Of a stretch of DNA of 64,000 nucleotides, positions 1-64,000 are shown piece after piece. The stretch is from positions 4,924 through 68,923 of the forward strand of contig JACOUI010000261.1 in NCBI GenBank assembly GCA_016177915.1. The letters run 5' to 3'. The stretch comes from Planctomycetia bacterium. Its GTDB lineage: Bacteria; Planctomycetota; Planctomycetia; Pirellulales; S012-138. The notes under the pieces are model-generated. The model saw nothing but the letters and a program-made list of their open reading frames with translations. It had not been told where the DNA came from and did no database searches. Within the stretch, counting starts at the first letter, position 1, and every line of letters begins with the position of its first letter. The position numbers were made by a program, and so were the translations under genes.

Positions 1-55
1 CCTCGAAGGGGGAGTTGATGATCAGCGGATCGGGCTTGAAGGCGCGCTTGGGCAT
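1..55 (-). CDS. res: 5' end of a type III restriction Res-like subunit (partial, continues beyond window start)
   Basis: Reverse-strand ATG at 53-55 gives MPKRAFKPDPLIINSPFE..., an INSP(F/Y)E-type N-terminus I associate with type III Res subunits. The start lies 4 nt downstream of the mod stop (59-61), so the genes are operonic. Confidence 0.4.
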   Translation of the reverse strand, partial: MPKRAFKPDPLIINSPFE

Positions 56-58
56 GGC

Positions 59-2800
59 TTAAGAAAACGACAAGAGCTTCAAACTCTCGATCCCCCGGTC
101 GTCGATGATCTTCACCGCCACGCGCTTGTGGGGTCCCGGCTCGATCGGCAGCGACACCGTGCCTCGATAGGCCTCGATCTTCTCTTCGTCGATCTCGGCG
201 CGCAAGGCGCGCGACAATCGCGACCAGCCCTCTTTCTCACCCGCCATCGGAAAGAACACCTGCCGCGGAAAGAGGCTGCGCCCGTCGTAGTCGGGATCGA
301 GCAGCCACATGGCGATCTTCGACGTGTCGCCCGAGTCGATCTTCCCGGTCGTGGGGTTGTAGTAGTCGAAGCCGCGGACCTCGACCTCGAACAGGCCCTT
401 GTCGTCGCCTTTTTTGATCTGCCGCAGCTCGACGTCCGGCTGCCCGACCAGCCAGAAACTCTCGTTGCTGGCGCGCTTCTTCTTCAGGTCTTCCGTCAGC
501 AGGTCCGTGTTCATCTGCGAGCGCAGGAAAATCAGGCCCGTCTTTTGCGGCGTCAGCTCGTCGATGTCCTTACCCGCCTCAGGATCGAAGTGAAAAGCGG
601 CGAAGAGCAAAATGTCGGGCCTGGGGTTCAAGCTGCGTGCTTCTTCCCAGGCCTGTTCCACCTGCCGCTGCTCCAGGGGGGCGTGCTCCGGGCCGAAGGA
701 GACGACGACGATCTTGGGCCGCCGCTCGCTCCCACCCCCATTGCGGGGAGGGTCGGCCAGGGGGAGCGTTTCGCCGATCGCGTGCAAGTGCCGCAGGGCG
801 GGCAGCGGCTCCAGACGGGCGAATTCGATCTTCTGGCCCCCCTTGCCGCGCAGGCCCGTCTTGGCCAATTCGTCGCGCCACTCGTCCTGGCGCGAGGTCT
901 CGCCGCTGCGGGCCACCGAGGCGTCGCCCGCGGACGCCTGCGGAATTTCGTCGATCGGGCGGACGGAGACGGCGGGCACGGCCTCGACGGTGAACGGCCC
1001 GCTCACCCGCGCCTTGCTCCTGTCCACCTGCGGTTGGTCGTAGAGCGTTTCCTCGTCGGCGTGGCGGCGGATCGCGGCGTCGATCTCCGCCCGCGTCAGG
1101 CCTGCCTTGATGTCCGGGTTGTTGGCGATCGACTTGAGCGTGACGTGGGGGACTTTCTTGTAGCGGAAGCCGCCGCCGACGCCCTGCTGCGGCTCGGCCA
1201 ACTCGTAGTAATCGAAGACGGCGGTCAGGAGGCGCTGCTTGGCCAGCGTGATCGCCACGCGCGAGGTGTCGCAGGTGATCCAGCGGCGCCCCCATTGCTC
1301 CGCGACGTAGGCGGTCGTGCCCGACCCGCAGGTGGGGTCAAAGACGAGGTCGCCGGGGCGCGTAGTCATCAGCAGGCATCTCTCGATAACCTTCACATTG
1401 GTTTGCACGACGTATGACTTGGTTGAGGCGTCAAAGCCCCACTTGGTGTCATTCCAGTTGTTATTCATGGGGACGATCGGGTAATCGTCCAAAAACAGGT
1501 GGTACGCCAAGCTGTTCGTTCGAGCGACGAGTAAGCCTGAAGCCGCCAGACGGCGTAACCCCTGCTGGCCAACTTTCCAGTGGTTGTTCTTCCCGGGACT
1601 GTACACTTTTCCCTGATAGTCGAAGGGCTTCGATCCTTCCTCCGTGTAGCCGGGCGACGTGAGAGGCCCGTACCGCCAACAGCGTGCCCCCGGAGGCAAG
1701 GGCGTCGTTCCCTGTTGCTCGTCCGCGGTCATAGAGCGCGTTCTTCCGTCGGGCAGCATTAGCCACTTGTACTCGACGGCGGACTCATCACCCAGACGTT
1801 TGGGCTTGTAGAGCTGATTGTATTGCACCCGCGCCTCGTCCCTGCTGTACCACAGGATGTAGTCGCCGGCACGGGATAGCGTCTTGCTGGGGAAACCGCT
1901 GGTCGTGACGTATGACACGAGGCTAATGAAGCTCGACGGGCGAAACACGTCGTCTAGCAGCTCGCGCACATGGTGCAAGTTCTCGTCGCTGATCTGCACG
2001 AAGATCGACCCGGATTCGTGCAGCAGCTCGCGGGCCAGGAGCAGCCGGTCGCGGAGGTAGGTCAGGTACGAGTGGATGCCCAATTCCCAGGTGTCGCGGA
2101 AGGCCTTGAGCGTCTCCGGCTCCTGCGTGAGGTCTTCGTCCTTGCCGTCCTTCACGTCGCGGCGGTTGACGAAGGGCTGGAAGTTCGAGCCGTAGCGGAT
2201 GCCGTAGGGCGGGTCGATGTAGATCATCTGCACCTTGCCCGCCAGCCCCTCCTTTTCCAAAAGCGAGTTCATGACCAGGAGCGAATCGCCGGCCACGAGA
2301 CGATTGGTCCAGCCGTGGGGGTGCTTGTAGAAATCGAGCGCGTCGCGGAGGGGAAGGTTTTCCGCAGGGGCCTCGAAGAACGTGAGCTGGCGCGTTCGTT
2401 TCTTCGTGCCTGGGGTCGAGCGCAGCTCGCCCCCAGCCTTGGATGGGGACGGACCTGGGGGCTCGCTGCGCGAGACCGCGGGCACGGGGCCTTCTGGGAC
2501 GGGAGCATTCCCGTTGCCGTTCCCGTTTCCGTTGGAGCGCACCGCCGCGACGATCGTCTTGGGGTCGATGCGCTCGTGGACGTGCAGGCTGACCGTGGGC
2601 ACCTGGAAGCTCGTCCGCTCGGCCTTGCCGGCCCAGACAAGTTGCGGGTCCAGGTGCGGGTCGTACTGGTAGGTCTTTTTCGGCGCGGCCGGCGGATCGG
2701 TCGCCGGCGTCACGAGGCCGACGGGCGGGTTGTTCACCCGCTTCTTGTCGGCGTGCGCGTATTGCTCGATTTTCCGTTTGGCTGGCTTCTTCTTGGCCAT
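59..2800 (-). CDS. mod: beta-class N6-adenine/N4-cytosine DNA methyltransferase, type III Mod-like
   Basis: Motif IV (IYIDPPYGIRYGSNF) precedes motif I (VFDPTCGSGTTAYVAEQWGRRWITCD), which is the beta-class order. The ORF runs to 2962, but the ATG at 2798-2800 (MAKKKPAKRK...) is the first credible start. Confidence 0.85.
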   Translation of the reverse strand: MAKKKPAKRKIEQYAHADKKRVNNPPVGLVTPATDPPAAPKKTYQYDPHLDPQLVWAGKAERTSFQVPTVSLHVHERIDPKTIVAAVRSNGNGNGNGNAPVPEGPVPAVSRSEPPGPSPSKAGGELRSTPGTKKRTRQLTFFEAPAENLPLRDALDFYKHPHGWTNRLVAGDSLLVMNSLLEKEGLAGKVQMIYIDPPYGIRYGSNFQPFVNRRDVKDGKDEDLTQEPETLKAFRDTWELGIHSYLTYLRDRLLLARELLHESGSIFVQISDENLHHVRELLDDVFRPSSFISLVSYVTTSGFPSKTLSRAGDYILWYSRDEARVQYNQLYKPKRLGDESAVEYKWLMLPDGRTRSMTADEQQGTTPLPPGARCWRYGPLTSPGYTEEGSKPFDYQGKVYSPGKNNHWKVGQQGLRRLAASGLLVARTNSLAYHLFLDDYPIVPMNNNWNDTKWGFDASTKSYVVQTNVKVIERCLLMTTRPGDLVFDPTCGSGTTAYVAEQWGRRWITCDTSRVAITLAKQRLLTAVFDYYELAEPQQGVGGGFRYKKVPHVTLKSIANNPDIKAGLTRAEIDAAIRRHADEETLYDQPQVDRSKARVSGPFTVEAVPAVSVRPIDEIPQASAGDASVARSGETSRQDEWRDELAKTGLRGKGGQKIEFARLEPLPALRHLHAIGETLPLADPPRNGGGSERRPKIVVVSFGPEHAPLEQRQVEQAWEEARSLNPRPDILLFAAFHFDPEAGKDIDELTPQKTGLIFLRSQMNTDLLTEDLKKKRASNESFWLVGQPDVELRQIKKGDDKGLFEVEVRGFDYYNPTTGKIDSGDTSKIAMWLLDPDYDGRSLFPRQVFFPMAGEKEGWSRLSRALRAEIDEEKIEAYRGTVSLPIEPGPHKRVAVKIIDDRGIESLKLLSFS

Positions 2801-3088
2801 GGGCGGCTGCTCGCGGCGTGGGCGGACATCGGACGGCCATGATACCGCGGGGCAGGACACATTGGAAACGCGTCCGTCGCACGGCGACCAATCCGGCACG
2901 GCGATCGTCTGTCGACCAGCCCCGTCGTGATCGCCGGCGGCCGCTTTGGACGAGAACGCCAAGCCTCTAAAATGAAAACATCGGAGTCGGCCGCTCGCGT
3001 GGCCAACCCGGGCTCACTGCCACCGCTTGGGGCGGTGGTGACGCGGACGATTGATGCGGCGGCGAGGCGCAAAACGGGAGTAGCCAAG

Positions 3089-4468
3089 ATGAAGTGGGAT
3101 TCGGGCACAGTCTTCATCCTCGGCGCCGGGTTCACGAAGGCGTTCCTTCCGGAGGCGCCGCTACTGATCGACGATTACGGCGGCGAAGGCCTCAAGCGCA
3201 AGTTCGTTGCGTTCTCCGACGCATTGGGGCTACTCGACACTGAGCTCACGCAGCGAGACCATCCACCCGGCTGGCTGAACCTCGAACGCTTGATGACAAG
3301 GCTCTCTGGCGGGATGCCCTACGATTACCGGTTTCGAGCGGAGGAGTCGTTTCGCCTGCTGTTGTCCGAGCTCAAGAGAGCGTTTCTCGATCGGCTCGCA
3401 AGCGCTCAGAAAAGCGGAAGGGCCAACGATGGCGAGCTGTGGTTGTTTGCCGGGCACTGCGCGCGCCAGAAGTGCAGTTGCGTCACGTTCAACTATGATG
3501 ACGTGTTGGACGGGGCATTGTGGCAGTTCTGCCCCGTCTACGCCCCTCAAACCTCGTGGATCTGGTGTCCGGACTGGGGATACGGCTTTGGGTGCCAGGC
3601 TTCCGAATCCTGCGTGCGCGAGTCGCCGATTCCGCCGGCCGATACCGGGTCGATGCTTCTGCTAAAGTTGCACGGGTCGGTGAATTGGCGCATCCCTTTG
3701 GGGCACCCCAGGCCATACACGTCGGCGACTGTAAGGCACCACGAACCGTGGTTCCAATACTACGGGACGAGCAAGATCCCGCTCGAAGAGATCGAACCAC
3801 ACCTCGAAAGCGAGCCCTTTCTGGTCCCGCCAGTTTTGACGAAGACGAGCCTCGTCGAGGAACCGATTCTTCGGTTCACCTGGTCACGCGCACTCGACGC
3901 GCTAAGGAGCGCCAAGCGAGCAGTCTTTATGGGCTACTCCCTCCCCCTTACCGACATTGCGGCTGGATTTCTTTTCCGCGAGGGCCTCGGCCGCCTGGAT
4001 CAGTCCACGGACATCGCCGTCATCGACTATGCGCAGTGCGACGACGAGCGGAATGCAAAGCTGGGGCGGCTCAAAGCAGCCTATGGCAACGTATTCCCGG
4101 CGATCACCGAGGGGCAATTCTGCTTCGACGGTGCCGCCCAATGGGTGCGGGATAACCTCACCGAATGGCTCTATGACTCCCACGGCGATCCGGTTGCGTT
4201 CAGCGCGCTCCAGCACATCGTTTCCCGCGCCGGACGCTTCATTGGCACCGTTCGGGGCTACCTCCATCCTCGCCAAGACATCTGGCACGACACGTACAAG
4301 GCTGAGATCGTCGATGGCAATCGACTCTTGCGAGCCGACCCGCCACCGGAGGGAGACCGTGGCCACGACGAGATGCCGCCCTTGCCGGCGGTGCCAACGA
4401 TTCCACCCCCAATTGCACCGATGGTCCTCCCGCCAGGCTACCGTGACGTCGACCTCGACGGGCCATGA
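3089..4468 (+). CDS. SIR2-like (SIR2_2-type) NAD-binding domain protein with uncharacterised C-terminal half
   Basis: VFILGAGFTKAF (Rossmann GAG) and LLLKLHGSVNW motifs. ATG 3089 is preceded by GGGAG; alternative ATG at 2972. Divergent from mod. Confidence 0.7.
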   Translation: MKWDSGTVFILGAGFTKAFLPEAPLLIDDYGGEGLKRKFVAFSDALGLLDTELTQRDHPPGWLNLERLMTRLSGGMPYDYRFRAEESFRLLLSELKRAFLDRLASAQKSGRANDGELWLFAGHCARQKCSCVTFNYDDVLDGALWQFCPVYAPQTSWIWCPDWGYGFGCQASESCVRESPIPPADTGSMLLLKLHGSVNWRIPLGHPRPYTSATVRHHEPWFQYYGTSKIPLEEIEPHLESEPFLVPPVLTKTSLVEEPILRFTWSRALDALRSAKRAVFMGYSLPLTDIAAGFLFREGLGRLDQSTDIAVIDYAQCDDERNAKLGRLKAAYGNVFPAITEGQFCFDGAAQWVRDNLTEWLYDSHGDPVAFSALQHIVSRAGRFIGTVRGYLHPRQDIWHDTYKAEIVDGNRLLRADPPPEGDRGHDEMPPLPAVPTIPPPIAPMVLPPGYRDVDLDGP

Positions 4469-4490
4469 ACGCTCGCGTGCCCGCTGTTAA

Positions 4491-4520
4491 CCTCCGAGCC
4501 CCTCCGAGCCCCTCCGAGCC
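4491..4520. repeat. 3 x 10-bp perfect tandem repeat CCTCCGAGCC
   Basis: Read directly: cctccgagcc cctccgagcc cctccgagcc, just after the SIR2 stop. Confidence 0.95.
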
Positions 4521-4772
4521 CCCAGTTCCGGGCGACTTCGGAAAAACGACCTGGGGGTTAACATCGCGCGCGAGTTTCCTGTTAACCCCAGCCCTGCGAG
4601 TTCGCAGACCGTTCCTCTCGCTCACCCCCCACCGAGAGAGACGCGAACTCACCAACCCCCTTCCCGCCAACCACTTGCGATTTCCGGCGCGGAGAGAGTC
4701 GTCACGAAGAGGGTTCCGTTCGGGGAGCTCACGCCCGACCAGCGAGCCGGCGCGACAGACCGGTTAACGCGA

Positions 4773-4803
4773 AACGCCGAGAGTTTGACCTCTCGGCGTT
4801 TTT
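4773..4803 (+). terminator. rho-independent terminator-like hairpin
   Basis: AACGCCGAGAG-tttgac-CTCTCGGCGTT, an 11-bp perfect stem followed by a T run (ttttt). No T run on the opposite strand. Confidence 0.6.
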
Positions 4804-5156
4804 GCTTTTACCGCCTTTGCCGCAAGGGTTTCCGCCAACTCGGCCGATGGCGGAAACCTCTCTCTTTCGGGAGCGTACTCTCGGGGTGCGAGAGGGACCT
4901 TGAAGGTTCCTCTCGGACCCCGAGATTTCGTCCCAAAACTCTCTCCCTCTCGGATTAACAACCCCCCTAAAGTTAACAGGCCGTTCCCTCTCGAACCCCG
5001 ATGGAAAGTTACGAACTCGGCGACGGGTTAACAGCCCCTAGATAAGTGGTGTGGCCGCCGGTCGCAGTCAGGTCAGGAACCCAACGTCACGACGCCGTCA
5101 CGCAGCGGCATTGCCCTGCTACAATACCCCTTGCACTTTTCCTGCGGAGGTCGGAA

Positions 5157-5729
5157 ATGGCGAAGGCTCGAAAACGTCAATCGGCGAACGGCACCAAGGC
5201 GAAGCTCCAGAAGCTGGTGCAACAGTACCGAAAGGCAGATGCGGACCGGCGTGCCAAAGAACGGGTGAGTCGCCAAGCCGCCCAACGCGCGAATCGCTTA
5301 CGCGCCAAAATCCTCGCCGCAGTCGGCACGGCATACAGGATCGTCGCCCAAGCCGTGCGATACACGAGGACGAAAGAGGGGAAGTACCTGATCGAAGCGC
5401 ACGGGCTGAAGTCGGTGAAGCCGCTTGGCTCGCGGGCACGTGGAAGGCCCCGTCCTAAGGTCTCTCCTTGGACCGGCGCTTTGCCGGACACGATCGGGCC
5501 CGTCTACGATCCCGAACTTGCCTGTGCGCTTTATGTCGATTTCGTAGACGATCTCCCGCCCGAAGTGCAGGCGGTTTTTGAGGACGACGACGATCCGCTT
5601 CCCCCGAACATTGTTGCGGAGTGCTACGACGTGTATTGCGAGACAGGCTGCCGGCCGCGCCACCAAGGTAACGCCGACGGCGGGGTCATTTGGTGCGAGT
5701 GCCCGGGCGCGGGTTACCCCGTCGGCTAA
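5157..5729 (+). CDS. hypothetical protein (basic coiled N-terminus, Cys-rich C-terminus)
   Basis: ATG 5157 is 7 nt after GGAGG. MAKARKRQSANG...; C-terminus CYDVYCETGC...WCECPG. No recognisable family. Confidence 0.5.
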   Translation: MAKARKRQSANGTKAKLQKLVQQYRKADADRRAKERVSRQAAQRANRLRAKILAAVGTAYRIVAQAVRYTRTKEGKYLIEAHGLKSVKPLGSRARGRPRPKVSPWTGALPDTIGPVYDPELACALYVDFVDDLPPEVQAVFEDDDDPLPPNIVAECYDVYCETGCRPRHQGNADGGVIWCECPGAGYPVG

Positions 5730-5869
5730 CGGCGCGTCTGCCGCCACTTCGTCTTACGGCTGGAATCACGTAAGATGAAAGGCGCGCGGCTAGGGTCGCT
5801 CCCGAACCGCCGGCCGTCCTACCGGCCTGCCGCGCTTTCTTTCTCGGATCGCCACGAAGGATAGTGGCC

Positions 5870-7129
5870 ATGTCTGACGACCCACGCGTTGCGAAGCTCT
5901 TACGGCTCCTCTGGAACGCTGACAGCGAAGCCGGAGTCGCCATCGTGAAATTGCACGACTCGCTGCGGGACGAAGCCCTGCTGACGGATTGCCACGACCG
6001 CCAGCTAATTGAATTCGGCCGCCGAAACCACTGTCATGTCGGCGGCGAGTTGAAGTTGGAGAACGGCTACAGTTTCACGTTGCTGTCGCCCCACAAGCCC
6101 GACACGGAAAAGAAGCGCACTCGGCAACTGCTGCGGGAAGCGCTGGCAGAGGATGTCGAACCGGACATTCGCCACCGCATCCGGCTGACGGGCAAGGGGG
6201 AGGGCGAAGCAAGCCGCCTGATGCTGACCGCCGACGCGCAGGAAACGGCCGGAACTCCAGTTGCGGCCGCAGTCGCGGGGAATCCGAACGAGGCTGTTTC
6301 GTATCAGGCAAGCGAATTCGAGCGGGCGTCACTCGCCGCGGAGAACTGGCCGATTCGACTTGCAGCACTCGTTGAATTCGCGCGCGCTGCACGCGTCGAG
6401 CCAATTGCCGATGCGTTCAGCGCCAACGGCGTGGAAGTGTTCTCGCGGCTACGCGATGAAGTTGACCAATACGGGCACATCATTCAGCAGCATGAGCCGG
6501 AACTGTCGGCCGTGGCGGGAACTGAGGACGTTTGTCTTTTGGGGCGGCGGTCCACGAACTGGCATTCGCTATCCCTGTCGGTGACACGCAGTTTCGTCGA
6601 CGACGTCTGGCTGGCCGTCGATCTTGCTCGCAAAGACTCCAGTCCCACGGCACGTCCCTACAGCGAGGCGGTTCTACGAGAGCACGCTGACGTTGCGTGT
6701 CAACGAATCCTCGCCGAATGGGTCTTCGACTTCCAGGATCTGGCGACTCGCGTGCGCAAAGAGCGTTTTGCCTTCCTGAAGAAAGCGGCTGCGAGACATC
6801 CCGCTTCGCCAGCGGCATACGAACGCGACTCCTCCACATCCCCAAGTAATCGGCGTAGGAGGCGCAGGAAGCAGAAGACCCTTGCACAAAATGCCAATCG
6901 GGAACTTCAGCTAAGAATCGACGACGAGATCGTCGACGAGTGGACGAAGCGGCGATCGGAATGGGAGAGCTACGGCGATTACGCTCAGTGGAAGAATCAA
7001 TACCTTCCTGCTGGCTGGCCCGTACTCGATGCCGTGTACGTCGAGCAGGCCATTGCCCGCGTCAAGGCGCGGCTGAAGCGAAAGCAAAAGCGCGGGCAAC
7101 GTGGACCAGGCGGCTCGCGAGGCGTGTGA
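5870..7129 (+). CDS. hypothetical protein
   Basis: Long ORF with non-repetitive composition. ATG 5870 follows GAAGGA (ORF track starts at GTG 5864). No family recognised. Confidence 0.55.
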   Translation: MSDDPRVAKLLRLLWNADSEAGVAIVKLHDSLRDEALLTDCHDRQLIEFGRRNHCHVGGELKLENGYSFTLLSPHKPDTEKKRTRQLLREALAEDVEPDIRHRIRLTGKGEGEASRLMLTADAQETAGTPVAAAVAGNPNEAVSYQASEFERASLAAENWPIRLAALVEFARAARVEPIADAFSANGVEVFSRLRDEVDQYGHIIQQHEPELSAVAGTEDVCLLGRRSTNWHSLSLSVTRSFVDDVWLAVDLARKDSSPTARPYSEAVLREHADVACQRILAEWVFDFQDLATRVRKERFAFLKKAAARHPASPAAYERDSSTSPSNRRRRRRKQKTLAQNANRELQLRIDDEIVDEWTKRRSEWESYGDYAQWKNQYLPAGWPVLDAVYVEQAIARVKARLKRKQKRGQRGPGGSRGV

Positions 7130-7302
7130 GTGTTTTCTCGCCGCCGGAGTTTTCTACCCCCGTGTACCCCCGCGCTACCCCCGGACCGCGAAATCCTCGG
7201 AAAAAACGCGAAACCGGTGAAAGGACTTGAAACGTTCGCCCGTTTTTGTAAACTCCGTCCGGCTCGCGTTTTATCGCTCCGCTCGCCCGAGCCTTGTCAA
7301 GA

Positions 7303-7346
7303 TTTGGGACCAGAAGGTCGGGAGTTCGAATCTCCCCGCCCCGACT
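7303..7346 (+). repeat. att site: 44-bp copy of tRNA-Pro(UGG) 3' part (left junction of element)
   Basis: TTTGGGACCAGAAGGTCGGGAGTTCGAATCTCCCCGCCCCGACT, identical to 56789-56832. Contains anticodon loop TT-TGG-GA, T arm GGGAG/TTCGAAT/CTCCC and 3' acceptor CGCCCCG + A. No D arm or 5' acceptor strand upstream. Confidence 0.85.
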
Positions 7347-7528
7347 CGGCGGAAGTGCTGCATCGCCAAGCGATTGCAACTCCTGCCGTTCCTTGGCGAC
7401 GTTCCGAAAACCCCCTCACTTGCAGAGATTCTTGCAGAGAAAGCCCCCGGCCTGCTGCAACAGACCGGGGGTTCTTCAGGCAGCGGGCCTTTCAGTCCAC
7501 CACCCGACTTTGGACTGGAGGGTTCGCA

Positions 7529-8563
7529 ATGCGGCATCCGAAACCGTGGTTTCGCAAATTTGACGGCTGGTGGTACGTCCAGATCGGCGCCCGGCAGGTG
7601 AAGCTCGCCAGGGGCCGCGAGAGCGCGGACGAGGCTCAACGCCGCTACCACGAGCTCATGCTCGAAAATGGCCAAGCTGCCCCTGAGCAGTTCCGCGACA
7701 CGACCGTCGCGCACCTCTGCGACCTGTTCCTCGACTGGTCCTGCCGGAACAATGACCCCACCACGTACAAGTGGTACCTCTACTTCCTCGACCGCTTCTG
7801 CCTGGAGTTCGGACACATCCGCGTCTCCGCCCTGAAGCCGTTCCACATCACCTGCTGGACGCGGGACAAGAGTTGGAACAGCACCACCCAGAACAAGGTC
7901 ATCGGCTGCGTGAAGCGCGCCCTGAATTGGGCGGCAAGCGAGGGACTGATTCGCGACAACCCTATCAGGGCTGTCCGCAAGCCCCCGCCGAATCGCCGCG
8001 AGCGCATCCTCACGCCTGACGAGTGCGCGGCAATCGACAAGATCGTTCGCGATGACGCCTTCAAAAATTTCCTCTTCGCGCTCCGGCAAACGGGCTGCCG
8101 GCCGGGCGAGGTCGCCGCCGTCGTCGCCCAGGACGTCAAGCTCGACCAGGGTGTCTGGGTGCTCCGTCGCCACAAGACCGCCAAACGCACTGGCCGCCCG
8201 CGGATCGTGTACCTCACCCCACCGCTCGTTGAACTGTGCCGCGAGCTCGCCGTCCAGCACCCCGACGGACCGATCTTCCGCAACAAGTACGGCCGACCTT
8301 GGACGCGCAATGCCATCCGCTGTCGCTTTCGTCGGCTCCAGACGAAGCTCAATCTCCCCGGCGTTGTTTCCTACACCTACCGCCACACCTTCGCGACCGA
8401 CGGGCTTAGCCGCGGCGTCCCGCTTGCGATGATGGCCGAGCTTCTTGGCCACACCAGTACCGCGATGCTTAGCGCGCATTACGGCCACCTCGATCAGAAG
8501 ACTGGCCTTCTTCGGGAGGCGGCAAAGATCGCCGCGCCACAGGCCTCAAACGGAGATGCTTGA
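7529..8563 (+). CDS. int: tyrosine recombinase / phage-type integrase
   Basis: MRHPKPWFRKFDGWWYVQIG... N-terminal SAM-like region. Catalytic-domain motifs RQTGCRPGE, YRHTFATD, LLGHTSTAMLSAHYGHL. ATG 7529 follows GGAG; the ORF track's longer 7130 start crosses the att site. Confidence 0.9.
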   Translation: MRHPKPWFRKFDGWWYVQIGARQVKLARGRESADEAQRRYHELMLENGQAAPEQFRDTTVAHLCDLFLDWSCRNNDPTTYKWYLYFLDRFCLEFGHIRVSALKPFHITCWTRDKSWNSTTQNKVIGCVKRALNWAASEGLIRDNPIRAVRKPPPNRRERILTPDECAAIDKIVRDDAFKNFLFALRQTGCRPGEVAAVVAQDVKLDQGVWVLRRHKTAKRTGRPRIVYLTPPLVELCRELAVQHPDGPIFRNKYGRPWTRNAIRCRFRRLQTKLNLPGVVSYTYRHTFATDGLSRGVPLAMMAELLGHTSTAMLSAHYGHLDQKTGLLREAAKIAAPQASNGDA

Positions 8564-8831
8564 ACCCGCCGGCGTGCGGCCACCGCTGCCGCGGCGCCGG
8601 CCCCGGCGACGACGGCGCTGCTGCCGCGGCGCGGTCAGGTGGTTCCTGGCGGCATTGCTCGATGAACGTGGCCAGGTCGCCGTCGCTGATTCGGATTGCA
8701 CCACGGCCAACGCCAACCCGGTAGTGCGGGAGGCGGCCGGACGAGCAGAGCACGTAAACCGCCCCGCGCGACAACCGCAGCAACGAGGCAGCCTCTTGAA
8801 CGGTCAGCAAATCCACGGCTAGCACCAACAA
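8469..8831 (-). CDS. xis: excisionase-like HTH (HTH_17/AlpA-type) DNA-binding protein
   Basis: LLTVQEAASLLRLSRGAVYVLCSSGRLPHYRVG..IRISDGDLATFIEQ. Start uncertain (TTG 8831/8828, GTG 8825/8816). The low-complexity tail overlaps the int 3' end. Confidence 0.6.
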   Translation of the reverse strand: MLVLAVDLLTVQEAASLLRLSRGAVYVLCSSGRLPHYRVGVGRGAIRISDGDLATFIEQCRQEPPDRAAAAAPSSPGPAPRQRWPHAGGFKHLRLRPVARRSLPPPEEGQSSDRGGRNAR

Positions 8832-9223
8832 AAAAGACCACGAGGCGCATCAAGGCGACCCGTGGTCTTTCGTCGGTTCACATTCATGTTACCGGCCCTC
8901 GCCTCAAAGGCAAGTTTCCCACCCGATTCTTCTCTCTGTCTCAACCACCTGATTAGCCTGCCCTCCGGCCGCCCCGCGCCAACCGATCGCCCACTCTCCC
9001 CAGGATCACAAATCAAACGAGCGCAAATAAACCGCAGCACGCCAACTTCACGATCCAACGGACTTTCAGGGCTTTTCCGCAGATTCTTTTGGCCACGCGG
9101 TGGCCAACCCGGAATCTCAGGCCGCCCGTTGACTTCGCCCCTGGCGGCCGTATCATTCCGTTTGAACCGACAACGGACCACGGGTCTCGCACCCATGGTC
9201 CGTTTCTTTTTGTCGGTGGCCCG

Positions 9224-9724
9224 ATGCAACAGGCGCTCTTCAGCTCTGTCCGCGACGACTGGGAAACGCCTCAGTTCCTCTTCGACGGCCTGAACGCTGA
9301 GTTTGGCTTCGACCTCGACGTTTGTGCCACCGCGGACAACGCCAAGTGTCGCCGGTTCTACACAAAGGCCGACGACGGCCTTGCCCAGCGTTGGGAAGGC
9401 GTCTGCTGGATGAATCCGCCGTACGGACGCGAAATCGAGAAGTGGGTCCGCAAGGCCTTCGAAGAATCGCAGCGTCACGCCGCCTTGGTCGTCTGCCTTC
9501 TACCGGCAAGAACCGACACGAGATGGTGGCACAAATACGTTCTCCGCGCCACTGAAATCCGCTACCTCCGTGGACGGCTCAAGTTTGCTGGCGCATGCAA
9601 TTCAGCGCCATTTCCGAGCGCCATTGTTGTTTTTCGGCCGCCCCGTTGCGGGTCCGTCTGCCTGATGGCCCCACAACACGCGCCGCAGTTTCCCGCCCCG
9701 GAATCCAAAAAACGCAGGAGGTAA
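9224..9724 (+). CDS. phage-type DNA N6-adenine methyltransferase (Dam family), orphan
   Basis: DWETPQFLFDGLNAEFGFDLDVCA...CWMNPPYGREIEKWVRKA...LLPARTDTRWWH pattern, typical of phage Dam (NPPY motif). No adjacent endonuclease. Confidence 0.8.
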   Translation: MQQALFSSVRDDWETPQFLFDGLNAEFGFDLDVCATADNAKCRRFYTKADDGLAQRWEGVCWMNPPYGREIEKWVRKAFEESQRHAALVVCLLPARTDTRWWHKYVLRATEIRYLRGRLKFAGACNSAPFPSAIVVFRPPRCGSVCLMAPQHAPQFPAPESKKRRR

Positions 9725-10081
9725 CAAAGGCCGCGACCGCCAGGAGCCGCGACAGCCTGACCCTGGCGGCGAAGCCGCGACAAACTTCCCAACCCTTTGC
9801 GACGCGATCTTTCCAAAGGAACGCCAGCTCCGTAGAATTGGAAGCAAGCACATGGCCGTCGCCCGCCACGGGTCCCGCTCTAGCAGCGGGGACCCGTGGT
9901 TGTCGGTTCGAGCCCTTGTCCCGCTGAGTCAAGCGAGCGAAAGGCGCAACTGGCGGTCATTGTGCAGAGCTTGGCTAGGCGGGCCCCGTGGCCTTACTTT
10001 GGGTCACGCGGGCCCGCAAGCCATTCTTGCCGCAGATTCCGCCCTCATCGCCGGAACAAACAGATCTACGTCAGAGGAACG

Positions 10082-10594
10082 ATGATCTCCATTCATGCCC
10101 CATGGACCGAGGTCGAGCCCCTTGTCGACCAGGCTCTCAAAGAACTGAGGAGCGATGTTCTGCTGTTTCAACTGCATGCTAACGAGCGATCGATCACACA
10201 TCGGCTCGCGCTTTACCTTGAGCAGCCCTTCTTAGGCTGGAACGTGGACTGCGAGTACAGTCGGATCGGCGAAGACCCCAGTGTGTATAAGAAGCTCGTC
10301 CTTCCCGAAGACGATCGCCTGACCCACTTCGACGCCGATGGAAGCCGAGTCTATCCTGACATTGTAATCCACAATCGTGGCCACAGCACGCCGAACGACA
10401 ATCTGCTCGTCATCGAGGTCAAGACGACCTGGAGTCAAGTCTCCGACCAGCAGGACTTTCGTAAACTGTCCGCATTCATCGGGGTTTATCCCGTCGACCA
10501 GCTTCTTCAATACCGATTCGGCTTGTTCCTGAGATTCGGAGAGGACGCGGCGGTAATCTCTCGCCGCCTGTTCGAGAACGAGGCTCGCAAGTAA
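10082..10594 (+). CDS. small PD-(D/E)xK nuclease-fold-like protein
   Basis: ATG 10082 after GAGGA. YPDIVIHNRG...NLLVIEVKTTW gives a D...E-x-K arrangement. Family not recognised. Confidence 0.45.
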   Translation: MISIHAPWTEVEPLVDQALKELRSDVLLFQLHANERSITHRLALYLEQPFLGWNVDCEYSRIGEDPSVYKKLVLPEDDRLTHFDADGSRVYPDIVIHNRGHSTPNDNLLVIEVKTTWSQVSDQQDFRKLSAFIGVYPVDQLLQYRFGLFLRFGEDAAVISRRLFENEARK

Positions 10595-10682
10595 CCGCCG
10601 CCAGCAGCCGGATTGTCTTCATCTGCGTTTCGGAGAACCGTTCGCCATCTACCGATCCGGCCAATACGAACGGCCGGCTCGT

Positions 10683-13193
10683 TCAACTACGCCGCACGCC
10701 CGCAAGGCGCTCCGTGTACTCTCCACTGAGCTGCTTCGGGCTCAGTCGAAACCCCTCAAGCGCAGAGACGATGCTGCCCGTCTCAGCCAGGAGGTGAGGC
10801 GCTTGTACCATTCTGATGTAGAAGTTCTCGACCTTCTCCAGCAAACTCCGCATCCCGACAGGAGTGAGAACGCGAGTCCCGTTGGGGAAGTCGGAGAGCC
10901 TGTCCGCGTTCGCCTTCTTCGCGATAACGAGCGGCAAAGGTGCGCTCCTCGTTGGGTAGGCGCGTTTGAACCACTGAAGACTGAGCAACAACTGGCCAGC
11001 GTCCTTCTTGTGGAGACGCTCCTGATTTCCATTCTTGGCCTCGATCAAGATGCTAAAATCCGACCACAGCCATAGGTCATCGGGGCCCTCGCCGAGTTCT
11101 TCCTCCGGACGCGAGCCTTCCGCCCCAAGCAAGGGAGCCAACTCCAGCAGGGCGTGCTCTACGACTTTCGGATCGGCGTCGTACGACAGCCGAGCCCTAA
11201 GGTCCTGCACTGCAGCGATCGCTCCATTGGGGTTCTCAAACTGTCGGAACCACCCCAGGATTACGGCTCCGAGATCCGAGCCACTGTGAACGCGCGGGCG
11301 CTTGGCCGCAGTCGGCGGACAGAACAGAGTATGGTCCATGTCGTAAGCCGACCGTTGGATTTCAATTGCCTTCCCTGCGTCAAAATCGTGTGTGTAGTTC
11401 GCCACCACCTGCAGAAACGGAGCGCGGTCCTCCTGGTCGCGGAGAGTCAAATCAAGCGCCCTCTCAAGTTGTACAGCCGCCGCTCGCGGGTTTTTCCCGA
11501 TTGCAGAGAGAAAAGAGTCGCGCAAGGCGGTAGCCATCGCCAGTGATTCACGTCCGTCACTCGCGGCTGGAGGATGTTCCACTTCCCGTACGTTTTCTCG
11601 GTAAAAGTCCTTCCAGCCGGAATCTCGACTTAGACACTGTTGCACCATGCTCATAAATGCCTTTTCAGGCTCGTCTTCCTCCATTGCCAGCTTGGCAAGG
11701 TCCACCGCCAGCTTCAGTTGTGCACGAGTGTCTGGGTTCATCGCAGACAACACCTGCGTCCGCGCAATGAAGTTCGCCAAGTTGGGCCCGGCGAGGATGA
11801 TTACCGCGTAGTCCACATGCGATCGAACCGCACGCCCCATTCCCTGCTCGATCCTGTGCACCAACCGGCGTCGCACGGAATCACTCAGACTCGCATCATA
11901 GGCGTCCGTGATGTTCTCCCCGGAGGGGAGACCGTCGAGCACAAGTACGCGACAGGCGTCGTCAGGTAGGTCGACACCGTCGTACCGTTGCGCGAAGACG
12001 ACGAAATTCCCACACCTCTCCCGTCGAAGCCGGTGAACTGCCTCCGCTACATCGTCTCCCTTCACGAAGTCCGCGCCAGCGTCTTTCCACGTCTGCGCGG
12101 CCAACTCGCTTGGCGACAAGACCACCACGTTGACCTTCTTCGAAAGCTCTTTACATTTCCCCGCCAGCCACTCGCGGCCTAGCCTGGGGTCGATCAGGGA
12201 GGGAGGCAGCACCATTCGCTCGCCAAGACCCCTGTCGGCTGCTGGCCGGATCGGCTTTGAAACCGCCTCAGCGCAGCAGCCGAGGTCGCGGACCAAAGCA
12301 GAGTCATCCACAAGAGTCGCGGACATGAACAACCGGTGAGGGCATCGCTCGAATGCGCGACACTTCTCCACTGGGATAATCAAGGGCACGATCTCAATGC
12401 CAGCAGCCGACGCGATGCATCGACACCAACGCAGAATGCCCCGCACAAGTGGCCAGGCAAACCAATTGCTCTCACCCTCGTCGGGGCTCGAAATGATCCG
12501 CTCGGCCTCCGGCAAGATTGACGCCCACACCCAGTAAGGGACCTCGATCGATGCGTGCGGGGCGCCTTCTCGAATCTCCGACCATCTGCCGGGATACTGT
12601 TGCGCGCACGCGGGCTCTAGGAGGTTCAGGAGTCCTGCACACTCTGAACTCTCCGCTCGATACGACAATCGGAAGTTGTCGCGGATCTTGTCGATGCCGG
12701 TGTGTGCATCGTCGAGCACGATGGCACGGGGTCGCAACTGAACGTCCGACCGGTCGAACGTGCTACGCCCGTTGAAAAGCTTGTCGTAGGTGCACACGAT
12801 AATAGCACTGGCGGTCGTGCCATCGATAGGCGGGACCGACATGCCCGCAGGGTATTCGACCGTGGACAACCCGATGCGGTTCGCCTCCTCGCGCACCTGA
12901 CCTACGAGCTGCACAGTCGGACAGAGGTACACGGCGGGCTCTGCCGTTTGCTGCATGTGCGATTGCAGATAGATGAGCCCAAGGGCCGTCTTTCCGGTCC
13001 CCGTGCTTACCTTCAGAATGAGGTCCCGCTCATTTAGACGAACAGATAATGATTCCAGAGTTTGTCGCTGCGCCGGACGTAACTCCGTATGCGATGTGTG
13101 CCTGTCGCGCGACTCGAACAGCGCGACCAGATCCTTCGCGTCAACCGTGCGGGCCTCCTTGACCAATTTTCTGAATTTGACCATTTTACCCAA
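10683..13193 (-). CDS. SF2 (DinG/XPD-like) helicase fused to a C-terminal PD-(D/E)xK-like domain
   Basis: Motif I KVSTGTGKT, Ia CPTVQLVGQ, II VLDDAH. DinG-like HD2 block FAQRYDGVDLPDDACRVLVLDGLP...RIEQGMGRAVRSHVDYAVIIL. C-terminus GPDDLWLWSDFSILIEAKNG...KKDAGQL. Confidence 0.8.
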   Translation of the reverse strand: MGKMVKFRKLVKEARTVDAKDLVALFESRDRHTSHTELRPAQRQTLESLSVRLNERDLILKVSTGTGKTALGLIYLQSHMQQTAEPAVYLCPTVQLVGQVREEANRIGLSTVEYPAGMSVPPIDGTTASAIIVCTYDKLFNGRSTFDRSDVQLRPRAIVLDDAHTGIDKIRDNFRLSYRAESSECAGLLNLLEPACAQQYPGRWSEIREGAPHASIEVPYWVWASILPEAERIISSPDEGESNWFAWPLVRGILRWCRCIASAAGIEIVPLIIPVEKCRAFERCPHRLFMSATLVDDSALVRDLGCCAEAVSKPIRPAADRGLGERMVLPPSLIDPRLGREWLAGKCKELSKKVNVVVLSPSELAAQTWKDAGADFVKGDDVAEAVHRLRRERCGNFVVFAQRYDGVDLPDDACRVLVLDGLPSGENITDAYDASLSDSVRRRLVHRIEQGMGRAVRSHVDYAVIILAGPNLANFIARTQVLSAMNPDTRAQLKLAVDLAKLAMEEDEPEKAFMSMVQQCLSRDSGWKDFYRENVREVEHPPAASDGRESLAMATALRDSFLSAIGKNPRAAAVQLERALDLTLRDQEDRAPFLQVVANYTHDFDAGKAIEIQRSAYDMDHTLFCPPTAAKRPRVHSGSDLGAVILGWFRQFENPNGAIAAVQDLRARLSYDADPKVVEHALLELAPLLGAEGSRPEEELGEGPDDLWLWSDFSILIEAKNGNQERLHKKDAGQLLLSLQWFKRAYPTRSAPLPLVIAKKANADRLSDFPNGTRVLTPVGMRSLLEKVENFYIRMVQAPHLLAETGSIVSALEGFRLSPKQLSGEYTERLAGVRRS

Positions 13194-13845
13194 CTTCCGA
13201 AGTGTTGAGCGACTGAGGCGGCAGCCGTGAATCTGGCTTTCCAGCGGTCAGACCCGGAGGGGGGTCCCAAACTCCCGCTCGACAGTTCGGTCACTGTCTT
13301 GGTGCCGCAGAAGCTGTTCCTTGTCGATCCTTTAAGAGACACCGCGCGAAGCGACAGGTTCCACCTCTGTTTGCCACACACATCGTGCGCCACGCCTTGA
13401 CTCGGCACAAGTGGAGCGTCGACTGGACCAAAGCATCGACGAAAAAACGGCAGACATCCCCCCATCTCGCTCGCCGGGCATCGCGCGCCGCACCATCCAC
13501 ACGATGTCGTCGTCGGAGACCCCTGCGGAGCGCTTATTGACGGACGTCGCCGTCGCGACGATCGTCCGGTTCAACTGCCCAAGTAGCTACGTTCCGGCAC
13601 TTCCCGAAGCCCGTCATGCTATGCTCAATACGTGCCGCGGCGCTGAGCGAAGGCGTTGGCGACAACCACTGCTCGGTTCTCGCGCGGTCGCGAATCGTGA
13701 CCTTGGAGGGAAGGCCACCTTGCTCAGCACGCCAGGCGGCAGGTCGTGTGGCCAGGGCTTCCCCACGTGGGGGCGGCCCGGCGCGCCTTAGAGCCGCCGC
13801 ACAGGTACCTGGGCCGCCTGCGCGGCACACGATACTCGGCTTGCT

Positions 13846-14064
13846 CTACTTCCCCCGCGTCTGCCGCCGCTCGACGCGGGCCACCAATTCGGCAGCCGAA
13901 ATCCCCATCGCCCGGCAAAGCCGGAAAAGCACCTCCAACGTCGGCGACTTCTTGTCGTTTTCCAAGTGGCTGATGTAGGTCCGATCCAACCCGGCATGGA
14001 ACGCCAGCTTTTCCTGGGTCAATCGAGCGGCTAACCGGGCCTTGCGTAATTCGTCGCCGAGCAT
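13846..14064 (-). CDS. XRE-family HTH transcriptional regulator
   Basis: [49 protein letters not shown], the canonical Cro/C1 HTH. Confidence 0.8.
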
Positions 14065-14201
14065 GGCGACAAACTAGGCCCCAGCCCCTTGCGTGTCTGT
14101 GGACTATAGTCTACAACGACCTGCAACACCCCGACTGCCATCGACTCCTGAGCCACCCAATGCCACGAGTCTGCCAACCGCCCGCCCGTCCCTCAGGTGC
14201 A

Positions 14202-14465
14202 CTAGCTCTTTCGCCCGCCCCCCTTCCCCAACCGGCGCTCGTACTCCCCCACGAACGCCGGCAGCGTGGTTCCCAAGGCGTGGCAGATCCCCCGCAACTG
14301 CACCAGGTCCAGCCGCGTCTCGCCCCGCTCCCACTTGCTCACTTCCGACTGCGTTCGGCCCAGCGCCTTGGCCAGTTCCGCCTGCGTCTTTTTCGCCGCC
14401 AGCCGCGTGTCGCGCAGCACCGCCAGGAGTACCCGTTGTTCCGCCGTGTAGATCGACTTTCCCAT
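14202..14465 (-). CDS. XRE-family HTH transcriptional regulator
   Basis: Internal ATG at 14465 gives MGKSIYTAEQRVLLAVLRDTRLAAKKTQAELAKALGRTQSEVSKWERGETRLDLVQL. The longer ORF start (14633) is not credible. Confidence 0.75.
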   Translation of the reverse strand: MGKSIYTAEQRVLLAVLRDTRLAAKKTQAELAKALGRTQSEVSKWERGETRLDLVQLRGICHALGTTLPAFVGEYERRLGKGGGRKS

Positions 14466-14610
14466 CGCCGGCCCTTGCCTTTTGGCCGGGCAGCGTATAT
14501 TCTCGCTGTGAATAGTCAGACATTGACTTACACGAACCGATGCCAACCCGCTTCCGCAGAAACCCAACGGCCAGGGAGAGAAGAAGGAGGACGATCCTTG
14601 ACGGCCTTCC

Positions 14611-15204
14611 ATGACCCCGGTCACGTCGCGCAACTTCGGCCTGCTGGTGGCCTACGTGCTACCCGGCTTCGTGCTGCTGGCCGGCCTGAGCCTGCGGGTC
14701 GAGCCGATCCGCTCGTGGCTGGGCGCTGCGCCGCTGGAAGCGCCGACGGTGGGCGGCTTCCTCTATTCCACGCTGGCGTCGGTCATGGCCGGCATGGCTC
14801 TCAATACCCTTCGCTGGCTGCTCATCGATCCGATTCACCACCACACCGGGGTGCCGCGCCCCCAATGGGATTTTTCCCGGCTGCAACGACACCATGCTGC
14901 CTTCGAGACCTTGGTGGACTGGCACTTTCGCTATGCCCAGTATTACTCCAACTCTCTCTTGGCGTTCCTGCTTCTGCTACCCGTCACAAACGACTTAGCG
15001 GCGCTACTGCATCTTCCCGCCACACTCGTCGCCTTCGCGCTGCTCACAATGGCAGCGATTTTCTTCCTCGCGTCGCGCGACGCGCTGCGCAAGTACTACC
15101 AGCGGACCAGCGACCTGCTGGCCCGCACTGTCCCCTACCCCGAAAGGAAGCCCTATGACCAACGGATGCCATCCCAAGCCGGCCGCCAACACGACCCGCT
15201 CTAA
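14611..15204 (+). CDS. hypothetical multi-pass membrane protein
   Basis: Hydrophobic segments (GLLVAYVLPGFVLLAGL, FLYSTLASVMAGMAL, LLAFLLLLPV, LVAFALLTMAAIFFLA). Divergent from the XRE gene. Confidence 0.55.
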   Translation: MTPVTSRNFGLLVAYVLPGFVLLAGLSLRVEPIRSWLGAAPLEAPTVGGFLYSTLASVMAGMALNTLRWLLIDPIHHHTGVPRPQWDFSRLQRHHAAFETLVDWHFRYAQYYSNSLLAFLLLLPVTNDLAALLHLPATLVAFALLTMAAIFFLASRDALRKYYQRTSDLLARTVPYPERKPYDQRMPSQAGRQHDPL

Positions 15205-15418
15205 GGCCAAGATGGCCTCGGAGGCGAAAGACCGCCCGGCCACGCAATCGACATCCAGCAATGGAGGTCGCAAGCCCGTCGTCCGCTCAACGGAGGCGTC
15301 GGACTCGGTTCCGGACACGGCCGACCGGAAACAGGGCTGATCGCTCCGGCCAATCGACAGCCGACGTTCCGCGCCAATCGACTTGCCACACTTCCGACGG
15401 TTGTGGCACCCTTGAAGC

Positions 15419-15700
15419 ATGACCGACGACGAGCAGCCGGACCTGTCGAACCAGCCGGCGACGAAGGCGGACCTACAAGCGCTCCGCGTGCAGCTCGAAA
15501 AGAGCACCGACGAGCGGCTCCGCCGTTTTCGCGACGAGATCAAGTACCACTTCGACGCGGCTGTGGAGAACATCCACAAGGACCTGGCCGGCGCCAACAA
15601 GGACGAGGTTTCGAGTCTCAAGGACGTCGGCCAGCGGCTTCACGACCGCGTGGCGCTCGTCGAGCGGCAGCTTGGCCTGGAACCGCCGCCGGCACCCTAG
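15419..15700 (+). CDS. hypothetical coiled-coil protein
   Basis: 93-aa ORF with heptad-like charged sequence (DLQALRVQLEKSTDERLRRFRDEIKYHFD...). No family recognised. Confidence 0.4.
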   Translation: MTDDEQPDLSNQPATKADLQALRVQLEKSTDERLRRFRDEIKYHFDAAVENIHKDLAGANKDEVSSLKDVGQRLHDRVALVERQLGLEPPPAP

Positions 15701-15779
15701 AGGCCACCCCTCCGAACGACAGTCGTCAAACACCAATGCGCCCGGACGACAGAAAAGCTGAATCCGTGACCAGTTTCTC

Positions 15780-16238
15780 TCAGTCAATGTAGTCATCCAC
15801 CGGCACCGGACGACCATCACTGTAGGCTGCCAGACGCTGCACGGGCTTACTGACACGATACCTCTTCTCCCGAACGACCCGTCGACCCCCGCACCACAAC
15901 ACTTCCTCCTTAATCACCTCTTCGTACACGTAGAGAGTCTCCAGCTCAACAATCGCGCCAGGATAGTCGCGGTGGAGCCCGGCCAAGTCGATCCAGCCAA
16001 CATGTGTATCTCGCTTCAAATCATCCCTGAAGACGATGTAGTGTTTTTCCCCACCTTCGAAGCTCAACGGTCGGGGGGCAAGTCGAGGCAAATAGAGCGG
16101 CTGCGCCCAATCACTCGCGCCTTCGCGAAAGCGCCATAGCCACGTATGGCGACCCGAACTGTTGCGAACGCGAATCTCCTCCGCCTGAGCTTGAAGTCCA
16201 ACGAGAGCAACAACTAACAGCCAATACGCGACGCGCAT
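15780..16238 (-). CDS. hypothetical secreted protein
   Basis: N-terminal signal-peptide-like MRVAYWLLVVALVGLQAQAEE. Lies in a visibly more AT-rich stretch. Confidence 0.55.
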   Translation of the reverse strand: MRVAYWLLVVALVGLQAQAEEIRVRNSSGRHTWLWRFREGASDWAQPLYLPRLAPRPLSFEGGEKHYIVFRDDLKRDTHVGWIDLAGLHRDYPGAIVELETLYVYEEVIKEEVLWCGGRRVVREKRYRVSKPVQRLAAYSDGRPVPVDDYID

Positions 16239-16313
16239 ACGTGTCTCCTAGCCGCCAAGTTCACAGATCGATGTCCGCCTGGACGCAATGCCACGCGGGA
16301 CTGCGGCCACGCT

Positions 16314-17282
16314 TCAATCAAGCACAGCCTCGAAATTGCCGTCCTCCGTCTGTCGTATCGTCAGTTTCGTTTCGCGGGTTTGAAACAGGTTCCTACACGC
16401 CCATGGCCTGAGACAATGGTTCTTGCCTGTGGAATCCCTGACGAAGAAGCAATACCAACCGGTGCCGGTTTCAAACTGATAGGGCGTGTATTCGTCGCTC
16501 ACGTCCAGTGGAAAATCGAGCCAGGGAGAACCACCCTTGATTTCGCCGCGGACAATCTTGTAATGACGACTGCAGTCGAAAAGAAGCAGGCGAAGATTGT
16601 CATCACATAAGTTGCGATAGAAAAGCGTAACCTCCGAGGGCGACACCGCTGGTTCACGTGATACTTGCTCTTCGGTTGGCAGGTCGGTAAGTGCGGATAG
16701 GTGGGGAAAATCTTCCGGCCTGAGGGGTGGTAGTGATTCGCTTTTCACCACCGCCAAGCGAACGATGCTGTTCTCAATGTAAAAGGGCGGTTTCGATTTG
16801 AGCCGGAATCCGGGACACTTGAGTGTAACGTCGTCCAACTGCGTCACATGGCTAGGTAATTCGACCGTCACCTCGCCGTTGCTGCTCTCCTTCGAAATAG
16901 ACTCGCCCTGTTGGGGGTGGATGATCACAGAGAACCTCTGATTGAGCACAACGCCTTGGTGCATGAGAAAGATGCGCACGGCTGTCGCATCAGGCTTTGG
17001 AAAGCACACGTAAAACAGCACGAAGGTAATGACGAACGATGCCCCCGCGCCCCTAATGTTGAAATGAACGCCAAGGAGCGTTCCCTTTGCAGTTGCCTTG
17101 GACCACGCGATGAGCAATAGCGTTACGAACGCAGCGAGGGCCACTTGGATTGTGAGCTTTCCAACGGGCGCAAGTGAACGTCCCCAGAAAAAGGCAGCGG
17201 GAACTGACGCGGCGACAACGACCGCCAGAAGTACGACCAGCAACTTTGGGGGGCGGTCCCGATAGTCTACGAGCGTTGCCAT
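16314..17282 (-). CDS. hypothetical membrane protein (N-terminal TM bundle + unknown soluble domain)
   Basis: Three or four hydrophobic helices in the first ~100 aa, then ~220 aa with no recognisable motifs. AT-richer than the surroundings. Confidence 0.6.
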   Translation of the reverse strand: MATLVDYRDRPPKLLVVLLAVVVAASVPAAFFWGRSLAPVGKLTIQVALAAFVTLLLIAWSKATAKGTLLGVHFNIRGAGASFVITFVLFYVCFPKPDATAVRIFLMHQGVVLNQRFSVIIHPQQGESISKESSNGEVTVELPSHVTQLDDVTLKCPGFRLKSKPPFYIENSIVRLAVVKSESLPPLRPEDFPHLSALTDLPTEEQVSREPAVSPSEVTLFYRNLCDDNLRLLLFDCSRHYKIVRGEIKGGSPWLDFPLDVSDEYTPYQFETGTGWYCFFVRDSTGKNHCLRPWACRNLFQTRETKLTIRQTEDGNFEAVLD

Positions 17283-17647
17283 GGCAGAAACTCGTGAATG
17301 GGATGAGCCGCGCGCACGCAGCCACCCTCGTGCCGAATGGAAAGTGGGTGTTGATTATCAGGATCGCCACGGAATTGTCAATAGCGCGGGGGAGCAATCA
17401 CGCCCGTAACACGTGTTCTCAGTGTGTGGGCGTGGTTCCGGCTCCGCTCGGGCAGTGGCTGCTGGCTCGCGGCCCCTGTAGTCGCGCAGGTGCGCCTGGC
17501 GTAGTTGCTCGCACGTCGCAGCCGCTCCCTGAGGAGTTCGTTGAGGAAAGCGCCCGCCACCTGTTGGAATCAACATGTCGGCGCTCGCGACGTTCGCAAG
17601 TCTTGGAGCGCGCGGAAACCCATGCCAATGCGGGACCGCAGGAAGCC

Positions 17648-20578
17648 CTACGGCACGTCACCGGCGCGCAGACCGTACCGCTTTCGACGGGCTTCGAACG
17701 CCTCCTTACCGCCCTCAAGGAGATCGACGATCGTTCGCACAATGTCGTCATTGTCAATGGAACCGTGGTTTACGACCTGACCCCTTCGATCGCTCAGAGC
17801 GTCGAGCACCACTACTTGTTCCGCGTCACCGCCGACCACAAGGTTCGGGTCGTGGGTGCACACGATGATCTGCCGGCGCTCCTTGAGTTGCGCGAGGATG
17901 TTCGCGAGCACGCTGCCAATCAAGCGCTTGTCAACATTGTCTTCGGGCTGGTCGATGACGAGCGGAGCGTTCTGGGTCAAAGCGACGAGCGGCAGCATTG
18001 CGCTTGACCGTTGCCCCGGCGACATCTCATTCACGGGCCGTCCGTTCAGCAGGACGGTCGCATGGTCATCCCAGAGAACCTCCTCCAGCCCCAGGAGTTG
18101 CTCCAACCGCTTCCCGTCCGCGGCGAGCACCGGCACGTCGGCGTGGTCATCGTACTCGAACGGCTTGGTCGCCGCTGCCATTCGCTCGATGTCTTCGCTC
18201 CGAAACTGGACCTCGACACCGTCCACAACTGCCTTCTTGCCCTTCCAGACGTCGAGGGAACCGTTCCGCACAGCCCCCGCGAACTCGATGGGCGTGCTGG
18301 AGGCTGCGACCGCCTGCGGTAGCTTGCGGTGCTTGTACTGGGCGGCGCTCGCGAGGAACGGCATCACCGCCGTTACAAACTCCACCGTATCACCGCCGGC
18401 ACAAAACGCGATCGACACACGCATGTCGTCAGGGAGCAACCGGTTCAATGTCGCTTCGACGTCGCCGTTGTACTTTGCGCGGATCCCACTAATCTCGTGC
18501 TGCACTCGGGTAAGTCGCTGGAGGATATCGTCGCGTGCCTTCAGGAGTCCTTGAAGAACCTCCCACTGCTTCAGGTACGCGTCGCGGAGACCGGTCACCC
18601 GGCGGAGCCGTTGTTCGGCATTGGCGCGCAGGTCGGCGACCTTCTGCTTGGAGGCATCCGACGCCCAGCCGGCACGGAGCTTCTGTTCGACGTCTTGGAG
18701 CTGCGCCTCGATCGCCGCGAGGTGCTCGTCGGTGAGTAGCGCAAACGACCGGAGACGTTCGCCAGCTTCCCGCACGAGCCGCTGGCTATTCTGCTCGGCG
18801 GCAAGGAGGCCGAGGCGCGGAAGCTCCTCCGCGAGCCACCAGTCGCGCAGCGGCTGGTCAGCGCGGTCGAGGATCGTTTGCAGGCCCTCACGCAGCGTGA
18901 GTGCTGACGGGTCACCGAGCTGCATGAGGATCTTGTCGATATTCTCGCGCACCTTCCGCAGCACTTCCCGCTTGGCCTGCGCGAGATCATAAGCCGCGAA
19001 GAGATCCTTCACTTCGTCAGTGTTGAGTCTCTCGAAGTCCGCTTGATACTCCTTGAACCGCCGGATTTCTCCGCCGTGTTGGGTAAACTGCTCCACGACA
19101 TCCCGCACGGCCTTCGACGCGCTCGCCCGGTTCGTGCGGAGTTCGGCGCGGACGTCGTCACGGCGCGCGAGAGCCGGCCCGAGGTTGGCCATGAGCCGGT
19201 CGAGCAGGTCGCGCTGGCGGGTAGGGCTGCGCCCGAGCGTTTCGATCTCGCTCCACCCAAAGAGCCGCAGGGGGTACTCCCCCGTCGTTTCCACGTCAGG
19301 GACCTCAACGTAATCTCCCTCCGCAGTGAACACCTTCGTCGCATACTCAGCCTTTGCGTCGAAGGTGGCCTCCAGCACGCGCACGTCGCCCGAGGTCGTA
19401 CGGTAGACGACGCGGATGAGGGAATCGGCGAGGTTGGCTTGCTGCATCTCGCGGATGGGTTCCGCAAGCTTTTCGAGTTCCCTGAGGGTCCGGTTGTACC
19501 CAAAGACGTAACGCAGTGCCTCGACAACCGTGGACTTGCCCGAGCCCCGCGCGCCAATGAGGCAGTTCAGGTTCTCCGCGAACGCGATCGTAAGCTCGGC
19601 GAAGAATGCGTGCGGACCGCCGACGATCTGAATGCCGCAGAGACGGGGACTCGGCGGATCAGGGAGCGCTTCCGGGAAACGGATGCGAGTCTCCGGGAAC
19701 GCGAGCGCGTCCTTCAACCCACTGAGCCCAAGGCGCGTCATCTTCAGATGCGTGACGCGATCGGCCCTCGCGAGGTCCTCCAGGCAGTGGGCGTCGAACG
19801 TGAGGATCGTCGGGATCCATCGAACACAGCCGTCAGTGTTGGACACCCAGCGGTAGTGCGGCCCGTCGGTGCTCCGCGCGACCTCCACGGCGTCCACGCC
19901 AGCGTCGAACAGGTACTCCTTAAAGTTCTCCGCGACTCCATACTCCTTCTCGATGTCTCGCGGGTTGCCGTCCGTGAACAGTTGGAGCATTTCCCGCGAC
20001 GTTTGACGGAACCGGCAGCGGACCCCTTGGTCGTTCTCCACGTGCGCCGCGATGCAGATTCCCCCTTCGGCGTGGACGCGCTCAACCCACTGCTTGAGCG
20101 GGATTCCCCTTACTTCTTCCTTGCCCGTCCGCAGGTTATCGTCCGGGATTGCCGGCAATCCGTGGAAGAGCCGCGAGAAGGCCTCGGGAGTTGCCCCTTC
20201 CCGGAGCACGACAAGCAGGTGAATCCGTGCGCACCCGAGGGCTGCTTCGGGGCGAAAGTTCACCTCCATACCAGGGAGGACAAGGAAATCACCGTCGTCG
20301 CGAACGGACTCGCTTACGCGGCTGGCAAACTCACTCCGCATGTGATCGGTGATAGCCGCGAGGTCGACGTGGCGTTGGAGCTCTGCGGCGAAGGCACTTG
20401 GTCCATCGGCTCCTGAGAACCGCGCCCGGTCATTCTGTGCCGGGTCACTGCCCGCCCGAGGCCAATCGTGGCTCGCCGGCGAATGCAGGTGGAGCGCCAC
20501 ACGACGAAAGCGAGCCGTGCGCTGCCGCAGGTTGTTGACGTTGTCAAGCAGTTGGTCGTACACGCCGTGAGTATCCAT
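17648..20578 (-). CDS. PHP-domain phosphoesterase fused to Rad50/SMC-like ABC ATPase (Ppl-like)
   Basis: PHP motifs ALHLHSPASHDW, AITDH, PGMEVN, IAAHVEND, FDAHCLED. Walker A GARGSGKST, long coiled-coil middle, signature-like SPGQRSS, Walker B LVIDQPEDNVD, H-loop IVCTHD. Confidence 0.85.
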   Translation of the reverse strand: MDTHGVYDQLLDNVNNLRQRTARFRRVALHLHSPASHDWPRAGSDPAQNDRARFSGADGPSAFAAELQRHVDLAAITDHMRSEFASRVSESVRDDGDFLVLPGMEVNFRPEAALGCARIHLLVVLREGATPEAFSRLFHGLPAIPDDNLRTGKEEVRGIPLKQWVERVHAEGGICIAAHVENDQGVRCRFRQTSREMLQLFTDGNPRDIEKEYGVAENFKEYLFDAGVDAVEVARSTDGPHYRWVSNTDGCVRWIPTILTFDAHCLEDLARADRVTHLKMTRLGLSGLKDALAFPETRIRFPEALPDPPSPRLCGIQIVGGPHAFFAELTIAFAENLNCLIGARGSGKSTVVEALRYVFGYNRTLRELEKLAEPIREMQQANLADSLIRVVYRTTSGDVRVLEATFDAKAEYATKVFTAEGDYVEVPDVETTGEYPLRLFGWSEIETLGRSPTRQRDLLDRLMANLGPALARRDDVRAELRTNRASASKAVRDVVEQFTQHGGEIRRFKEYQADFERLNTDEVKDLFAAYDLAQAKREVLRKVRENIDKILMQLGDPSALTLREGLQTILDRADQPLRDWWLAEELPRLGLLAAEQNSQRLVREAGERLRSFALLTDEHLAAIEAQLQDVEQKLRAGWASDASKQKVADLRANAEQRLRRVTGLRDAYLKQWEVLQGLLKARDDILQRLTRVQHEISGIRAKYNGDVEATLNRLLPDDMRVSIAFCAGGDTVEFVTAVMPFLASAAQYKHRKLPQAVAASSTPIEFAGAVRNGSLDVWKGKKAVVDGVEVQFRSEDIERMAAATKPFEYDDHADVPVLAADGKRLEQLLGLEEVLWDDHATVLLNGRPVNEMSPGQRSSAMLPLVALTQNAPLVIDQPEDNVDKRLIGSVLANILAQLKERRQIIVCTHDPNLVVGGDAEQVVVLDALSDRRGQVVNHGSIDNDDIVRTIVDLLEGGKEAFEARRKRYGLRAGDVP

Positions 20579-20781
20579 CTTTCCTTTCCTCGATTCAACA
20601 GTCCGTTTCCCACGCCTATGGACCGTGCGTGCGCAGGCCGGCGCCCGCAGCGTCCACGCGACCCACAGATACTCCCGGCCATGTTCGGTGAGACGGGGCT
20701 CTCTCGGGCCGCGCCTTCCCGTGCATGAATGTCAAAAAAAGACGCACCGTCCCGTCCGCAGGTTCGGTGCGTGGTTGAAAA

Positions 20782-21864
20782 CTAGAACGTCACCAGCTCT
20801 GCGAGCGCCTCACCGTCGAGGTCGTCCGCCTCGCCAGCCTGAGCAAGCGCCGCAATCCGCACAAAGGTACGCCGCACCAGCCTGCCCACGGCCTTGCGCG
20901 CGCCCCGGCGGCCGGCGGCGTCGCCGTCGAAGAGGAGCACGATCGGCCGGCCGGTGGCGGCGAGGATCGCCGCCTGCTCGCGGCTGAGCGACGAGCCGAA
21001 CGTGGCGACCGCGTTTGGGAAGCCACACTGCACGAGGTGGAAGACCTTGAACGGGCCTTCCACGACGATTAGCGCTCGGCCTTCCGTCCCGTCCAGGGCC
21101 TCGGCCAGGCCGTAGACCACCTGGCTTTTGGCGAAGCCGTCCGGCCACTTGTACCGCGGCCGGCCGGTGCCGTCGTCGTAGTCGTCCCCCGGCCAGCGGC
21201 CGAGGTAGGCCACGGGGTTCTCGCCGGCCTCGCGCGGCCAGCGATACACCGGGATCGCCACGTAGTCCTTGAGCACGCCCTTGCGGCAGAGGCCCAGGCC
21301 GAAGCGGGCGATCGTTTCCGGCAGCACTCCCCTATCGCGCAGGTACGGCACGTCGGGATCGAGGTTCAAACGGAACCGCAACGGCTTGAGTTCGGCGGAC
21401 GCAACGGGTAGATTGCGTGTGCTAGGTGACGCGGCCTGTTGGCTTCCCGCCATTGGCGGACGCTCGCAGGCTGCGTCGCTTTCTACCCTCTTGCCCGCCG
21501 TCTCGGGCTTCGTCTTCTTGGGCCCGTCGCGGTTGCCCGACAGCCGGTCGCCGAATCGCTCGGCGAACCAGAACCGCACGTGGGCGTTGTCGTAGCCGGT
21601 CAGGGCCTTGGCCAGCTCGACCACGTCGCCGCCGCGCTGGCAGTCGCCGAAGCAGTACCACTGCCAAATCCCCTTCCGGCAATCCGCCCGCCACTGGTCG
21701 GCGTTCGGCGACGGCCCATGCTTGTGGCCCGGCAACGGGCAGACGCCGGTCAAGACGTCGCCCCGCCGCCGGAACCGGTCGAGGATCCCGAACGCCGCCA
21801 GGACGTCCGGCACCGATACCTTCTGCTTGACCTCCGCGAACGAAACGAACGGACGCTCGCTCAT
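20782..21864 (-). CDS. DNA primase, CHC2 zinc finger + Toprim
   Basis: CPLPGHKHGPSPN...WYCFGDCQRGGDVVELA (CHC2 finger). C-terminal VVEGPFKVFHL...LLFDGDAAGRRGARKA (Toprim). ATG 21864 follows GGAGG. Confidence 0.85.
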   Translation of the reverse strand: MSERPFVSFAEVKQKVSVPDVLAAFGILDRFRRRGDVLTGVCPLPGHKHGPSPNADQWRADCRKGIWQWYCFGDCQRGGDVVELAKALTGYDNAHVRFWFAERFGDRLSGNRDGPKKTKPETAGKRVESDAACERPPMAGSQQAASPSTRNLPVASAELKPLRFRLNLDPDVPYLRDRGVLPETIARFGLGLCRKGVLKDYVAIPVYRWPREAGENPVAYLGRWPGDDYDDGTGRPRYKWPDGFAKSQVVYGLAEALDGTEGRALIVVEGPFKVFHLVQCGFPNAVATFGSSLSREQAAILAATGRPIVLLFDGDAAGRRGARKAVGRLVRRTFVRIAALAQAGEADDLDGEALAELVTF

Positions 21865-22140
21865 GCGACACCTCCTTCCGGCAAGTGAGAAAGGAACAAC
21901 CATTCTCAGCGTGCCAGAGTCGTCGTCGCGTGTCGAAGTCCGCTGGAAGCCCTGTCGGCCGGAGGGCAGCGTTCCGCCGGTACGCCTGTTCCGCCGGCGG
22001 CTGCGCGACGGTATTCTGACTGAGAACGCTCCTGCAAAGCGCAGGCTCGCGTCTCAAGCGCGCTGCGTGCCGGTAGCACCGGGAATCATTGCCAGCCGCG
22101 ACCTACGTTAGGCGCCATACCCAGTTCGGAGTGAAGCCTC

Positions 22141-24501
22141 ATGAACGAGGCCGACACTTGTCGAAAGCTCGTCCGGCCGAAAATCGAGGCCGCAGGCTGG
22201 GACGATCCGCCCCATGCCTACAACGAGCAAATCTCGTTCACCGATGGCCGGATCATTGTGGCCGGCAACAAGGTCCGGCGCGGAAAGCAGAAGCGGGCCG
22301 ATTTCCTCCTGCGCTACACCCGCGACATCACCCTGGCCGTAGTCGAAGCCAAGCCCGACGACGAGCCCGCTGGCGATGGTGTGCAGCAGGCGAAAGAGTA
22401 CGCCGAAGTCCTGGGCCTAAAGTTCGCCTACGCGACGAACGGCAACGAGATCATCGAGGTCGACTACTTCACTGGCCAGGAGCGCCGCCGCGCCGATTAT
22501 CCCACGCCCGACGAGCTCTGGTCGCGATACCGCGCCGGCAACGGCCTTGCCGACGACGCCGCGCAGCGGCTGCTCACCCCGTCCTTTCAAGTGCCGGGCA
22601 AGACGCCCCGCTACTACCAGCAGATCGCCATCAACCGTGCGATCCAGTCCATTCTCCAGGGCAATCGCCGCGTCTTGCTGACGATGGCAACCGGTACGGG
22701 CAAAACGATCGTTGCCTTTCAAATTTGCTGGCGGCTTTGGAACGCGCGATGGAACCGGACTGGTGAACATCGCCGGCCGAAAATCCTCTACCTGGCCGAC
22801 CGCAACGTTCTCATCGACGACCCAAAGGACAAGACCTTCGCCCCCTTCGGCGACGCCCGGCACAAGATCGAAAACGGCCAAGCCGTCAAAAGCCGCGAGA
22901 TGTACTTTGCGATCTACCAGGCCATCGCCAAGGACGAGCGTCGACCGGGCCTTTACAAGGAGTACGCTCCCGATTTCTTCGACCTCATCATCGTCGACGA
23001 GTGCCACCGCGGCAGCGCCCGCGACGAAAGCAACTGGCGCGAAATCCTGGACTACTTCGAGCCGGCGTACAAGCTCGGCATGACCGCCACGCCCCTTCGC
23101 GAGGACAACCGCGACACCTACCTCTACTTCGGCAACCCCATCTACTCCTACAGCCTGAAGCAGGGCATCGAAGACGGCTTTCTGGCGCCCTACCGCGTCC
23201 ACCGGGTCATCACTTCGTACGACGCCGCCGGCTGGCGCCCCACAAAGGACCAGTTGGATCGCTACGGGCGGCTGATCCCCGACGAGCAATACCACACCAA
23301 GGACTTCGAGCGAAGGGTTTCCCTCTATGTGCGGACCGACGCCATCGCCCGTCACCTGGCCGATTTCATGAAGAAGGCCGACCGCTTCGCCAAGACCATC
23401 GTGTTCTGCGTCGACCAGGAGCACGCCGACGAAATGAGGCGTGTCCTGTCCAACCTCAACGCGGATTTGGTGCAGCCGCACCCCGACTACGTTTGCCGCG
23501 TCACGGCCGACGAAGGCGGAATCGGCCGTGGCCACCTGGGCAATTTCCAGGACCCCGAGCGCACGTCTCCGGTGATCCTAACCACGTCGCAGCTCCTCAC
23601 CACCGGCGTCGACTGCCCCACGTGCAAGAACATCGTGCTCGTTCGCGTCATCGGCTCGATGACCGAGTTCAAGCAGATCATCGGCCGCGGCACGCGCGTC
23701 CGCGACGATTTCGGCAAGCTCTACTTCAACATCCTCGACTACACGGGCTCCGCCACGCGCCTCTTCGCCGACCCCGATTTCGACGGCGAACCCGCCTTGG
23801 CCACGCAGCAGGAGATCGACGAATACGGCCAGACCGTCGAGGGCACCGAAGAAGTACTCCAACCCGAAGAGACCCTTGACGAACGGCCGCCGACAACGGA
23901 ACTTGATTTCGGAGACGACCCGGCGGACCGCCGCAAGTTCTACGTCGATGGCGGGCAGGTTTCTATTGCCGCCGATTTGGTGTATGAACTGGACGCCGAC
24001 GGCAAGCAGCTTCGCGTCGTCCAGTACAGCGAGTACGCTGCGGAAAAGGTGCGCAGGCTCTATCCCAACGCTGCCGAACTGCGAAAACGCTGGTCCAACC
24101 CCGATCAGCGGTCGGAGATCATCGTCATGCTGGAAGAACGCGGCATCAATTTTGACGAACTAGCCACTGCTGCTCGGCAGCCCGAGGCCGACCCCTTCGA
24201 CTTGCTCTGCCACCTGGCGTTCAACGCCCCGCTACGCACGCGCCGCGAACGCGCCGAGCGGCTCCGCCGCGAGAAGAAGGACTTTTTCGACAAGCATGCC
24301 CCCGAAGCCAGTGCTATCCTGCACGAACTCCTGGACAAATATGCCGAGCACGGGACTGCCCAATTCGTGATCCCGGACGTGTTGGAGGTGCCGCCAATCT
24401 CGGCCCATGGAAACGTGGTCGAGATCGCCAAGGTGTTCGGTGGAACGGAGAAACTGGTGGAGGCGGTTCACGAGTTACAGACGCTGCTCTATGCCGCGTA
24501 G
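22141..24501 (+). CDS. hsdR: type I restriction enzyme R subunit
   Basis: N-terminus MNEADTCRKLVRPKIEAAGWDD. Helicase motifs LLTMATGTGKT, IIVDECHRG, MTATP, QIIGRGTR. EcoEI-R-C-like tail (FDLLCHLAFNAP...). Confidence 0.95.
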   Translation: MNEADTCRKLVRPKIEAAGWDDPPHAYNEQISFTDGRIIVAGNKVRRGKQKRADFLLRYTRDITLAVVEAKPDDEPAGDGVQQAKEYAEVLGLKFAYATNGNEIIEVDYFTGQERRRADYPTPDELWSRYRAGNGLADDAAQRLLTPSFQVPGKTPRYYQQIAINRAIQSILQGNRRVLLTMATGTGKTIVAFQICWRLWNARWNRTGEHRRPKILYLADRNVLIDDPKDKTFAPFGDARHKIENGQAVKSREMYFAIYQAIAKDERRPGLYKEYAPDFFDLIIVDECHRGSARDESNWREILDYFEPAYKLGMTATPLREDNRDTYLYFGNPIYSYSLKQGIEDGFLAPYRVHRVITSYDAAGWRPTKDQLDRYGRLIPDEQYHTKDFERRVSLYVRTDAIARHLADFMKKADRFAKTIVFCVDQEHADEMRRVLSNLNADLVQPHPDYVCRVTADEGGIGRGHLGNFQDPERTSPVILTTSQLLTTGVDCPTCKNIVLVRVIGSMTEFKQIIGRGTRVRDDFGKLYFNILDYTGSATRLFADPDFDGEPALATQQEIDEYGQTVEGTEEVLQPEETLDERPPTTELDFGDDPADRRKFYVDGGQVSIAADLVYELDADGKQLRVVQYSEYAAEKVRRLYPNAAELRKRWSNPDQRSEIIVMLEERGINFDELATAARQPEADPFDLLCHLAFNAPLRTRRERAERLRREKKDFFDKHAPEASAILHELLDKYAEHGTAQFVIPDVLEVPPISAHGNVVEIAKVFGGTEKLVEAVHELQTLLYAA

Positions 24502-24575
24502 GTTGAAAGGAACCGAAAAGCAAGGCCGACGATGGCCTGTGGAATTGCTGGCAAAGCAAGGTGGACTGACTTGAA

Positions 24576-26129
24576 ATGTTGAAGGTCAAGAACGCGAAAT
24601 CCATCCAGCCCGTCACCACCGCCCAGCGGCTCGGGAGCCTCATCAAGTCCGCGCGCGACATCATGCGAAAGGACAAGGGCCTCAACGGCGACCTCGACCG
24701 GCTGCCGATGCTCACGTGGATCATGTTTCTCAAGTTCCTCGACGACATCGAGCACATCCGCGAAGAGCGGGCCAAGATGCGCAAGGACCGGTTCCGTCCC
24801 GCAATCGAGAAACCGTACCGCTGGCGCGATTGGGCGGCCAAAGAAGACGGCATCACCGGCCCGGAACTCATCGCCTTCGTCAACTACGAAGTCACCACGC
24901 GGCCCGACGAGAGTAAGGGCAAGGGCCTGCTGACGTACCTTCGAGGCCTGCAAAGCGCCAACGGCGACGACCGGCGCGACGTGATCGCGTCCGTCTTCTC
25001 CGGCGTCGCGAACCGGATGGAAAGCGGCTACCTGCTGCGCGACGTTATCAACAAGGTGGGCGCCATCCATTTCAACTCGACCGAGGAAATTCACACGCTC
25101 GGGCACCTCTACGAAACCATGCTCCGCGAAATGCGTGACGCCGCCGGCGACTCGGGCGAGTTCTACACGCCCCGCCCGGTCGTGCGGTTCATGGTCGAGG
25201 TCACCCATCCGCGGCTCGGCGAGACCGTCCTGGACCCGGCCTGCGGCACAGGAGGTTTTTTGGTCGAGGCCTACCGGCACTTCGAAAAGCAGTGCAAGAC
25301 CGTCGAACACCGCCGCATTCTTCAAACGGAGAGCATCTTCGGTGGTGAGGCCAAGCCGCTCCCCTACATGCTGGCCCAGATGAATCTGGTTCTGCACGGT
25401 TTGGAGTCGCCGCAGATCACCAAAGCTAACAGTCTGGCCCAGAAGCTCACCGACATCCGCGACAGCGACCGCGTTGACGTGATCCTCACCAATCCGCCCT
25501 TCGGCGGTGAGGAAGAGCGCGGCATCCTGGGCAACTTCCCCGAAGACAAGCAGACCGCCGAGACGGCCCTTTTGTTCCTTCAGCTCATCATGCGGAAGCT
25601 GAAACGGCCAGGGCGAGGAAGCACCAAGGGCGGCCGCGCCGGCGTGGTCGTGCCCAACGGCACGCTCTTCGGCGACGGCCTATGTGCGCGCATCAAGCAA
25701 GAGCTTCTCAAGGACTTCAACCTGCACACGATCGTGCGGCTGCCCAACGGCGTCTTCGCCCCGTACACCAGTATCCCGACCAATCTGCTGTTCTTCGACC
25801 GGTCCGGCCCAACCAAGGAAGTCTGCTATTACGAGCAGCCGCTGCCAGAGGGAAGAAAGCAGTACACCAAGACGCAGCCGCTCCAGTACGAAGAGCTCAC
25901 TCCCTGCCTGGCGTGGTGGAAGAAGCGGGAGGAGAATGAGCGGGCTTGGAAGGTGTCGGCCGAGGAGCTCCTGGCGACCGCCTGCAACCTGGATCGGAAG
26001 AACCCGATCGCGAAGAAAGGCTACGAACACTTGCCGCCCGAAAAACTGGTCGAGGACATCCTCGCCAAGGAACGCCGGATTATCGAGATCATGGGCGAGG
26101 TCGCGCAGCTTTTGGGGGCCAAGCCATGA
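24576..26129 (+). CDS. hsdM: type I R-M N6-adenine methyltransferase M subunit
   Basis: GEFYTPRPVVRFMV, LDPACGTGGFL, VILTNPPFGG motifs. Confidence 0.95.
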   Translation: MLKVKNAKSIQPVTTAQRLGSLIKSARDIMRKDKGLNGDLDRLPMLTWIMFLKFLDDIEHIREERAKMRKDRFRPAIEKPYRWRDWAAKEDGITGPELIAFVNYEVTTRPDESKGKGLLTYLRGLQSANGDDRRDVIASVFSGVANRMESGYLLRDVINKVGAIHFNSTEEIHTLGHLYETMLREMRDAAGDSGEFYTPRPVVRFMVEVTHPRLGETVLDPACGTGGFLVEAYRHFEKQCKTVEHRRILQTESIFGGEAKPLPYMLAQMNLVLHGLESPQITKANSLAQKLTDIRDSDRVDVILTNPPFGGEEERGILGNFPEDKQTAETALLFLQLIMRKLKRPGRGSTKGGRAGVVVPNGTLFGDGLCARIKQELLKDFNLHTIVRLPNGVFAPYTSIPTNLLFFDRSGPTKEVCYYEQPLPEGRKQYTKTQPLQYEELTPCLAWWKKREENERAWKVSAEELLATACNLDRKNPIAKKGYEHLPPEKLVEDILAKERRIIEIMGEVAQLLGAKP

Positions 26130-27277
26130 ACAACCGCAACTGGCCAATCATCCCGCTGGGAGAAGTCCTCAGGCACCGCAAGGAATTCATCGAAATCGAT
26201 GATCTTCAGACGTACAAGCGGTGTCGCGTCCAACTGCACGCTCAAGGCATCATCCTGCGCGACGAGGTGCAGGGATTAGAGATAAAGACAAAGAACCAGC
26301 AGGTCAGCAAAGCAGGCGAATTCCTAGTCGCGGAGATCGACGCCAAGTTGGGTGGGTATGGAATCGTGCCGCCCGACCTGCACGGAGCGGTCGTCAGCAG
26401 CCACTACTTCCTCTTTGAGATCGACGAAGAAAGCCTCGACCGGAGATTCTTGCGCTACTTTATCCGGACCCCATCATTCCACGAACAGGTTGAAGCTCAG
26501 GGATCAACCAACTACGCGGCGATTCGGCCAGGCCACGTTCTCCAATACCGGATTCCCCTCCCATCGCTTACCGAGCAGCGGCGGCTGGTCGAGCGGATCG
26601 ACGCCCTTGCCACCAAGATCGATGAGGCAAAACGCGTTCGGACAGAAATCACCAACGCAGTTGAGGAACTCTGTCGCTCGATTCTGCGAAGTGGGTTCGA
26701 CGGACAAATGCGCCCAACGCCAATGAAGGATCTAGTCCGTCTGCGGGAGCCAGACGTCGAGGTCAAGAGCGACGAAACCTACCGGTTCGCAGGCGTCTAC
26801 TGCTTCGGCGAAGGGCTCTTCCGAGGCCAACGTAAGACAGGAATGGAGTTCAAGTATCCCAGGCTGACGCGCCTCAGGACGGGCAATTTCGTCTATCCGA
26901 AGCTCATGGCCTGGGAAGGGGCACTCGCAACTGTCCCGCCCGAATGTGATGGGTTGGTTGTCTCCACAGAGTACCCGGTCTTCGAGATCGACACCAAGAA
27001 GGTTCTGCCCGAGGTGCTCGACGTCTATTTTAGAACGCCCTCCGTCTGGCCGGCACTGTCCGGAGCAAGCACCGGAACCAACGTCAGGCGGAGGAGGCTC
27101 AACCCCGCCGATTTCCTACAGTATCAGTTTCCGCTCCCGCCGATGGCCATCCAGCAGCGGCTGAAGGCCATCGCGCAGCGGGCCGAGGCAATCCGTAAAC
27201 AACAAGAGACATCCGCCAAAGCACTCGACGCCATGCTCCCAGCGATCCTCGACTGGGCATTCCAGGGACAGCTATGA
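26126..27277 (+). CDS. hsdS: type I R-M specificity subunit
   Basis: ATGA overlap with the hsdM stop. Two target-recognition-like halves separated by conserved helices (LPSLTEQRRLVERIDAL..., PLPPMAIQQRLKAIAQRAEAI). Confidence 0.9.
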   Translation: MNNRNWPIIPLGEVLRHRKEFIEIDDLQTYKRCRVQLHAQGIILRDEVQGLEIKTKNQQVSKAGEFLVAEIDAKLGGYGIVPPDLHGAVVSSHYFLFEIDEESLDRRFLRYFIRTPSFHEQVEAQGSTNYAAIRPGHVLQYRIPLPSLTEQRRLVERIDALATKIDEAKRVRTEITNAVEELCRSILRSGFDGQMRPTPMKDLVRLREPDVEVKSDETYRFAGVYCFGEGLFRGQRKTGMEFKYPRLTRLRTGNFVYPKLMAWEGALATVPPECDGLVVSTEYPVFEIDTKKVLPEVLDVYFRTPSVWPALSGASTGTNVRRRRLNPADFLQYQFPLPPMAIQQRLKAIAQRAEAIRKQQETSAKALDAMLPAILDWAFQGQL

Positions 27278-27283
27278 GCAACG

Positions 27284-29272
27284 GTGAACCAGGACAGCGC
27301 CATGATTAGCATCGAGCTACAGGTTGCGCAAGACCACATCGAGTCCTTAGCGAAAGTTCGCAACCCACTCCTCGCCGTCGAAGAACTGATTTGGAATGGC
27401 CTGGACGCCGATGCAAGCAAGATCGAGGTGGACCTCGAATTTGGAAAACTGGGTGGCTTGGAACGAGTGGTCGTAAGAGACGACGGCACCGGCATTCCAA
27501 GGCCACTTTGTGACCGTGCCTTTGGAAAGCTCGGTGGTTCACCAAAGCTCGACGTCAGGCGAACGCCGGCTGGAAGGGTGCCTCACGGCAAGAGCGGAAA
27601 GGGGAGGTTCCGCGCCTTTGGTGTTGGGGGAACCGTCACGTGGATCAGCCGCTACGGCGCGAACGGAGTCGTCAAACAGTTTACGATCCGTGGCGTACGC
27701 GCCGTGCTTCGCCGTTTCGAGATTGGTGACGAGACTGACACCCTGGGCGACGAAACAGGGGTCGAGGTCAGGATTGAAGACATCGAACAAAACTTCGCAG
27801 CTCTTACTGACGCCCAAGCGGCCGCCGCTGAGCTATCCCGGCGCTTGGCCTTGTACCTGAAGCAATATCCGGGCATCAGGATCCTCTACGAGGGACGGCC
27901 TGTTGACCCGTCGATCGACGAGGATCTCACGGCCAACTATGACCTCACGTTGATTGACAACGAAGGACAGCCGGTTCCCGCCGAACTTACGGTCATCGAG
28001 TGGAAGCGGCCGACCGAGCGGTCGTTGTACCTCTGTGATGAAAGCGGATTCACTCTTGACGAGCGAGCCCCAGGCATCCAAGCCCCAGGCTTCCATTTCA
28101 CGGCCTACTTGAAGTCCACGCTTATCACGCGACTGGTTGAGGAAAACGCATTTGCCGTTGAGGAAATGCATCCCGTCGTCGAGAGCGTTCTTGAGTCGGC
28201 GAAGGATGCACTTCGCCGACATTTTCGGTCGCGTGAAGCAACCAGGGCCAGCGACCTCGTCCGGCAGTGGCAAGAGGACCGGATTTATCCATACGAGACT
28301 GCCGCTGTTGACCCAATTACTCAGGCAGAGAAAGAAGTGTTCAATGTCTGCGCCGTGAAGGTGCATGAGTACCTGCCAGGCTTTGAGAAATCAGAGGCGC
28401 AGAACAAGCGATTGACGTTTCGCTTGATCCGCGAGGCGCTGGAATCCAATCCGCGCAGCCTCCAGACGATCCTGCAGCAGCTTTTGGACCTGCCGCAGGA
28501 CCAACAGAACGACCTCGCCGCAATTCTCGAGCGAACCACACTGGCTTCGATCATCAACGCCGCCAAGACCATTGTGGCACGTTTGGATTTTCTCGGCAGT
28601 CTCGACTCACTCCTCTTCGGCGACTTGAAAACCAAACTGCTGGAGCGCCAGCAACTTCACAGAATTCTCGTTCAAGAATTGTGGCTGTTCGGCGACCAAT
28701 ACTCTCTCGGCATCGACGACCAGTCGCTCAAGAGTCTCTTGGACGTGCACATCGAGATCTTAGAACGCACCATCTTGGCTCCGGACAATCAGCCTGTAAC
28801 CGACCTGGAGGGCAAGGACCGCATTGTCGACATGATGCTTCACCGCCGCTACCCGCAGTTCCTACCGGGAACCTTTGAGCACCTTGTTGTAGAACTCAAG
28901 CGGCCCTCATGCACAATCGGCCAGAAGGAGATCGGGCAGATCGAGAGGTATGCGTTCGCTGTGGCCGACGATGAACGGTTCGATAAATCACGAACGAGGT
29001 GGACATTCTTGCTTCTGGGCAACGACCTGGATAAGTTTGCGGAGAACAAGTGTCGAGTTCACGGTCGGGAGTTCGGCCACATTCATCAATCTGAAGAAGG
29101 CTCGGTCAATATTTTCGTACGAAAGTGGGCGACGATCATCGAACACGCGAAGTGGCGCTACGAATTCTTCCGCGACAAGCTGGAGCTGCAGGTAAGCTCG
29201 GCAGACGGCCTGCAGTACTTGCGCTCACGATACCCGGAGTTTCTGCCCACGGACCACACATCCGAGCCTTAG
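27284..29272 (+). CDS. GHKL (Bergerat-fold, MORC/Hsp90-like) ATPase with C-terminal PD-(D/E)xK-like motif
   Basis: N box EELIWNGLDA, G1 VRDDGTGI, G2 GKSGKGRFRAFGVGG. C-terminus IVDMML...HLVVELKRP...EIGQIERY. Starts 7 nt after hsdS (GTG 27284 or ATG 27302). Confidence 0.8.
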   Translation: MNQDSAMISIELQVAQDHIESLAKVRNPLLAVEELIWNGLDADASKIEVDLEFGKLGGLERVVVRDDGTGIPRPLCDRAFGKLGGSPKLDVRRTPAGRVPHGKSGKGRFRAFGVGGTVTWISRYGANGVVKQFTIRGVRAVLRRFEIGDETDTLGDETGVEVRIEDIEQNFAALTDAQAAAAELSRRLALYLKQYPGIRILYEGRPVDPSIDEDLTANYDLTLIDNEGQPVPAELTVIEWKRPTERSLYLCDESGFTLDERAPGIQAPGFHFTAYLKSTLITRLVEENAFAVEEMHPVVESVLESAKDALRRHFRSREATRASDLVRQWQEDRIYPYETAAVDPITQAEKEVFNVCAVKVHEYLPGFEKSEAQNKRLTFRLIREALESNPRSLQTILQQLLDLPQDQQNDLAAILERTTLASIINAAKTIVARLDFLGSLDSLLFGDLKTKLLERQQLHRILVQELWLFGDQYSLGIDDQSLKSLLDVHIEILERTILAPDNQPVTDLEGKDRIVDMMLHRRYPQFLPGTFEHLVVELKRPSCTIGQKEIGQIERYAFAVADDERFDKSRTRWTFLLLGNDLDKFAENKCRVHGREFGHIHQSEEGSVNIFVRKWATIIEHAKWRYEFFRDKLELQVSSADGLQYLRSRYPEFLPTDHTSEP

Positions 29273-29459
29273 CCGGACGCACATTCCTCTCGATCCACTA
29301 TTCGTGGGCCTACGCCCGGTGCGCATCTCCACGCCTTGCGGTTCGCGCGCCTCACCTTGATTTGACCCACTGCGGTCTTTTGCGCTACCGTTCACCTCGT
29401 GACGGGGCTTCTCCCCGCACGTGTTCCTTCCCAGTCTCCCTCCCCTACCGAGGTGAACC

Positions 29460-30500
29460 ATGGTCAATCTTACGCGCGCTAGCCGCGAACTTTTCTCCCG
29501 CACGCCCGACGAGCAGTTCGAAACGCTCGCCGAGCTGCACCAGCATTGCCTGGACCAGAAGAACCGCGCCGTCCGCATCAAGGAGCCGGCCGCGACGTTC
29601 ATCCCGACCGTCCGCGACGAGAAGCTGGCCCTGAAGATCGACGGCCGCCCGGCCTACGAACTCACCGACTGGTCGTTCTCGCAGCTCTGCGGCTTCGCGC
29701 GGGTTGCGAAGGACACCGTCAACCGCCTGCACCCCAGCACCGCGGCCGACGTCCTGTCGCAAACGCTCGTCTTCGACGACGAGGACGAAACGGAGTTTCA
29801 GGCGCTCGTGCTCGACGATCGCGTCGTGCGGGCACTCAACGGCGGGCAATACAAGCGGCTGTGGAACGCGGACCTGACGGCGATGCTCCTGGAGTACGCC
29901 GTGGACTTCACGCCGCCGCAAAAGGGCTTCAACGGCGCCACCGGACTCTACGCGGGCGAGCAGGACCTGTTCTGCTTCATGATCGACCCGACCGGCTGGG
30001 CCGAGATCGGCGGCGAGGCCTTCGCACCGGGCTTTTTCGTCTGGAACAGCGAGGTCGGCCGCCGCAGCGTGGGCCTGACCACGTTCTGGTTTCAGAAGGT
30101 GTGCTGCAACCACATCGTGTGGGACGCCACGGAGATCGTCGAGATCACGCGGCGGCACACCGGCCGCGTCCGCGACGCCCTCACGGAGATCCGCCAGGAG
30201 ATTAGCGAGCTTGTCGCCCGGCGCGACCAGCGCCGCGACGGTTTCGCACGTGTCATCGCCAAGGCGATGAACACGACCTACGGCCAGGACGCCGAGGAAG
30301 TCCAAAAGCTGCTGACCAAGGCCGGCATCGGCAGGGCCTTGGCCGAGCGGGCGATCAAATGGGCGCCCGACTACGGCGGCTTCACCATTTGGGGCGTCGT
30401 CAACGCCCTGACCCGCCTGACGAGCGAGGCCAGGTTTGCCGGCAACCGCGTCGAGGCCGACCAGAAGGCCGCGTCGCTCTTGCAGCTTGTGGCCGCGTGA
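29460..30500 (+). CDS. DUF932-family protein (common on conjugative/integrative elements)
   Basis: YELTDWSFSQLCGFA..., GLYAGEQDLFCFMIDP, GFFVWNSEVGRRS, FWFQKVCCNHIVWD match my memory of DUF932 blocks. Confidence 0.65.
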   Translation: MVNLTRASRELFSRTPDEQFETLAELHQHCLDQKNRAVRIKEPAATFIPTVRDEKLALKIDGRPAYELTDWSFSQLCGFARVAKDTVNRLHPSTAADVLSQTLVFDDEDETEFQALVLDDRVVRALNGGQYKRLWNADLTAMLLEYAVDFTPPQKGFNGATGLYAGEQDLFCFMIDPTGWAEIGGEAFAPGFFVWNSEVGRRSVGLTTFWFQKVCCNHIVWDATEIVEITRRHTGRVRDALTEIRQEISELVARRDQRRDGFARVIAKAMNTTYGQDAEEVQKLLTKAGIGRALAERAIKWAPDYGGFTIWGVVNALTRLTSEARFAGNRVEADQKAASLLQLVAA

Positions 30501-30534
30501 CTCAGCCCGCTCCCCTCTCTCAGGAGTCTTGCCG

Positions 30535-30921
30535 ATGACACTCCGCTACCAGTGCGACAAATGTGGCGCGTGCTGCCAAGGTCACCTGATCGTCGAAGCC
30601 CAGCTCTTGGATGTGATTCGCGAGCCGCGGCTGATTCAGTCTGATTCCCACTACGCCGGGCTGCCGATCGATGAAGCGATGACGCTGCTGGAAAACCCGC
30701 ACCGTTGTCTCATCATCGCGTGCGGGACGCCTCGGCCCTGCGCCTTTCTCGGCGCCGACAAGTGCTGCACGATTTACCCGACACGGCCGAACGTCTGCGT
30801 TGCTCTTGAAGCTGGAGACGAGCAGTGCCAGTACGCCCGAGGCGCCGCCGGACTGCCGCCGCTTCAGCCGATCGAACTGCCGGCCGTGGTGCCCGATTTG
30901 ACTCCGCCCGGCTCTTCCTGA
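30535..30921 (+). CDS. YkgJ/UPF0153-type Cys-cluster (zinc/iron-chelating) protein
   Basis: MTLRYQCDKCGACCQGH...C..LGADKCCTIYPTRPNVC. ATG 30535 follows AGGAG. Confidence 0.7.
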   Translation: MTLRYQCDKCGACCQGHLIVEAQLLDVIREPRLIQSDSHYAGLPIDEAMTLLENPHRCLIIACGTPRPCAFLGADKCCTIYPTRPNVCVALEAGDEQCQYARGAAGLPPLQPIELPAVVPDLTPPGSS

Positions 30922-30951
30922 CACCCTGAACGTAAAGGAGGTGAACTGCCC

Positions 30952-31209
30952 ATGCCCAAACCCGAAAAGACCTTCCGCATCGGCCCTTGCTCCGCGTCGG
31001 TGTTCGTCAACACGCCGAAGGCCAAGGACAAGGCCCGCTCCTTCCGCTCCGTTTCCCTGCAACGCCGCTACAAGTCCGGCGACACCTGGAAATCGGCCAC
31101 GAGCTTCGGCCTGAGCGACCTGCCGGCGGCGATCGCCGTCTTGCAGATGGCGATGACCCACGTGGCCAGCAAGGAAGCTGAGTTTGGAAAGCAGGAGGAG
31201 TCGTTTTGA
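30952..31209 (+). CDS. small hypothetical protein (possibly PC4/YdbC-like ssDNA-binding fold, weak)
   Basis: Strong SD AAGGAGG upstream. 85 aa. The pattern SVSLQRRYKSGDTWKSATSFGLSDLPAAIAVL resembles PC4-like proteins. Followed by a clear terminator. Confidence 0.5.
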   Translation: MPKPEKTFRIGPCSASVFVNTPKAKDKARSFRSVSLQRRYKSGDTWKSATSFGLSDLPAAIAVLQMAMTHVASKEAEFGKQEESF

Positions 31210-31223
31210 CTTTTCGCCAGCAC

Positions 31224-31259
31224 CCGCCCCCGCGACACGTTCGACGGGGGCGTTTTTTT
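31224..31259 (+). terminator. rho-independent terminator
   Basis: CCGCCCCCG-N12-CGGGGGCG hairpin followed by TTTTTTT. Confidence 0.75.
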
Positions 31260-31405
31260 GCCTTCCCCTGACGATCCCTCCGTCACATGCCTACGGGCCC
31301 CTCGGGCAAACAACCGCCGGCTGCGAGTCTGCAAAAGCCACAATTTCCGCGGTCAAAATCGCAACGTGGCGTCTTTTTCCGTCACACGCCCACAATCACC
31401 AACTC

Positions 31406-31433
31406 TTGACAAGGCAAAAGGTTGCGCTACACT
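31406..31433 (+). promoter_or_regulatory. sigma-70-like promoter candidate
   Basis: TTGACA-N16-TACACT, ~185 nt upstream of the first tandem-ZAS gene, in a ~350-bp non-coding gap right after the terminator. Confidence 0.45.
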
Positions 31434-31617
31434 TCGCCCAGGCTGTTCATTTCGCAGAAAAATCCACCGCCCCTTCCCTAATAGTGTTTAGAGCCGACGG
31501 CTCCTGTCCCCGGCACTTTGAGGCTTGTCGGGCGCACAGGACAGCTACCACGGGACGGACGTGCGTAGGCTGACCTGTGTGCCTGTAAACGACCTAGCCA
31601 AAGTGACGGGGGAACCA

Positions 31618-31974
31618 ATGACCCACGACGACTTCATTGCCCAAATCGACCGCTTCCTCGACGGCGATCTCGATGTGATCGAGTGGCACGAGTTCCGCGA
31701 CCACATGAACACGTGTCGTGACTGCTCCCAACGGTTAGTGCAGCGACGCATCGAACTACTCGAAGACCGCGGCATTTTGGTGGCGCTCCTGGAACCGCAA
31801 CCCCAGCGATGCATCACGGCCGGAACGCTCACACGATGGCTCAAGGGCGAAATCCCCATGGAGCTTTCGCCGCGCGTCTCCAACCACCTGCGTAACTGTC
31901 GGTACTGCCACGACCATGCTGCGGAATTGGCAGCCCGACTGAAAAAGGACAACTACGCTAACGCCAACAGGTGA
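31618..31974 (+). CDS. tandem zf-HC2 (ZAS, anti-sigma-type) protein, copy A
   Basis: Two HxxxCxxC motifs in anti-sigma context: FLDGDLDVIEWHEFRDHMNTCRDCSQRL and WLKGEIPMELSPRVSNHLRNCRYCHDHAAEL. No TM segment. Confidence 0.75.
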   Translation: MTHDDFIAQIDRFLDGDLDVIEWHEFRDHMNTCRDCSQRLVQRRIELLEDRGILVALLEPQPQRCITAGTLTRWLKGEIPMELSPRVSNHLRNCRYCHDHAAELAARLKKDNYANANR

Positions 31975-32059
31975 CCAGGGATAGAGGTCTCCACCAACCA
32001 TCTCACTGCGCAGGAACACCAGCGCAGTTTTTTTACTGCACCAAACGGAGACTCCCAAG

Positions 32060-33058
32060 ATGGACGACCCCCTCGAACCTTTCCGCGAGCACGTACTCGG
32101 TCGCACCGACAAACTCTTGCAGTCACCAATCTTCGAGCAAATCGATTGGATGGCACAAAACGTCTGTGACGAACCCTCTCGGAGCCAAGCCCACTGGATC
32201 GGGCCCGGGGACTTGGTGCAGAACCTTCTCTCGTGTCCCATCTCCAAAGACAAAGAAAAGACGAGCATCCACATTCTCCTTGACTCCTTTGCCGGAAAGC
32301 CCGTTTCCACTCCTCAGATTCTTGGCTTTCTTCACATTCAATTTTACCTGCACCACGACGCGATGGGGGGACGGAAAGGCACGAGGCGCCGGAAGGCGAA
32401 TACTCTCAGGGTCTTGGATCTTCCTCCTTCGGTTTTTGGTGGCGATTTGAATGCGCTCTTCAGCCACTATGGTCCGGTTGCCCACGCCGCCGTCGAGGTC
32501 GACGGTCTTTTGGCGACCGGCCGTGTCAAGATGAAGACTGCTGCCGCCGCGAGGCGGGCCTGTGCGGGTCTGGATGGCTACGATCTTCATGGCCACAAAC
32601 TAAGCGTTCGGCCCTGGGAGGACCAAGTCTCCAACGTCCCGCTCACTGCCGCCAATGTTCCTTCCGCATCCCACTCCCCCGACATTCCTCCAGCACTGTG
32701 CGAGAATATCGAAGCCCGCGCGCGCCAGGACGCAGCCAAGTTACTTTCCGCCCAGGACCAATATCCTCTGCCGACAGAGGCGATCCGTTTGTGGCTCGCG
32801 GCAGTTGCCGCCAAGGGCGAGAAGTGGCCGAATGCTCTTCGGAAGGCGTTGCGGCAGTCCCATTTGATCCCCCGCGCCAGCTGGGGCCAGGCACAGAAAC
32901 TTGGAAAGGCCATCGAACTGCGCATCGCCGCCCTTTTCCGGCCCATTATCAAGGACCACGGACTCTACTTGGCGCAGCCTGATTGCTTCCAACCGGCGGT
33001 CGCTCTTTACGCGCAAAAGCTATTACAATCGCTCGAACTTCCGGAAACCGAAGAATGA
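32060..33058 (+). CDS. hypothetical protein with central RRM-like domain
   Basis: aa 116-186 LRVLDLPPSVFGGDLNALFSHYGPVAHAAVEVDG..GRVKMKTAAAARRACAGLDGYDLHGHKLSVRPW fit a beta-alpha-beta-beta-alpha-beta RRM pattern (RNP2-like LRVLDL, degenerate RNP1). Alternative start ATG 32363. Confidence 0.5.
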   Translation: MDDPLEPFREHVLGRTDKLLQSPIFEQIDWMAQNVCDEPSRSQAHWIGPGDLVQNLLSCPISKDKEKTSIHILLDSFAGKPVSTPQILGFLHIQFYLHHDAMGGRKGTRRRKANTLRVLDLPPSVFGGDLNALFSHYGPVAHAAVEVDGLLATGRVKMKTAAAARRACAGLDGYDLHGHKLSVRPWEDQVSNVPLTAANVPSASHSPDIPPALCENIEARARQDAAKLLSAQDQYPLPTEAIRLWLAAVAAKGEKWPNALRKALRQSHLIPRASWGQAQKLGKAIELRIAALFRPIIKDHGLYLAQPDCFQPAVALYAQKLLQSLELPETEE

Positions 33059-33483
33059 CCCACGACGACTTCATTGCCCAAATCGACCGCTTCCTCGACG
33101 GCGATCTCGATGTGATCGAGTGGCACGAGTTCCGCGACCACATGAAAACGTGTCGTGAGTGCTCGCAACGGTTAGTGCAGCGGCGCATCGACCTGCTTGA
33201 CGAAGGCGGCCTTTTGGCGGCGCTCCTAGAGCCGCAACCCCAGCGATGCATCACGGCCGGAACGCTCACACGATGGCTCAAGGGCGAAATCCCCATGGAG
33301 CTTTCGCCGCGCGTCTCCAACCACCTGCGTAACTGTCGGTACTGCCACGACCATGCCGCCGAACTGGCAACCCGACTTTACCGACATGAAAATGACGTTC
33401 ACGCGGCCGAACCCCCGTATCGCATCCGTACTGCTGCTTTAGACGGCCCGATGGGCGAAGATGACGGTGACCAAGACGTCTGA
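33055..33483 (+). CDS. tandem zf-HC2 (ZAS, anti-sigma-type) protein, copy B
   Basis: ATGA overlap with the upstream stop. Same two HxxxCxxC motifs (DHMKTCRECS, NHLRNCRYCH). Longer acidic C-terminal tail. Confidence 0.75.
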   Translation: MTHDDFIAQIDRFLDGDLDVIEWHEFRDHMKTCRECSQRLVQRRIDLLDEGGLLAALLEPQPQRCITAGTLTRWLKGEIPMELSPRVSNHLRNCRYCHDHAAELATRLYRHENDVHAAEPPYRIRTAALDGPMGEDDGDQDV

Positions 33484-33543
33484 CTTCGCGCAAAGCCCTG
33501 CGTCCCAAGTGTCTCCAACTTCTGACTCCGTCCGACAAACGTC

Positions 33544-36500
33544 ATGTCCGAACCTACATGGACCACATACGATTCCTTTCAAAAGTGGGCTGGCGCCCAC
33601 CGAGTCGGCGTTTGGGCAACGAACATGAAGGCCCACTATGACGCCGGCGACCGTGCCGCCGCCAGCAGCTGGTGCGAACGACTCAGCGCCACCCTACAGA
33701 ATCACAAGATCCTGGCGGCGTTCCCGCCGTCGGTTTTGTACCTGTTGAGGTCGGCACTGCTGCGTGTAGGCACCGGCGCCCGACCCATTCTCACCCACGA
33801 TTTGCAGACCGCTGCGACCGCCATCGACGATAGCCTTCGTAGACTGACAGGAGGCAGCGACGGCGAGCCGCAATCGGCGTGGCCGCCGCTTGTCGCCGCA
33901 CAGGTGCTCGCGCATAACATTCTTTCAGGAACAGCGCCTGCCACTGCCATTCTCCGTCTCGGCCGCGCCTGCAGCCCGTCAGGTTCATGGAGGCGCACTC
34001 ACTGGAGCCGTATGCTACATGACGGTCCCGCGCTACAGTGTTGTGAGGATTTGCTGCCCGTCCTCCGATCACTAACCAGCACCACGTACGACCGCCTGGA
34101 AGCTATTGGCAAGCTGTCCGGCGTGATGGCTAACGTGCCGTATCGCAACCAAATCACCAACGCGCTCTATCACGCTGTCTTGTGTTGGCCGCTGCTCGTC
34201 GTGCTAGTTGAGCGCCCAGACCGGCCCCGTCTTATTAGCGGCGCCCTCAGTTTGCCCGTCATCATCGACGTGCGTTTCGGCCCGGCACCTTCCGATAAGA
34301 CTACCAACGATTCTGCTCCTTCCACCAGAGACCGTTGCATCGTACTCCCTACGGACGACGCCCTCAACGCGTTTCAACTGCATTTGCGAAAGGCGATGGA
34401 CGCTGCCAAAGACTTGTGGATGTCCAAACACCGCAACTACGGCCCGTTTTGCAAGGCCGTAGAGCGCGCCGACGTCGTGTTCGATTTCACAATCGCACGT
34501 TACGTCGACCCCGAAGCTTCAATTGAGGGCGGCAGTGCGGAGGCGTACTTCGCACAGGCTGTCCTCCACAGACTATTGGGCCGTCTCGGAACTCTTTCGA
34601 GCGTGGCCAGCGGTCACATTGATCGCGTCGCTGTATTGGATAACCTGCCAAAGGAACTTACTCCCAAAGGTCTCAAGCGCACAATGCAACTCGCCGTCCG
34701 CGGCTACGCCAACAAAAAGGAAACAGGGCCCCTGGAGGTTATCCCAGGAACGCGCAGCAACGCTGGCGAGAAGCGCCTTTTGTGGACGGATGTTTGGACC
34801 GGGCGCAAGGCCCTCCAATGGCGCCACGTACTATGGCAGCAGTCCACTGTCCCTGACTACCGAGATCAAGTCGGCTCGCTCTTCCGCCGGTACGGACACC
34901 TCTACCTCAGAAAAGCAGGGGGCAGCAAGGACAAACTCGAACTGGTTCACGCGAGCCACTTCTTCGAGCGCATCGTTTTACATCAAGCTACCGAACGCGA
35001 GCTGCTTAAGGACCAGCTGTGTGAACGCGGAATCAAGGACAACGCTGCACGGAAGATCGTCCGACAGTTCCACCCAGAACGCGTGCGCCTCCAACTGGCT
35101 GTTTACGACTGGCTGACCCAGAATCGCGATGCACGCGTCGCCCGCAACGGCGCCGCCTGGCTAGCAAAAGCCATCCGAGAGAATTTTCAGCCACCGACAG
35201 GGTTTCAGAGTGCGCCTGGCGCGCTGTCTACCTACCAATCGCCCACAGCCGAAGTCATCTCCGTTCCAACGCCGCAGCACATGGCGGACGTGATGCAGGT
35301 CGCGGGCTGGCGACGGCATCACTACATCCGCTGTCCCGACCTCATGTGGGCGTTCCATGAGCAATATAATGAAGCTCTTCCCGGCCTACTGCCTGCCGAA
35401 CCCGGATCAGCCGTCGACAGGGTCCTTGCCCAACTACAGGACAACACAGCACCCGTCCTTGAACTTCGCGCCGCGCCGCAAACGGTCCTTTCTGCGCTGT
35501 GGCACATCAACTATGAGCTCCGCGACCGCAGTGTAAAAGCCTTTTCCTGGGCCTGCCTCCGCCTTGCCAGAGACGAGATGGATGCTCGATTCTGGCAGAC
35601 GTTTTGGCGCGTGCTTGGCGCCCCTCTCGAAGTTGTCCAACAGTTCCTGCTCACTCCCACACCCGCCGCTGCCGCCACTCTCCTAGTCGAAGCCCTCAGC
35701 CACTTCTCACCAGCGCCAGCAGCTCCGGGCTACAGGGCACCAGAAGTAATTCTACTAATCGGAACCGACCGCTTCGCCGAGAGCTTGGCCAAGCACACCG
35801 GCCCGCTCAGCAGCCGCCCTTTGGCCCTTCCGTTCGTTCTCAAAGAACTTCGCTCCCATGGCGTTCCCTACTACACGCCGCTCGAGCGTCATCTTGGCCG
35901 CACCCGAATTATCTGTGTTCCGGAAGACCAACAGCTCACGCTCAATGCCGCACCCCCAGCTTGTGAGATCTCACAAGCTGACCGACTCTTCTTGCGCGCG
36001 GTACGTACCTTCCGCTGGGGCTTCACACAGCAGATGGCATCAATGATGCTCCAAGTCCTGGCGGACGATCAGCAACTACGTGCAGCGTGGCCGCGGCACT
36101 ACGCTTTGCGCGAGAACCTCAGTCGGCTGCGAGAAGAACGGCTTCTCCGATACGGCCAAGGGGTCTACCATTTGCCCCCCGACGTCCGCGATGCCCTAGG
36201 ACCGCCCCACGCCCCCCGCGACGACGCGCGACTCCATCTTGCGGCAGGCGTCGCCATTGCTCCCTACACGGCTCGTCGACCGGTCCCCTCGCTCGCCTTC
36301 GACTTGGCCTTCCTCCCTGAGAATGTCCACGAGGCCTCGCACCACTTTAGGACCGCCTTTTCCCTAGCTCAGGGCGTCGACGAACGTCTTGCAGACCACG
36401 CTCGAAACAACCTTCAGCATGTCTGTCGCTTCGTCGAGCTGCGCGACTGGGGCCTACAATCAGAGCTAACCAAGGGAAAGGACGCATTGCTCGACGCATG

Positions 36501-37245
36501 GGAACTCGGCAATGAACTTCTCGCAACACATGACCAGCACGGGACGCCGTGCCATCCCGCCCGTGTTCTCCAAGTTGCCCGAGCCGGAATGTCGTACCTC
36601 AAACAACTTCGTGGACCGGACCAAGACAACGACGCCCACGACGTTCGCTGTCGCATTGACGGCCTCTTCCGCCAAGCGCAAGCCGCCTGCGACCGGCCGG
36701 AATGGTCATCCGACCGAAATTCGAACCTTTTAGCCGTCCTCTCAACCTGGGCAACGTACTCGATGCAGAATTCCCCGCAACTCGTCTCGCAGATCCGTCA
36801 ACTCAATGACGATATCTGGAACCTCTTGAAGTCCAACACGCCCGCTTCCCTTGTATGGGGGGAGTGGTTCGAACTCGTGGCCGATCGTGAGACGAACCAC
36901 GCCGATGCCGCTGCGATCTACGCCCTGGCAATCGAAAACGTCCCCGCTTGGCACCAAAACTGGATCAAGGGTGTCGGAGCCGAAGTCCTCGGCGGCCTAA
37001 TCAACCCTCCAATCTGCAAAAAACTAACCGCGAAACCACCCGACCAAATCGCCCACATCCTCAAGAAAGCGGCGCTCGGCCTCAAGGATCTACAAACCGG
37101 GCACGCCAGCGACGTCGTTCACGATCGATGGCGTAGCGGCGCGGCTTTTTTCTTCTCCCATTGGAGCGCAAACACCAACGTTCAGCCCTTTCTCGCCCCC
37201 TATCGCTTTCTCCAGAGAAGCCAGCCGCGACCACGGTCCCCCTGA
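33544..37245 (+). CDS. 1233-aa protein of unknown function with Lon-like Ser/Lys signature and helical C-terminal third
   Basis: Uninterrupted ORF with ordinary composition. SIEGGSAEAYFAQAVLHRLLG (Ser331) and GGSKDKLELVHAS (Lys462/464) resemble Lon S16 GPSAG / GGxKEK blocks. No Walker A seen. Confidence 0.75.
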   Translation: MSEPTWTTYDSFQKWAGAHRVGVWATNMKAHYDAGDRAAASSWCERLSATLQNHKILAAFPPSVLYLLRSALLRVGTGARPILTHDLQTAATAIDDSLRRLTGGSDGEPQSAWPPLVAAQVLAHNILSGTAPATAILRLGRACSPSGSWRRTHWSRMLHDGPALQCCEDLLPVLRSLTSTTYDRLEAIGKLSGVMANVPYRNQITNALYHAVLCWPLLVVLVERPDRPRLISGALSLPVIIDVRFGPAPSDKTTNDSAPSTRDRCIVLPTDDALNAFQLHLRKAMDAAKDLWMSKHRNYGPFCKAVERADVVFDFTIARYVDPEASIEGGSAEAYFAQAVLHRLLGRLGTLSSVASGHIDRVAVLDNLPKELTPKGLKRTMQLAVRGYANKKETGPLEVIPGTRSNAGEKRLLWTDVWTGRKALQWRHVLWQQSTVPDYRDQVGSLFRRYGHLYLRKAGGSKDKLELVHASHFFERIVLHQATERELLKDQLCERGIKDNAARKIVRQFHPERVRLQLAVYDWLTQNRDARVARNGAAWLAKAIRENFQPPTGFQSAPGALSTYQSPTAEVISVPTPQHMADVMQVAGWRRHHYIRCPDLMWAFHEQYNEALPGLLPAEPGSAVDRVLAQLQDNTAPVLELRAAPQTVLSALWHINYELRDRSVKAFSWACLRLARDEMDARFWQTFWRVLGAPLEVVQQFLLTPTPAAAATLLVEALSHFSPAPAAPGYRAPEVILLIGTDRFAESLAKHTGPLSSRPLALPFVLKELRSHGVPYYTPLERHLGRTRIICVPEDQQLTLNAAPPACEISQADRLFLRAVRTFRWGFTQQMASMMLQVLADDQQLRAAWPRHYALRENLSRLREERLLRYGQGVYHLPPDVRDALGPPHAPRDDARLHLAAGVAIAPYTARRPVPSLAFDLAFLPENVHEASHHFRTAFSLAQGVDERLADHARNNLQHVCRFVELRDWGLQSELTKGKDALLDAWELGNELLATHDQHGTPCHPARVLQVARAGMSYLKQLRGPDQDNDAHDVRCRIDGLFRQAQAACDRPEWSSDRNSNLLAVLSTWATYSMQNSPQLVSQIRQLNDDIWNLLKSNTPASLVWGEWFELVADRETNHADAAAIYALAIENVPAWHQNWIKGVGAEVLGGLINPPICKKLTAKPPDQIAHILKKAALGLKDLQTGHASDVVHDRWRSGAAFFFSHWSANTNVQPFLAPYRFLQRSQPRPRSP

Positions 37246-37489
37246 CCCTGCCGCTCCACGTCGCCGCGTCTTTCCTAGAACGGCGATCCCTCCACGTCCG
37301 TCCGACTCAAAACGGTGCACAGCTGCACCGCACCCCGGCCCTACCCTCTTGCCGCGCAGCATTCCGTCCAAAAGTCTAATCCCCCGCCAATTCCGACTTT
37401 CCCGAAAAACGTCAAACCAATTCCCTATTCCTTTAGCCCCCACACCGTCGTCAATCCCGCGAGTCTCGACACGCCCCACACCAAAAACC

Positions 37490-38425
37490 ATGAGTACAAC
37501 ACGCCCGATCTCTAAACGGCCAAACCGCGCCATCGAGATTTCCACGTACGACGACCTTGACCGTTTCCTCCGCCGCTTCGCCGACGGGCATTTCAACCTT
37601 CTGATGATCATCGGCCGTCCCGGCCTACAAAAGAGCCGAGCCGTACGCGCCGTCGTGCCCGAGGACGCCGTCTGCTGGATCGAAGGTAACGCCACGGCGT
37701 TTGGTGCTTACCAAAAAATCTTTGAGCACCGCCACAAGCCCATCATCGTCGTCGACGACGTCGACTCACTCTACGCCGATCGAAGCGCGGTTCGCCTTTT
37801 GAAATGCCTCTGCCAGACCGAGCATCTCAAACGCCTCGCATGGCACTCAAATGCCGCCGCGCTCGACACCCTCGGAATCCCACGCGAATTCACAACGGCT
37901 GCGCGAGTGGCCATCATCGCCAATCAGTGGAAAACCCTCAACCCAAACGTCGCCGCCCTCGAGGATCGCGGCCACCTCCTGTTTTTCAACCCTTCACCAC
38001 TTGAGGTCCACACCCGCACGGCCGAGTGGTTCTGGGACCAGAAAGTCTTCGATTTTTTTTCCGCCCACCTCCATCTAATCCCAGACATCTCCATGCGCCA
38101 CTACTTTCGTGCCGCCGAATTAAAGCGCGCCGGCCTCAACTGGAAGCACCTTGTTCTTCAGCAGTTCTTGCCGGACCACAATACCCTGTTGGTGGCTCAG
38201 TTGAAGCTCGATCCCACCTACCAAACCGAACAACAACGAGTTGAAGCCTTCAAAGCGAAGACGCGATGCTGCAGGGCAACGTATTTCAACCATTCCCGTC
38301 GCTTGGCTCCCCAGATTCCCGTCGCCCCGATCCGGCTAACAAGTCCGCCGCCGGCCAGCCGCCTCGATTGGTCACAATTCCTGAAAGCCCTCCCCAATTC
38401 ACGGCCGCGCGCCCAAACTGGCTAG
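37490..38425 (+). CDS. AAA (AAA_22/TniB-like) ATPase
   Basis: Walker A-like IIGRPGLQKSRAV, Walker B PIIVVDDVDSLY. ATG 37490 chosen because the upstream ORF part is Pro-rich, low-complexity sequence. Confidence 0.65.
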   Translation: MSTTRPISKRPNRAIEISTYDDLDRFLRRFADGHFNLLMIIGRPGLQKSRAVRAVVPEDAVCWIEGNATAFGAYQKIFEHRHKPIIVVDDVDSLYADRSAVRLLKCLCQTEHLKRLAWHSNAAALDTLGIPREFTTAARVAIIANQWKTLNPNVAALEDRGHLLFFNPSPLEVHTRTAEWFWDQKVFDFFSAHLHLIPDISMRHYFRAAELKRAGLNWKHLVLQQFLPDHNTLLVAQLKLDPTYQTEQQRVEAFKAKTRCCRATYFNHSRRLAPQIPVAPIRLTSPPPASRLDWSQFLKALPNSRPRAQTG

Positions 38426-38876
38426 ACTCTTAGACTCTCACGCCGCAGTCACGCCCTCACTTCTCCCGAGCTTTCTTCCCAGCGACCCGTGGACGTCTGG
38501 GAGTTTCAGACATCTCGCCCCCCAAGCACGTGCCAGAAGGCCCAAACATCACCAATCATGCACCTCAAAAAACATCTCGATTTGCATCGCTTCACCGTGA
38601 CGTGCTACGATTCATCCGACCACCTATGCCGCCTTTCGTCTACGTTGTTCAAACTCACCGCGACGTCGAGGCGCTCCAACACCTGGGCCTCCGGACGCTT
38701 TTGCGTCCCGACGCTTTGACGCCCAAACACCCAGCATCTCTAAACGCTTTGGCACTCCAGACGTCTCAAACGACTGAACCTTCCGGCGACCCGACTCCTC
38801 GGGCGCCCAAACGATTTGACCCCAAGATCCCCCAACGCTCAAACGTCGGCGGTCCGAACGTTTCAACGTCTCGCGT

Positions 38877-39659
38877 ATGCCTCGCCGCATTGCATGGCTG
38901 AACGAAAAGGGCGGATCGGGCAAGAGCACCAGCGCCTTGAACCTGGCCGCGAATCTGGCGTCCCGGTTCGGCAAAAAGATCCTTCTAGTGGACGCCGACC
39001 ATCAGGCCAACACGACCATCGTCCTCAGCCGCGGCCGACCGCTTGAAGTCACGCTCACGCACGTCATGCTCGGCAAAGCGCCCATCGAGCAGGCGATCGT
39101 CCCCACGCGCTACCACAACCTGGACTTGGTTCCGGCCGACGCCTCGCTGTCCGACGTGAACGTGGCCCTGGCCGATAGCGGCAGCCCCTTGGGGCTGGGC
39201 AGGGAATGGCGGCTCAAGCGGACCCTGGAAAAGATCGACGAAGCCTACGACTTCGTGATCCTCGACACCGGCCCGCAGCGCACCGTCCTCAACCTGAACG
39301 TTCTCAACTACGCCCACGAGGTCTTTGTGCCCGTCGATCCGGGCTACTGGAGCATCCTGGGCGTGCGGCACCTCGAAGACCTGATCGCCCAGGTGCGGCA
39401 GCACATGGACCACAAGGCCCTGCGAATCGGCGGCGTGCTGCTCACGAAAATGCAATACACCAACGTGGCCGACGAGGTTGAAAAGCAACTTCGCCATTAT
39501 CTCGGCAACCGCGTCTTCCACACGACGATCCCGCTCAACGTCAAGGTCGAGGAAGCCCACAGCCGCGGCCTGGCCGTCCTCGACTACGCCCCCGACAGTG
39601 CCGGCGCCAAGGCGTACCTGGCCTTTACCAAGGAGGTGCTCGCCAATGGCCAAGCCTAA
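38877..39659 (+). CDS. parA: ParA-family partition ATPase
   Basis: IAWLNEKGGSGKSTSALNLAANLA (deviant Walker A), LLVDADHQANTT, VILDTGP. Confidence 0.9.
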   Translation: MPRRIAWLNEKGGSGKSTSALNLAANLASRFGKKILLVDADHQANTTIVLSRGRPLEVTLTHVMLGKAPIEQAIVPTRYHNLDLVPADASLSDVNVALADSGSPLGLGREWRLKRTLEKIDEAYDFVILDTGPQRTVLNLNVLNYAHEVFVPVDPGYWSILGVRHLEDLIAQVRQHMDHKALRIGGVLLTKMQYTNVADEVEKQLRHYLGNRVFHTTIPLNVKVEEAHSRGLAVLDYAPDSAGAKAYLAFTKEVLANGQA

Positions 39660-39981
39660 GACAACCGGGCTAGGCGAGTCCCTTTTGCTGCGGCGTACCG
39701 ATCCGCCGGCCGACCGCCCACGCAAGCCCGCCAAAAACGGCCAGGAGAGAAAGGAGGCTCCGCCGATCGAACCCGCCGGGGCCGACGATCCCGCGCCAGC
39801 CGACCCGCTTTCGACCGTTCACCGGGCCGTGCCACGTGATCGAACGACGCTTTATCTGGACCAGGACGTAAACGACTGGCTTGACCTGGCCGCCCGGATC
39901 GAGCGGAAGCAGCGTTCCGAGCTCGCTTCCGAGATCCTTCGCAAGCACCTGCCGCGTTACCGAATCGAGCCGGAGAAGTAG
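39646..39981 (+). CDS. ribbon-helix-helix (ParG/CopG-like) partner of ParA
   Basis: ATG 39646 after AGGAGG, overlapping the parA end. Disordered basic N-terminus, then TTLYLDQDVNDWLDLAARIERKQRSELASEILRKHL (RHH pattern). Confidence 0.6.
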   Translation: MAKPKTTGLGESLLLRRTDPPADRPRKPAKNGQERKEAPPIEPAGADDPAPADPLSTVHRAVPRDRTTLYLDQDVNDWLDLAARIERKQRSELASEILRKHLPRYRIEPEK

Positions 39982-39990
39982 GGAAGGGGA

Positions 39991-40075
39991 TGGGTGCTTG
40001 GATGCAAGACGGCCGGGTGCCTGGACGCAACCCGGTGGGTGCTTGGAAACAAGAGAGTGGGTGCTTGGAAACAAG
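39991..40075 (+). repeat. four 18-bp direct repeats (iterons / centromere-like), 22-23 bp period
   Basis: TGGGTGCTTGGATGCAAG (39991), CGGGTGCCTGGACGCAAC (40014), TGGGTGCTTGGAAACAAG (40036 and 40058). Located between the RHH gene and repA. Confidence 0.9.
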
Positions 40076-40256
40076 CCCGCCATCGAGCCTTTGGCTGAAC
40101 AGAGCCAAGGAAGGCCGCCCAGTCCGTCCGACGATCTTATTTGTTGTCTACGTCACACCGGGTAGCCGGCCCTGGGGAAAACTCCGGCTCCGATCGCTGG
40201 TGTACACTGAGGAAAAACCGACAAAGAAACATGCGTGATTTCGTCAAGCATTTTCC

Positions 40257-41735
40257 ATGCAGCGACCCGATAGGGGAGACAACCTACAAGAGACGCTTCA
40301 GGCGCCGCCGCCGAAGCTTGTCAAAGTTGAGGCCAACCTGCTTCGGCTGCCGCTCTTTGCCCTGTCCACGAAGGGCCTCAGGAACCTCGACGGCCTGGAG
40401 ATCAACAGCACCCTGACGCGGCAGGGGAGAACCCGCCAGTTCACCCTGCGCGTGACCCGCAACACGGCCACGCCGTACCCTGGCCCGCTGGCCCGCGCCG
40501 CCCACCTGGCTTTTCTGAGCATCCTCACCGAGCGCGGCTTTCCCTGCGAGAACCCGATCACCTGGAATTGGCGCGACCTGTGCCGGCGAATCGGCATCGC
40601 TTACTCGGGCCGCACGGCCCAGCACCTGAAGAGGGCCATCCAATCCACGGCCGGCCTGATGATCCACAGCGAGGACGCGCTGTATTCGAAGGCGTCCGGC
40701 CAGCCGATCCGAACGCCGCGCGGCGTCGTGCTCCACCTGTACGAGACCGTGGCCTTCGTCCACGACCCGCTGCCCGACGGCCGCGAGGCCGACGCCAACT
40801 ACCTGTGGCTCAGCCCGTGGTACCTGGAAAACCTGAACGCCTACTTCACGGCCCCGCTAGACCACGACTTCTGGCGGTTCCTCGACCGCCGCAGCACGAT
40901 TGCCAGCCGGCTGTACGAATTCCTGCTGCTCAATTTTTACAGCGGCACCGACCTGCTCCGCCTGAACTACCCGACGCTAGCGCAGTTCATGCCCCTGCGG
41001 CCGAAGCGGCATTTTTCTGAGGCCCAGCGACAGCTCGACCCGGCCTTTCGGCTTCTAGCGGCGCAAAAGGTTTTGCGAGACGCAGTCTGGCAGCGCAAGC
41101 CGGCGGTTGTCGCCGAACTTCGTCTCCGGCCGGGCGAGCGACTCGCAACCCGCAGCCGGCTCCTTCCCGGCGGCGCAATCCAAGAGCAGTTCGCCAACGC
41201 ATTCCAAGTCCGCGAGCTCCGCAACCTCCAGCCGCCGGAGTGGGGGATTGTGCGCGACTTCTACGAACGCTGGGCGCCGGAGGTCGAGCATCGCCCTACG
41301 CCGAAGGAATTGGCCTTGGCCCGCCTGCTGATCGATGAACATGGCCAGGCCAAGGCCAAGAGTGTCGTGCCGGTCGTTGTCGCCAGTCTTCGCCAGCGCT
41401 GGCCCGAGGCCAAGACGTTCGGGGCAATCGTCCCGTACCTGCCGGACGCGATCCGCGAAGTCGAAGGAACGGAACAGCGAACTCGGGATCGTCGCAGGAA
41501 TGCACGTCGCATGCGCGAAGAAGAGGAGGCCCGTTCGCGCGAAAAGGAACGGCAAACGGTATTTCGTCTCCGCTGGCAGCCCAGGTGGCAAGCACTGTCG
41601 GAGGCCGACCGTCACGAGATCGAGTCGGCTGTTCTGAAAGGAAATCCGCACCTGCGCAAGGCCCCCGGCATCCTTGAATCCCTGTGCCTACGTGAACTCG
41701 CCCAGCGGAGTGAGGCAGATTCTGCCGAAAACTAG
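40257..41735 (+). CDS. repA: plasmid replication initiator, RepA (RPA family)-like
   Basis: VEANLLRLPLFALSTKG...FTLRVTRNTATPYPGPLARAAHLAFLSILTERGF...WLSPWYLENL resembles Replication initiator protein A. Adjacent iterons support the call. Start uncertain. Confidence 0.65.
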   Translation: MQRPDRGDNLQETLQAPPPKLVKVEANLLRLPLFALSTKGLRNLDGLEINSTLTRQGRTRQFTLRVTRNTATPYPGPLARAAHLAFLSILTERGFPCENPITWNWRDLCRRIGIAYSGRTAQHLKRAIQSTAGLMIHSEDALYSKASGQPIRTPRGVVLHLYETVAFVHDPLPDGREADANYLWLSPWYLENLNAYFTAPLDHDFWRFLDRRSTIASRLYEFLLLNFYSGTDLLRLNYPTLAQFMPLRPKRHFSEAQRQLDPAFRLLAAQKVLRDAVWQRKPAVVAELRLRPGERLATRSRLLPGGAIQEQFANAFQVRELRNLQPPEWGIVRDFYERWAPEVEHRPTPKELALARLLIDEHGQAKAKSVVPVVVASLRQRWPEAKTFGAIVPYLPDAIREVEGTEQRTRDRRRNARRMREEEEARSREKERQTVFRLRWQPRWQALSEADRHEIESAVLKGNPHLRKAPGILESLCLRELAQRSEADSAEN

Positions 41736-41746
41736 CGTTGCCAACG

Positions 41747-43141
41747 ATGGGCAATACGGGAGGGAACAGCACGGAACGGGAACGGCCAAAAAACGGCCAG
41801 CAGAGCCACGGCCACGGCGTCGCCCTTCCGCGCATGCGCGACGTTCAGGCCGACTGTGGCCTTTTTCCGTCGCATTCGCGCCGGCTGCGGGGTAGCGAGA
41901 CGCTACCCAAAAAGGCCACAGTCGCCCTGAGGGCGACGCCGAACGGCTACCCGGACAACAGCACTTCCGCTGACTGCCCGAAGGCAGACAGCGAAACAGC
42001 CAACGGCACAACCGTCAACCGCTTAACCGCGAACGGCCCGCCGACGGCGACAACGGCCCCGAAAGCGCGCCGGATTTGCACGGCTTGGGACCTGCCCAGT
42101 CTTATTCGGCCGATGCCGCTGCGGCGCAACAGGCGAGTCCGCAAGCCGAACATTTTGCGACATTACCCGGCGCTCGTCGAATACGTCTTCAACAGCCGCT
42201 ACGCGACGGCTTCGCAGGTCGAGCGGCGGTTTCCGGAGTGGCTGACGTCCGACCGCACGGCCCGCTGGCAAATGACGAGCTTGGTCGAGCTGCGCCTTTT
42301 GGGAATCGCGTCGGTCCGGTCGACGTCGCCGAACTTTCCGTTCGTCTACTTCGCCACGCCGAGGGGAGTGCGGTTGATCCGCGACACGTACGCCAGGCTC
42401 GGCGTTACGTGGAAAGCGTCAGCCACGGAGGAAAGCCGGCTCCGCGGTCAGGCGATGGACACGGTGCTGCACGAACTGCTCGTCACGGAATTCGAACTGG
42501 CCGTCTGGCAAACGGTCCGCAGTAAGGAAGACCTGGAGCTCGTGTTCACGGAACGCCGCTACTTCCGCCGCGACCGCCAATTGAGATTCGGACACGAGGG
42601 CAGGGTACACCGCATCGCGCCGGATGCTGGTTTTCTGGTCACCTGGCCGCGGGAGGGAACGGCTGATGGAACGACGCAAAATAAAGCTTTTGCGACAGAC
42701 CGCGACGGCCTGCTGCATTTCGTTGAGCTTGACAACGGCACGATGAGCCCTCAGCGCATCCGCGAAAAGTTCCAGGCCTACGCGCGCTGGGCGCGATCAG
42801 AGTCGGCCGAGCGATACCTGCGCGACGTGTACGACCGCGCCGGACTGCCGGGCCGCCGTCCCAACTTCCGCCTGCTCATAATTGCCCACGACAAGCTGCA
42901 CCCCGGCCGCGACGACGCCCGGCTGCAGGTGCTGCTCGCTCAAGCTCTCACACTGCCGCTTGACGTGCGGAGAAAAGTGTGGCTTACCGCGGCGCAGCGG
43001 CTCCGTGAGCAGCAGCACTCCCCTGCCCCGCTCGCCGCGTCGATTTGGCTCCACGCCCGCGACGCCGGGCCCGCTCGGGACGACTTGCACCACGAGCGCG
43101 CAGTCCTCGCGGCAATCCCTCTCAAATCGCTGTACAGCTAA
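41747..43141 (+). CDS. replication-relaxation family protein, paralogue 1
   Basis: wHTH-like RHYPALVEYVFNSRYATASQVERRF...LVELRLLG, HELLVTEFELAVW, FVELDNGTMS. Shares the block TAWDLPSLIRP with the paralogue at 55525-56616. Start uncertain (TTG 41738 / ATG 41747). Confidence 0.65.
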   Translation: MGNTGGNSTERERPKNGQQSHGHGVALPRMRDVQADCGLFPSHSRRLRGSETLPKKATVALRATPNGYPDNSTSADCPKADSETANGTTVNRLTANGPPTATTAPKARRICTAWDLPSLIRPMPLRRNRRVRKPNILRHYPALVEYVFNSRYATASQVERRFPEWLTSDRTARWQMTSLVELRLLGIASVRSTSPNFPFVYFATPRGVRLIRDTYARLGVTWKASATEESRLRGQAMDTVLHELLVTEFELAVWQTVRSKEDLELVFTERRYFRRDRQLRFGHEGRVHRIAPDAGFLVTWPREGTADGTTQNKAFATDRDGLLHFVELDNGTMSPQRIREKFQAYARWARSESAERYLRDVYDRAGLPGRRPNFRLLIIAHDKLHPGRDDARLQVLLAQALTLPLDVRRKVWLTAAQRLREQQHSPAPLAASIWLHARDAGPARDDLHHERAVLAAIPLKSLYS

Positions 43142-43367
43142 ATCACTCGTCGCCAGGGTCCGTGACGGCCTCGATGACTCAATCGTCTAGACAGCGAACC
43201 CTCGCCGGCCGTCCAGCCATTTGTCTTCGACGCAGGCCGGAGCTTCGTACGAAGGTCGTCTCCGACGCGCTGACCGAGAATCCCGCCACCAAAATCCCTA
43301 TAGCCAGTAGCGGCGTCACCGCGTGCCTCGCCGATCCGTCAGTCATCGACCGTCCCGAGTCTCGACG

Positions 43368-43883
43368 ATGGCCATTACCACCACAAGCGCCAAGTCGCGC
43401 GCGATGGCGCTCCCCTCCGCCGTCGATATCGCGAATTTTGCGGGTGCTACTTGCCAGGTTTATGGAACTCTCGGATTGGCTGGTCTTGCCGGTGTGCTGA
43501 GTCTGGGCGCGCTCTTGCTGTCAACGCCGAGGCTCATGCACAAAGTCCTGAATCGACGAGGGCCTAAGCCATCCGATCCGTGTCCGCCTGATCCTCAACC
43601 GCCAGCCGCCACCATTTCCGCAGTGTCTCAGTTGGTCCGCGGCGCTACGAGTTGCACCGTCCGGTTCCGCCAACAAACGACGAATGGCTTCGAGGCGACC
43701 ACGACCCTTTTTATCGACTTCTCGCGCAACAAGCTTCCGCACGGCCGGCGTGCCAAATGCGCACGCCGGCGAAAACGTAAACGTGCATCAGCCGCGAAAG
43801 AGGAGCCTTCGCGGCAGATCCGATCGCTCACGAACACAAGCGACGGCCCCAGGGCGCCGCCTGCCCAGGGGCACGCGGCGTGA
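43368..43883 (+). CDS. hypothetical single-pass membrane protein
   Basis: MAITTTSAK...; one hydrophobic helix (GTLGLAGLAGVLSLGALLL); basic tail. Weak coding evidence. Confidence 0.35.
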   Translation: MAITTTSAKSRAMALPSAVDIANFAGATCQVYGTLGLAGLAGVLSLGALLLSTPRLMHKVLNRRGPKPSDPCPPDPQPPAATISAVSQLVRGATSCTVRFRQQTTNGFEATTTLFIDFSRNKLPHGRRAKCARRRKRKRASAAKEEPSRQIRSLTNTSDGPRAPPAQGHAA

Positions 43884-43933
43884 AACGAAACTATGCCAGC
43901 GACTTAGACCGTTCTAGAAGGGAGCACGTGATC

Positions 43934-44278
43934 ATGTCGCCACGCGCCACGCGCTTGCTCGTCTTCGCCGTGATCTTCACCGTGTTTGCCGGGCTTGCGG
44001 GCTTCGTATCGGCCCTGCTCTGCTTCATTCCCGCGCCCTATCTCTTCCCTCTGGCGTACCACCTCTCCCATCGGGTCGCCTGGGACCTCACCGCGAACTT
44101 CGTTTCGCGACTGCAGTGCCCGCGCTGCGCCTTTCAACTCCCCGCCGTCGGCGTTTGGACGGTGGGTTCCTACACGGACCATCACGAGCAGAACATCTAC
44201 AACGTCCGCAGCCCCATCGACGGCAAGCACATCGGATGGATCGATTGCCCGCAGTGCGGCTCAACGATCGTCCTTTAA
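43934..44278 (+). CDS. hypothetical membrane protein with zinc-ribbon (CPRC...CPQC)
   Basis: ATG 43934 after AAGGGAG. TM helices LLVFAVIFTVFAGLAGFVSALLCFI, then CPRC...CPQC. Confidence 0.5.
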   Translation: MSPRATRLLVFAVIFTVFAGLAGFVSALLCFIPAPYLFPLAYHLSHRVAWDLTANFVSRLQCPRCAFQLPAVGVWTVGSYTDHHEQNIYNVRSPIDGKHIGWIDCPQCGSTIVL

Positions 44279-44294
44279 GCGAGCGCACAGCAAC

Positions 44295-46877
44295 ATGGTC
44301 AAGCGGCCGAATAGCCTGTGGGAGCAGTACCAAGGCAAAGCCCAAGCGGTGATCCGGTGCGGCTGCGGCTTATGGCCCGTCCAGCCGCACCCTTGCGCTC
44401 TCGAACCGCCCTGCTGGCCCTTTGACCGCACTTCCGTCAACGTGTGGGACTGTCTTGTCAACGACTGGGAAGGCCCCTGGGATGGACGCACAGCAGTTCA
44501 GAGCCTCTTTGTCCCAGAGCCGCCTGTTGTCCACCAGCGCGGCCAGCCCGTCGTGCTGCCTCCCCTCCCCTACCAAGTGGAGACGGACCTTGTAGCGATC
44601 ACCATCGAACAGTTCTTTGCCGAAGACCATTCAAGCATTCCGCTGGCGGAACAGTTTCTGCTGTCCTTGATGAACCTTGATCGGCCCGTTGCCTTTGAGT
44701 TGTTCGGCGTCGGCCGCACAGACTACTCCGAACCGTTCGTGCAGACCCGGTTTGTCGCCCATCGACGACATGCCGATCAGATCCAGCGCCAGTTGCTGCA
44801 GCATTACCCCAACTCTGCGATTGCGCTCGACGATTCCGCCGATACCCTCGACTTCCGCCAATTCCTGCAGTTGCTGGCCGACGACGAGGGATTCGGAGGA
44901 CCGTTGCTCCTTCACGCCGGCTGCTGTTTTCCGCTTCGCACGTACACGCGCCTGGAGCCGGATCCCCTCGGCGTCGCCATCGCCGCGATGGACCACCTGG
45001 ACGAAGGCAAATGGGCCTTCCTCCAAATCCTCTTTGAACCAGCTCGGGAACCGTGGGCTCAAACGATCGATCAGGCCCTGGCTCACCCCTACAACCCGAA
45101 CGAGTACCTTCTTGAGTCCAGTGAGCTGCGGCTGCTGCGCCAAAAGCTGGAATCGCCCCTATTTGCCGTCTCTCCGCGACTCATGGCCAGCACGAAGGCG
45201 GACTTGCGGGCGCTCGCGAGCTGGGCCGAACAGTTCACGTCTCCGCCGCAAGGCATGGCGATCCCCGAGGATTGGCCGGAAGGCGAGATGCCCGACGACG
45301 ACGAAGCATTTGCCTTCTGCTACGACCTGTGCGGTCGCTGCACGCACCGCCCGGGAATGCTGCTCAACTTGCAGGAACTAGCCAGCCTTGTGCACCTGCC
45401 ATCCGAGTCCGTCGCCACCGAACGGCTCCGCCGAGTTAAGGCGCGCACAAGACCGGCCGTGCCAGTGCCCGAGGAGGACGAGTCTATCGTCTTGGGCGAA
45501 AACGTACACCGCGGCCGGACGCGCCGCGCCAAGATTTCCCCGCAGCTCCGACCCCGCCACTGCTACATCGCCGGCGCATCAGGGACGGGCAAATCCACGC
45601 TGCTCCTGAACATGATTCTCCAGGACATCGAGGCCGGCCGGGGCGTCGGCCTGCTCGACCCGCACGGCGACCTTGTCAACGACGTGCTGCGGCGCATTCC
45701 CGACCACCGCGTCGATGACGTGATCCTCTTCGATCCGGCCGACGACGAGTACCCGTTGGCGCTGAACATCCTGGAGGCCAAGGACGCGAGCGAACGCGAG
45801 CGGATCGTCCAGGAGACCGTCATGGCCCTGGAACGGTACTTTCCAGCGTCGTGGGGACCGCGGCTGGAGCGCATCCTGATGTTCGCAATCCACTCCGTAC
45901 TCCAGGCCCTGCCGGGCGCCACGTTGGCCGACGTCGAGCGAATTCTCACGGACGACGAGTTCCGCACCGACGTTGTCTCGCGCACCACCGACCCGCGCTT
46001 CCTGGACTTCTGGGAAAAGCAGTTTCGCTTCTTCCCCAAGAACGCCGTTGATCCCGTGCTTAACAAGCTGTCGCCGTTCTTGCTCTCCCCTACCGTGCGG
46101 AACATCATTTGCCAGCGCCGGTCGGCCATCGACTTCGACCGGCTGCTGAACGGCGGCAAGATTTTCCTGGCGAACCTGTCGACCGGCTTGTTGACGGAGA
46201 AGATCGCTGGCACGTTCGGCAGCTTCTTGGTGACCAAGATCGTCAACGCCGCCTTCCGCCGAGCGCGGTTGCCCGAGGAGGAGCGACGTCCCTGGCATCT
46301 TTACGTCGACGAGTTTCAGGCTTTCATGAACCTGTCGGTTGGCTTCGACCGCATTTTGGCCGAAGCCCGTAAGTACAGGCTTCTGTTGACCGTCGCCAAC
46401 CAGTACGTCGGGCAGCTTTCGCCGGCCGTCCGACAAGCCGTCTTTGGAAACGTCGCCGTCTTCGTGATCTTCCGCCTGGGCGTTGACGACGCCGGGATCG
46501 TGGCGAAGGAGTTGGGCCCGTTCACGGCCGACGAGATTCTCAACCTTGAGCTGGGCGAGGCTATCGTCCGCGCTGGGGCGTCTTCCCAATCCTTCAACGC
46601 GACGACGTTTCCCCCGCCAGCGCTCCCGCCCGCCAATCCCGCACCGCAGATCCGCGACCAATCCCGAAAGCGGTACTCCCGGCCGAGGGGCGAGGTAGAG
46701 GATGACCTCATCGCCCCACAGCCGGATGCTGACTCCAGCATTGAAAGAGCTAAGAACACCGGCAAATCAACACGTCCGCCGCGTACGTCGTCGAAGCACC
46801 GCCGGCATCGCCGGGCGGCCCAGAATCCGGATCTGACTGAGCCGATTGATCCGCGCGAAGACGAGTTGGAACCCTAA
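44295..46877 (+). CDS. TraD/VirD4/FtsK-HerA-like coupling (DNA-translocating) ATPase
   Basis: Walker A IAGASGTGKSTLLLNMI, LLDPHGDL, Walker B WHLYVDEFQAF, ARKYRLLLTVANQ. ATG 44295 chosen because the ORF-track start 43986 overlaps the upstream gene. Confidence 0.8.
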   Translation: MVKRPNSLWEQYQGKAQAVIRCGCGLWPVQPHPCALEPPCWPFDRTSVNVWDCLVNDWEGPWDGRTAVQSLFVPEPPVVHQRGQPVVLPPLPYQVETDLVAITIEQFFAEDHSSIPLAEQFLLSLMNLDRPVAFELFGVGRTDYSEPFVQTRFVAHRRHADQIQRQLLQHYPNSAIALDDSADTLDFRQFLQLLADDEGFGGPLLLHAGCCFPLRTYTRLEPDPLGVAIAAMDHLDEGKWAFLQILFEPAREPWAQTIDQALAHPYNPNEYLLESSELRLLRQKLESPLFAVSPRLMASTKADLRALASWAEQFTSPPQGMAIPEDWPEGEMPDDDEAFAFCYDLCGRCTHRPGMLLNLQELASLVHLPSESVATERLRRVKARTRPAVPVPEEDESIVLGENVHRGRTRRAKISPQLRPRHCYIAGASGTGKSTLLLNMILQDIEAGRGVGLLDPHGDLVNDVLRRIPDHRVDDVILFDPADDEYPLALNILEAKDASERERIVQETVMALERYFPASWGPRLERILMFAIHSVLQALPGATLADVERILTDDEFRTDVVSRTTDPRFLDFWEKQFRFFPKNAVDPVLNKLSPFLLSPTVRNIICQRRSAIDFDRLLNGGKIFLANLSTGLLTEKIAGTFGSFLVTKIVNAAFRRARLPEEERRPWHLYVDEFQAFMNLSVGFDRILAEARKYRLLLTVANQYVGQLSPAVRQAVFGNVAVFVIFRLGVDDAGIVAKELGPFTADEILNLELGEAIVRAGASSQSFNATTFPPPALPPANPAPQIRDQSRKRYSRPRGEVEDDLIAPQPDADSSIERAKNTGKSTRPPRTSSKHRRHRRAAQNPDLTEPIDPREDELEP

Positions 46878-47157
46878 CTAATCCACCAGCCAATCGACAA
46901 TCTCCCTCAGAGTCCCGTCAGTGACACGGATTCCGCTCTTCAGCTCGCCACTACCGTGCCACCCCGGCAGCGTCCCTCCACCTCGCCCAGACTGAGTACA
47001 GGAAAGGTTGCGACGACACCCCATGCGGGGGCGAGTGCATCCCATTCTCGAGCTCTGCCGAGTTCCGCAGCACTTTCATCCGCCGCCTAGACTGCATGAC
47101 GTAAGTTCCTCGTGCTTAGCTTCTTAGGACCGTCTACTATTCTTGGCGCTACGCTCT

Positions 47158-47172
47158 TGGCACGCCAGTTGC
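47158..47172 (+). promoter_or_regulatory. sigma-54 (-24/-12) promoter
   Basis: TGGCACG-CCAG-TTGC, i.e. GG and GC elements with exact consensus spacing, in the intergenic region upstream of the 47477 gene. Confidence 0.6.
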
Positions 47173-47476
47173 CATTGCCGCGCCCACGGGTCTTGGGTGA
47201 CAGGCGATTCGGAATGAAATGGGGGCCTGTGCCCGCGCGACGCCAATCAGCAGTAGGCCAGCGCGCCCGGGTTCGGGTAGCGCCCGCTCTGCGGCACCAG
47301 CCTGGACCATGCCGGGTAGCCGCGCGGCGCCCGAATTCGGCGGGGAGATTTGGTCCATGCCGGGGAAGAAGAAACGCCACAACGATATCCGGATCGAGCA
47401 CGGTTTCGCGGGCCTCGACGGGGTTAGCCGAACTCGCCAGCCCTCAATGAACAACCGACGCAACAGGAGATCAACT

Positions 47477-47935
47477 ATGAGCGCTTTCGATCAAGTCGAT
47501 CATCCCGACCACGGGCCAGAACCCGGCGGTCGCCCAAAAGAATCGCCCCTGACGAGGCTCATGTGGATCGTCGTTAGCGGCCTGACCATCGTCATGCTTG
47601 CGACGATTGTCAAGCTGGGCATCGGCCAACTCGGTCGTGAGCAGAATGCCGCCATGAACCCGATTGCGGGGCTGTGGACTGACGAAAAGGGCGGCGCCAT
47701 GTTCGTTGCTTCGGTTCCTGAGGGTCCGATCTGGCTCGTGAACTCGACGCTCGGGTATCGGCTTGATGTCAAGCATCGCACTGAGACAATCTACGAAGGT
47801 CGCCTCATTTGCGCCCGCCATCAAGCGGACATCGGCGTGTTTGTAATTGAGCGAGCCACCGACAACACACTCACCGCCATGCTCCTCCCCAACGGCAGAC
47901 CGCGCGTCACCTTGGTGTTGCGGAGGGCCGATTAG
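47477..47935 (+). CDS. small membrane-anchored hypothetical protein
   Basis: ATG 47477 after AGGAGA (alternative ATG 47357 after GGGGAGA). One TM helix (LMWIVVSGLTIVMLATIVKLGI) then a ~95-aa beta-rich-looking domain. Confidence 0.55.
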   Translation: MSAFDQVDHPDHGPEPGGRPKESPLTRLMWIVVSGLTIVMLATIVKLGIGQLGREQNAAMNPIAGLWTDEKGGAMFVASVPEGPIWLVNSTLGYRLDVKHRTETIYEGRLICARHQADIGVFVIERATDNTLTAMLLPNGRPRVTLVLRRAD

Positions 47936-48093
47936 TTAGCAAGGGTTCACCTCGCGTGACGGGCGGCGACAAGGCAGACCCTCGCTTCGCTCCTACCCCC
48001 CCCCAAGCACCCTGCGCCAGAGCGAAGTGGTTACACCCCGTCGCTCCCCGAGCGAATGGGATGAGTCCAGACGTACCACCTCGGCCGCGGCGG

Positions 48094-49521
48094 TCAGGTG
48101 TTTCCAGTGCGCGGGGTGTCTGGGAATCGTTTCCGGTCAGTCCTCAGCAAACGTCCCGCGAGCGACGCGTTGCCACCGGCCTTCTCAAGGAATGCGCTCT
48201 TCACGATCTCTCTGACTTTCTCCCCGCACGCATTCGTGAAATCGTTCCACGCCGGGTACTTATTCCACGGTAGCTCATCACTGTTGAGGACTTCTTGGAT
48301 CATGCCGACAAGTTCGTTAAGTCGTCCGTCTACGAGCGTCGTCGTCGCGCTCGCGGACATGTCGTTCACCTCGTGCCCGAGATGATACTCGTAAACCGTA
48401 TCCCCGTGGGGAATCGCACGCCTGATCAAGCCATCCAGTTCGTGCAGGTTACCGGCCAATGTCCGGTCGCGCAAGAACTTCATTGCCTCGTCAGAGACGG
48501 AGGCTGTGCTCTCGTATTTCTTCAAGAGCGAGGCAACCAGTAGTTCGAGATCATGCCTCTTGCGTTCCTCGACGCTCGGCAAATGCACGACCGTACATTT
48601 CTCGAGCCTGTTGAAAAGGTCGCGCCTCAGCCTGCCCACTTCCAATTCGACCGTTAGGTTCCGATGTGTCGCGGCAATGATGCACCCCTCGAACCTTTTC
48701 CTCTCGGTCGAACCCACCCTGTTGAAACTGCCTTCGTTCAACAAGTCCAGCAGGCAGATTTGTTCGTCGAGACCCAATTCGCCGATCTCGTCGAGGAACA
48801 GTGTTCCTCCGTGAGCCTTCTCGATCCACCCCTCACGGTCGATTGCCCCCGTGAATGCTCCTTTGCACGTCCCGCAGAGATCGGAGAGAATGAACTCCCT
48901 TCGTACCTTTCCAATCTGGAAGTGGCAGAATCCACCTTTCCCCGCCGCAATCCGGAGCCTGTGGATGACCTCGGCGAGATAGCCCTTTCCTGTGCCGGAT
49001 GCTCCGAGCAAAAGGAAGTCCGGGCTGCCCCTCATCAGGGCACGGGCGACCCGGATGAGCCTCGCCACCATGCCAGGATGCCGCGTGTGCATTGCCGCCT
49101 TCAGCCGCGTGATATTCGCGCGGAGATCGCTATTCACGGCGTCGCGAATGGCCTGGACGTAACTGCCCGCTTCCGGCGGCCAGCGGATGCAAGCGACGAC
49201 TGGGTATTGGATGACCTTGGCGTAGACATGGGGTAGCGCGTCGTCGAGAATCGCGACGGGCAAGGGCATCGAATCGTCTCCCCCGAGGTCGGAAACTAGC
49301 TGGGGACCAGAGGGCTCCCCCCCTAAACCCCAGTCGACGACTAGGGCGTCGAACTGCCCAGATTTGGGACCGCGAATCAGCTCACGGGCAGCCGCGCCGC
49401 TTGAGCAAAACTGCAGCCTGGCAGCGAGACCACCCGCCGCGATGAGCTCCCTGTGCTTCTGGCGGTAGTCCTCATTGTCGGCCTTACCGGACACGATCAG
49501 AAGGTTGTACTGGTGGGACAT
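48094..49521 (-). CDS. sigma-54-dependent enhancer-binding protein (REC-like N-term, AAA+, Fis HTH)
   Basis: LLLGASGTGKGYLA, GAFTGA loop (CKGAFTGAIDREG), GGTLFLDEIGEL, RRDLFNRL. C-terminal HTH GGNASLAGRLLRTDRKRF. Confidence 0.9.
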   Translation of the reverse strand: MSHQYNLLIVSGKADNEDYRQKHRELIAAGGLAARLQFCSSGAAARELIRGPKSGQFDALVVDWGLGGEPSGPQLVSDLGGDDSMPLPVAILDDALPHVYAKVIQYPVVACIRWPPEAGSYVQAIRDAVNSDLRANITRLKAAMHTRHPGMVARLIRVARALMRGSPDFLLLGASGTGKGYLAEVIHRLRIAAGKGGFCHFQIGKVRREFILSDLCGTCKGAFTGAIDREGWIEKAHGGTLFLDEIGELGLDEQICLLDLLNEGSFNRVGSTERKRFEGCIIAATHRNLTVELEVGRLRRDLFNRLEKCTVVHLPSVEERKRHDLELLVASLLKKYESTASVSDEAMKFLRDRTLAGNLHELDGLIRRAIPHGDTVYEYHLGHEVNDMSASATTTLVDGRLNELVGMIQEVLNSDELPWNKYPAWNDFTNACGEKVREIVKSAFLEKAGGNASLAGRLLRTDRKRFPDTPRTGNT

Positions 49522-50749
49522 CGCTGCTCACCGGAATGTAGAAGATAGTCTTGCAACCCCTTGCGGTGTTCTCCCTCCGAATTCCGCCGCCCATGTCATG
49601 CGCGAGACGTTTGGCCAGTTCCAAGGCGCGGTCCTCCGGTCTGTCGCCCAGACCGGCACCAACTCTTCCTCGCTCCTCGCACTCGACACTCACCGCGACT
49701 GTACCGTTGTCCCGTCTCAACGTTTGAATCCAGAGCCTAGTGCCGCGCCGCGCCCTGTCAATGCCCGAGAAGACGACTGCGTCGATGACCGCGAAAAGAT
49801 CTTCGGGGAACGTGCAGACCTCGTACTCGCCGTCCGATGAGACCTCGAGCAGCAACCGTTTGTAGGCGATTCCTGGCCCCAGGCGGCCGATTACCTTCTC
49901 GACTACGCTCCCAATCAAGATAACGTTTCGCTGCGGACCATACCACAACTTCCGGCGGTAAGCCTCGTTGCAGCACTCAAGCGTGGAGAACGCAGCACGG
50001 CGGACAGCTTCCACTCCCTCAGCAAGCGCGTGCTCCTGCTTCCCTTCACCTGGGAACTGGCCCAGTCCGAGTTGCTGTTCCAGTCTTTGGGCGCAGTCCA
50101 AAACCTTCTCGATCCCATCGGAGGCGGCCCGTCCCATCTTGCTCGCCACCTCCGCCTGACTCTCCGCGCACATCCATGACTTCATCTGCTGCAGCAAGTA
50201 CTGGCGCTTGAACCTTCGCCATGCCTGCCGCGACTTTTGCTGACCGAGACGATAGGCACGGCAAACGGCCGCAAACATCTCGTCGGTACGTGAGGGCTTC
50301 GGGACGAAGTCCGCCGCGCCACCACGAAATGTTCGGATGATGGTCTGGGGATTGCCATGCTGCGTGTAGATGACCACGGCCCCGCAGGCCACATCGCTCA
50401 GATCGCTCGCCGCCCTGAGGACGTCGAGCCCCACCTGAGGATCCTCTTTGTCCTGCGGATCGGAGGGATTCGAGCGACTGAGACCCAGGTCGAGGGTCAC
50501 GACATCATATGGCCGCTTCTTCTCTGCGGCTTCACGAAGGAAAGCGACGGCCTCGGCGCCGGTGACGGCCGGCTGCACTTCGAAGCTGCTGATACCGTAC
50601 TTCTCGACGTAGGAGTGTGGCGGTTCCTCGAACGCGTAACACAGGTCCCGCCTTTCGGAGTCCAGGTCCTCCACCAGCAACAGACGCGGTTTGGCACTCA
50701 CGACGGCCCTCCCTTTCGATTTCCCGACACGGCTCGTCCACCAACCCAT
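49484..50749 (-). CDS. response-regulator receiver fused to HATPase-like domain
   Basis: REC: PRLLLVEDLDSER...YDVVTLDLGLS...VVIYTQHG...GAADFVPKP. The C-terminal region ...LWIQTLRRDNGTVAVSVECEERG...LAHDMGGGIRREN...IFYIPV resembles an HK ATP-binding domain. Confidence 0.75.
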   Translation of the reverse strand: MGWWTSRVGKSKGRAVVSAKPRLLLVEDLDSERRDLCYAFEEPPHSYVEKYGISSFEVQPAVTGAEAVAFLREAAEKKRPYDVVTLDLGLSRSNPSDPQDKEDPQVGLDVLRAASDLSDVACGAVVIYTQHGNPQTIIRTFRGGAADFVPKPSRTDEMFAAVCRAYRLGQQKSRQAWRRFKRQYLLQQMKSWMCAESQAEVASKMGRAASDGIEKVLDCAQRLEQQLGLGQFPGEGKQEHALAEGVEAVRRAAFSTLECCNEAYRRKLWYGPQRNVILIGSVVEKVIGRLGPGIAYKRLLLEVSSDGEYEVCTFPEDLFAVIDAVVFSGIDRARRGTRLWIQTLRRDNGTVAVSVECEERGRVGAGLGDRPEDRALELAKRLAHDMGGGIRRENTARGCKTIFYIPVSSDVPPVQPSDRVR

Positions 50750-50764
50750 CCCGGCGGAAAGCGC

Positions 50765-53700
50765 TCACGACAAGCAAGTGGGACGAGCGGGTCTCAGGGG
50801 CGAGAGTACCTCGACCTCCCTGATCGGTAGGGTTATGCGCACGCGGGTTCCTTCGCTTGGGCACGAGTCAATTTCAAGCTGTCCCCCGTGGCTCTCGCAG
50901 TAGAGCCGAGACAGGAACAACCCCATCCCAGTCCGCACGACGGTGTCGAGCGGCTGCTCGCCCCGGAGGATCCGCTCCACATCTGCCGCACTGATCCCCG
51001 ACCCGGTGTCGGCGACCAGAATCTCACACCGGTTGAGCTGAGCCCGGTAGCGGATGACGAGCTCGAGACGCCCCCCCTGGGGCATCGAACGGATTGCATT
51101 ATCCACGACGTTCTCGAAGCACTCGAGTATCTGCCCTCCATGCACCCACGCTTTCGCCCGGTCGAGCGTACGAACCACGTCGATCCGCTGGCGCTCGAGG
51201 TCACTTGCATGGGAGGCTACCACCTCGTTGAGGAGCGCGTCCAAAGCACACTCGCCCCGCCGCACGGTCGCGAGGTGCTGTCCACTATCGCGCGCCTTAC
51301 GGAAGAGGTCGATGAGTCGGCCGACGTCGTCAATTGCCCTCTTGAGTTCCTCACTCTCGTCCGTCTCTCGGGACTTTCGCAGACAGATATTGAGCCACGC
51401 CTTAATGGAGGTGACGAGCTTCGCCTGCTCGTGGGCCGTCTTCGCGAGGTGGGCGGCTACACCGTTCAGAGCACGGTTCGCCTGCTGCACGGCGCGCTGC
51501 GTCTGCCCCCGACGACGGTCGATGACGCTCGCGAGCGCGTTCGCGAGTTCCAAGAGCTTTTCTTCGTCGTGGAGGGGTAGTGGGTCGCGGTCGCCACAAG
51601 GCTGTCTGCCCCTCCAGTGCTGGTCGATCGCCGCGACTACCTGGCCGCCGACCACGACAGGCAGGCAGACACGTTCAACGATGTAATCGGCCCTCACAGC
51701 CGTCGGATGCCAGCGATCGGTCGGCGGCCGGCGCTTCTCGACTATCCGCTTCGAGCGGAAGGCGTGCCAGAGGAGATCGTCGGGGGAATCGACCGTCAGA
51801 GGCCTGTCTGCGTCGTGGCAACCGGGGCGCTTCGAATACGCGACGCGACGTAGCAGGGGGAGTTCAGAGTCAGGCATGTAGATTGCGCAGTGGCGGAGTT
51901 GGTACTCCTCAATGACCTTCCGCGTAAATGCATCCAGCAAAACGTCTTCCGGCTCGTTTTCCACCTCAAGGAGCGCGCGCATCACTGCATCCCGCCTTCT
52001 TAGATCGCCAATTTCCCACAAGTCGCGGTCCGAGTTTCGCAGCCCGTAGACGTAGGCGGACAAATCCGCGGCGACCTTACGCAGGTGTTCGCGGTCAGCC
52101 GTCGCAAACCCCGGTTCGTGACCCTCGATCGGCAGCTTTCGCAGACGGTGGTTTGTGACGATCGCGAGCGGGCACGGGCCTTGTGCAAACCAGAGTGGCA
52201 GCGTGATGACCTCGCACGTATAATCGTCACCGAGTGTGAAGCCGAACATCTCCGCTCCGTACTTGAGGAGCGTCGTCTGCCCGCGGTCCCGTTTGAACAC
52301 GCGAAGGTCATCGATGTAGTGCGGCTCACGGTCCATCGCGAGTGTTCCCGTCATCCCCTCGCCGAGTTCGTAGAAAGCCGCGTTGAGCCAGCGCTTATCG
52401 GCCCACCCTGCCTCGGCTCGGAGGACAAAACGTTTCTGCATGTCGTCCCAGAGGAAGAAAGAGGTGACACGAGCTGAGGCTGCCTGCCGAGCCCTTTCAG
52501 CGTGGTGCCTCAAAGCCGCGTACAGGTGAAAACCCCCGCCGATAGCTGGCTTGATGTCGCGCAGAAAACGCTCGGCCTTTTTCTGGTGGACATGGGCGAT
52601 GAGGTCCGAGAGCCGCGTGCCGATGTCGTTCAGGAGAGCCAAACGGTGCTGTGTGAACGACCACCCACCCGCGAAGTCTATCGCCACTACGCCTACAGGC
52701 GAGCCTCCCGGCCGGACGATCGGAAGAATCGCAAGGGAGCCGATTTCGCGAAGGGCCGTCGTGAACTCGGAGGAAGCGAGTCGATCGGACAGCACCTGCA
52801 CCGGACTCGTGCGGTCGCGTGGCCACAGCTCGTTGATGAGCACCCTTCGGTTGTTTCGGAAGCTCAAGGCCGACGGGGCGTCCGAGTCGTGCACATCGAT
52901 CTCACGCAGGTGACGCTGCCCTGCATCGTAAAACGATCCCCACCCCCCATCGATCAGCCGCAGCTTGTTCGTCTCCGGGTCGAGCAGCCGGATGTGACAC
53001 CCGGCCCCCATTGCCTTCGCCACCGCCACCACCACGTGCGAGGCCGCCTCCTCGAACGTGCAGCACTTCTCCCGTGCCTCCACGCAGGCCAAATCGAGAG
53101 TCCGCAGCGGAGTGAGCTCTTCAGTTTGGACAGCGCGGTTTATCATCGCAGATGCCCACGCGCCGAGCGCATTAAGTGCCGACTGCTGCTCCGCACTGAG
53201 GACTGGCAGCCCACGCAGATCCCCAAGATCAATCTGAAGGATTCCGAGGGTGCGCTGCTCGTCAGTGCCGCTCCCATCTCGACTCCTATGCCGATGCTCG
53301 AGCAGGGGAAGGACGTAGAAGCTGATGACGTTCCCGGCTCGCGCCGCCTCGTGATCGCAGTGCGGATTGGTCGTTGCGTCCATCACGTATTGCGCTTCCT
53401 GGCTCCGCGCGACCTCAGCGAGGATGTCTTCGCCGCCGAACTCCCGACGGGTAAGCGGCAGGACCTTTTGCCACCGGCCCCCAAGCGCCTCCTGGGCGAC
53501 AATCCACTGCTTCGAATCGTCGTCCTGCAGAACCATTGAGACCATCGCTCCTTGGTACCCGGCAGTGGCCACGCACTTCAGAACTTCTCCGATCGCTGCA
53601 TCAAGTGAGGGGGCTGTGGCCGCCTCGCCTGTGTGTTTCCTGATGGCCTCCGACGCCAGACGGAGTTTGAAGCTCGGGCACATGTCATCGGCGAGCGTGA

Positions 53701-55090
53701 GTTCGGTCAAACTCCAGTTGCCGAACACCGGTCGGCCGAAATGGTCGATGCCAATCTCCCCATCCATGTAACAACCGACTCGGACAGTACCCGAGAACTG
53801 CTGCTCGACGAGATCGAGCGCCTCCGGGATGTCGAAGCCGAGTCGGTGCCGCTCCCGGTAACGGGCGACGCAGCCAATAAGAAGAGCTCCCACACGAGTG
53901 CTCGGCTGACTGAGGCTGCGGCCGATCCAATCATGCACCCTTGTAACCGACTGCTGGGTCTTCCCCGGGTGGGGCCGAACAATATGAAGAGTCGCTCCAG
54001 CCGGGATTCGGCGCGGCACGCTGATGACAGAACCTGTCTGCTTCGGCTGCGCAACCACCCGGTCGCCGTAAGGGGTCTCCATGCAGAAGAGGTCCGTCGG
54101 CCCGAGTTCCTTCATGAGCTCCTCCGGTGACTTCTCCCCCCACAGCGCCGAGATCACATGTTCGTGGTCGCTCACCTCCTTCACATGGATGCTCCGCAGC
54201 GCTGGGCCGAGACCGTGGTTCAACCCCATGCCGTAGGTGACATCGGTGTCCACGAGCGCGACAACAGCGGCCCGGGCGAAGACCTGCCCCTCAGCGAACT
54301 GCGCCCCCATCCCCGGCTGAAGGCCTCCGCTCGCCACCCCGCCGAACGTGTGGATCCGGCCGTGCAGTTGGTTCCGTAACTCGGTGAAGATCTCCGGAGC
54401 CCTGTACCAGCGAGGGTCCCCATCCGCCCCGTAGCCCGGCAGGAACGTCAGGACAAACCGGTTACCCCGTGGCTGGCTTGGGAATCCGCCACAGAGGCCA
54501 AGGTGTTCAAGCATGCCAGTGACGGCCCCCACAGGGTCGTCTTGAGCACCGAGCCCCACGGCAACCCGGACTGCCATGAACCTGGATGCGAACCCCAAGA
54601 GCATCGCCCCGCGCTCGTGACAGCCATGATCGAAGCAGCAGACAGCGACTGAAGCACCGATAACAGGCACCTCGCCCAAGCCCATTTCTCGCAGGTTCGC
54701 GTGAACGGCTTGCAAGAGATCCTCGTATGGTTGAAAGCTTGGCGTGACGAGAAGCAAGTAAAGACGGGCCGGGAAAGGCTCCTCGTCCCGAGCACTGCCG
54801 ACAATCTGCTGGACAAGGGCAGCGCCATCCCTGCTGAGCGATCCGGACGGGCTCTCCAACGTTCCCAAAGTGACCCGTAAGTACGTGCTGCGTGGCCCGC
54901 CACTATCGCTAGACCCTGACCCGCCTGCTCTCATCTCGTCATGAACCTTGCGCGGCACGATTGTGATCTCCTCGTAAGCGTTCGGCAACTGATCGACAAG
55001 ATCGGGGCCCGGTTTCAAGGTGCCGTAGACGACGCCGTTCTTGGCGATCCTCCGACCGTCGAAGTCCTCCGCCTTTCCCGCGGCCACCAT
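50765..55090 (-). CDS. large cytoplasmic sensor histidine kinase (FIST-like N-terminus, multiple GAF-like modules, HisKA/HATPase_c)
   Basis: No TM segments noticed. C-terminal GGRLELVIRY...ILVADTGSGISAADVERI...GMGLFLSRLYCESHGGQLEIDSCPSEGTRVRITLP is a canonical HATPase_c. Upstream domain calls are by pattern only. Confidence 0.8.
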   Translation of the reverse strand: MVAAGKAEDFDGRRIAKNGVVYGTLKPGPDLVDQLPNAYEEITIVPRKVHDEMRAGGSGSSDSGGPRSTYLRVTLGTLESPSGSLSRDGAALVQQIVGSARDEEPFPARLYLLLVTPSFQPYEDLLQAVHANLREMGLGEVPVIGASVAVCCFDHGCHERGAMLLGFASRFMAVRVAVGLGAQDDPVGAVTGMLEHLGLCGGFPSQPRGNRFVLTFLPGYGADGDPRWYRAPEIFTELRNQLHGRIHTFGGVASGGLQPGMGAQFAEGQVFARAAVVALVDTDVTYGMGLNHGLGPALRSIHVKEVSDHEHVISALWGEKSPEELMKELGPTDLFCMETPYGDRVVAQPKQTGSVISVPRRIPAGATLHIVRPHPGKTQQSVTRVHDWIGRSLSQPSTRVGALLIGCVARYRERHRLGFDIPEALDLVEQQFSGTVRVGCYMDGEIGIDHFGRPVFGNWSLTELTLADDMCPSFKLRLASEAIRKHTGEAATAPSLDAAIGEVLKCVATAGYQGAMVSMVLQDDDSKQWIVAQEALGGRWQKVLPLTRREFGGEDILAEVARSQEAQYVMDATTNPHCDHEAARAGNVISFYVLPLLEHRHRSRDGSGTDEQRTLGILQIDLGDLRGLPVLSAEQQSALNALGAWASAMINRAVQTEELTPLRTLDLACVEAREKCCTFEEAASHVVVAVAKAMGAGCHIRLLDPETNKLRLIDGGWGSFYDAGQRHLREIDVHDSDAPSALSFRNNRRVLINELWPRDRTSPVQVLSDRLASSEFTTALREIGSLAILPIVRPGGSPVGVVAIDFAGGWSFTQHRLALLNDIGTRLSDLIAHVHQKKAERFLRDIKPAIGGGFHLYAALRHHAERARQAASARVTSFFLWDDMQKRFVLRAEAGWADKRWLNAAFYELGEGMTGTLAMDREPHYIDDLRVFKRDRGQTTLLKYGAEMFGFTLGDDYTCEVITLPLWFAQGPCPLAIVTNHRLRKLPIEGHEPGFATADREHLRKVAADLSAYVYGLRNSDRDLWEIGDLRRRDAVMRALLEVENEPEDVLLDAFTRKVIEEYQLRHCAIYMPDSELPLLRRVAYSKRPGCHDADRPLTVDSPDDLLWHAFRSKRIVEKRRPPTDRWHPTAVRADYIVERVCLPVVVGGQVVAAIDQHWRGRQPCGDRDPLPLHDEEKLLELANALASVIDRRRGQTQRAVQQANRALNGVAAHLAKTAHEQAKLVTSIKAWLNICLRKSRETDESEELKRAIDDVGRLIDLFRKARDSGQHLATVRRGECALDALLNEVVASHASDLERQRIDVVRTLDRAKAWVHGGQILECFENVVDNAIRSMPQGGRLELVIRYRAQLNRCEILVADTGSGISAADVERILRGEQPLDTVVRTGMGLFLSRLYCESHGGQLEIDSCPSEGTRVRITLPIREVEVLSPLRPARPTCLS

Positions 55091-55311
55091 GGTTCGAGCC
55101 GCTCAATTACCCGCCCCAGCTTGTAAAGCAACTCCCGCACCGATCTAGCCACAATCGACTGGTTTTACGGACGCCTGGGTACAAGCTTCGTCTTACCAAC
55201 TGCTTATGGCCTTCTTCCATTCATTGTGAGACGACGCTCGCCAGCCGTACTCAGTTGTCTCTCCTGGGGCGTTTATACCCCAGCGAGGGGAAACGCCACC
55301 CCAACGGACTT

Positions 55312-55466
55312 AGAGGCTGTCCGAGAAGATTCCCCGTGTTTTCTCGGAGTTTTTGACGGTAGCGTCGCAGCGATAGCGTGCGGTTTCTGCGTATCCAGCC
55401 GAAATCTCACGGACGCTGTCATTGAGAATCGCCGGAAAACACGGGGAATCTTCTCGGACAGCCTCT
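55312..55466. repeat. 32-bp perfect inverted repeat with 91-nt spacer
   Basis: AGAGGCTGTCCGAGAAGATTCCCCGTGTTTTC (55312-55343) is the exact reverse complement of 55435-55466. Confidence 0.95.
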
Positions 55467-55524
55467 TAGACGGGAGCATGAACGTTCCTTATTGTTTCGA
55501 CCTATTACCTATTGTTGGCGGCTC

Positions 55525-56616
55525 CTAACCCGTAGCTGCTGCCCGTGCCCCGGGCACGAGTGTGCCCTTACCCAACGCCTCCAGCGTGCAAATCAGTTCA
55601 CTGCTCCTCCAACTCCGAAGCCTCGCGCGAAGGTCAGACCAACGAATCCAAATCCCAGCGCCTCCCGACGACCCGCAAGAACTCGCCGTCGCCAACTCGC
55701 CTACTGTTGCGCACCAAACATGCTCATGCAACTCGTCGAACCACGGACGCGCTGCCCGCACGATTTCTGCCAGCCGTCCCGTATCGTCACCGTCCACGCG
55801 GCTCTTGACGATCCAGACGATCCGTAGCTCCCCAGCGCGCTCCTTGAAGCGACGTCCCCGTGCTACCGACTTGACCCACCGTGCTGCACGCCCATGTGTC
55901 ATCCAGACCGCGTACCGCCGCAATTTCCACGCAACTTGCTTCCGGCTCATCGTTCCCAGATCGAGTTCCACCAAAAACGCAATGAACCCGTGCCCATTTT
56001 CAACAGTGAACATCGCATCCGGACGCAGCCGTGCCGATTTGCCCAGTTCAGGTAACGCAAAAGCTGACTGCCTACCCAGCGAACGCCGCTCCACCTGCAG
56101 CAGCTTCACGTCCGTCCTAACCGCAAACTCTTTCCAGATTCCCAGCAAGAATTCCGTCAGCAGCAACTCGTGGATCACGTGCTCCGCGGAGTATCCTGCC
56201 TTACTGTGCCAGCCCTTCCGGTCCACGCGCGTCGGCTCCCACGTCTTCCCCTGCAACTTAAACGCTTCCTTGATCCTTTGCACGCCGCTCCTGGTCACGT
56301 AGTACACCTTGGGAAACAATGGCCCCACCGCGCGCGCCGGCGCCACGCCCAGCCAGCCGAGTGACTCCAACTCTTGGAGCTGCCGTCGGGCCGTCCGTCC
56401 GGACTTCAGGTACTTGGCGAACCGCCGCTGAATCTGGCTGGCCACGGCAAAGCGATTTCGGTACACCCATGCCAAGATTGCTGCGAAGTGCGGTCGCTCC
56501 TTCGGATTCTCCAGTCGGCGGCAACGGTACCGATGAACCGGCGTTACCAGCGACGGCAACTCCCAGGGCGTCAGCGGCCGCCGGCGTTTTCTCCTTGTCC
56601 ACGCTGAAACGTTCAT
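55525..56616 (-). CDS. replication-relaxation family protein, paralogue 2
   Basis: TPWELPSLVTP, AAILAWVYRNRFAVASQIQRRF...LESLGWLG, HELLLTEFLLGIW, LVELDLGTMS. ATG 56616. Confidence 0.65.
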   Translation of the reverse strand: MNVSAWTRRKRRRPLTPWELPSLVTPVHRYRCRRLENPKERPHFAAILAWVYRNRFAVASQIQRRFAKYLKSGRTARRQLQELESLGWLGVAPARAVGPLFPKVYYVTRSGVQRIKEAFKLQGKTWEPTRVDRKGWHSKAGYSAEHVIHELLLTEFLLGIWKEFAVRTDVKLLQVERRSLGRQSAFALPELGKSARLRPDAMFTVENGHGFIAFLVELDLGTMSRKQVAWKLRRYAVWMTHGRAARWVKSVARGRRFKERAGELRIVWIVKSRVDGDDTGRLAEIVRAARPWFDELHEHVWCATVGELATASSCGSSGGAGIWIRWSDLRARLRSWRSSELICTLEALGKGTLVPGARAAATG

Positions 56617-56788
56617 CGTGCCGCGTCCCCCGCTTTCGCCCGGAGGCCACGGCCACAATCAACTTGCAGAGTTTTGCAGAGAAACCCTTGAAAAAAATGT
56701 GAATCGCTTGAAAATGTGAAATGGTTGAAGTGTTCTAACGGCTGAAAGGTCCAGGATTTCTGCGGTTTGGCAAGGTTCTTGGGCGTAG

Positions 56789-56832
56789 TTTGGGACCAGA
56801 AGGTCGGGAGTTCGAATCTCCCCGCCCCGACT
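56789..56832 (+). repeat. att site: second 44-bp copy of tRNA-Pro(UGG) 3' part (right junction)
   Basis: Identical to 7303-7346. Upstream sequence is not tRNA-like. The downstream flank carries a hairpin + T run. Confidence 0.85.
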
Positions 56833-56847
56833 GGACCGTGTGGCTTG

Positions 56848-56882
56848 AAAGCCGCGTTCCCGTTGATGGGGCTGCGGCTTTT
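56848..56882 (+). terminator. weak terminator-like hairpin (probable native tRNA downstream flank)
   Basis: AAAGCCGC-N18-GCGGCTTT followed by TT. Confidence 0.35.
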
Positions 56883-56955
56883 GTGCTTTGCTGGGATGGT
56901 TTTCGGCCGAAACAAAAGCCCAACTGCGCAGTTCTGATTCCGCCGGAGCCGCGTT

Positions 56956-58149
56956 GTGAATTCCACATCCCACGATCGCCTGGCGATTCGCGGCGGGCCG
57001 GCCGTTTTGCCGGAGGGACCGCCCGATTGGCCGCTGGCGGATGACGAGGTCCTGGCGGCGCTTCAGGCGGCCTATGCGTCGGGCGATTGGGGGCGATACC
57101 ACGGGCGGAACTGCGCGGCGCTGGCGGAGGAGATCGCGCGATTCCACGGCGTCGCGCACGCGGCGCTTTGTTGTTCCGGAACCATCGCGGTCGAGCTGGC
57201 GCTGCGCGGCGTGGGCGTCGGGGCGGACGACGAGGTCGTGCTGGCCGGTTACGATTTTCCGGGGAACTTCCGGGCCGTGGAGGCCGTCGGCGCGCGCGTC
57301 GTGCTGGTCGACGTACACGAATCGAACTGGAATTTTGATCCGGACCAGCTTGCGGCGGCGTGCGGGCAGAAGACAAAGGCCGTCGTCGTCTCGCACCTGC
57401 ACGGCGGGATCGTGCCGCTGCGGGGGCTGGTGGAGACGGCGCGGTCGCGCGGCCTTTGCGTCGTGGAAGACGCCTGCCAGTGTCCGGGGGCGACAGTCGA
57501 AGGGCGACGGGCGGGAACGTGGGGGGACGTGGGCGTGTGGAGCTTCGGCGGCAGCAAGCTGCTGACCGCCGGGCGCGGCGGGGCGCTTTTCACGGATAGC
57601 GCCCTCATCCAGCAACGCATCAAGGTCGCCTCGGAGCGCGGCAACGACGCCTTTCCGCTGAGCGAGCTGCAGGCGGCGGTGCTCTTGCCGCAGGTTGCCA
57701 GGCTCGACGAGCGGAACGCCATGCGGGCGGCGTCGGTGCAGAGGTTGCTGGTGGCTCTGGCGAAGACCGTCGGCGTCCGCCCGCTTGTAAACGCCGCGGG
57801 GGATACGCAGCCGGCGTATTACAAGCTCGGTTTGAAGCTGGCGCCCGAGGAGCTGCGAGTCGTGGCTGGGGTTTCGAGCGGCGAGCGCGCCGATTTCAGC
57901 TCGGCAGCGGCGGTGCGAGATGAATTCCTCGCGGCGGTCCGCGCCGAAGGCGTCGCCTTGGACGACGGGTTCCGGGGTTTTTCGCTGCGCGGCAGCCGGC
58001 GGTGCCGAAAGCTCGGCGAATTGCGACAGTCGCAGCTTGCGGCGGAGCGGATGATGCTCCTGCATCATCCGGTGCTGCTCTCGCCCGCGGAGACGATCGA
58101 CCGGGTCGCGGCGGCGATTGCTAGAGTGGCGGTGGCGTTTTGCTCGTAG
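56956..58149 (+). CDS. DegT/DnrJ/EryC1/StrS-family aminotransferase
   Basis: LAIRGGPAV...DWPLADDEVLAALQAAYASGDWG...CCSGTIAVELALRG...DACQCPGA pattern. Confidence 0.85.
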   Translation: MNSTSHDRLAIRGGPAVLPEGPPDWPLADDEVLAALQAAYASGDWGRYHGRNCAALAEEIARFHGVAHAALCCSGTIAVELALRGVGVGADDEVVLAGYDFPGNFRAVEAVGARVVLVDVHESNWNFDPDQLAAACGQKTKAVVVSHLHGGIVPLRGLVETARSRGLCVVEDACQCPGATVEGRRAGTWGDVGVWSFGGSKLLTAGRGGALFTDSALIQQRIKVASERGNDAFPLSELQAAVLLPQVARLDERNAMRAASVQRLLVALAKTVGVRPLVNAAGDTQPAYYKLGLKLAPEELRVVAGVSSGERADFSSAAAVRDEFLAAVRAEGVALDDGFRGFSLRGSRRCRKLGELRQSQLAAERMMLLHHPVLLSPAETIDRVAAAIARVAVAFCS

Positions 58150-58217
58150 GGTAGGCGGCCCGCCTGCCATTCGTCGGCCGCCATGTCACCAACGCCGCGC
58201 AAAGCGCGGGGCGGAAG

Positions 58218-59690
58218 CTACGGCCCGTGCTGCGGCTCCGGCGGAAGAGGCGGGAGCGAGGGAGAGTCGCCGAGCCGGCAGGCGGCCGCGAATTCGCGCA
58301 GCGATTGCGTCATGCTTTCGATGATCTCCCGGCAGACCTGGGTCACGTCGTTCACTTCGTGACGGTCGTCGGGGCGGACGAAGAGTTCCAGCCGGCTGGG
58401 ATTGGCGAGCCAGGCGTCGATGGTTCTTGCGCCGGGGGTTTTTGCGTCGAGAGTTTTTGCGTCGGGTTGGGCGCCGCCGGGCGGGGGGCTTTCGGGGGGC
58501 GAAAGACGTAGGCACCAGCCGCTGGTTCGCAGGACGAGACCGGCGGGGGAGGACGTGACGGCACGGTCGCGAAGCGTCTCTTCGCGGGCGAGGATGAGGG
58601 GCCAGAGGCTCATTCCGTCGGCGGGGCGTGGGCGTTTTTCGCCGACGGCCACAGCGACAAGGAGATCGACGATGTCCCGAGTTGGCGCGTCGTGTTGAGA
58701 GCGCGCTGCTCGCAGCCATGCGGCCAGAGTCGGCTGAAAGTCGGCGGGTTGCACGAGCGCCTGGGTGCGCGCGCCGCGGACGAGGTTCGTCGGGACGCCG
58801 GATTGTTCGGGGATACGCAGCAGGAGCGGGACGTGCGTCGATTCGCCCCACGGAGGCTCGGTGGGCGGGCCGGGGCGATTTTGCGATGCGGCCGGATCGT
58901 GCGGCGATCGGGCAGCATCGTCTTCGTCAGCGCCGATGCGGCGATGGAGGCCGAGCGGGAACCCGCGCGTGCCCAGGAGAACGATCAGCGTCCGCTCCAG
59001 CCGGCCGGTGGCGCGAAGGGCTTCGACGAGGGAGCCGAGGTGCTCATCGAGCAGCGTCACTTGGCCGGCATAGGCCTGGCGGACGCCCAGCAGGTGGTCG
59101 GGGTCGAAATCGCGGGCGCTCGTCTCGCAAGGCGGGTCGACGAAGTCCGGCGGGCGAGGGTCTTCTTCGGCGGCGTAGCGCTCGCGGTATTTGTAAGGGG
59201 CGTCCCAGGCACCGGCCATTCCGCGGCTGTGGGCCCACAGGAAAAAGGGTTCGCTCATCGATTCGAGCGATTGGGCGGCCGCGGCGAAGAGCGCGGCCGA
59301 CTGCGTTTTGTCGGCAGCGCTGGCCGGTCGTTTGGACGTCTCGGGCGCAACCTCAATATGCTCGGTAAATGAACTCGCCAGCGGATGGCCGCTCACGCGC
59401 GGCTCGTCGCTGACGAGCGCGGTTTTCCATCCCAGCCGCGACGCCTCGGCTGGCAAATCGTGCGGCCGCACTGTGTCGTTGCTACCCGTCAAGAGTCGCC
59501 GCAGCGCGTGCCTGCCGGTCCAGAGCGACGTATAGACCTCGGGCAACTCCGCGGAGTCGAGCGCGACCTGATCGAAAACGAAACCGTCGGCCGCCAGATG
59601 ATCGATGCTGGGCGTGGCGATAAAGGTGTTGCCGTAGCAGCCCAGGAAGTCCGGGCGGAGGCGGTCGATCGCGAGGCAGAGGAGGTTCAT
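58218..59690 (-). CDS. sulfatase-like (alkaline-phosphatase superfamily) protein
   Basis: MNLLCLAIDRLRPDFLGCYGNTFIATPSIDHLAADGFVF N-terminus. The canonical C/S-x-P-x-R motif is not evident (YTSLWTGRHA). Confidence 0.7.
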   Translation of the reverse strand: MNLLCLAIDRLRPDFLGCYGNTFIATPSIDHLAADGFVFDQVALDSAELPEVYTSLWTGRHALRRLLTGSNDTVRPHDLPAEASRLGWKTALVSDEPRVSGHPLASSFTEHIEVAPETSKRPASAADKTQSAALFAAAAQSLESMSEPFFLWAHSRGMAGAWDAPYKYRERYAAEEDPRPPDFVDPPCETSARDFDPDHLLGVRQAYAGQVTLLDEHLGSLVEALRATGRLERTLIVLLGTRGFPLGLHRRIGADEDDAARSPHDPAASQNRPGPPTEPPWGESTHVPLLLRIPEQSGVPTNLVRGARTQALVQPADFQPTLAAWLRAARSQHDAPTRDIVDLLVAVAVGEKRPRPADGMSLWPLILAREETLRDRAVTSSPAGLVLRTSGWCLRLSPPESPPPGGAQPDAKTLDAKTPGARTIDAWLANPSRLELFVRPDDRHEVNDVTQVCREIIESMTQSLREFAAACRLGDSPSLPPLPPEPQHGP

Positions 59691-59728
59691 TCAGACAGGC
59701 GGCTTGCCCAGGAGTCAGGGGACGTGAA

Positions 59729-60070
59729 TCAGGGGTCAGGCGTCAGAAGTTCACGTTTCGTTTCGTCGGTCGCGTCGACGGACGGCGACTTATCGGACGC
59801 GGCTTGTCGTTCGGCCCGGCGTTTCCAGAAGTTGTCGGTGAGCATGGCCCCGGCGGAGGCGACGGCCAGGACGCCGATCTGAATGCCCATCACGAGGGCG
59901 CCGTGGCGGTCGAGAAAGACGAGCAGGCCCGGGCTTTTGTCGCCCAGCGCTTCGCCCTTGGTGCCGCGGAAGGCCATCACGCCGTAAGCGCAGGCCGTGA
60001 CGACAAAGGCCAGTCCGGCCAGGAGCAGGAGGGCGTAGAACGGGTTGTAGAGCGCCTTGGGTTTGGACAT
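59729..60070 (-). CDS. small membrane protein
   Basis: ATG 60070: MSKPKALYNPFYALLLLAGLAFVVTACAYGV... with two TM helices. The longer ORF start is not credible. Confidence 0.5.
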   Translation of the reverse strand: MSKPKALYNPFYALLLLAGLAFVVTACAYGVMAFRGTKGEALGDKSPGLLVFLDRHGALVMGIQIGVLAVASAGAMLTDNFWKRRAERQAASDKSPSVDATDETKRELLTPDP

Positions 60071-60368
60071 TGTGAATTCTTTGTCCGGCAATGGCGGCGC
60101 GGCGTCAAGGGAACCGTGGGGGGCAGTGAGTTGCGGTGAGTTGGTTGTTTCGCGCCCTTTGGCGCTGTAAGGTAGTCGCACCGACGCGGCGGCGCGGGCT
60201 CTTCGCGACGGAGAGTGCCGGCCGAACATCTCGCGGAGTGGCTCATGAACGATCCGGTCACGCAATCCCATGAAATGGATCTGCTGGTCGCAAGCCCTTC
60301 CACGCCAAATCGCTACATCACGCGGAGCGTGATGGCTACTAAAACGCTTTCGTAGGAGCCATTGTGCC

Positions 60369-61928
60369 ATGCGCCACGTGTCGCCTTTCGCGCGGCTGCT
60401 GTTGGTTCTCCTCCTTCTTGCCGGCGGGCTGATGTTTGACGAATCGATCCTGGCCGACGACGCGGTGATCGGTCCCGGCTACGACCGGCCGGGGCGGAAC
60501 GCGCACCAGAGCCGGTCGGTCGTGATCGCCAAGCACGGGATGGTGGCCACGGACCATCCGCTGGCCACGCTGGCGGGACTGGACGTTCTGCGGCAGGGAG
60601 GGAACGCCGCCGACGCGGCGATCGCGGCCAACGCGGTCAACGCGCTCGTCGAGCCGATGAGCTGCGGCATCGGCGGCGATTTGTTCGTCATCTATTACGA
60701 CGCCAAGACCAAGAAGCTCTACGGACTGAACGCCAGCGGCCGCAGCCCGTATACGCTCACGGGCGAGGTGTTCGCGAAGCGGGGTCTGAAGCAGATTCCG
60801 ACGGCGGGCGTGCTGGCGTGGTCGGTGCCGGGGTGCGTTTCGGGCTGGGAGGAGCTGCGCGGGCGGTTCGGGTCGATGAGTTTCGAGCAGCTCCTGGCAC
60901 CGGCGATTACGCACGCGGAAGAGGGTTTTCCGGTGACGGAGGTCGTCGCGGCCTACTGGCGGGCGGCGGAGCGGACGCTCGCGCGGCATCCGGACTCGGC
61001 GAAGACGTATCTCGTCGACGGCCGTGCGCCGCGGGCGGGCGATATTTTTCGCAATCCGTACCTGGCCCGGAGCTATCGCGCGATCGCCAAGGACGGGGCG
61101 GCGGGTTTTTACAAGGGGAGCATCGCCCGGCAGATCGCGGCCGCCAGCGCGTCGCTCGAAGGCTTCATGACGGAGAAGGACCTAGCCGACCACACGGCCG
61201 ATTGGGTCGAGCCGGTGAGCACGAATTATCGTGGTTACGACGTGTGGGAATTGCCGCCGAACGGGCAGGGGATCGCGGCCCTGCAGATGCTGAACATCTT
61301 GGAGGGTTATGACCTGAAGTCGATGGGGCACAACTCGGCCCAGCACCTGCACGTTTTCATCGAGGCCAAGAAGCTGGCGTTTGCCGACCGGGCAAGGTTC
61401 TATGCCGATCCGGCGGGCCAGAAGCTGCCGATCGCCGAGTTGATCTCGAAGCCCTATGCGGAGACGCGGCGGAAGCTGATCGACCCTGGCAAGGCGGCGG
61501 AGGACGTGCCGCACGGCGACCCGAAGCTGGCGCACGGCGACACGATCTACTTGTGCGTCGTCGACAAGGACCGCAACTGCTGCTCGCTGATCCAGAGCAA
61601 CTATTTCGGGTTTGGGTCGGGGATTGTGGCGGGCGACACGGGTTTTGCCATGCAGAACCGGGGCAACCTGTTTTCGCTCGACGACGACCATCCCAACCGC
61701 CTGGAGCCGCACAAGCGGCCGTTCCACACGATCATCCCGGCGATGGTCACGAAGGACGACCGGCCGGTGTTTCCGTTCGGCGTGATGGGGGGCGACTTTC
61801 AGCCGCAGGGGCACGTGCAGGTGCTGTGCAACATCATCGACTTCGGGATGAACGTGCTCGACTGGGAGCGGGGGACGCTCAACGGGGCAACGGAGCCGAG
61901 GAAGGACGGGTGTGCGTTGGGGTATTGA
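60369..61928 (+). CDS. ggt: gamma-glutamyltransferase family protein (possibly with internal C-terminal deletion)
   Basis: HGMVATDHPLATLAGLDVLRQGGNAADAAIA..., catalytic-Thr region HGDTIYLCVVD, FGFGSG, GGDFQPQGH, terminal EPRKDGCALGY. Confidence 0.85.
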   Translation: MRHVSPFARLLLVLLLLAGGLMFDESILADDAVIGPGYDRPGRNAHQSRSVVIAKHGMVATDHPLATLAGLDVLRQGGNAADAAIAANAVNALVEPMSCGIGGDLFVIYYDAKTKKLYGLNASGRSPYTLTGEVFAKRGLKQIPTAGVLAWSVPGCVSGWEELRGRFGSMSFEQLLAPAITHAEEGFPVTEVVAAYWRAAERTLARHPDSAKTYLVDGRAPRAGDIFRNPYLARSYRAIAKDGAAGFYKGSIARQIAAASASLEGFMTEKDLADHTADWVEPVSTNYRGYDVWELPPNGQGIAALQMLNILEGYDLKSMGHNSAQHLHVFIEAKKLAFADRARFYADPAGQKLPIAELISKPYAETRRKLIDPGKAAEDVPHGDPKLAHGDTIYLCVVDKDRNCCSLIQSNYFGFGSGIVAGDTGFAMQNRGNLFSLDDDHPNRLEPHKRPFHTIIPAMVTKDDRPVFPFGVMGGDFQPQGHVQVLCNIIDFGMNVLDWERGTLNGATEPRKDGCALGY

Positions 61929-62040
61929 GGGGGCGAGGGGTGAGGGTTGAGGAATGATGGTTACTCCAACTGCCGCCAGACAGAGAGGGGAGAGGGGGCG
62001 AGAGGGAGAGGGGGAGAGCGGAGACGAGGGAAGAGCTTCG

Positions 62041-62269
62041 ATGTACAGCAAAGCACAAATCCTTGAGGAGATCAGGCGGACTGCTGTTGCCAACGGCGGC
62101 AAGCCCCTGGGGCGTGCTCGTTTTCAAGCCGAAACAGGCATCAAAGAGTCGGATTGGTCCGGACGCCGCTGCGCAGCTTGAAAAGCTGTTTGACGATGGC
62201 TGGCAGTTCGCGCTCCGCGACGACCCGCTCTTCCTGCCGCCGTTGGACCGCCAAGTGCTTCCCGGGTAG
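62041..62269 (+). pseudogene. mosaic of gene remnants (N-terminal fragment MYSKAQILEEIRRTAVANGG... joined to a truncated DUF885-like N-terminus)
   Basis: AAQLEKLFDDGWQFALRDDPLF (62165-62230) duplicates the N-terminus of the intact DUF885 gene at 63150-63215. Reading frames are broken and short. Confidence 0.4.
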
Positions 62270-62297
62270 TATGAGAGCCGTGCGAGAGAACCTACCC

Positions 62298-62528
62298 ATG
62301 AATTGGACCCGCATTACTGTCAACCCGAGCCAGATGGGCGGTGTGCCGTGCATTCGCGTCCTGCGGATTCCCGTGGCCACCGTCGTCGGCATGGTGGCGG
62401 AGGGAATGACCACCGACGAAATCCTGCGCGCCTATCCCGACCTGGTTATCGAAGACATCCGTGAAGCACTGGCCTACGCGGCCGAGGCGGTTCGGGAGCG
62501 TGAGCTGCCCCTGGTGACGGCGCCATGA
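62298..62528 (+). CDS. DUF433 antitoxin-like protein
   Basis: [56 protein letters not shown]. Confidence 0.8.
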
Positions 62529-62902
62529 AGTTCCTCGTCGACAACGCGCTGTCGCCGGCCGTGGCCGAGTTGCTTCGAAAGGCCGGCCACGACGCTGTTC
62601 ACGTCCGCGACTATGGTCTGGCCGCTGCCGACGATACGGTGATCTTTGAGCGTGCGGCGCAAGAGGACCGGGTCATTGTCTCCGCGGACACCGATTTCGG
62701 CACGCTGCTGGCCGTGCGGCAGGAGTCAAAACCCTCAGTGGTCCTCTTCCGCGGGGCAACGACGCGCCGACCTGACCGCCAGGCTGCGCTGCTGCTAGCA
62801 AACTTACCGGGCATCGAGGGGGCCTTGAAACAAGGGTCCGTGGTCGTGATCGAACCGCACCGCATTCGCGTCCGCCCGCTGCCCATCCTGCCCGGCCCCT
62901 GA
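62525..62902 (+). CDS. DUF5615 (Mut7-C/PIN-like) toxin-like protein
   Basis: ATGA overlap with the DUF433 gene. [32 protein letters not shown]...[14 protein letters not shown]. Confidence 0.8.
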
Positions 62903-63051
62903 GGAATGATGGTTACTCCGTGTGCCGCCACATAGGGAGGGGGAGAGGGGGTGATGGAGCCGAGGAAGGACGGGTGTGCGTTGGGGTATTGAGGGGGGAG
63001 GAGGCTAGAGGCTGGAGACGACAGACATGAATGAAAAGGAGTTGACCTTCG

Positions 63052-64000
63052 CATGATGACGTGTCGCAGCAATGTCCTCCGGTCGGTTTGCGCCCTTGTT
63101 GTTGCAGTCGGGTCTCTTATGTCCGCACCCCTCCCCGCCCAAGATGCCGCCGCGCAGCTTCAAAAGCTGTTTGACGACTCGTGGCAGTTCGCGATGCGCG
63201 AAGACCCGCTCTTTGCCACGCACACCGGCGACGCGCGGTACAACGACCTCTTGCCCAGCGAGAGCGCGGCCGACGAGCTGCGCAGGACGGAGAAGGCGCG
63301 GGAGTTCTTGAAGCGGCTCAAGGCCATCGACCGGGCCGCCCTGCCGCCGGGCGACCAGGTGAACTACGACGTCTTCGGCTGGCTGGCCGAGAGCAATATC
63401 GCCGAGTCGGAGTTTCAGACCTACTTGATGCCGATCACGAACCGCTCGGGCTTTCACGTCCAGTTTGCGGAACTGTATCGCGACGTGCCGCTGCGGACCG
63501 TGAAAGACTACGAGAATTACATCGCCCGGCTGCGCGGCTTTAAGAAGTACGCCGAGCAGCACGCCGCGCTGCTGCGCGAGGGGATCAAGCAGAAGATGGT
63601 GCTGCCGGCGGTGGTGCTGGTGGGCATCGAGGAATCCGTCGAGGCGCACATTGTCGACGATCCGGAGAAGAGCGTCCTTTACAAGGCCTTCGCCGATTTT
63701 CCGGACACGTTTTCCAAGGAAGACTGCCAGCGGCTGCGCGACGAGGGGAAGAAGGCGATCGCCGAGTCGATTGTGCCCGGCTATCGCGAGTTCCTGGCGT
63801 TCTTGACCAAGGAGTACCTTCCGGCGGCGCGGGACGACATTTCGGCCTCGACGCTCCCCCGCGGCCGCGAGTTTTACCGCCACCGCGTGCGGCGGTTCAC
63901 GACGCTCGACATCTCGCCGGAGGAAGTCCACGAGATCGGCATGCGGGAGGTGAAGCGCATCCGGGCGGAGATGGACGAGGTCCGCAAGAAGGCGAAGTTC
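63052..64000 (+). CDS. DUF885-family protein with signal peptide (partial, continues beyond window end)
   Basis: My own translation from ATG 63052 (SD AAAAGGAG): MMTCRSNVLRSVCALVVAVGSLMSAPLPAQDAAAQLQKLFDDSWQFAMREDPLFATHTGDARYND... Open to the window end, so absent from the ORF track. Confidence 0.8.

Follow-up and report, generated by a model that had tools for sequence, protein, structure and literature searches.

The prototype of the Rec-controlled histidine kinases is LvrB of the Leptospira LvrA-LvrB-LvrC system (PDB 8vc9), which carries a phosphorylatable D56, a phosphorylatable H161 and an active CA domain (PMC13269768). Sensors of the FIST/NosP type are coupled to histidine kinases in NosP-NahK and similar pairs, including an NO-sensing system of Burkholderia (PMC12570481). 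The TCAD9 domain was named from the NTP-dependent VMAP/vWA-MoxR ternary conflict systems. Detocs is a two-component-like anti-phage system. Pseudo-histidine kinases, in turn, can signal by attaching to a receiver or a kinase, as DivL does with DivK~P and RetS with GacS.

In this work, we describe a signalling operon located within a mobile element and compare it with these systems. The window, that is, the whole stretch of DNA analysed, is 64 kb long and comes from a Planctomycetia genome. The operon encodes a large kinase, a second protein referred to here as P2 and a sigma-54 activator (bEBP), and a preliminary description had presented it as a three-tier phosphorelay.

The mobile element and its surroundings

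The element is delimited by two copies of a perfect direct repeat.

7303-7346, (+) strand: left att, perfect 44-bp direct repeat with a likeness to a tRNA or tmRNA 3' end
56789-56832, (+) strand: right att, second copy of the perfect 44-bp direct repeat

The two copies lie 49,486 bp apart and define an element of about 49.5 kb that encloses the operon. A tyrosine integrase gene is located immediately to the right of the left copy, and directly past the right one a GC content of about 0.59 gives way to one of about 0.70; no intact tRNA or tmRNA is present in the window. With its flanking direct repeats and site-specific recombinase, this is an integrative mobile element. Between the att copies it carries genes for ParA, two Replic_Relax proteins and a TraD-like protein, as well as defence-related genes encoding a Type I R-M system, a full-length PDC-S28 candidate helicase and a Ppl-like ATPase. 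The att-bounded element with defence genes proposed in the preliminary description is thus confirmed. The operon itself is flanked by transfer genes, not defence genes, namely those for a TraD/TrwB-like coupling protein and a Replic_Relax protein.

55309-55469, strand unassigned: inverted repeat of 58 nt whose core of about 35 nt is perfect, located in the 435 nt that separate the kinase start from the Replic_Relax gene

Candidate functions for this repeat are termination, an oriT-like role and regulation. The gap in which it lies contains no consensus sigma-54 site.

Organization of the operon

Three signalling open reading frames were confirmed on the minus strand, in the order kinase, P2, activator.

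50765-55090, (-) strand: kinase gene, ORF call, 1441 aa
49484-50701, (-) strand: P2 gene, 405 aa (the longest ORF, to ATG 50749, spans 49484-50749 and encodes 421 aa)
48094-49521, (-) strand: activator gene (sigma-54 activator, bEBP), ORF call, 475 aa

All three frames are intact, amounting to about 2,300 codons, and each shows a GC3 coding signature. The start of P2 was placed at GTG 50701 by homology to relatives, by the NCBI/Logan gene calls (405 aa) and by a strong Shine-Dalgarno sequence, AAGGGAGG; the gap between the kinase and P2 genes is therefore 63 nt. P2 and the activator overlap by 38 nt and are translationally coupled. The overlap had been reported correctly in the preliminary description, while its 15-nt gap is true only for the longest P2 ORF.

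The sensor kinase

Pfam recognizes in the kinase FIST_N at residues 113-308 (58.5 bits, cut-off 23.2), FIST_C at 334-447 (25.5 bits, under the cut-off of 28.5), GAF_2 in two stretches within 679-831, GAF at 1049-1188 and HATPase_c at 1321-1424 (63.9 bits). Between the GAF-type modules and HATPase_c lies the DHp region, with the H-box TAHEQAKLVTSI and the phospho-acceptor His1220. Pfam HisKA gave no match; the AtoS model of NCBIfam covers residues 1194-1427 with a score far under its cut-off, and none of the NCBIfam equivalog cut-offs is approached. The ATP-binding boxes include N1331 of the N-box and D1361/G1363/G1365 (DxGxG) of the G1 box, and these residues, together with H1220, are near-invariant in a 32-sequence family alignment. 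The H-box with its His and the N, G1 and G2 boxes of a classical histidine kinase are all present. No segment resembles a transmembrane helix, the best 19-residue hydrophobicity window reaching 1.8. Judged from its sequence, the protein is a cytoplasmic sensor histidine kinase, and given the near-invariant motifs it looks catalytically active. The earlier claims of a kinase without an obvious transmembrane segment and of FIST_N, GAF and HATPase_c domains, along with Sigma54_activat in the activator, all stand, FIST_C being sub-threshold.

P2, a receiver joined to a degenerate kinase half

P2 consists of a receiver and a degenerate CA-like domain with a long helical hairpin between them. Its only Pfam match is a weak one to the receiver (27.2 bits, cut-off 30.2), but the receiver is canonical: the acidic pocket, the acceptor Asp and the beta5 Lys are all present, E11, D12, D71 and K135 are invariant across 8 sequences, and the "LDL" motif occurs in 10 of 10 loci. 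It is the sole canonical receiver in the cassette. The AF2 model (pLDDT 79) shows a REC domain, two helices and an alpha/beta part in the order Rec-DHp-CA. The top Foldseek match of this model is LvrB (8vc9 chains, E 2.9e-16), and chains of DivL and RetS are also among the matches. The architecture, a receiver combined with a kinase-like ATPase as stated in the preliminary description, therefore holds.

The kinase-like half, however, has lost the residues on which catalysis depends. The position aligned to the His of HELKAPL is R/R/R/G/T/Q/R/A/A/R over 10 loci and never His, and no other His is conserved along the helices. The Asn of the N-box is kept in only 2 of 10 loci (L002 and L007), and the G1 box is unconserved in the 10-locus alignment. 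In the window copy, a deletion has removed most of the ATP lid, and Pfam HATPase_c is undetected. Compared with a Rec-controlled histidine kinase, P2 thus shares the domain architecture and lacks both the DHp His and a competent CA domain. On these sequence features, we read it as a receiver-controlled pseudo-histidine kinase, which, with a DHp lacking His and a CA lacking ATP-binding residues, would be unable to relay phosphate.

The sigma-54 activator

The activator contains a Sigma54_activat domain at residues 152-311 (Pfam, E 1.7e-39), and the motifs of its AAA+ core (Walker A GASGTGKG, Walker B LFLDEIG and GAFTGA) are all intact, in agreement with the bEBP and GAFTGA loop originally noted. 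PADLOC matches it to RtcR-type models via the generic AAA+ core only.

The N-terminal domain is atypical and receiver-like. In the family alignment, the phospho-Asp position is occupied by L/A/G/M in 8 of 9 activators; GAFTGA-type loops and Walker motifs are kept across the family despite this loss. The window activator retains D62, which the kinase might phosphorylate directly, but the beta5 Lys (IRWPP) and the beta4 Thr/Ser are absent, and its acidic pocket is interrupted by an insertion. The Asp, Thr/Ser and Lys set of a phosphorylatable receiver is therefore incomplete. At the other end, the alignment places a putative Fis-type HTH at GGNASLAGRLLRTDRKRF, followed by prolines, which would shorten the recognition helix. 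Pfam HTH_8 does not match the window activator, and the activator of a related locus (L001) scores 19.2 bits, under the cut-off of 22. With a shortened helix and no Pfam HTH match, DNA binding by this protein is uncertain.

These observations bear directly on the proposed three-tier phosphorelay. Such a relay would run as in LvrA-LvrB-LvrC, from the kinase to the P2 receiver and, after autophosphorylation of P2, to Asp62 of the activator. P2 does share the Rec-DHp-CA architecture of LvrB, its nearest sequence relatives outside the family are genuine REC-HisKA-HATPase kinases, and the acceptor position of the window activator is occupied by an Asp. Nevertheless, we consider this scheme very improbable: the H-box His is missing in every P2 with no substitute, the ATP-binding motifs are degenerate, and the acceptor Asp is missing in most activators and lacks its Lys and Thr/Ser partners in the window copy. 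Since the middle protein appears to be a dead kinase, the cassette would not be a true three-step phosphorelay.

The predicted promoter and its output

A candidate target of the activator lies between the operon and the coupling-protein gene.

47158-47172, (+) strand: predicted sigma-54 promoter, TGGCAC-N5-TTGC (-24 TGGCAC, -12 TTGC), exact consensus match
47185-47476, (+) strand: leader of about 290 nt, from the promoter to the membrane-protein gene
47477-47935, (+) strand: gene for a 152-aa membrane protein, convergent with the operon, predicted output

The promoter is the sole exact TGGCAC-N5-TTGC match in 64 kb, where shuffles predict 0.13. It is intergenic, faces the next gene and lies 922 bp from the activator stop codon; from the shuffles, the chance of an exact site within +/-2 kb of the activator gene is estimated at about 0.008. 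No host rpoN gene occurs within the 64-kb window. The leader has codon-position GC values of 0.57/0.69/0.73, which are not coding-like, versus 0.63/0.45/0.71 in the membrane-protein gene, and it is probably non-coding. It matches nothing in Rfam and has no more structure than its shuffles (z = +1.8). The membrane-protein gene begins at ATG 47477 with an AGGAG box 7 nt upstream. Its product, described previously as a gated membrane protein, turned out to be a 152-aa single-pass protein with one hydrophobic helix (about residues 28-50), without a detectable family in Pfam, NCBIfam, PADLOC or PLSDB; modelled by AF2 from its sequence alone, it gave a low-confidence structure.

On the opposite strand, a near-consensus site in mirror image, TGGCACGGTAGTGGC (46947-46961, (-) strand), is directed at the coupling-protein gene, into its 3' end. 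Such a site could serve control of the element's own life cycle, with host state acting on transfer or maintenance genes, for example by a sigma-54-driven antisense transcript into the coupling-protein gene. The neighbouring coupling-protein and Replic_Relax genes and the long inverted repeat between the latter and the kinase fit this idea, to which we nevertheless assign the lowest probability of all the alternatives: the -12 element of the mirror site is TGGC and not TTGC, one match of this quality is within chance, and relatives of the cassette are unlinked to transfer genes.

Relatives of the operon

An exhaustive search placed the kinase in a family of about 176 clusters (E<=1e-30), in which the closest relative found shows 43% identity over the kinase N-terminus. 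The kinase and P2 occur together in every locus recovered with sufficient flank. The order kinase, P2, activator is repeated in L001, L007, L011, L012, L014, L015, L016, L017/L018 and L019, and a TCAD9 gene follows in 8 loci (L001, L011, L014, L015, L016, L017 and L019, plus L002, which has no activator). The usual family operon thus comprises the kinase, P2, the activator and a TCAD9 kinase-like protein; we found no published description of it. In the window, neither tblastn nor the family HMM detected TCAD9, the best hit (E 0.022) being an unrelated 93-aa ORF.

Most relatives lie in ordinary chromosomal surroundings. The cassette is present on Planctomycetes and Verrucomicrobia-type contigs without element genes, one locus adjoins dnaX-ybaB-recR on a 1.34-Mb contig, and IMG/VR and PLSDB contain no relative. 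The cassette had been considered unusual element cargo that may sense infection; it is instead a conserved operon on contigs without element genes, and this is largely the finding that the preliminary description itself had named as counting against its view, a conserved chromosomal cassette in relatives lacking the element. By comparison with these loci, the window operon is a trimmed, element-borne copy of a normally chromosomal PVC-type signalling operon, in which TCAD9 was lost or never present.

Sigma-54 sites recur beside the cassette. Exact or near-exact -24/-12 sites are located upstream of the kinase in L012, L014, L015 and L016; counting sense sites with at most one mismatch within 800 nt upstream of the kinase, 4 of 12 loci have one, where about 0.015 per locus is expected (binomial p about 2.5e-5). 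In L015 and L016, the site is about 750 nt upstream and the intervening stretch has no clear ORF. In L011, two exact sites front a convergent downstream ORF, with the same geometry as in the window, whereas no good site was found near the cassette in L019, L001, L002, L003 and L007. These sites lend comparative support to the link between the activator and the promoter at 47158 that had been suggested earlier, and we infer from them and from proximity that this promoter is the predicted target.

The element's defence genes, listed above, also invite the view that the cassette senses phage attack or host distress and that the small membrane protein acts as a membrane-damaging (abortive-infection) or exclusion effector. 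TCAD9, the domain of the usual fourth gene, has its name from conflict systems, the genes beside the cassette differ by locus (a membrane protein, Lactamase_B, a Ser/Thr kinase with RDD, a cyclase-like protein), and the L003 kinase is adjoined by an integrase and an excisionase-like gene. We regard such a role as unlikely: no PADLOC model matches the kinase, P2 or the 152-aa protein, viral and plasmid collections lack the family, the relatives are mostly chromosomal, the window copy is bordered by transfer genes, and an abortive response would call for something faster than sigma-54 transcription behind a two-step cascade.

The window copy is the most divergent member of the family, with its ATP-lid deletion in P2, its odd receiver and HTH in the activator and no TCAD9. 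It could accordingly be a chromosomal operon that, after its capture and the loss of TCAD9, is drifting, with a sigma-54 site and a small gene that are unrelated to it or keep only a vestigial link; the receiver without Lys and Thr, the proline-broken HTH and the distance to the best relative are consistent with this. To us, decay seems no more probable than a role in infection, since the intact codons, the GC3 bias, the Shine-Dalgarno-led start, the coupled overlap and the preserved kinase and AAA+ motifs all argue for a maintained operon. The exact site beside the activator gene is unlikely by chance, and its convergent geometry recurs in L011.

Proposed mechanism

Our preferred reading, to which we give about an even chance of being correct, is that the kinase phosphorylates P2, P2 steers the activator by contact and the activator fires the local promoter. 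The soluble kinase would use its FIST/GAF modules to sense an intracellular ligand and would autophosphorylate on His1220, for which the catalytic motifs are present. The phosphoryl group would then pass to Asp71 of P2, as operon linkage and residue conservation suggest; of the transfers, only this first one looks canonical in sequence. By analogy with LvrB, phosphorylation of the receiver probably rearranges the helical and CA-like module, which may alter its contact with the receiver-like domain of the activator. The freed or assembled AAA+ activator would open the sigma-54 holoenzyme complex at 47158, and the promoter would drive the 152-aa gene, which is convergent with the operon and directed into its 3' end. 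Against this reading stand the retained Asp62 of the window activator, which leaves room for direct phosphorylation by the kinase, its shortened HTH without a Pfam match, the five loci without a good sigma-54 site, the remote sites of L015 and L016 and the prospect that so divergent a copy is decaying cargo, though its three frames are intact.

A more speculative extension, which we put forward tentatively and hold for less probable than the mechanism itself, is that the family encodes a "half-dead" two-component pair, in which the His-less DHp/CA of P2 docks on the Asp-less receiver of the activator, and perhaps also on the TCAD9 kinase, so that phosphorylation is converted into a contact switch. 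The window element may have rewired this module to switch on a small membrane protein that might serve as an effector in conflict or exclusion. If true, this pair would represent a signalling logic for which we found no description.

Comparison with known systems

Detocs and the VMAP/vWA-MoxR systems offer a precedent for phosphotransfer cascades and TCAD9 proteins in conflict, and the window element holds defence genes. In contrast to them, the kinase and P2 have no PADLOC match, and the window contains no vWA, MoxR, VMAP or TCAD9 gene. In the eLife paper on ternary systems, there is no mention of FIST, of sigma-54 or of comparable histidine-kinase partners. NosP-NahK resembles the window system, whose FIST module (FIST_N and a sub-threshold FIST_C) would likewise be a cytoplasmic input to histidine-kinase signalling; in the window, however, FIST and kinase form one fused protein, and GAF-type modules of about 700 aa in all lie between the two.

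As in NtrB-NtrC, AtoS-AtoC and ZraS-ZraR, a kinase with an AtoS/ZraS-like DHp-CA core shares an operon with an activator composed of a receiver, AAA+ with GAFTGA and a putative Fis-HTH, and a local -24/-12 promoter is the predicted target. The differences are the pseudo-kinase inserted between kinase and activator and the activator receivers, most of which lack the acceptor Asp in the family, while the window copy lacks Lys/Thr. In LvrA-LvrB-LvrC, too, an upstream sensor kinase precedes a Rec-DHp-CA protein (about 380-400 aa), which in turn acts on a transcription control protein. Unlike LvrB, P2 keeps the receiver Asp without the His and with degenerate ATP motifs, and the output runs through a sigma-54 activator instead of an anti-sigma factor. 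With DivL and RetS, P2 shares a histidine-kinase-like DHp-CA fold that, without a working phospho-His, would serve as a protein-protein module; it differs from both in its N-terminal receiver control and its sigma-54 activator partner.

Operon structure and the intact kinase

Three minus-strand open reading frames were found where the preliminary description had placed them, and all have a coding-like GC3 profile. The operon and the features facing it are as follows.

Features of the operon and its predicted output
50765-55090 (-): kinase, 1441 aa
49484-50701 (-): P2, the middle protein, with a receiver and a kinase-like half
48094-49521 (-): sigma-54 activator (bEBP) with an AAA+ core, 475 aa
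47477-47935 (+): small membrane protein, 152 aa, convergent with the operon
47158-47172 (+): sigma-54 promoter, TGGCAC-N5-TTGC

The 38-nt overlap of the P2 and activator genes was upheld, while the 15-nt gap described between the kinase stop and the second gene is actually 63 nt, because P2 most likely starts at GTG 50701. This codon is preceded by the Shine-Dalgarno sequence AAGGGAGG and agrees with the 405-aa NCBI and Logan calls, as well as with the onset of homology.

The kinase contains FIST_N, FIST_C (slightly below the cut-off), GAF_2 in two stretches, GAF and HATPase_c domains according to Pfam, and no transmembrane-like stretch occurs in its 1441 residues, as had been claimed. It is intact, with the H-box TAHEQAKLVTSI (His1220), N-box and G1 box all in place and nearly invariant among 32 relatives. 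Exact look-up of the kinase returned only one 6.4-kb Logan contig, identical to the window, and that of the activator returned no contig. The source MAG contig (Planctomycetia, 72,472 bp) bears the locus tags HYS13_17750 and HYS13_17745.

P2 as a proposed receiver-controlled pseudo-kinase

Pfam gives P2 a weak receiver match. Its receiver residues E11, D12, D71 and K135 show no variation among 8 to 10 loci, and this is the only canonical receiver found in the cassette. A scan of genome contigs with the P2 alignment gave an unrelated receiver as its sole match. The nearest relatives of P2 outside the family are genuine REC-HisKA-HATPase kinases, and when it is aligned to them, the position of H in HELKAPL is occupied by R, G, T, Q or A in every P2 (10 loci). 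The N-box Asn is kept in just two loci and the G1 box is unconserved (alignment across 8 to 10 loci); in the window, most of the ATP lid is deleted as well. Judged by these residues, the kinase half is catalytically dead.

The AlphaFold model of P2 (pLDDT 79) comprises three parts: receiver, long helical hairpin and alpha/beta domain. Structurally it is closest to LvrB, the prototype Rec-controlled histidine kinase; DivL, RetS and HK853 come next. LvrB works through D56 and H161, and phosphorylation of its Rec domain liberates the CA domains (PMC13269768). The architecture is common to both proteins, whereas neither of the two catalytic hallmarks of membership was found in P2, which is therefore read as a Rec-controlled pseudo-kinase.

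The sigma-54 activator

The third protein had been described as a sigma-54 activator with an AAA+ domain and an intact GAFTGA loop, and Pfam bears this out (Sigma54_activat, E 1.7e-39); Walker A, Walker B and GAFTGA-type loops are kept in 9/9 activators. The receiver is of another character. Eight of the nine activators have L, A, G or M at the receiver's acceptor position, and an invariant Trp follows it. In the window activator this position is Asp62; the beta4 Thr/Ser is missing, as is the beta5 Lys (IRWPP), and the acidic pocket contains an insertion. The activator thus combines an atypical receiver with an intact AAA+ core. Its HTH aligns with Fis-type helices, with the recognition helix shortened by prolines.

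A chromosomal cassette family with TCAD9

In word-indexed searches the cassette proteins looked like near-orphans, and searches of PADLOC and NCBIfam assigned none of the four proteins to a specific family. With the kinase profile, an exhaustive HMMER search recovered 176 clusters at E<=1e-30, mostly of 1350-1440 aa, and an alignment of five kinase sequences led to six metagenome loci, of which half break off at the kinase. Family members are labelled as Planctomycetes and Verrucomicrobia. The gene order is the same in all neighbourhoods retrieved, and the usual fourth gene encodes a kinase-like protein with a TCAD9 domain.

Gene content of related loci carrying kinase-family cassettes outside the window
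L011, L014, L015, L016, L017/L018, L019: kinase-P2-activator-TCAD9
L001: kinase-P2-activator-TCAD9 order, with a small receiver-like ORF inserted
L002: kinase, P2, TCAD9, Ser/Thr kinase with RDD domain
L007: kinase, P2, activator, Lactamase_B
L012: locus cut after the activator
L003: fused, degenerate partner; integrase adjoining

The TCAD9 proteins (genes in L001, L002, L011, L014-L017 and L019; e.g., L019:16780-18528) share invariant GxSGxxV, K, HGDLNxxN and IDF motifs, apparently an active APH/protein-kinase-like site. The TCAD9 profile found no sequence relative in the PDB, and the window has no TCAD9 gene. Two further observations were made by eye from translations: a 202-aa ORF resembling a class III nucleotide cyclase (L007, 10639-11247) and a 59-aa C-terminal tyrosine integrase fragment (L016, 11199-11378, minus strand).

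In L019 the cassette lies on a 1.34-Mb contig beside dnaX-ybaB-recR. The order is conserved in relatives, the related loci have no further gene in common with the window, and no cassette relative was found among IMG/VR viral contigs or PLSDB plasmids (the latter queried with the kinase); the cassette is therefore a chromosomal module, which this element acquired in three-gene form. The cascade had been presented as unusual cargo for an element, a view largely overturned by its conservation at related chromosomal loci in relatives without the element.

Sigma-54 sites and the predicted output

The proposed sigma-54 promoter at 47158 is the sole exact match in 64 kb (0.13 expected); it is intergenic, and the next gene, at which it points, most probably begins with ATG 47477. 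An AGGAG box precedes this codon by 7 nt, and a start at 47219 is less likely, the upstream 258 nt lacking a coding codon-position profile. The leader of about 290 nt matches no Rfam family and has no excess structure. The 152-aa product has a single hydrophobic helix, no family in Pfam, NCBIfam or PADLOC, no match in PLSDB and no homology found with the small proteins beside other cassettes; its AF2 model is poor (pLDDT 57, too low for a fold search). An 11-nt direct repeat upstream of the promoter (46984 and 47084) was considered as an activator binding site and dismissed, because a repeat this short cannot be told from chance. At 46947-46961 (-), 196 nt left of the exact site, there is a near-consensus sigma-54 site in mirror image, TGGCACGGTAGTGGC, which points antisense into the TraD-like gene at its 3' end.

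Among twelve related loci, sites were counted if they kept GG/GC with at most one mismatch, were sense-oriented and lay upstream of the kinase. Four loci have such sites, 190 nt (L012), 70 nt (L014) and about 750 nt (L015, L016) upstream, against about 0.015 expected per locus by our own arithmetic from a measured background. In L011, two exact sites in tandem 57-nt units (9440-9600, minus strand) front a 246-aa ORF convergent with the operon 3' end, the same geometry as in the window. Several loci have no good site near the cassette, and the small ORFs upstream of kinases show no homology among themselves. Given these promoter sites and the L011 geometry, the activators appear to act locally; their usual target appears to be their own operon, ending in TCAD9, and in the window and L011 the convergent gene.

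The element and its defence genes

The element was described as att-bounded and carrying defence genes, and both points hold.

Features of the element and the adjoining region
7303-7346 and 56789-56832: perfect 44-bp direct repeat, resembling a tRNA or tmRNA 3' end
Element left end: tyrosine integrase
10683-13193 (-): PDC-S28 candidate helicase, 836 aa (PADLOC full-length match, E 3e-240)
17648-21903 (-): SMC/ABC-type ATPase, 976 aa (partial Ppl match), and preceding Toprim/DnaG-like protein, 373 aa, matching models tied to defence reverse transcriptases; pair unclassified
Inside element: Dam methylase; Type I R-M; ParA, two Replic_Relax proteins and a TraD/TrwB-like coupling protein
1-7302: Type III-like methylase, SIR2-like protein, int-alpA RNA
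5783-5848 (+): int-alpA RNA (Rfam RF02996; 39.4 bits, gathering score 35.8), directly upstream of an unassigned 421-aa ORF (5864-7129) and integrase

GC content climbs sharply just beyond the right repeat. No intact tRNA or tmRNA was found in the window or at either att repeat, so both att copies are partial; another island, in tandem at this site, may occupy the region left of 7303. A 97-nt tRNA-Val called by ARAGORN at 20766-20862 (-) overlaps the Toprim ORF, lacks Rfam support and is probably a false positive.

Several repeats were also noted. The Replic_Relax gene and the start of the kinase gene are separated by a region with a 58-nt inverted repeat (55309-55366/55412-55469; perfect core about 35 nt), a possible oriT-like site, terminator or operator. 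A 300-nt direct repeat (31617-31916/33054-33353, 95% identity) duplicates a zf-HC2 (anti-sigma-like) gene region, its copies preceding an RRM-domain protein (32060-33058) and a 1233-aa protein without a family (33544-37245). Repeats of 43-71 nt (86-94% identity) at 61884-61997, 62900-62997, 62162-62232 and 63143-63213 surround a DUF433/PIN toxin-antitoxin pair (62154-62902) and suggest a duplicated or inserted cassette.

With defence genes in the same element, the operon could be a defence sensor, a reading that is possible but currently weak: the genes directly flanking the operon are transfer genes, and the idea of infection sensing is tempered by the cascade being a borrowed chromosomal module. 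The predicted output, a sigma-54-driven small membrane protein, is its only element-specific feature.

Proposed mechanism and comparison with known systems

In the proposed cascade, the kinase would transfer phosphate to P2, which would pass the signal to the activator through contact, and the activator would switch on the 47158 promoter. The membrane protein would then be expressed, and antisense read-through into the operon is possible, as the 158-nt gap between the two has no evident terminator.

Two-component systems, like sigma-54 activators, are textbook material, and the components of the cassette fall into known classes (FIST-linked kinases, Rec-DHp-CA proteins and NtrC-class activators). 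Literature searches brought up no account of a conserved combination in which TCAD9 is joined with a Rec-controlled kinase homologue lacking its His and an activator receiver lacking its Asp. The family also offers a first genomic setting for TCAD9 outside ternary conflict systems. The pairing of a pseudo-kinase with a pseudo-receiver, conserved across about 176 protein clusters in little-studied PVC bacteria, would illustrate how phosphotransfer partners can be repurposed as contact-based adaptors.
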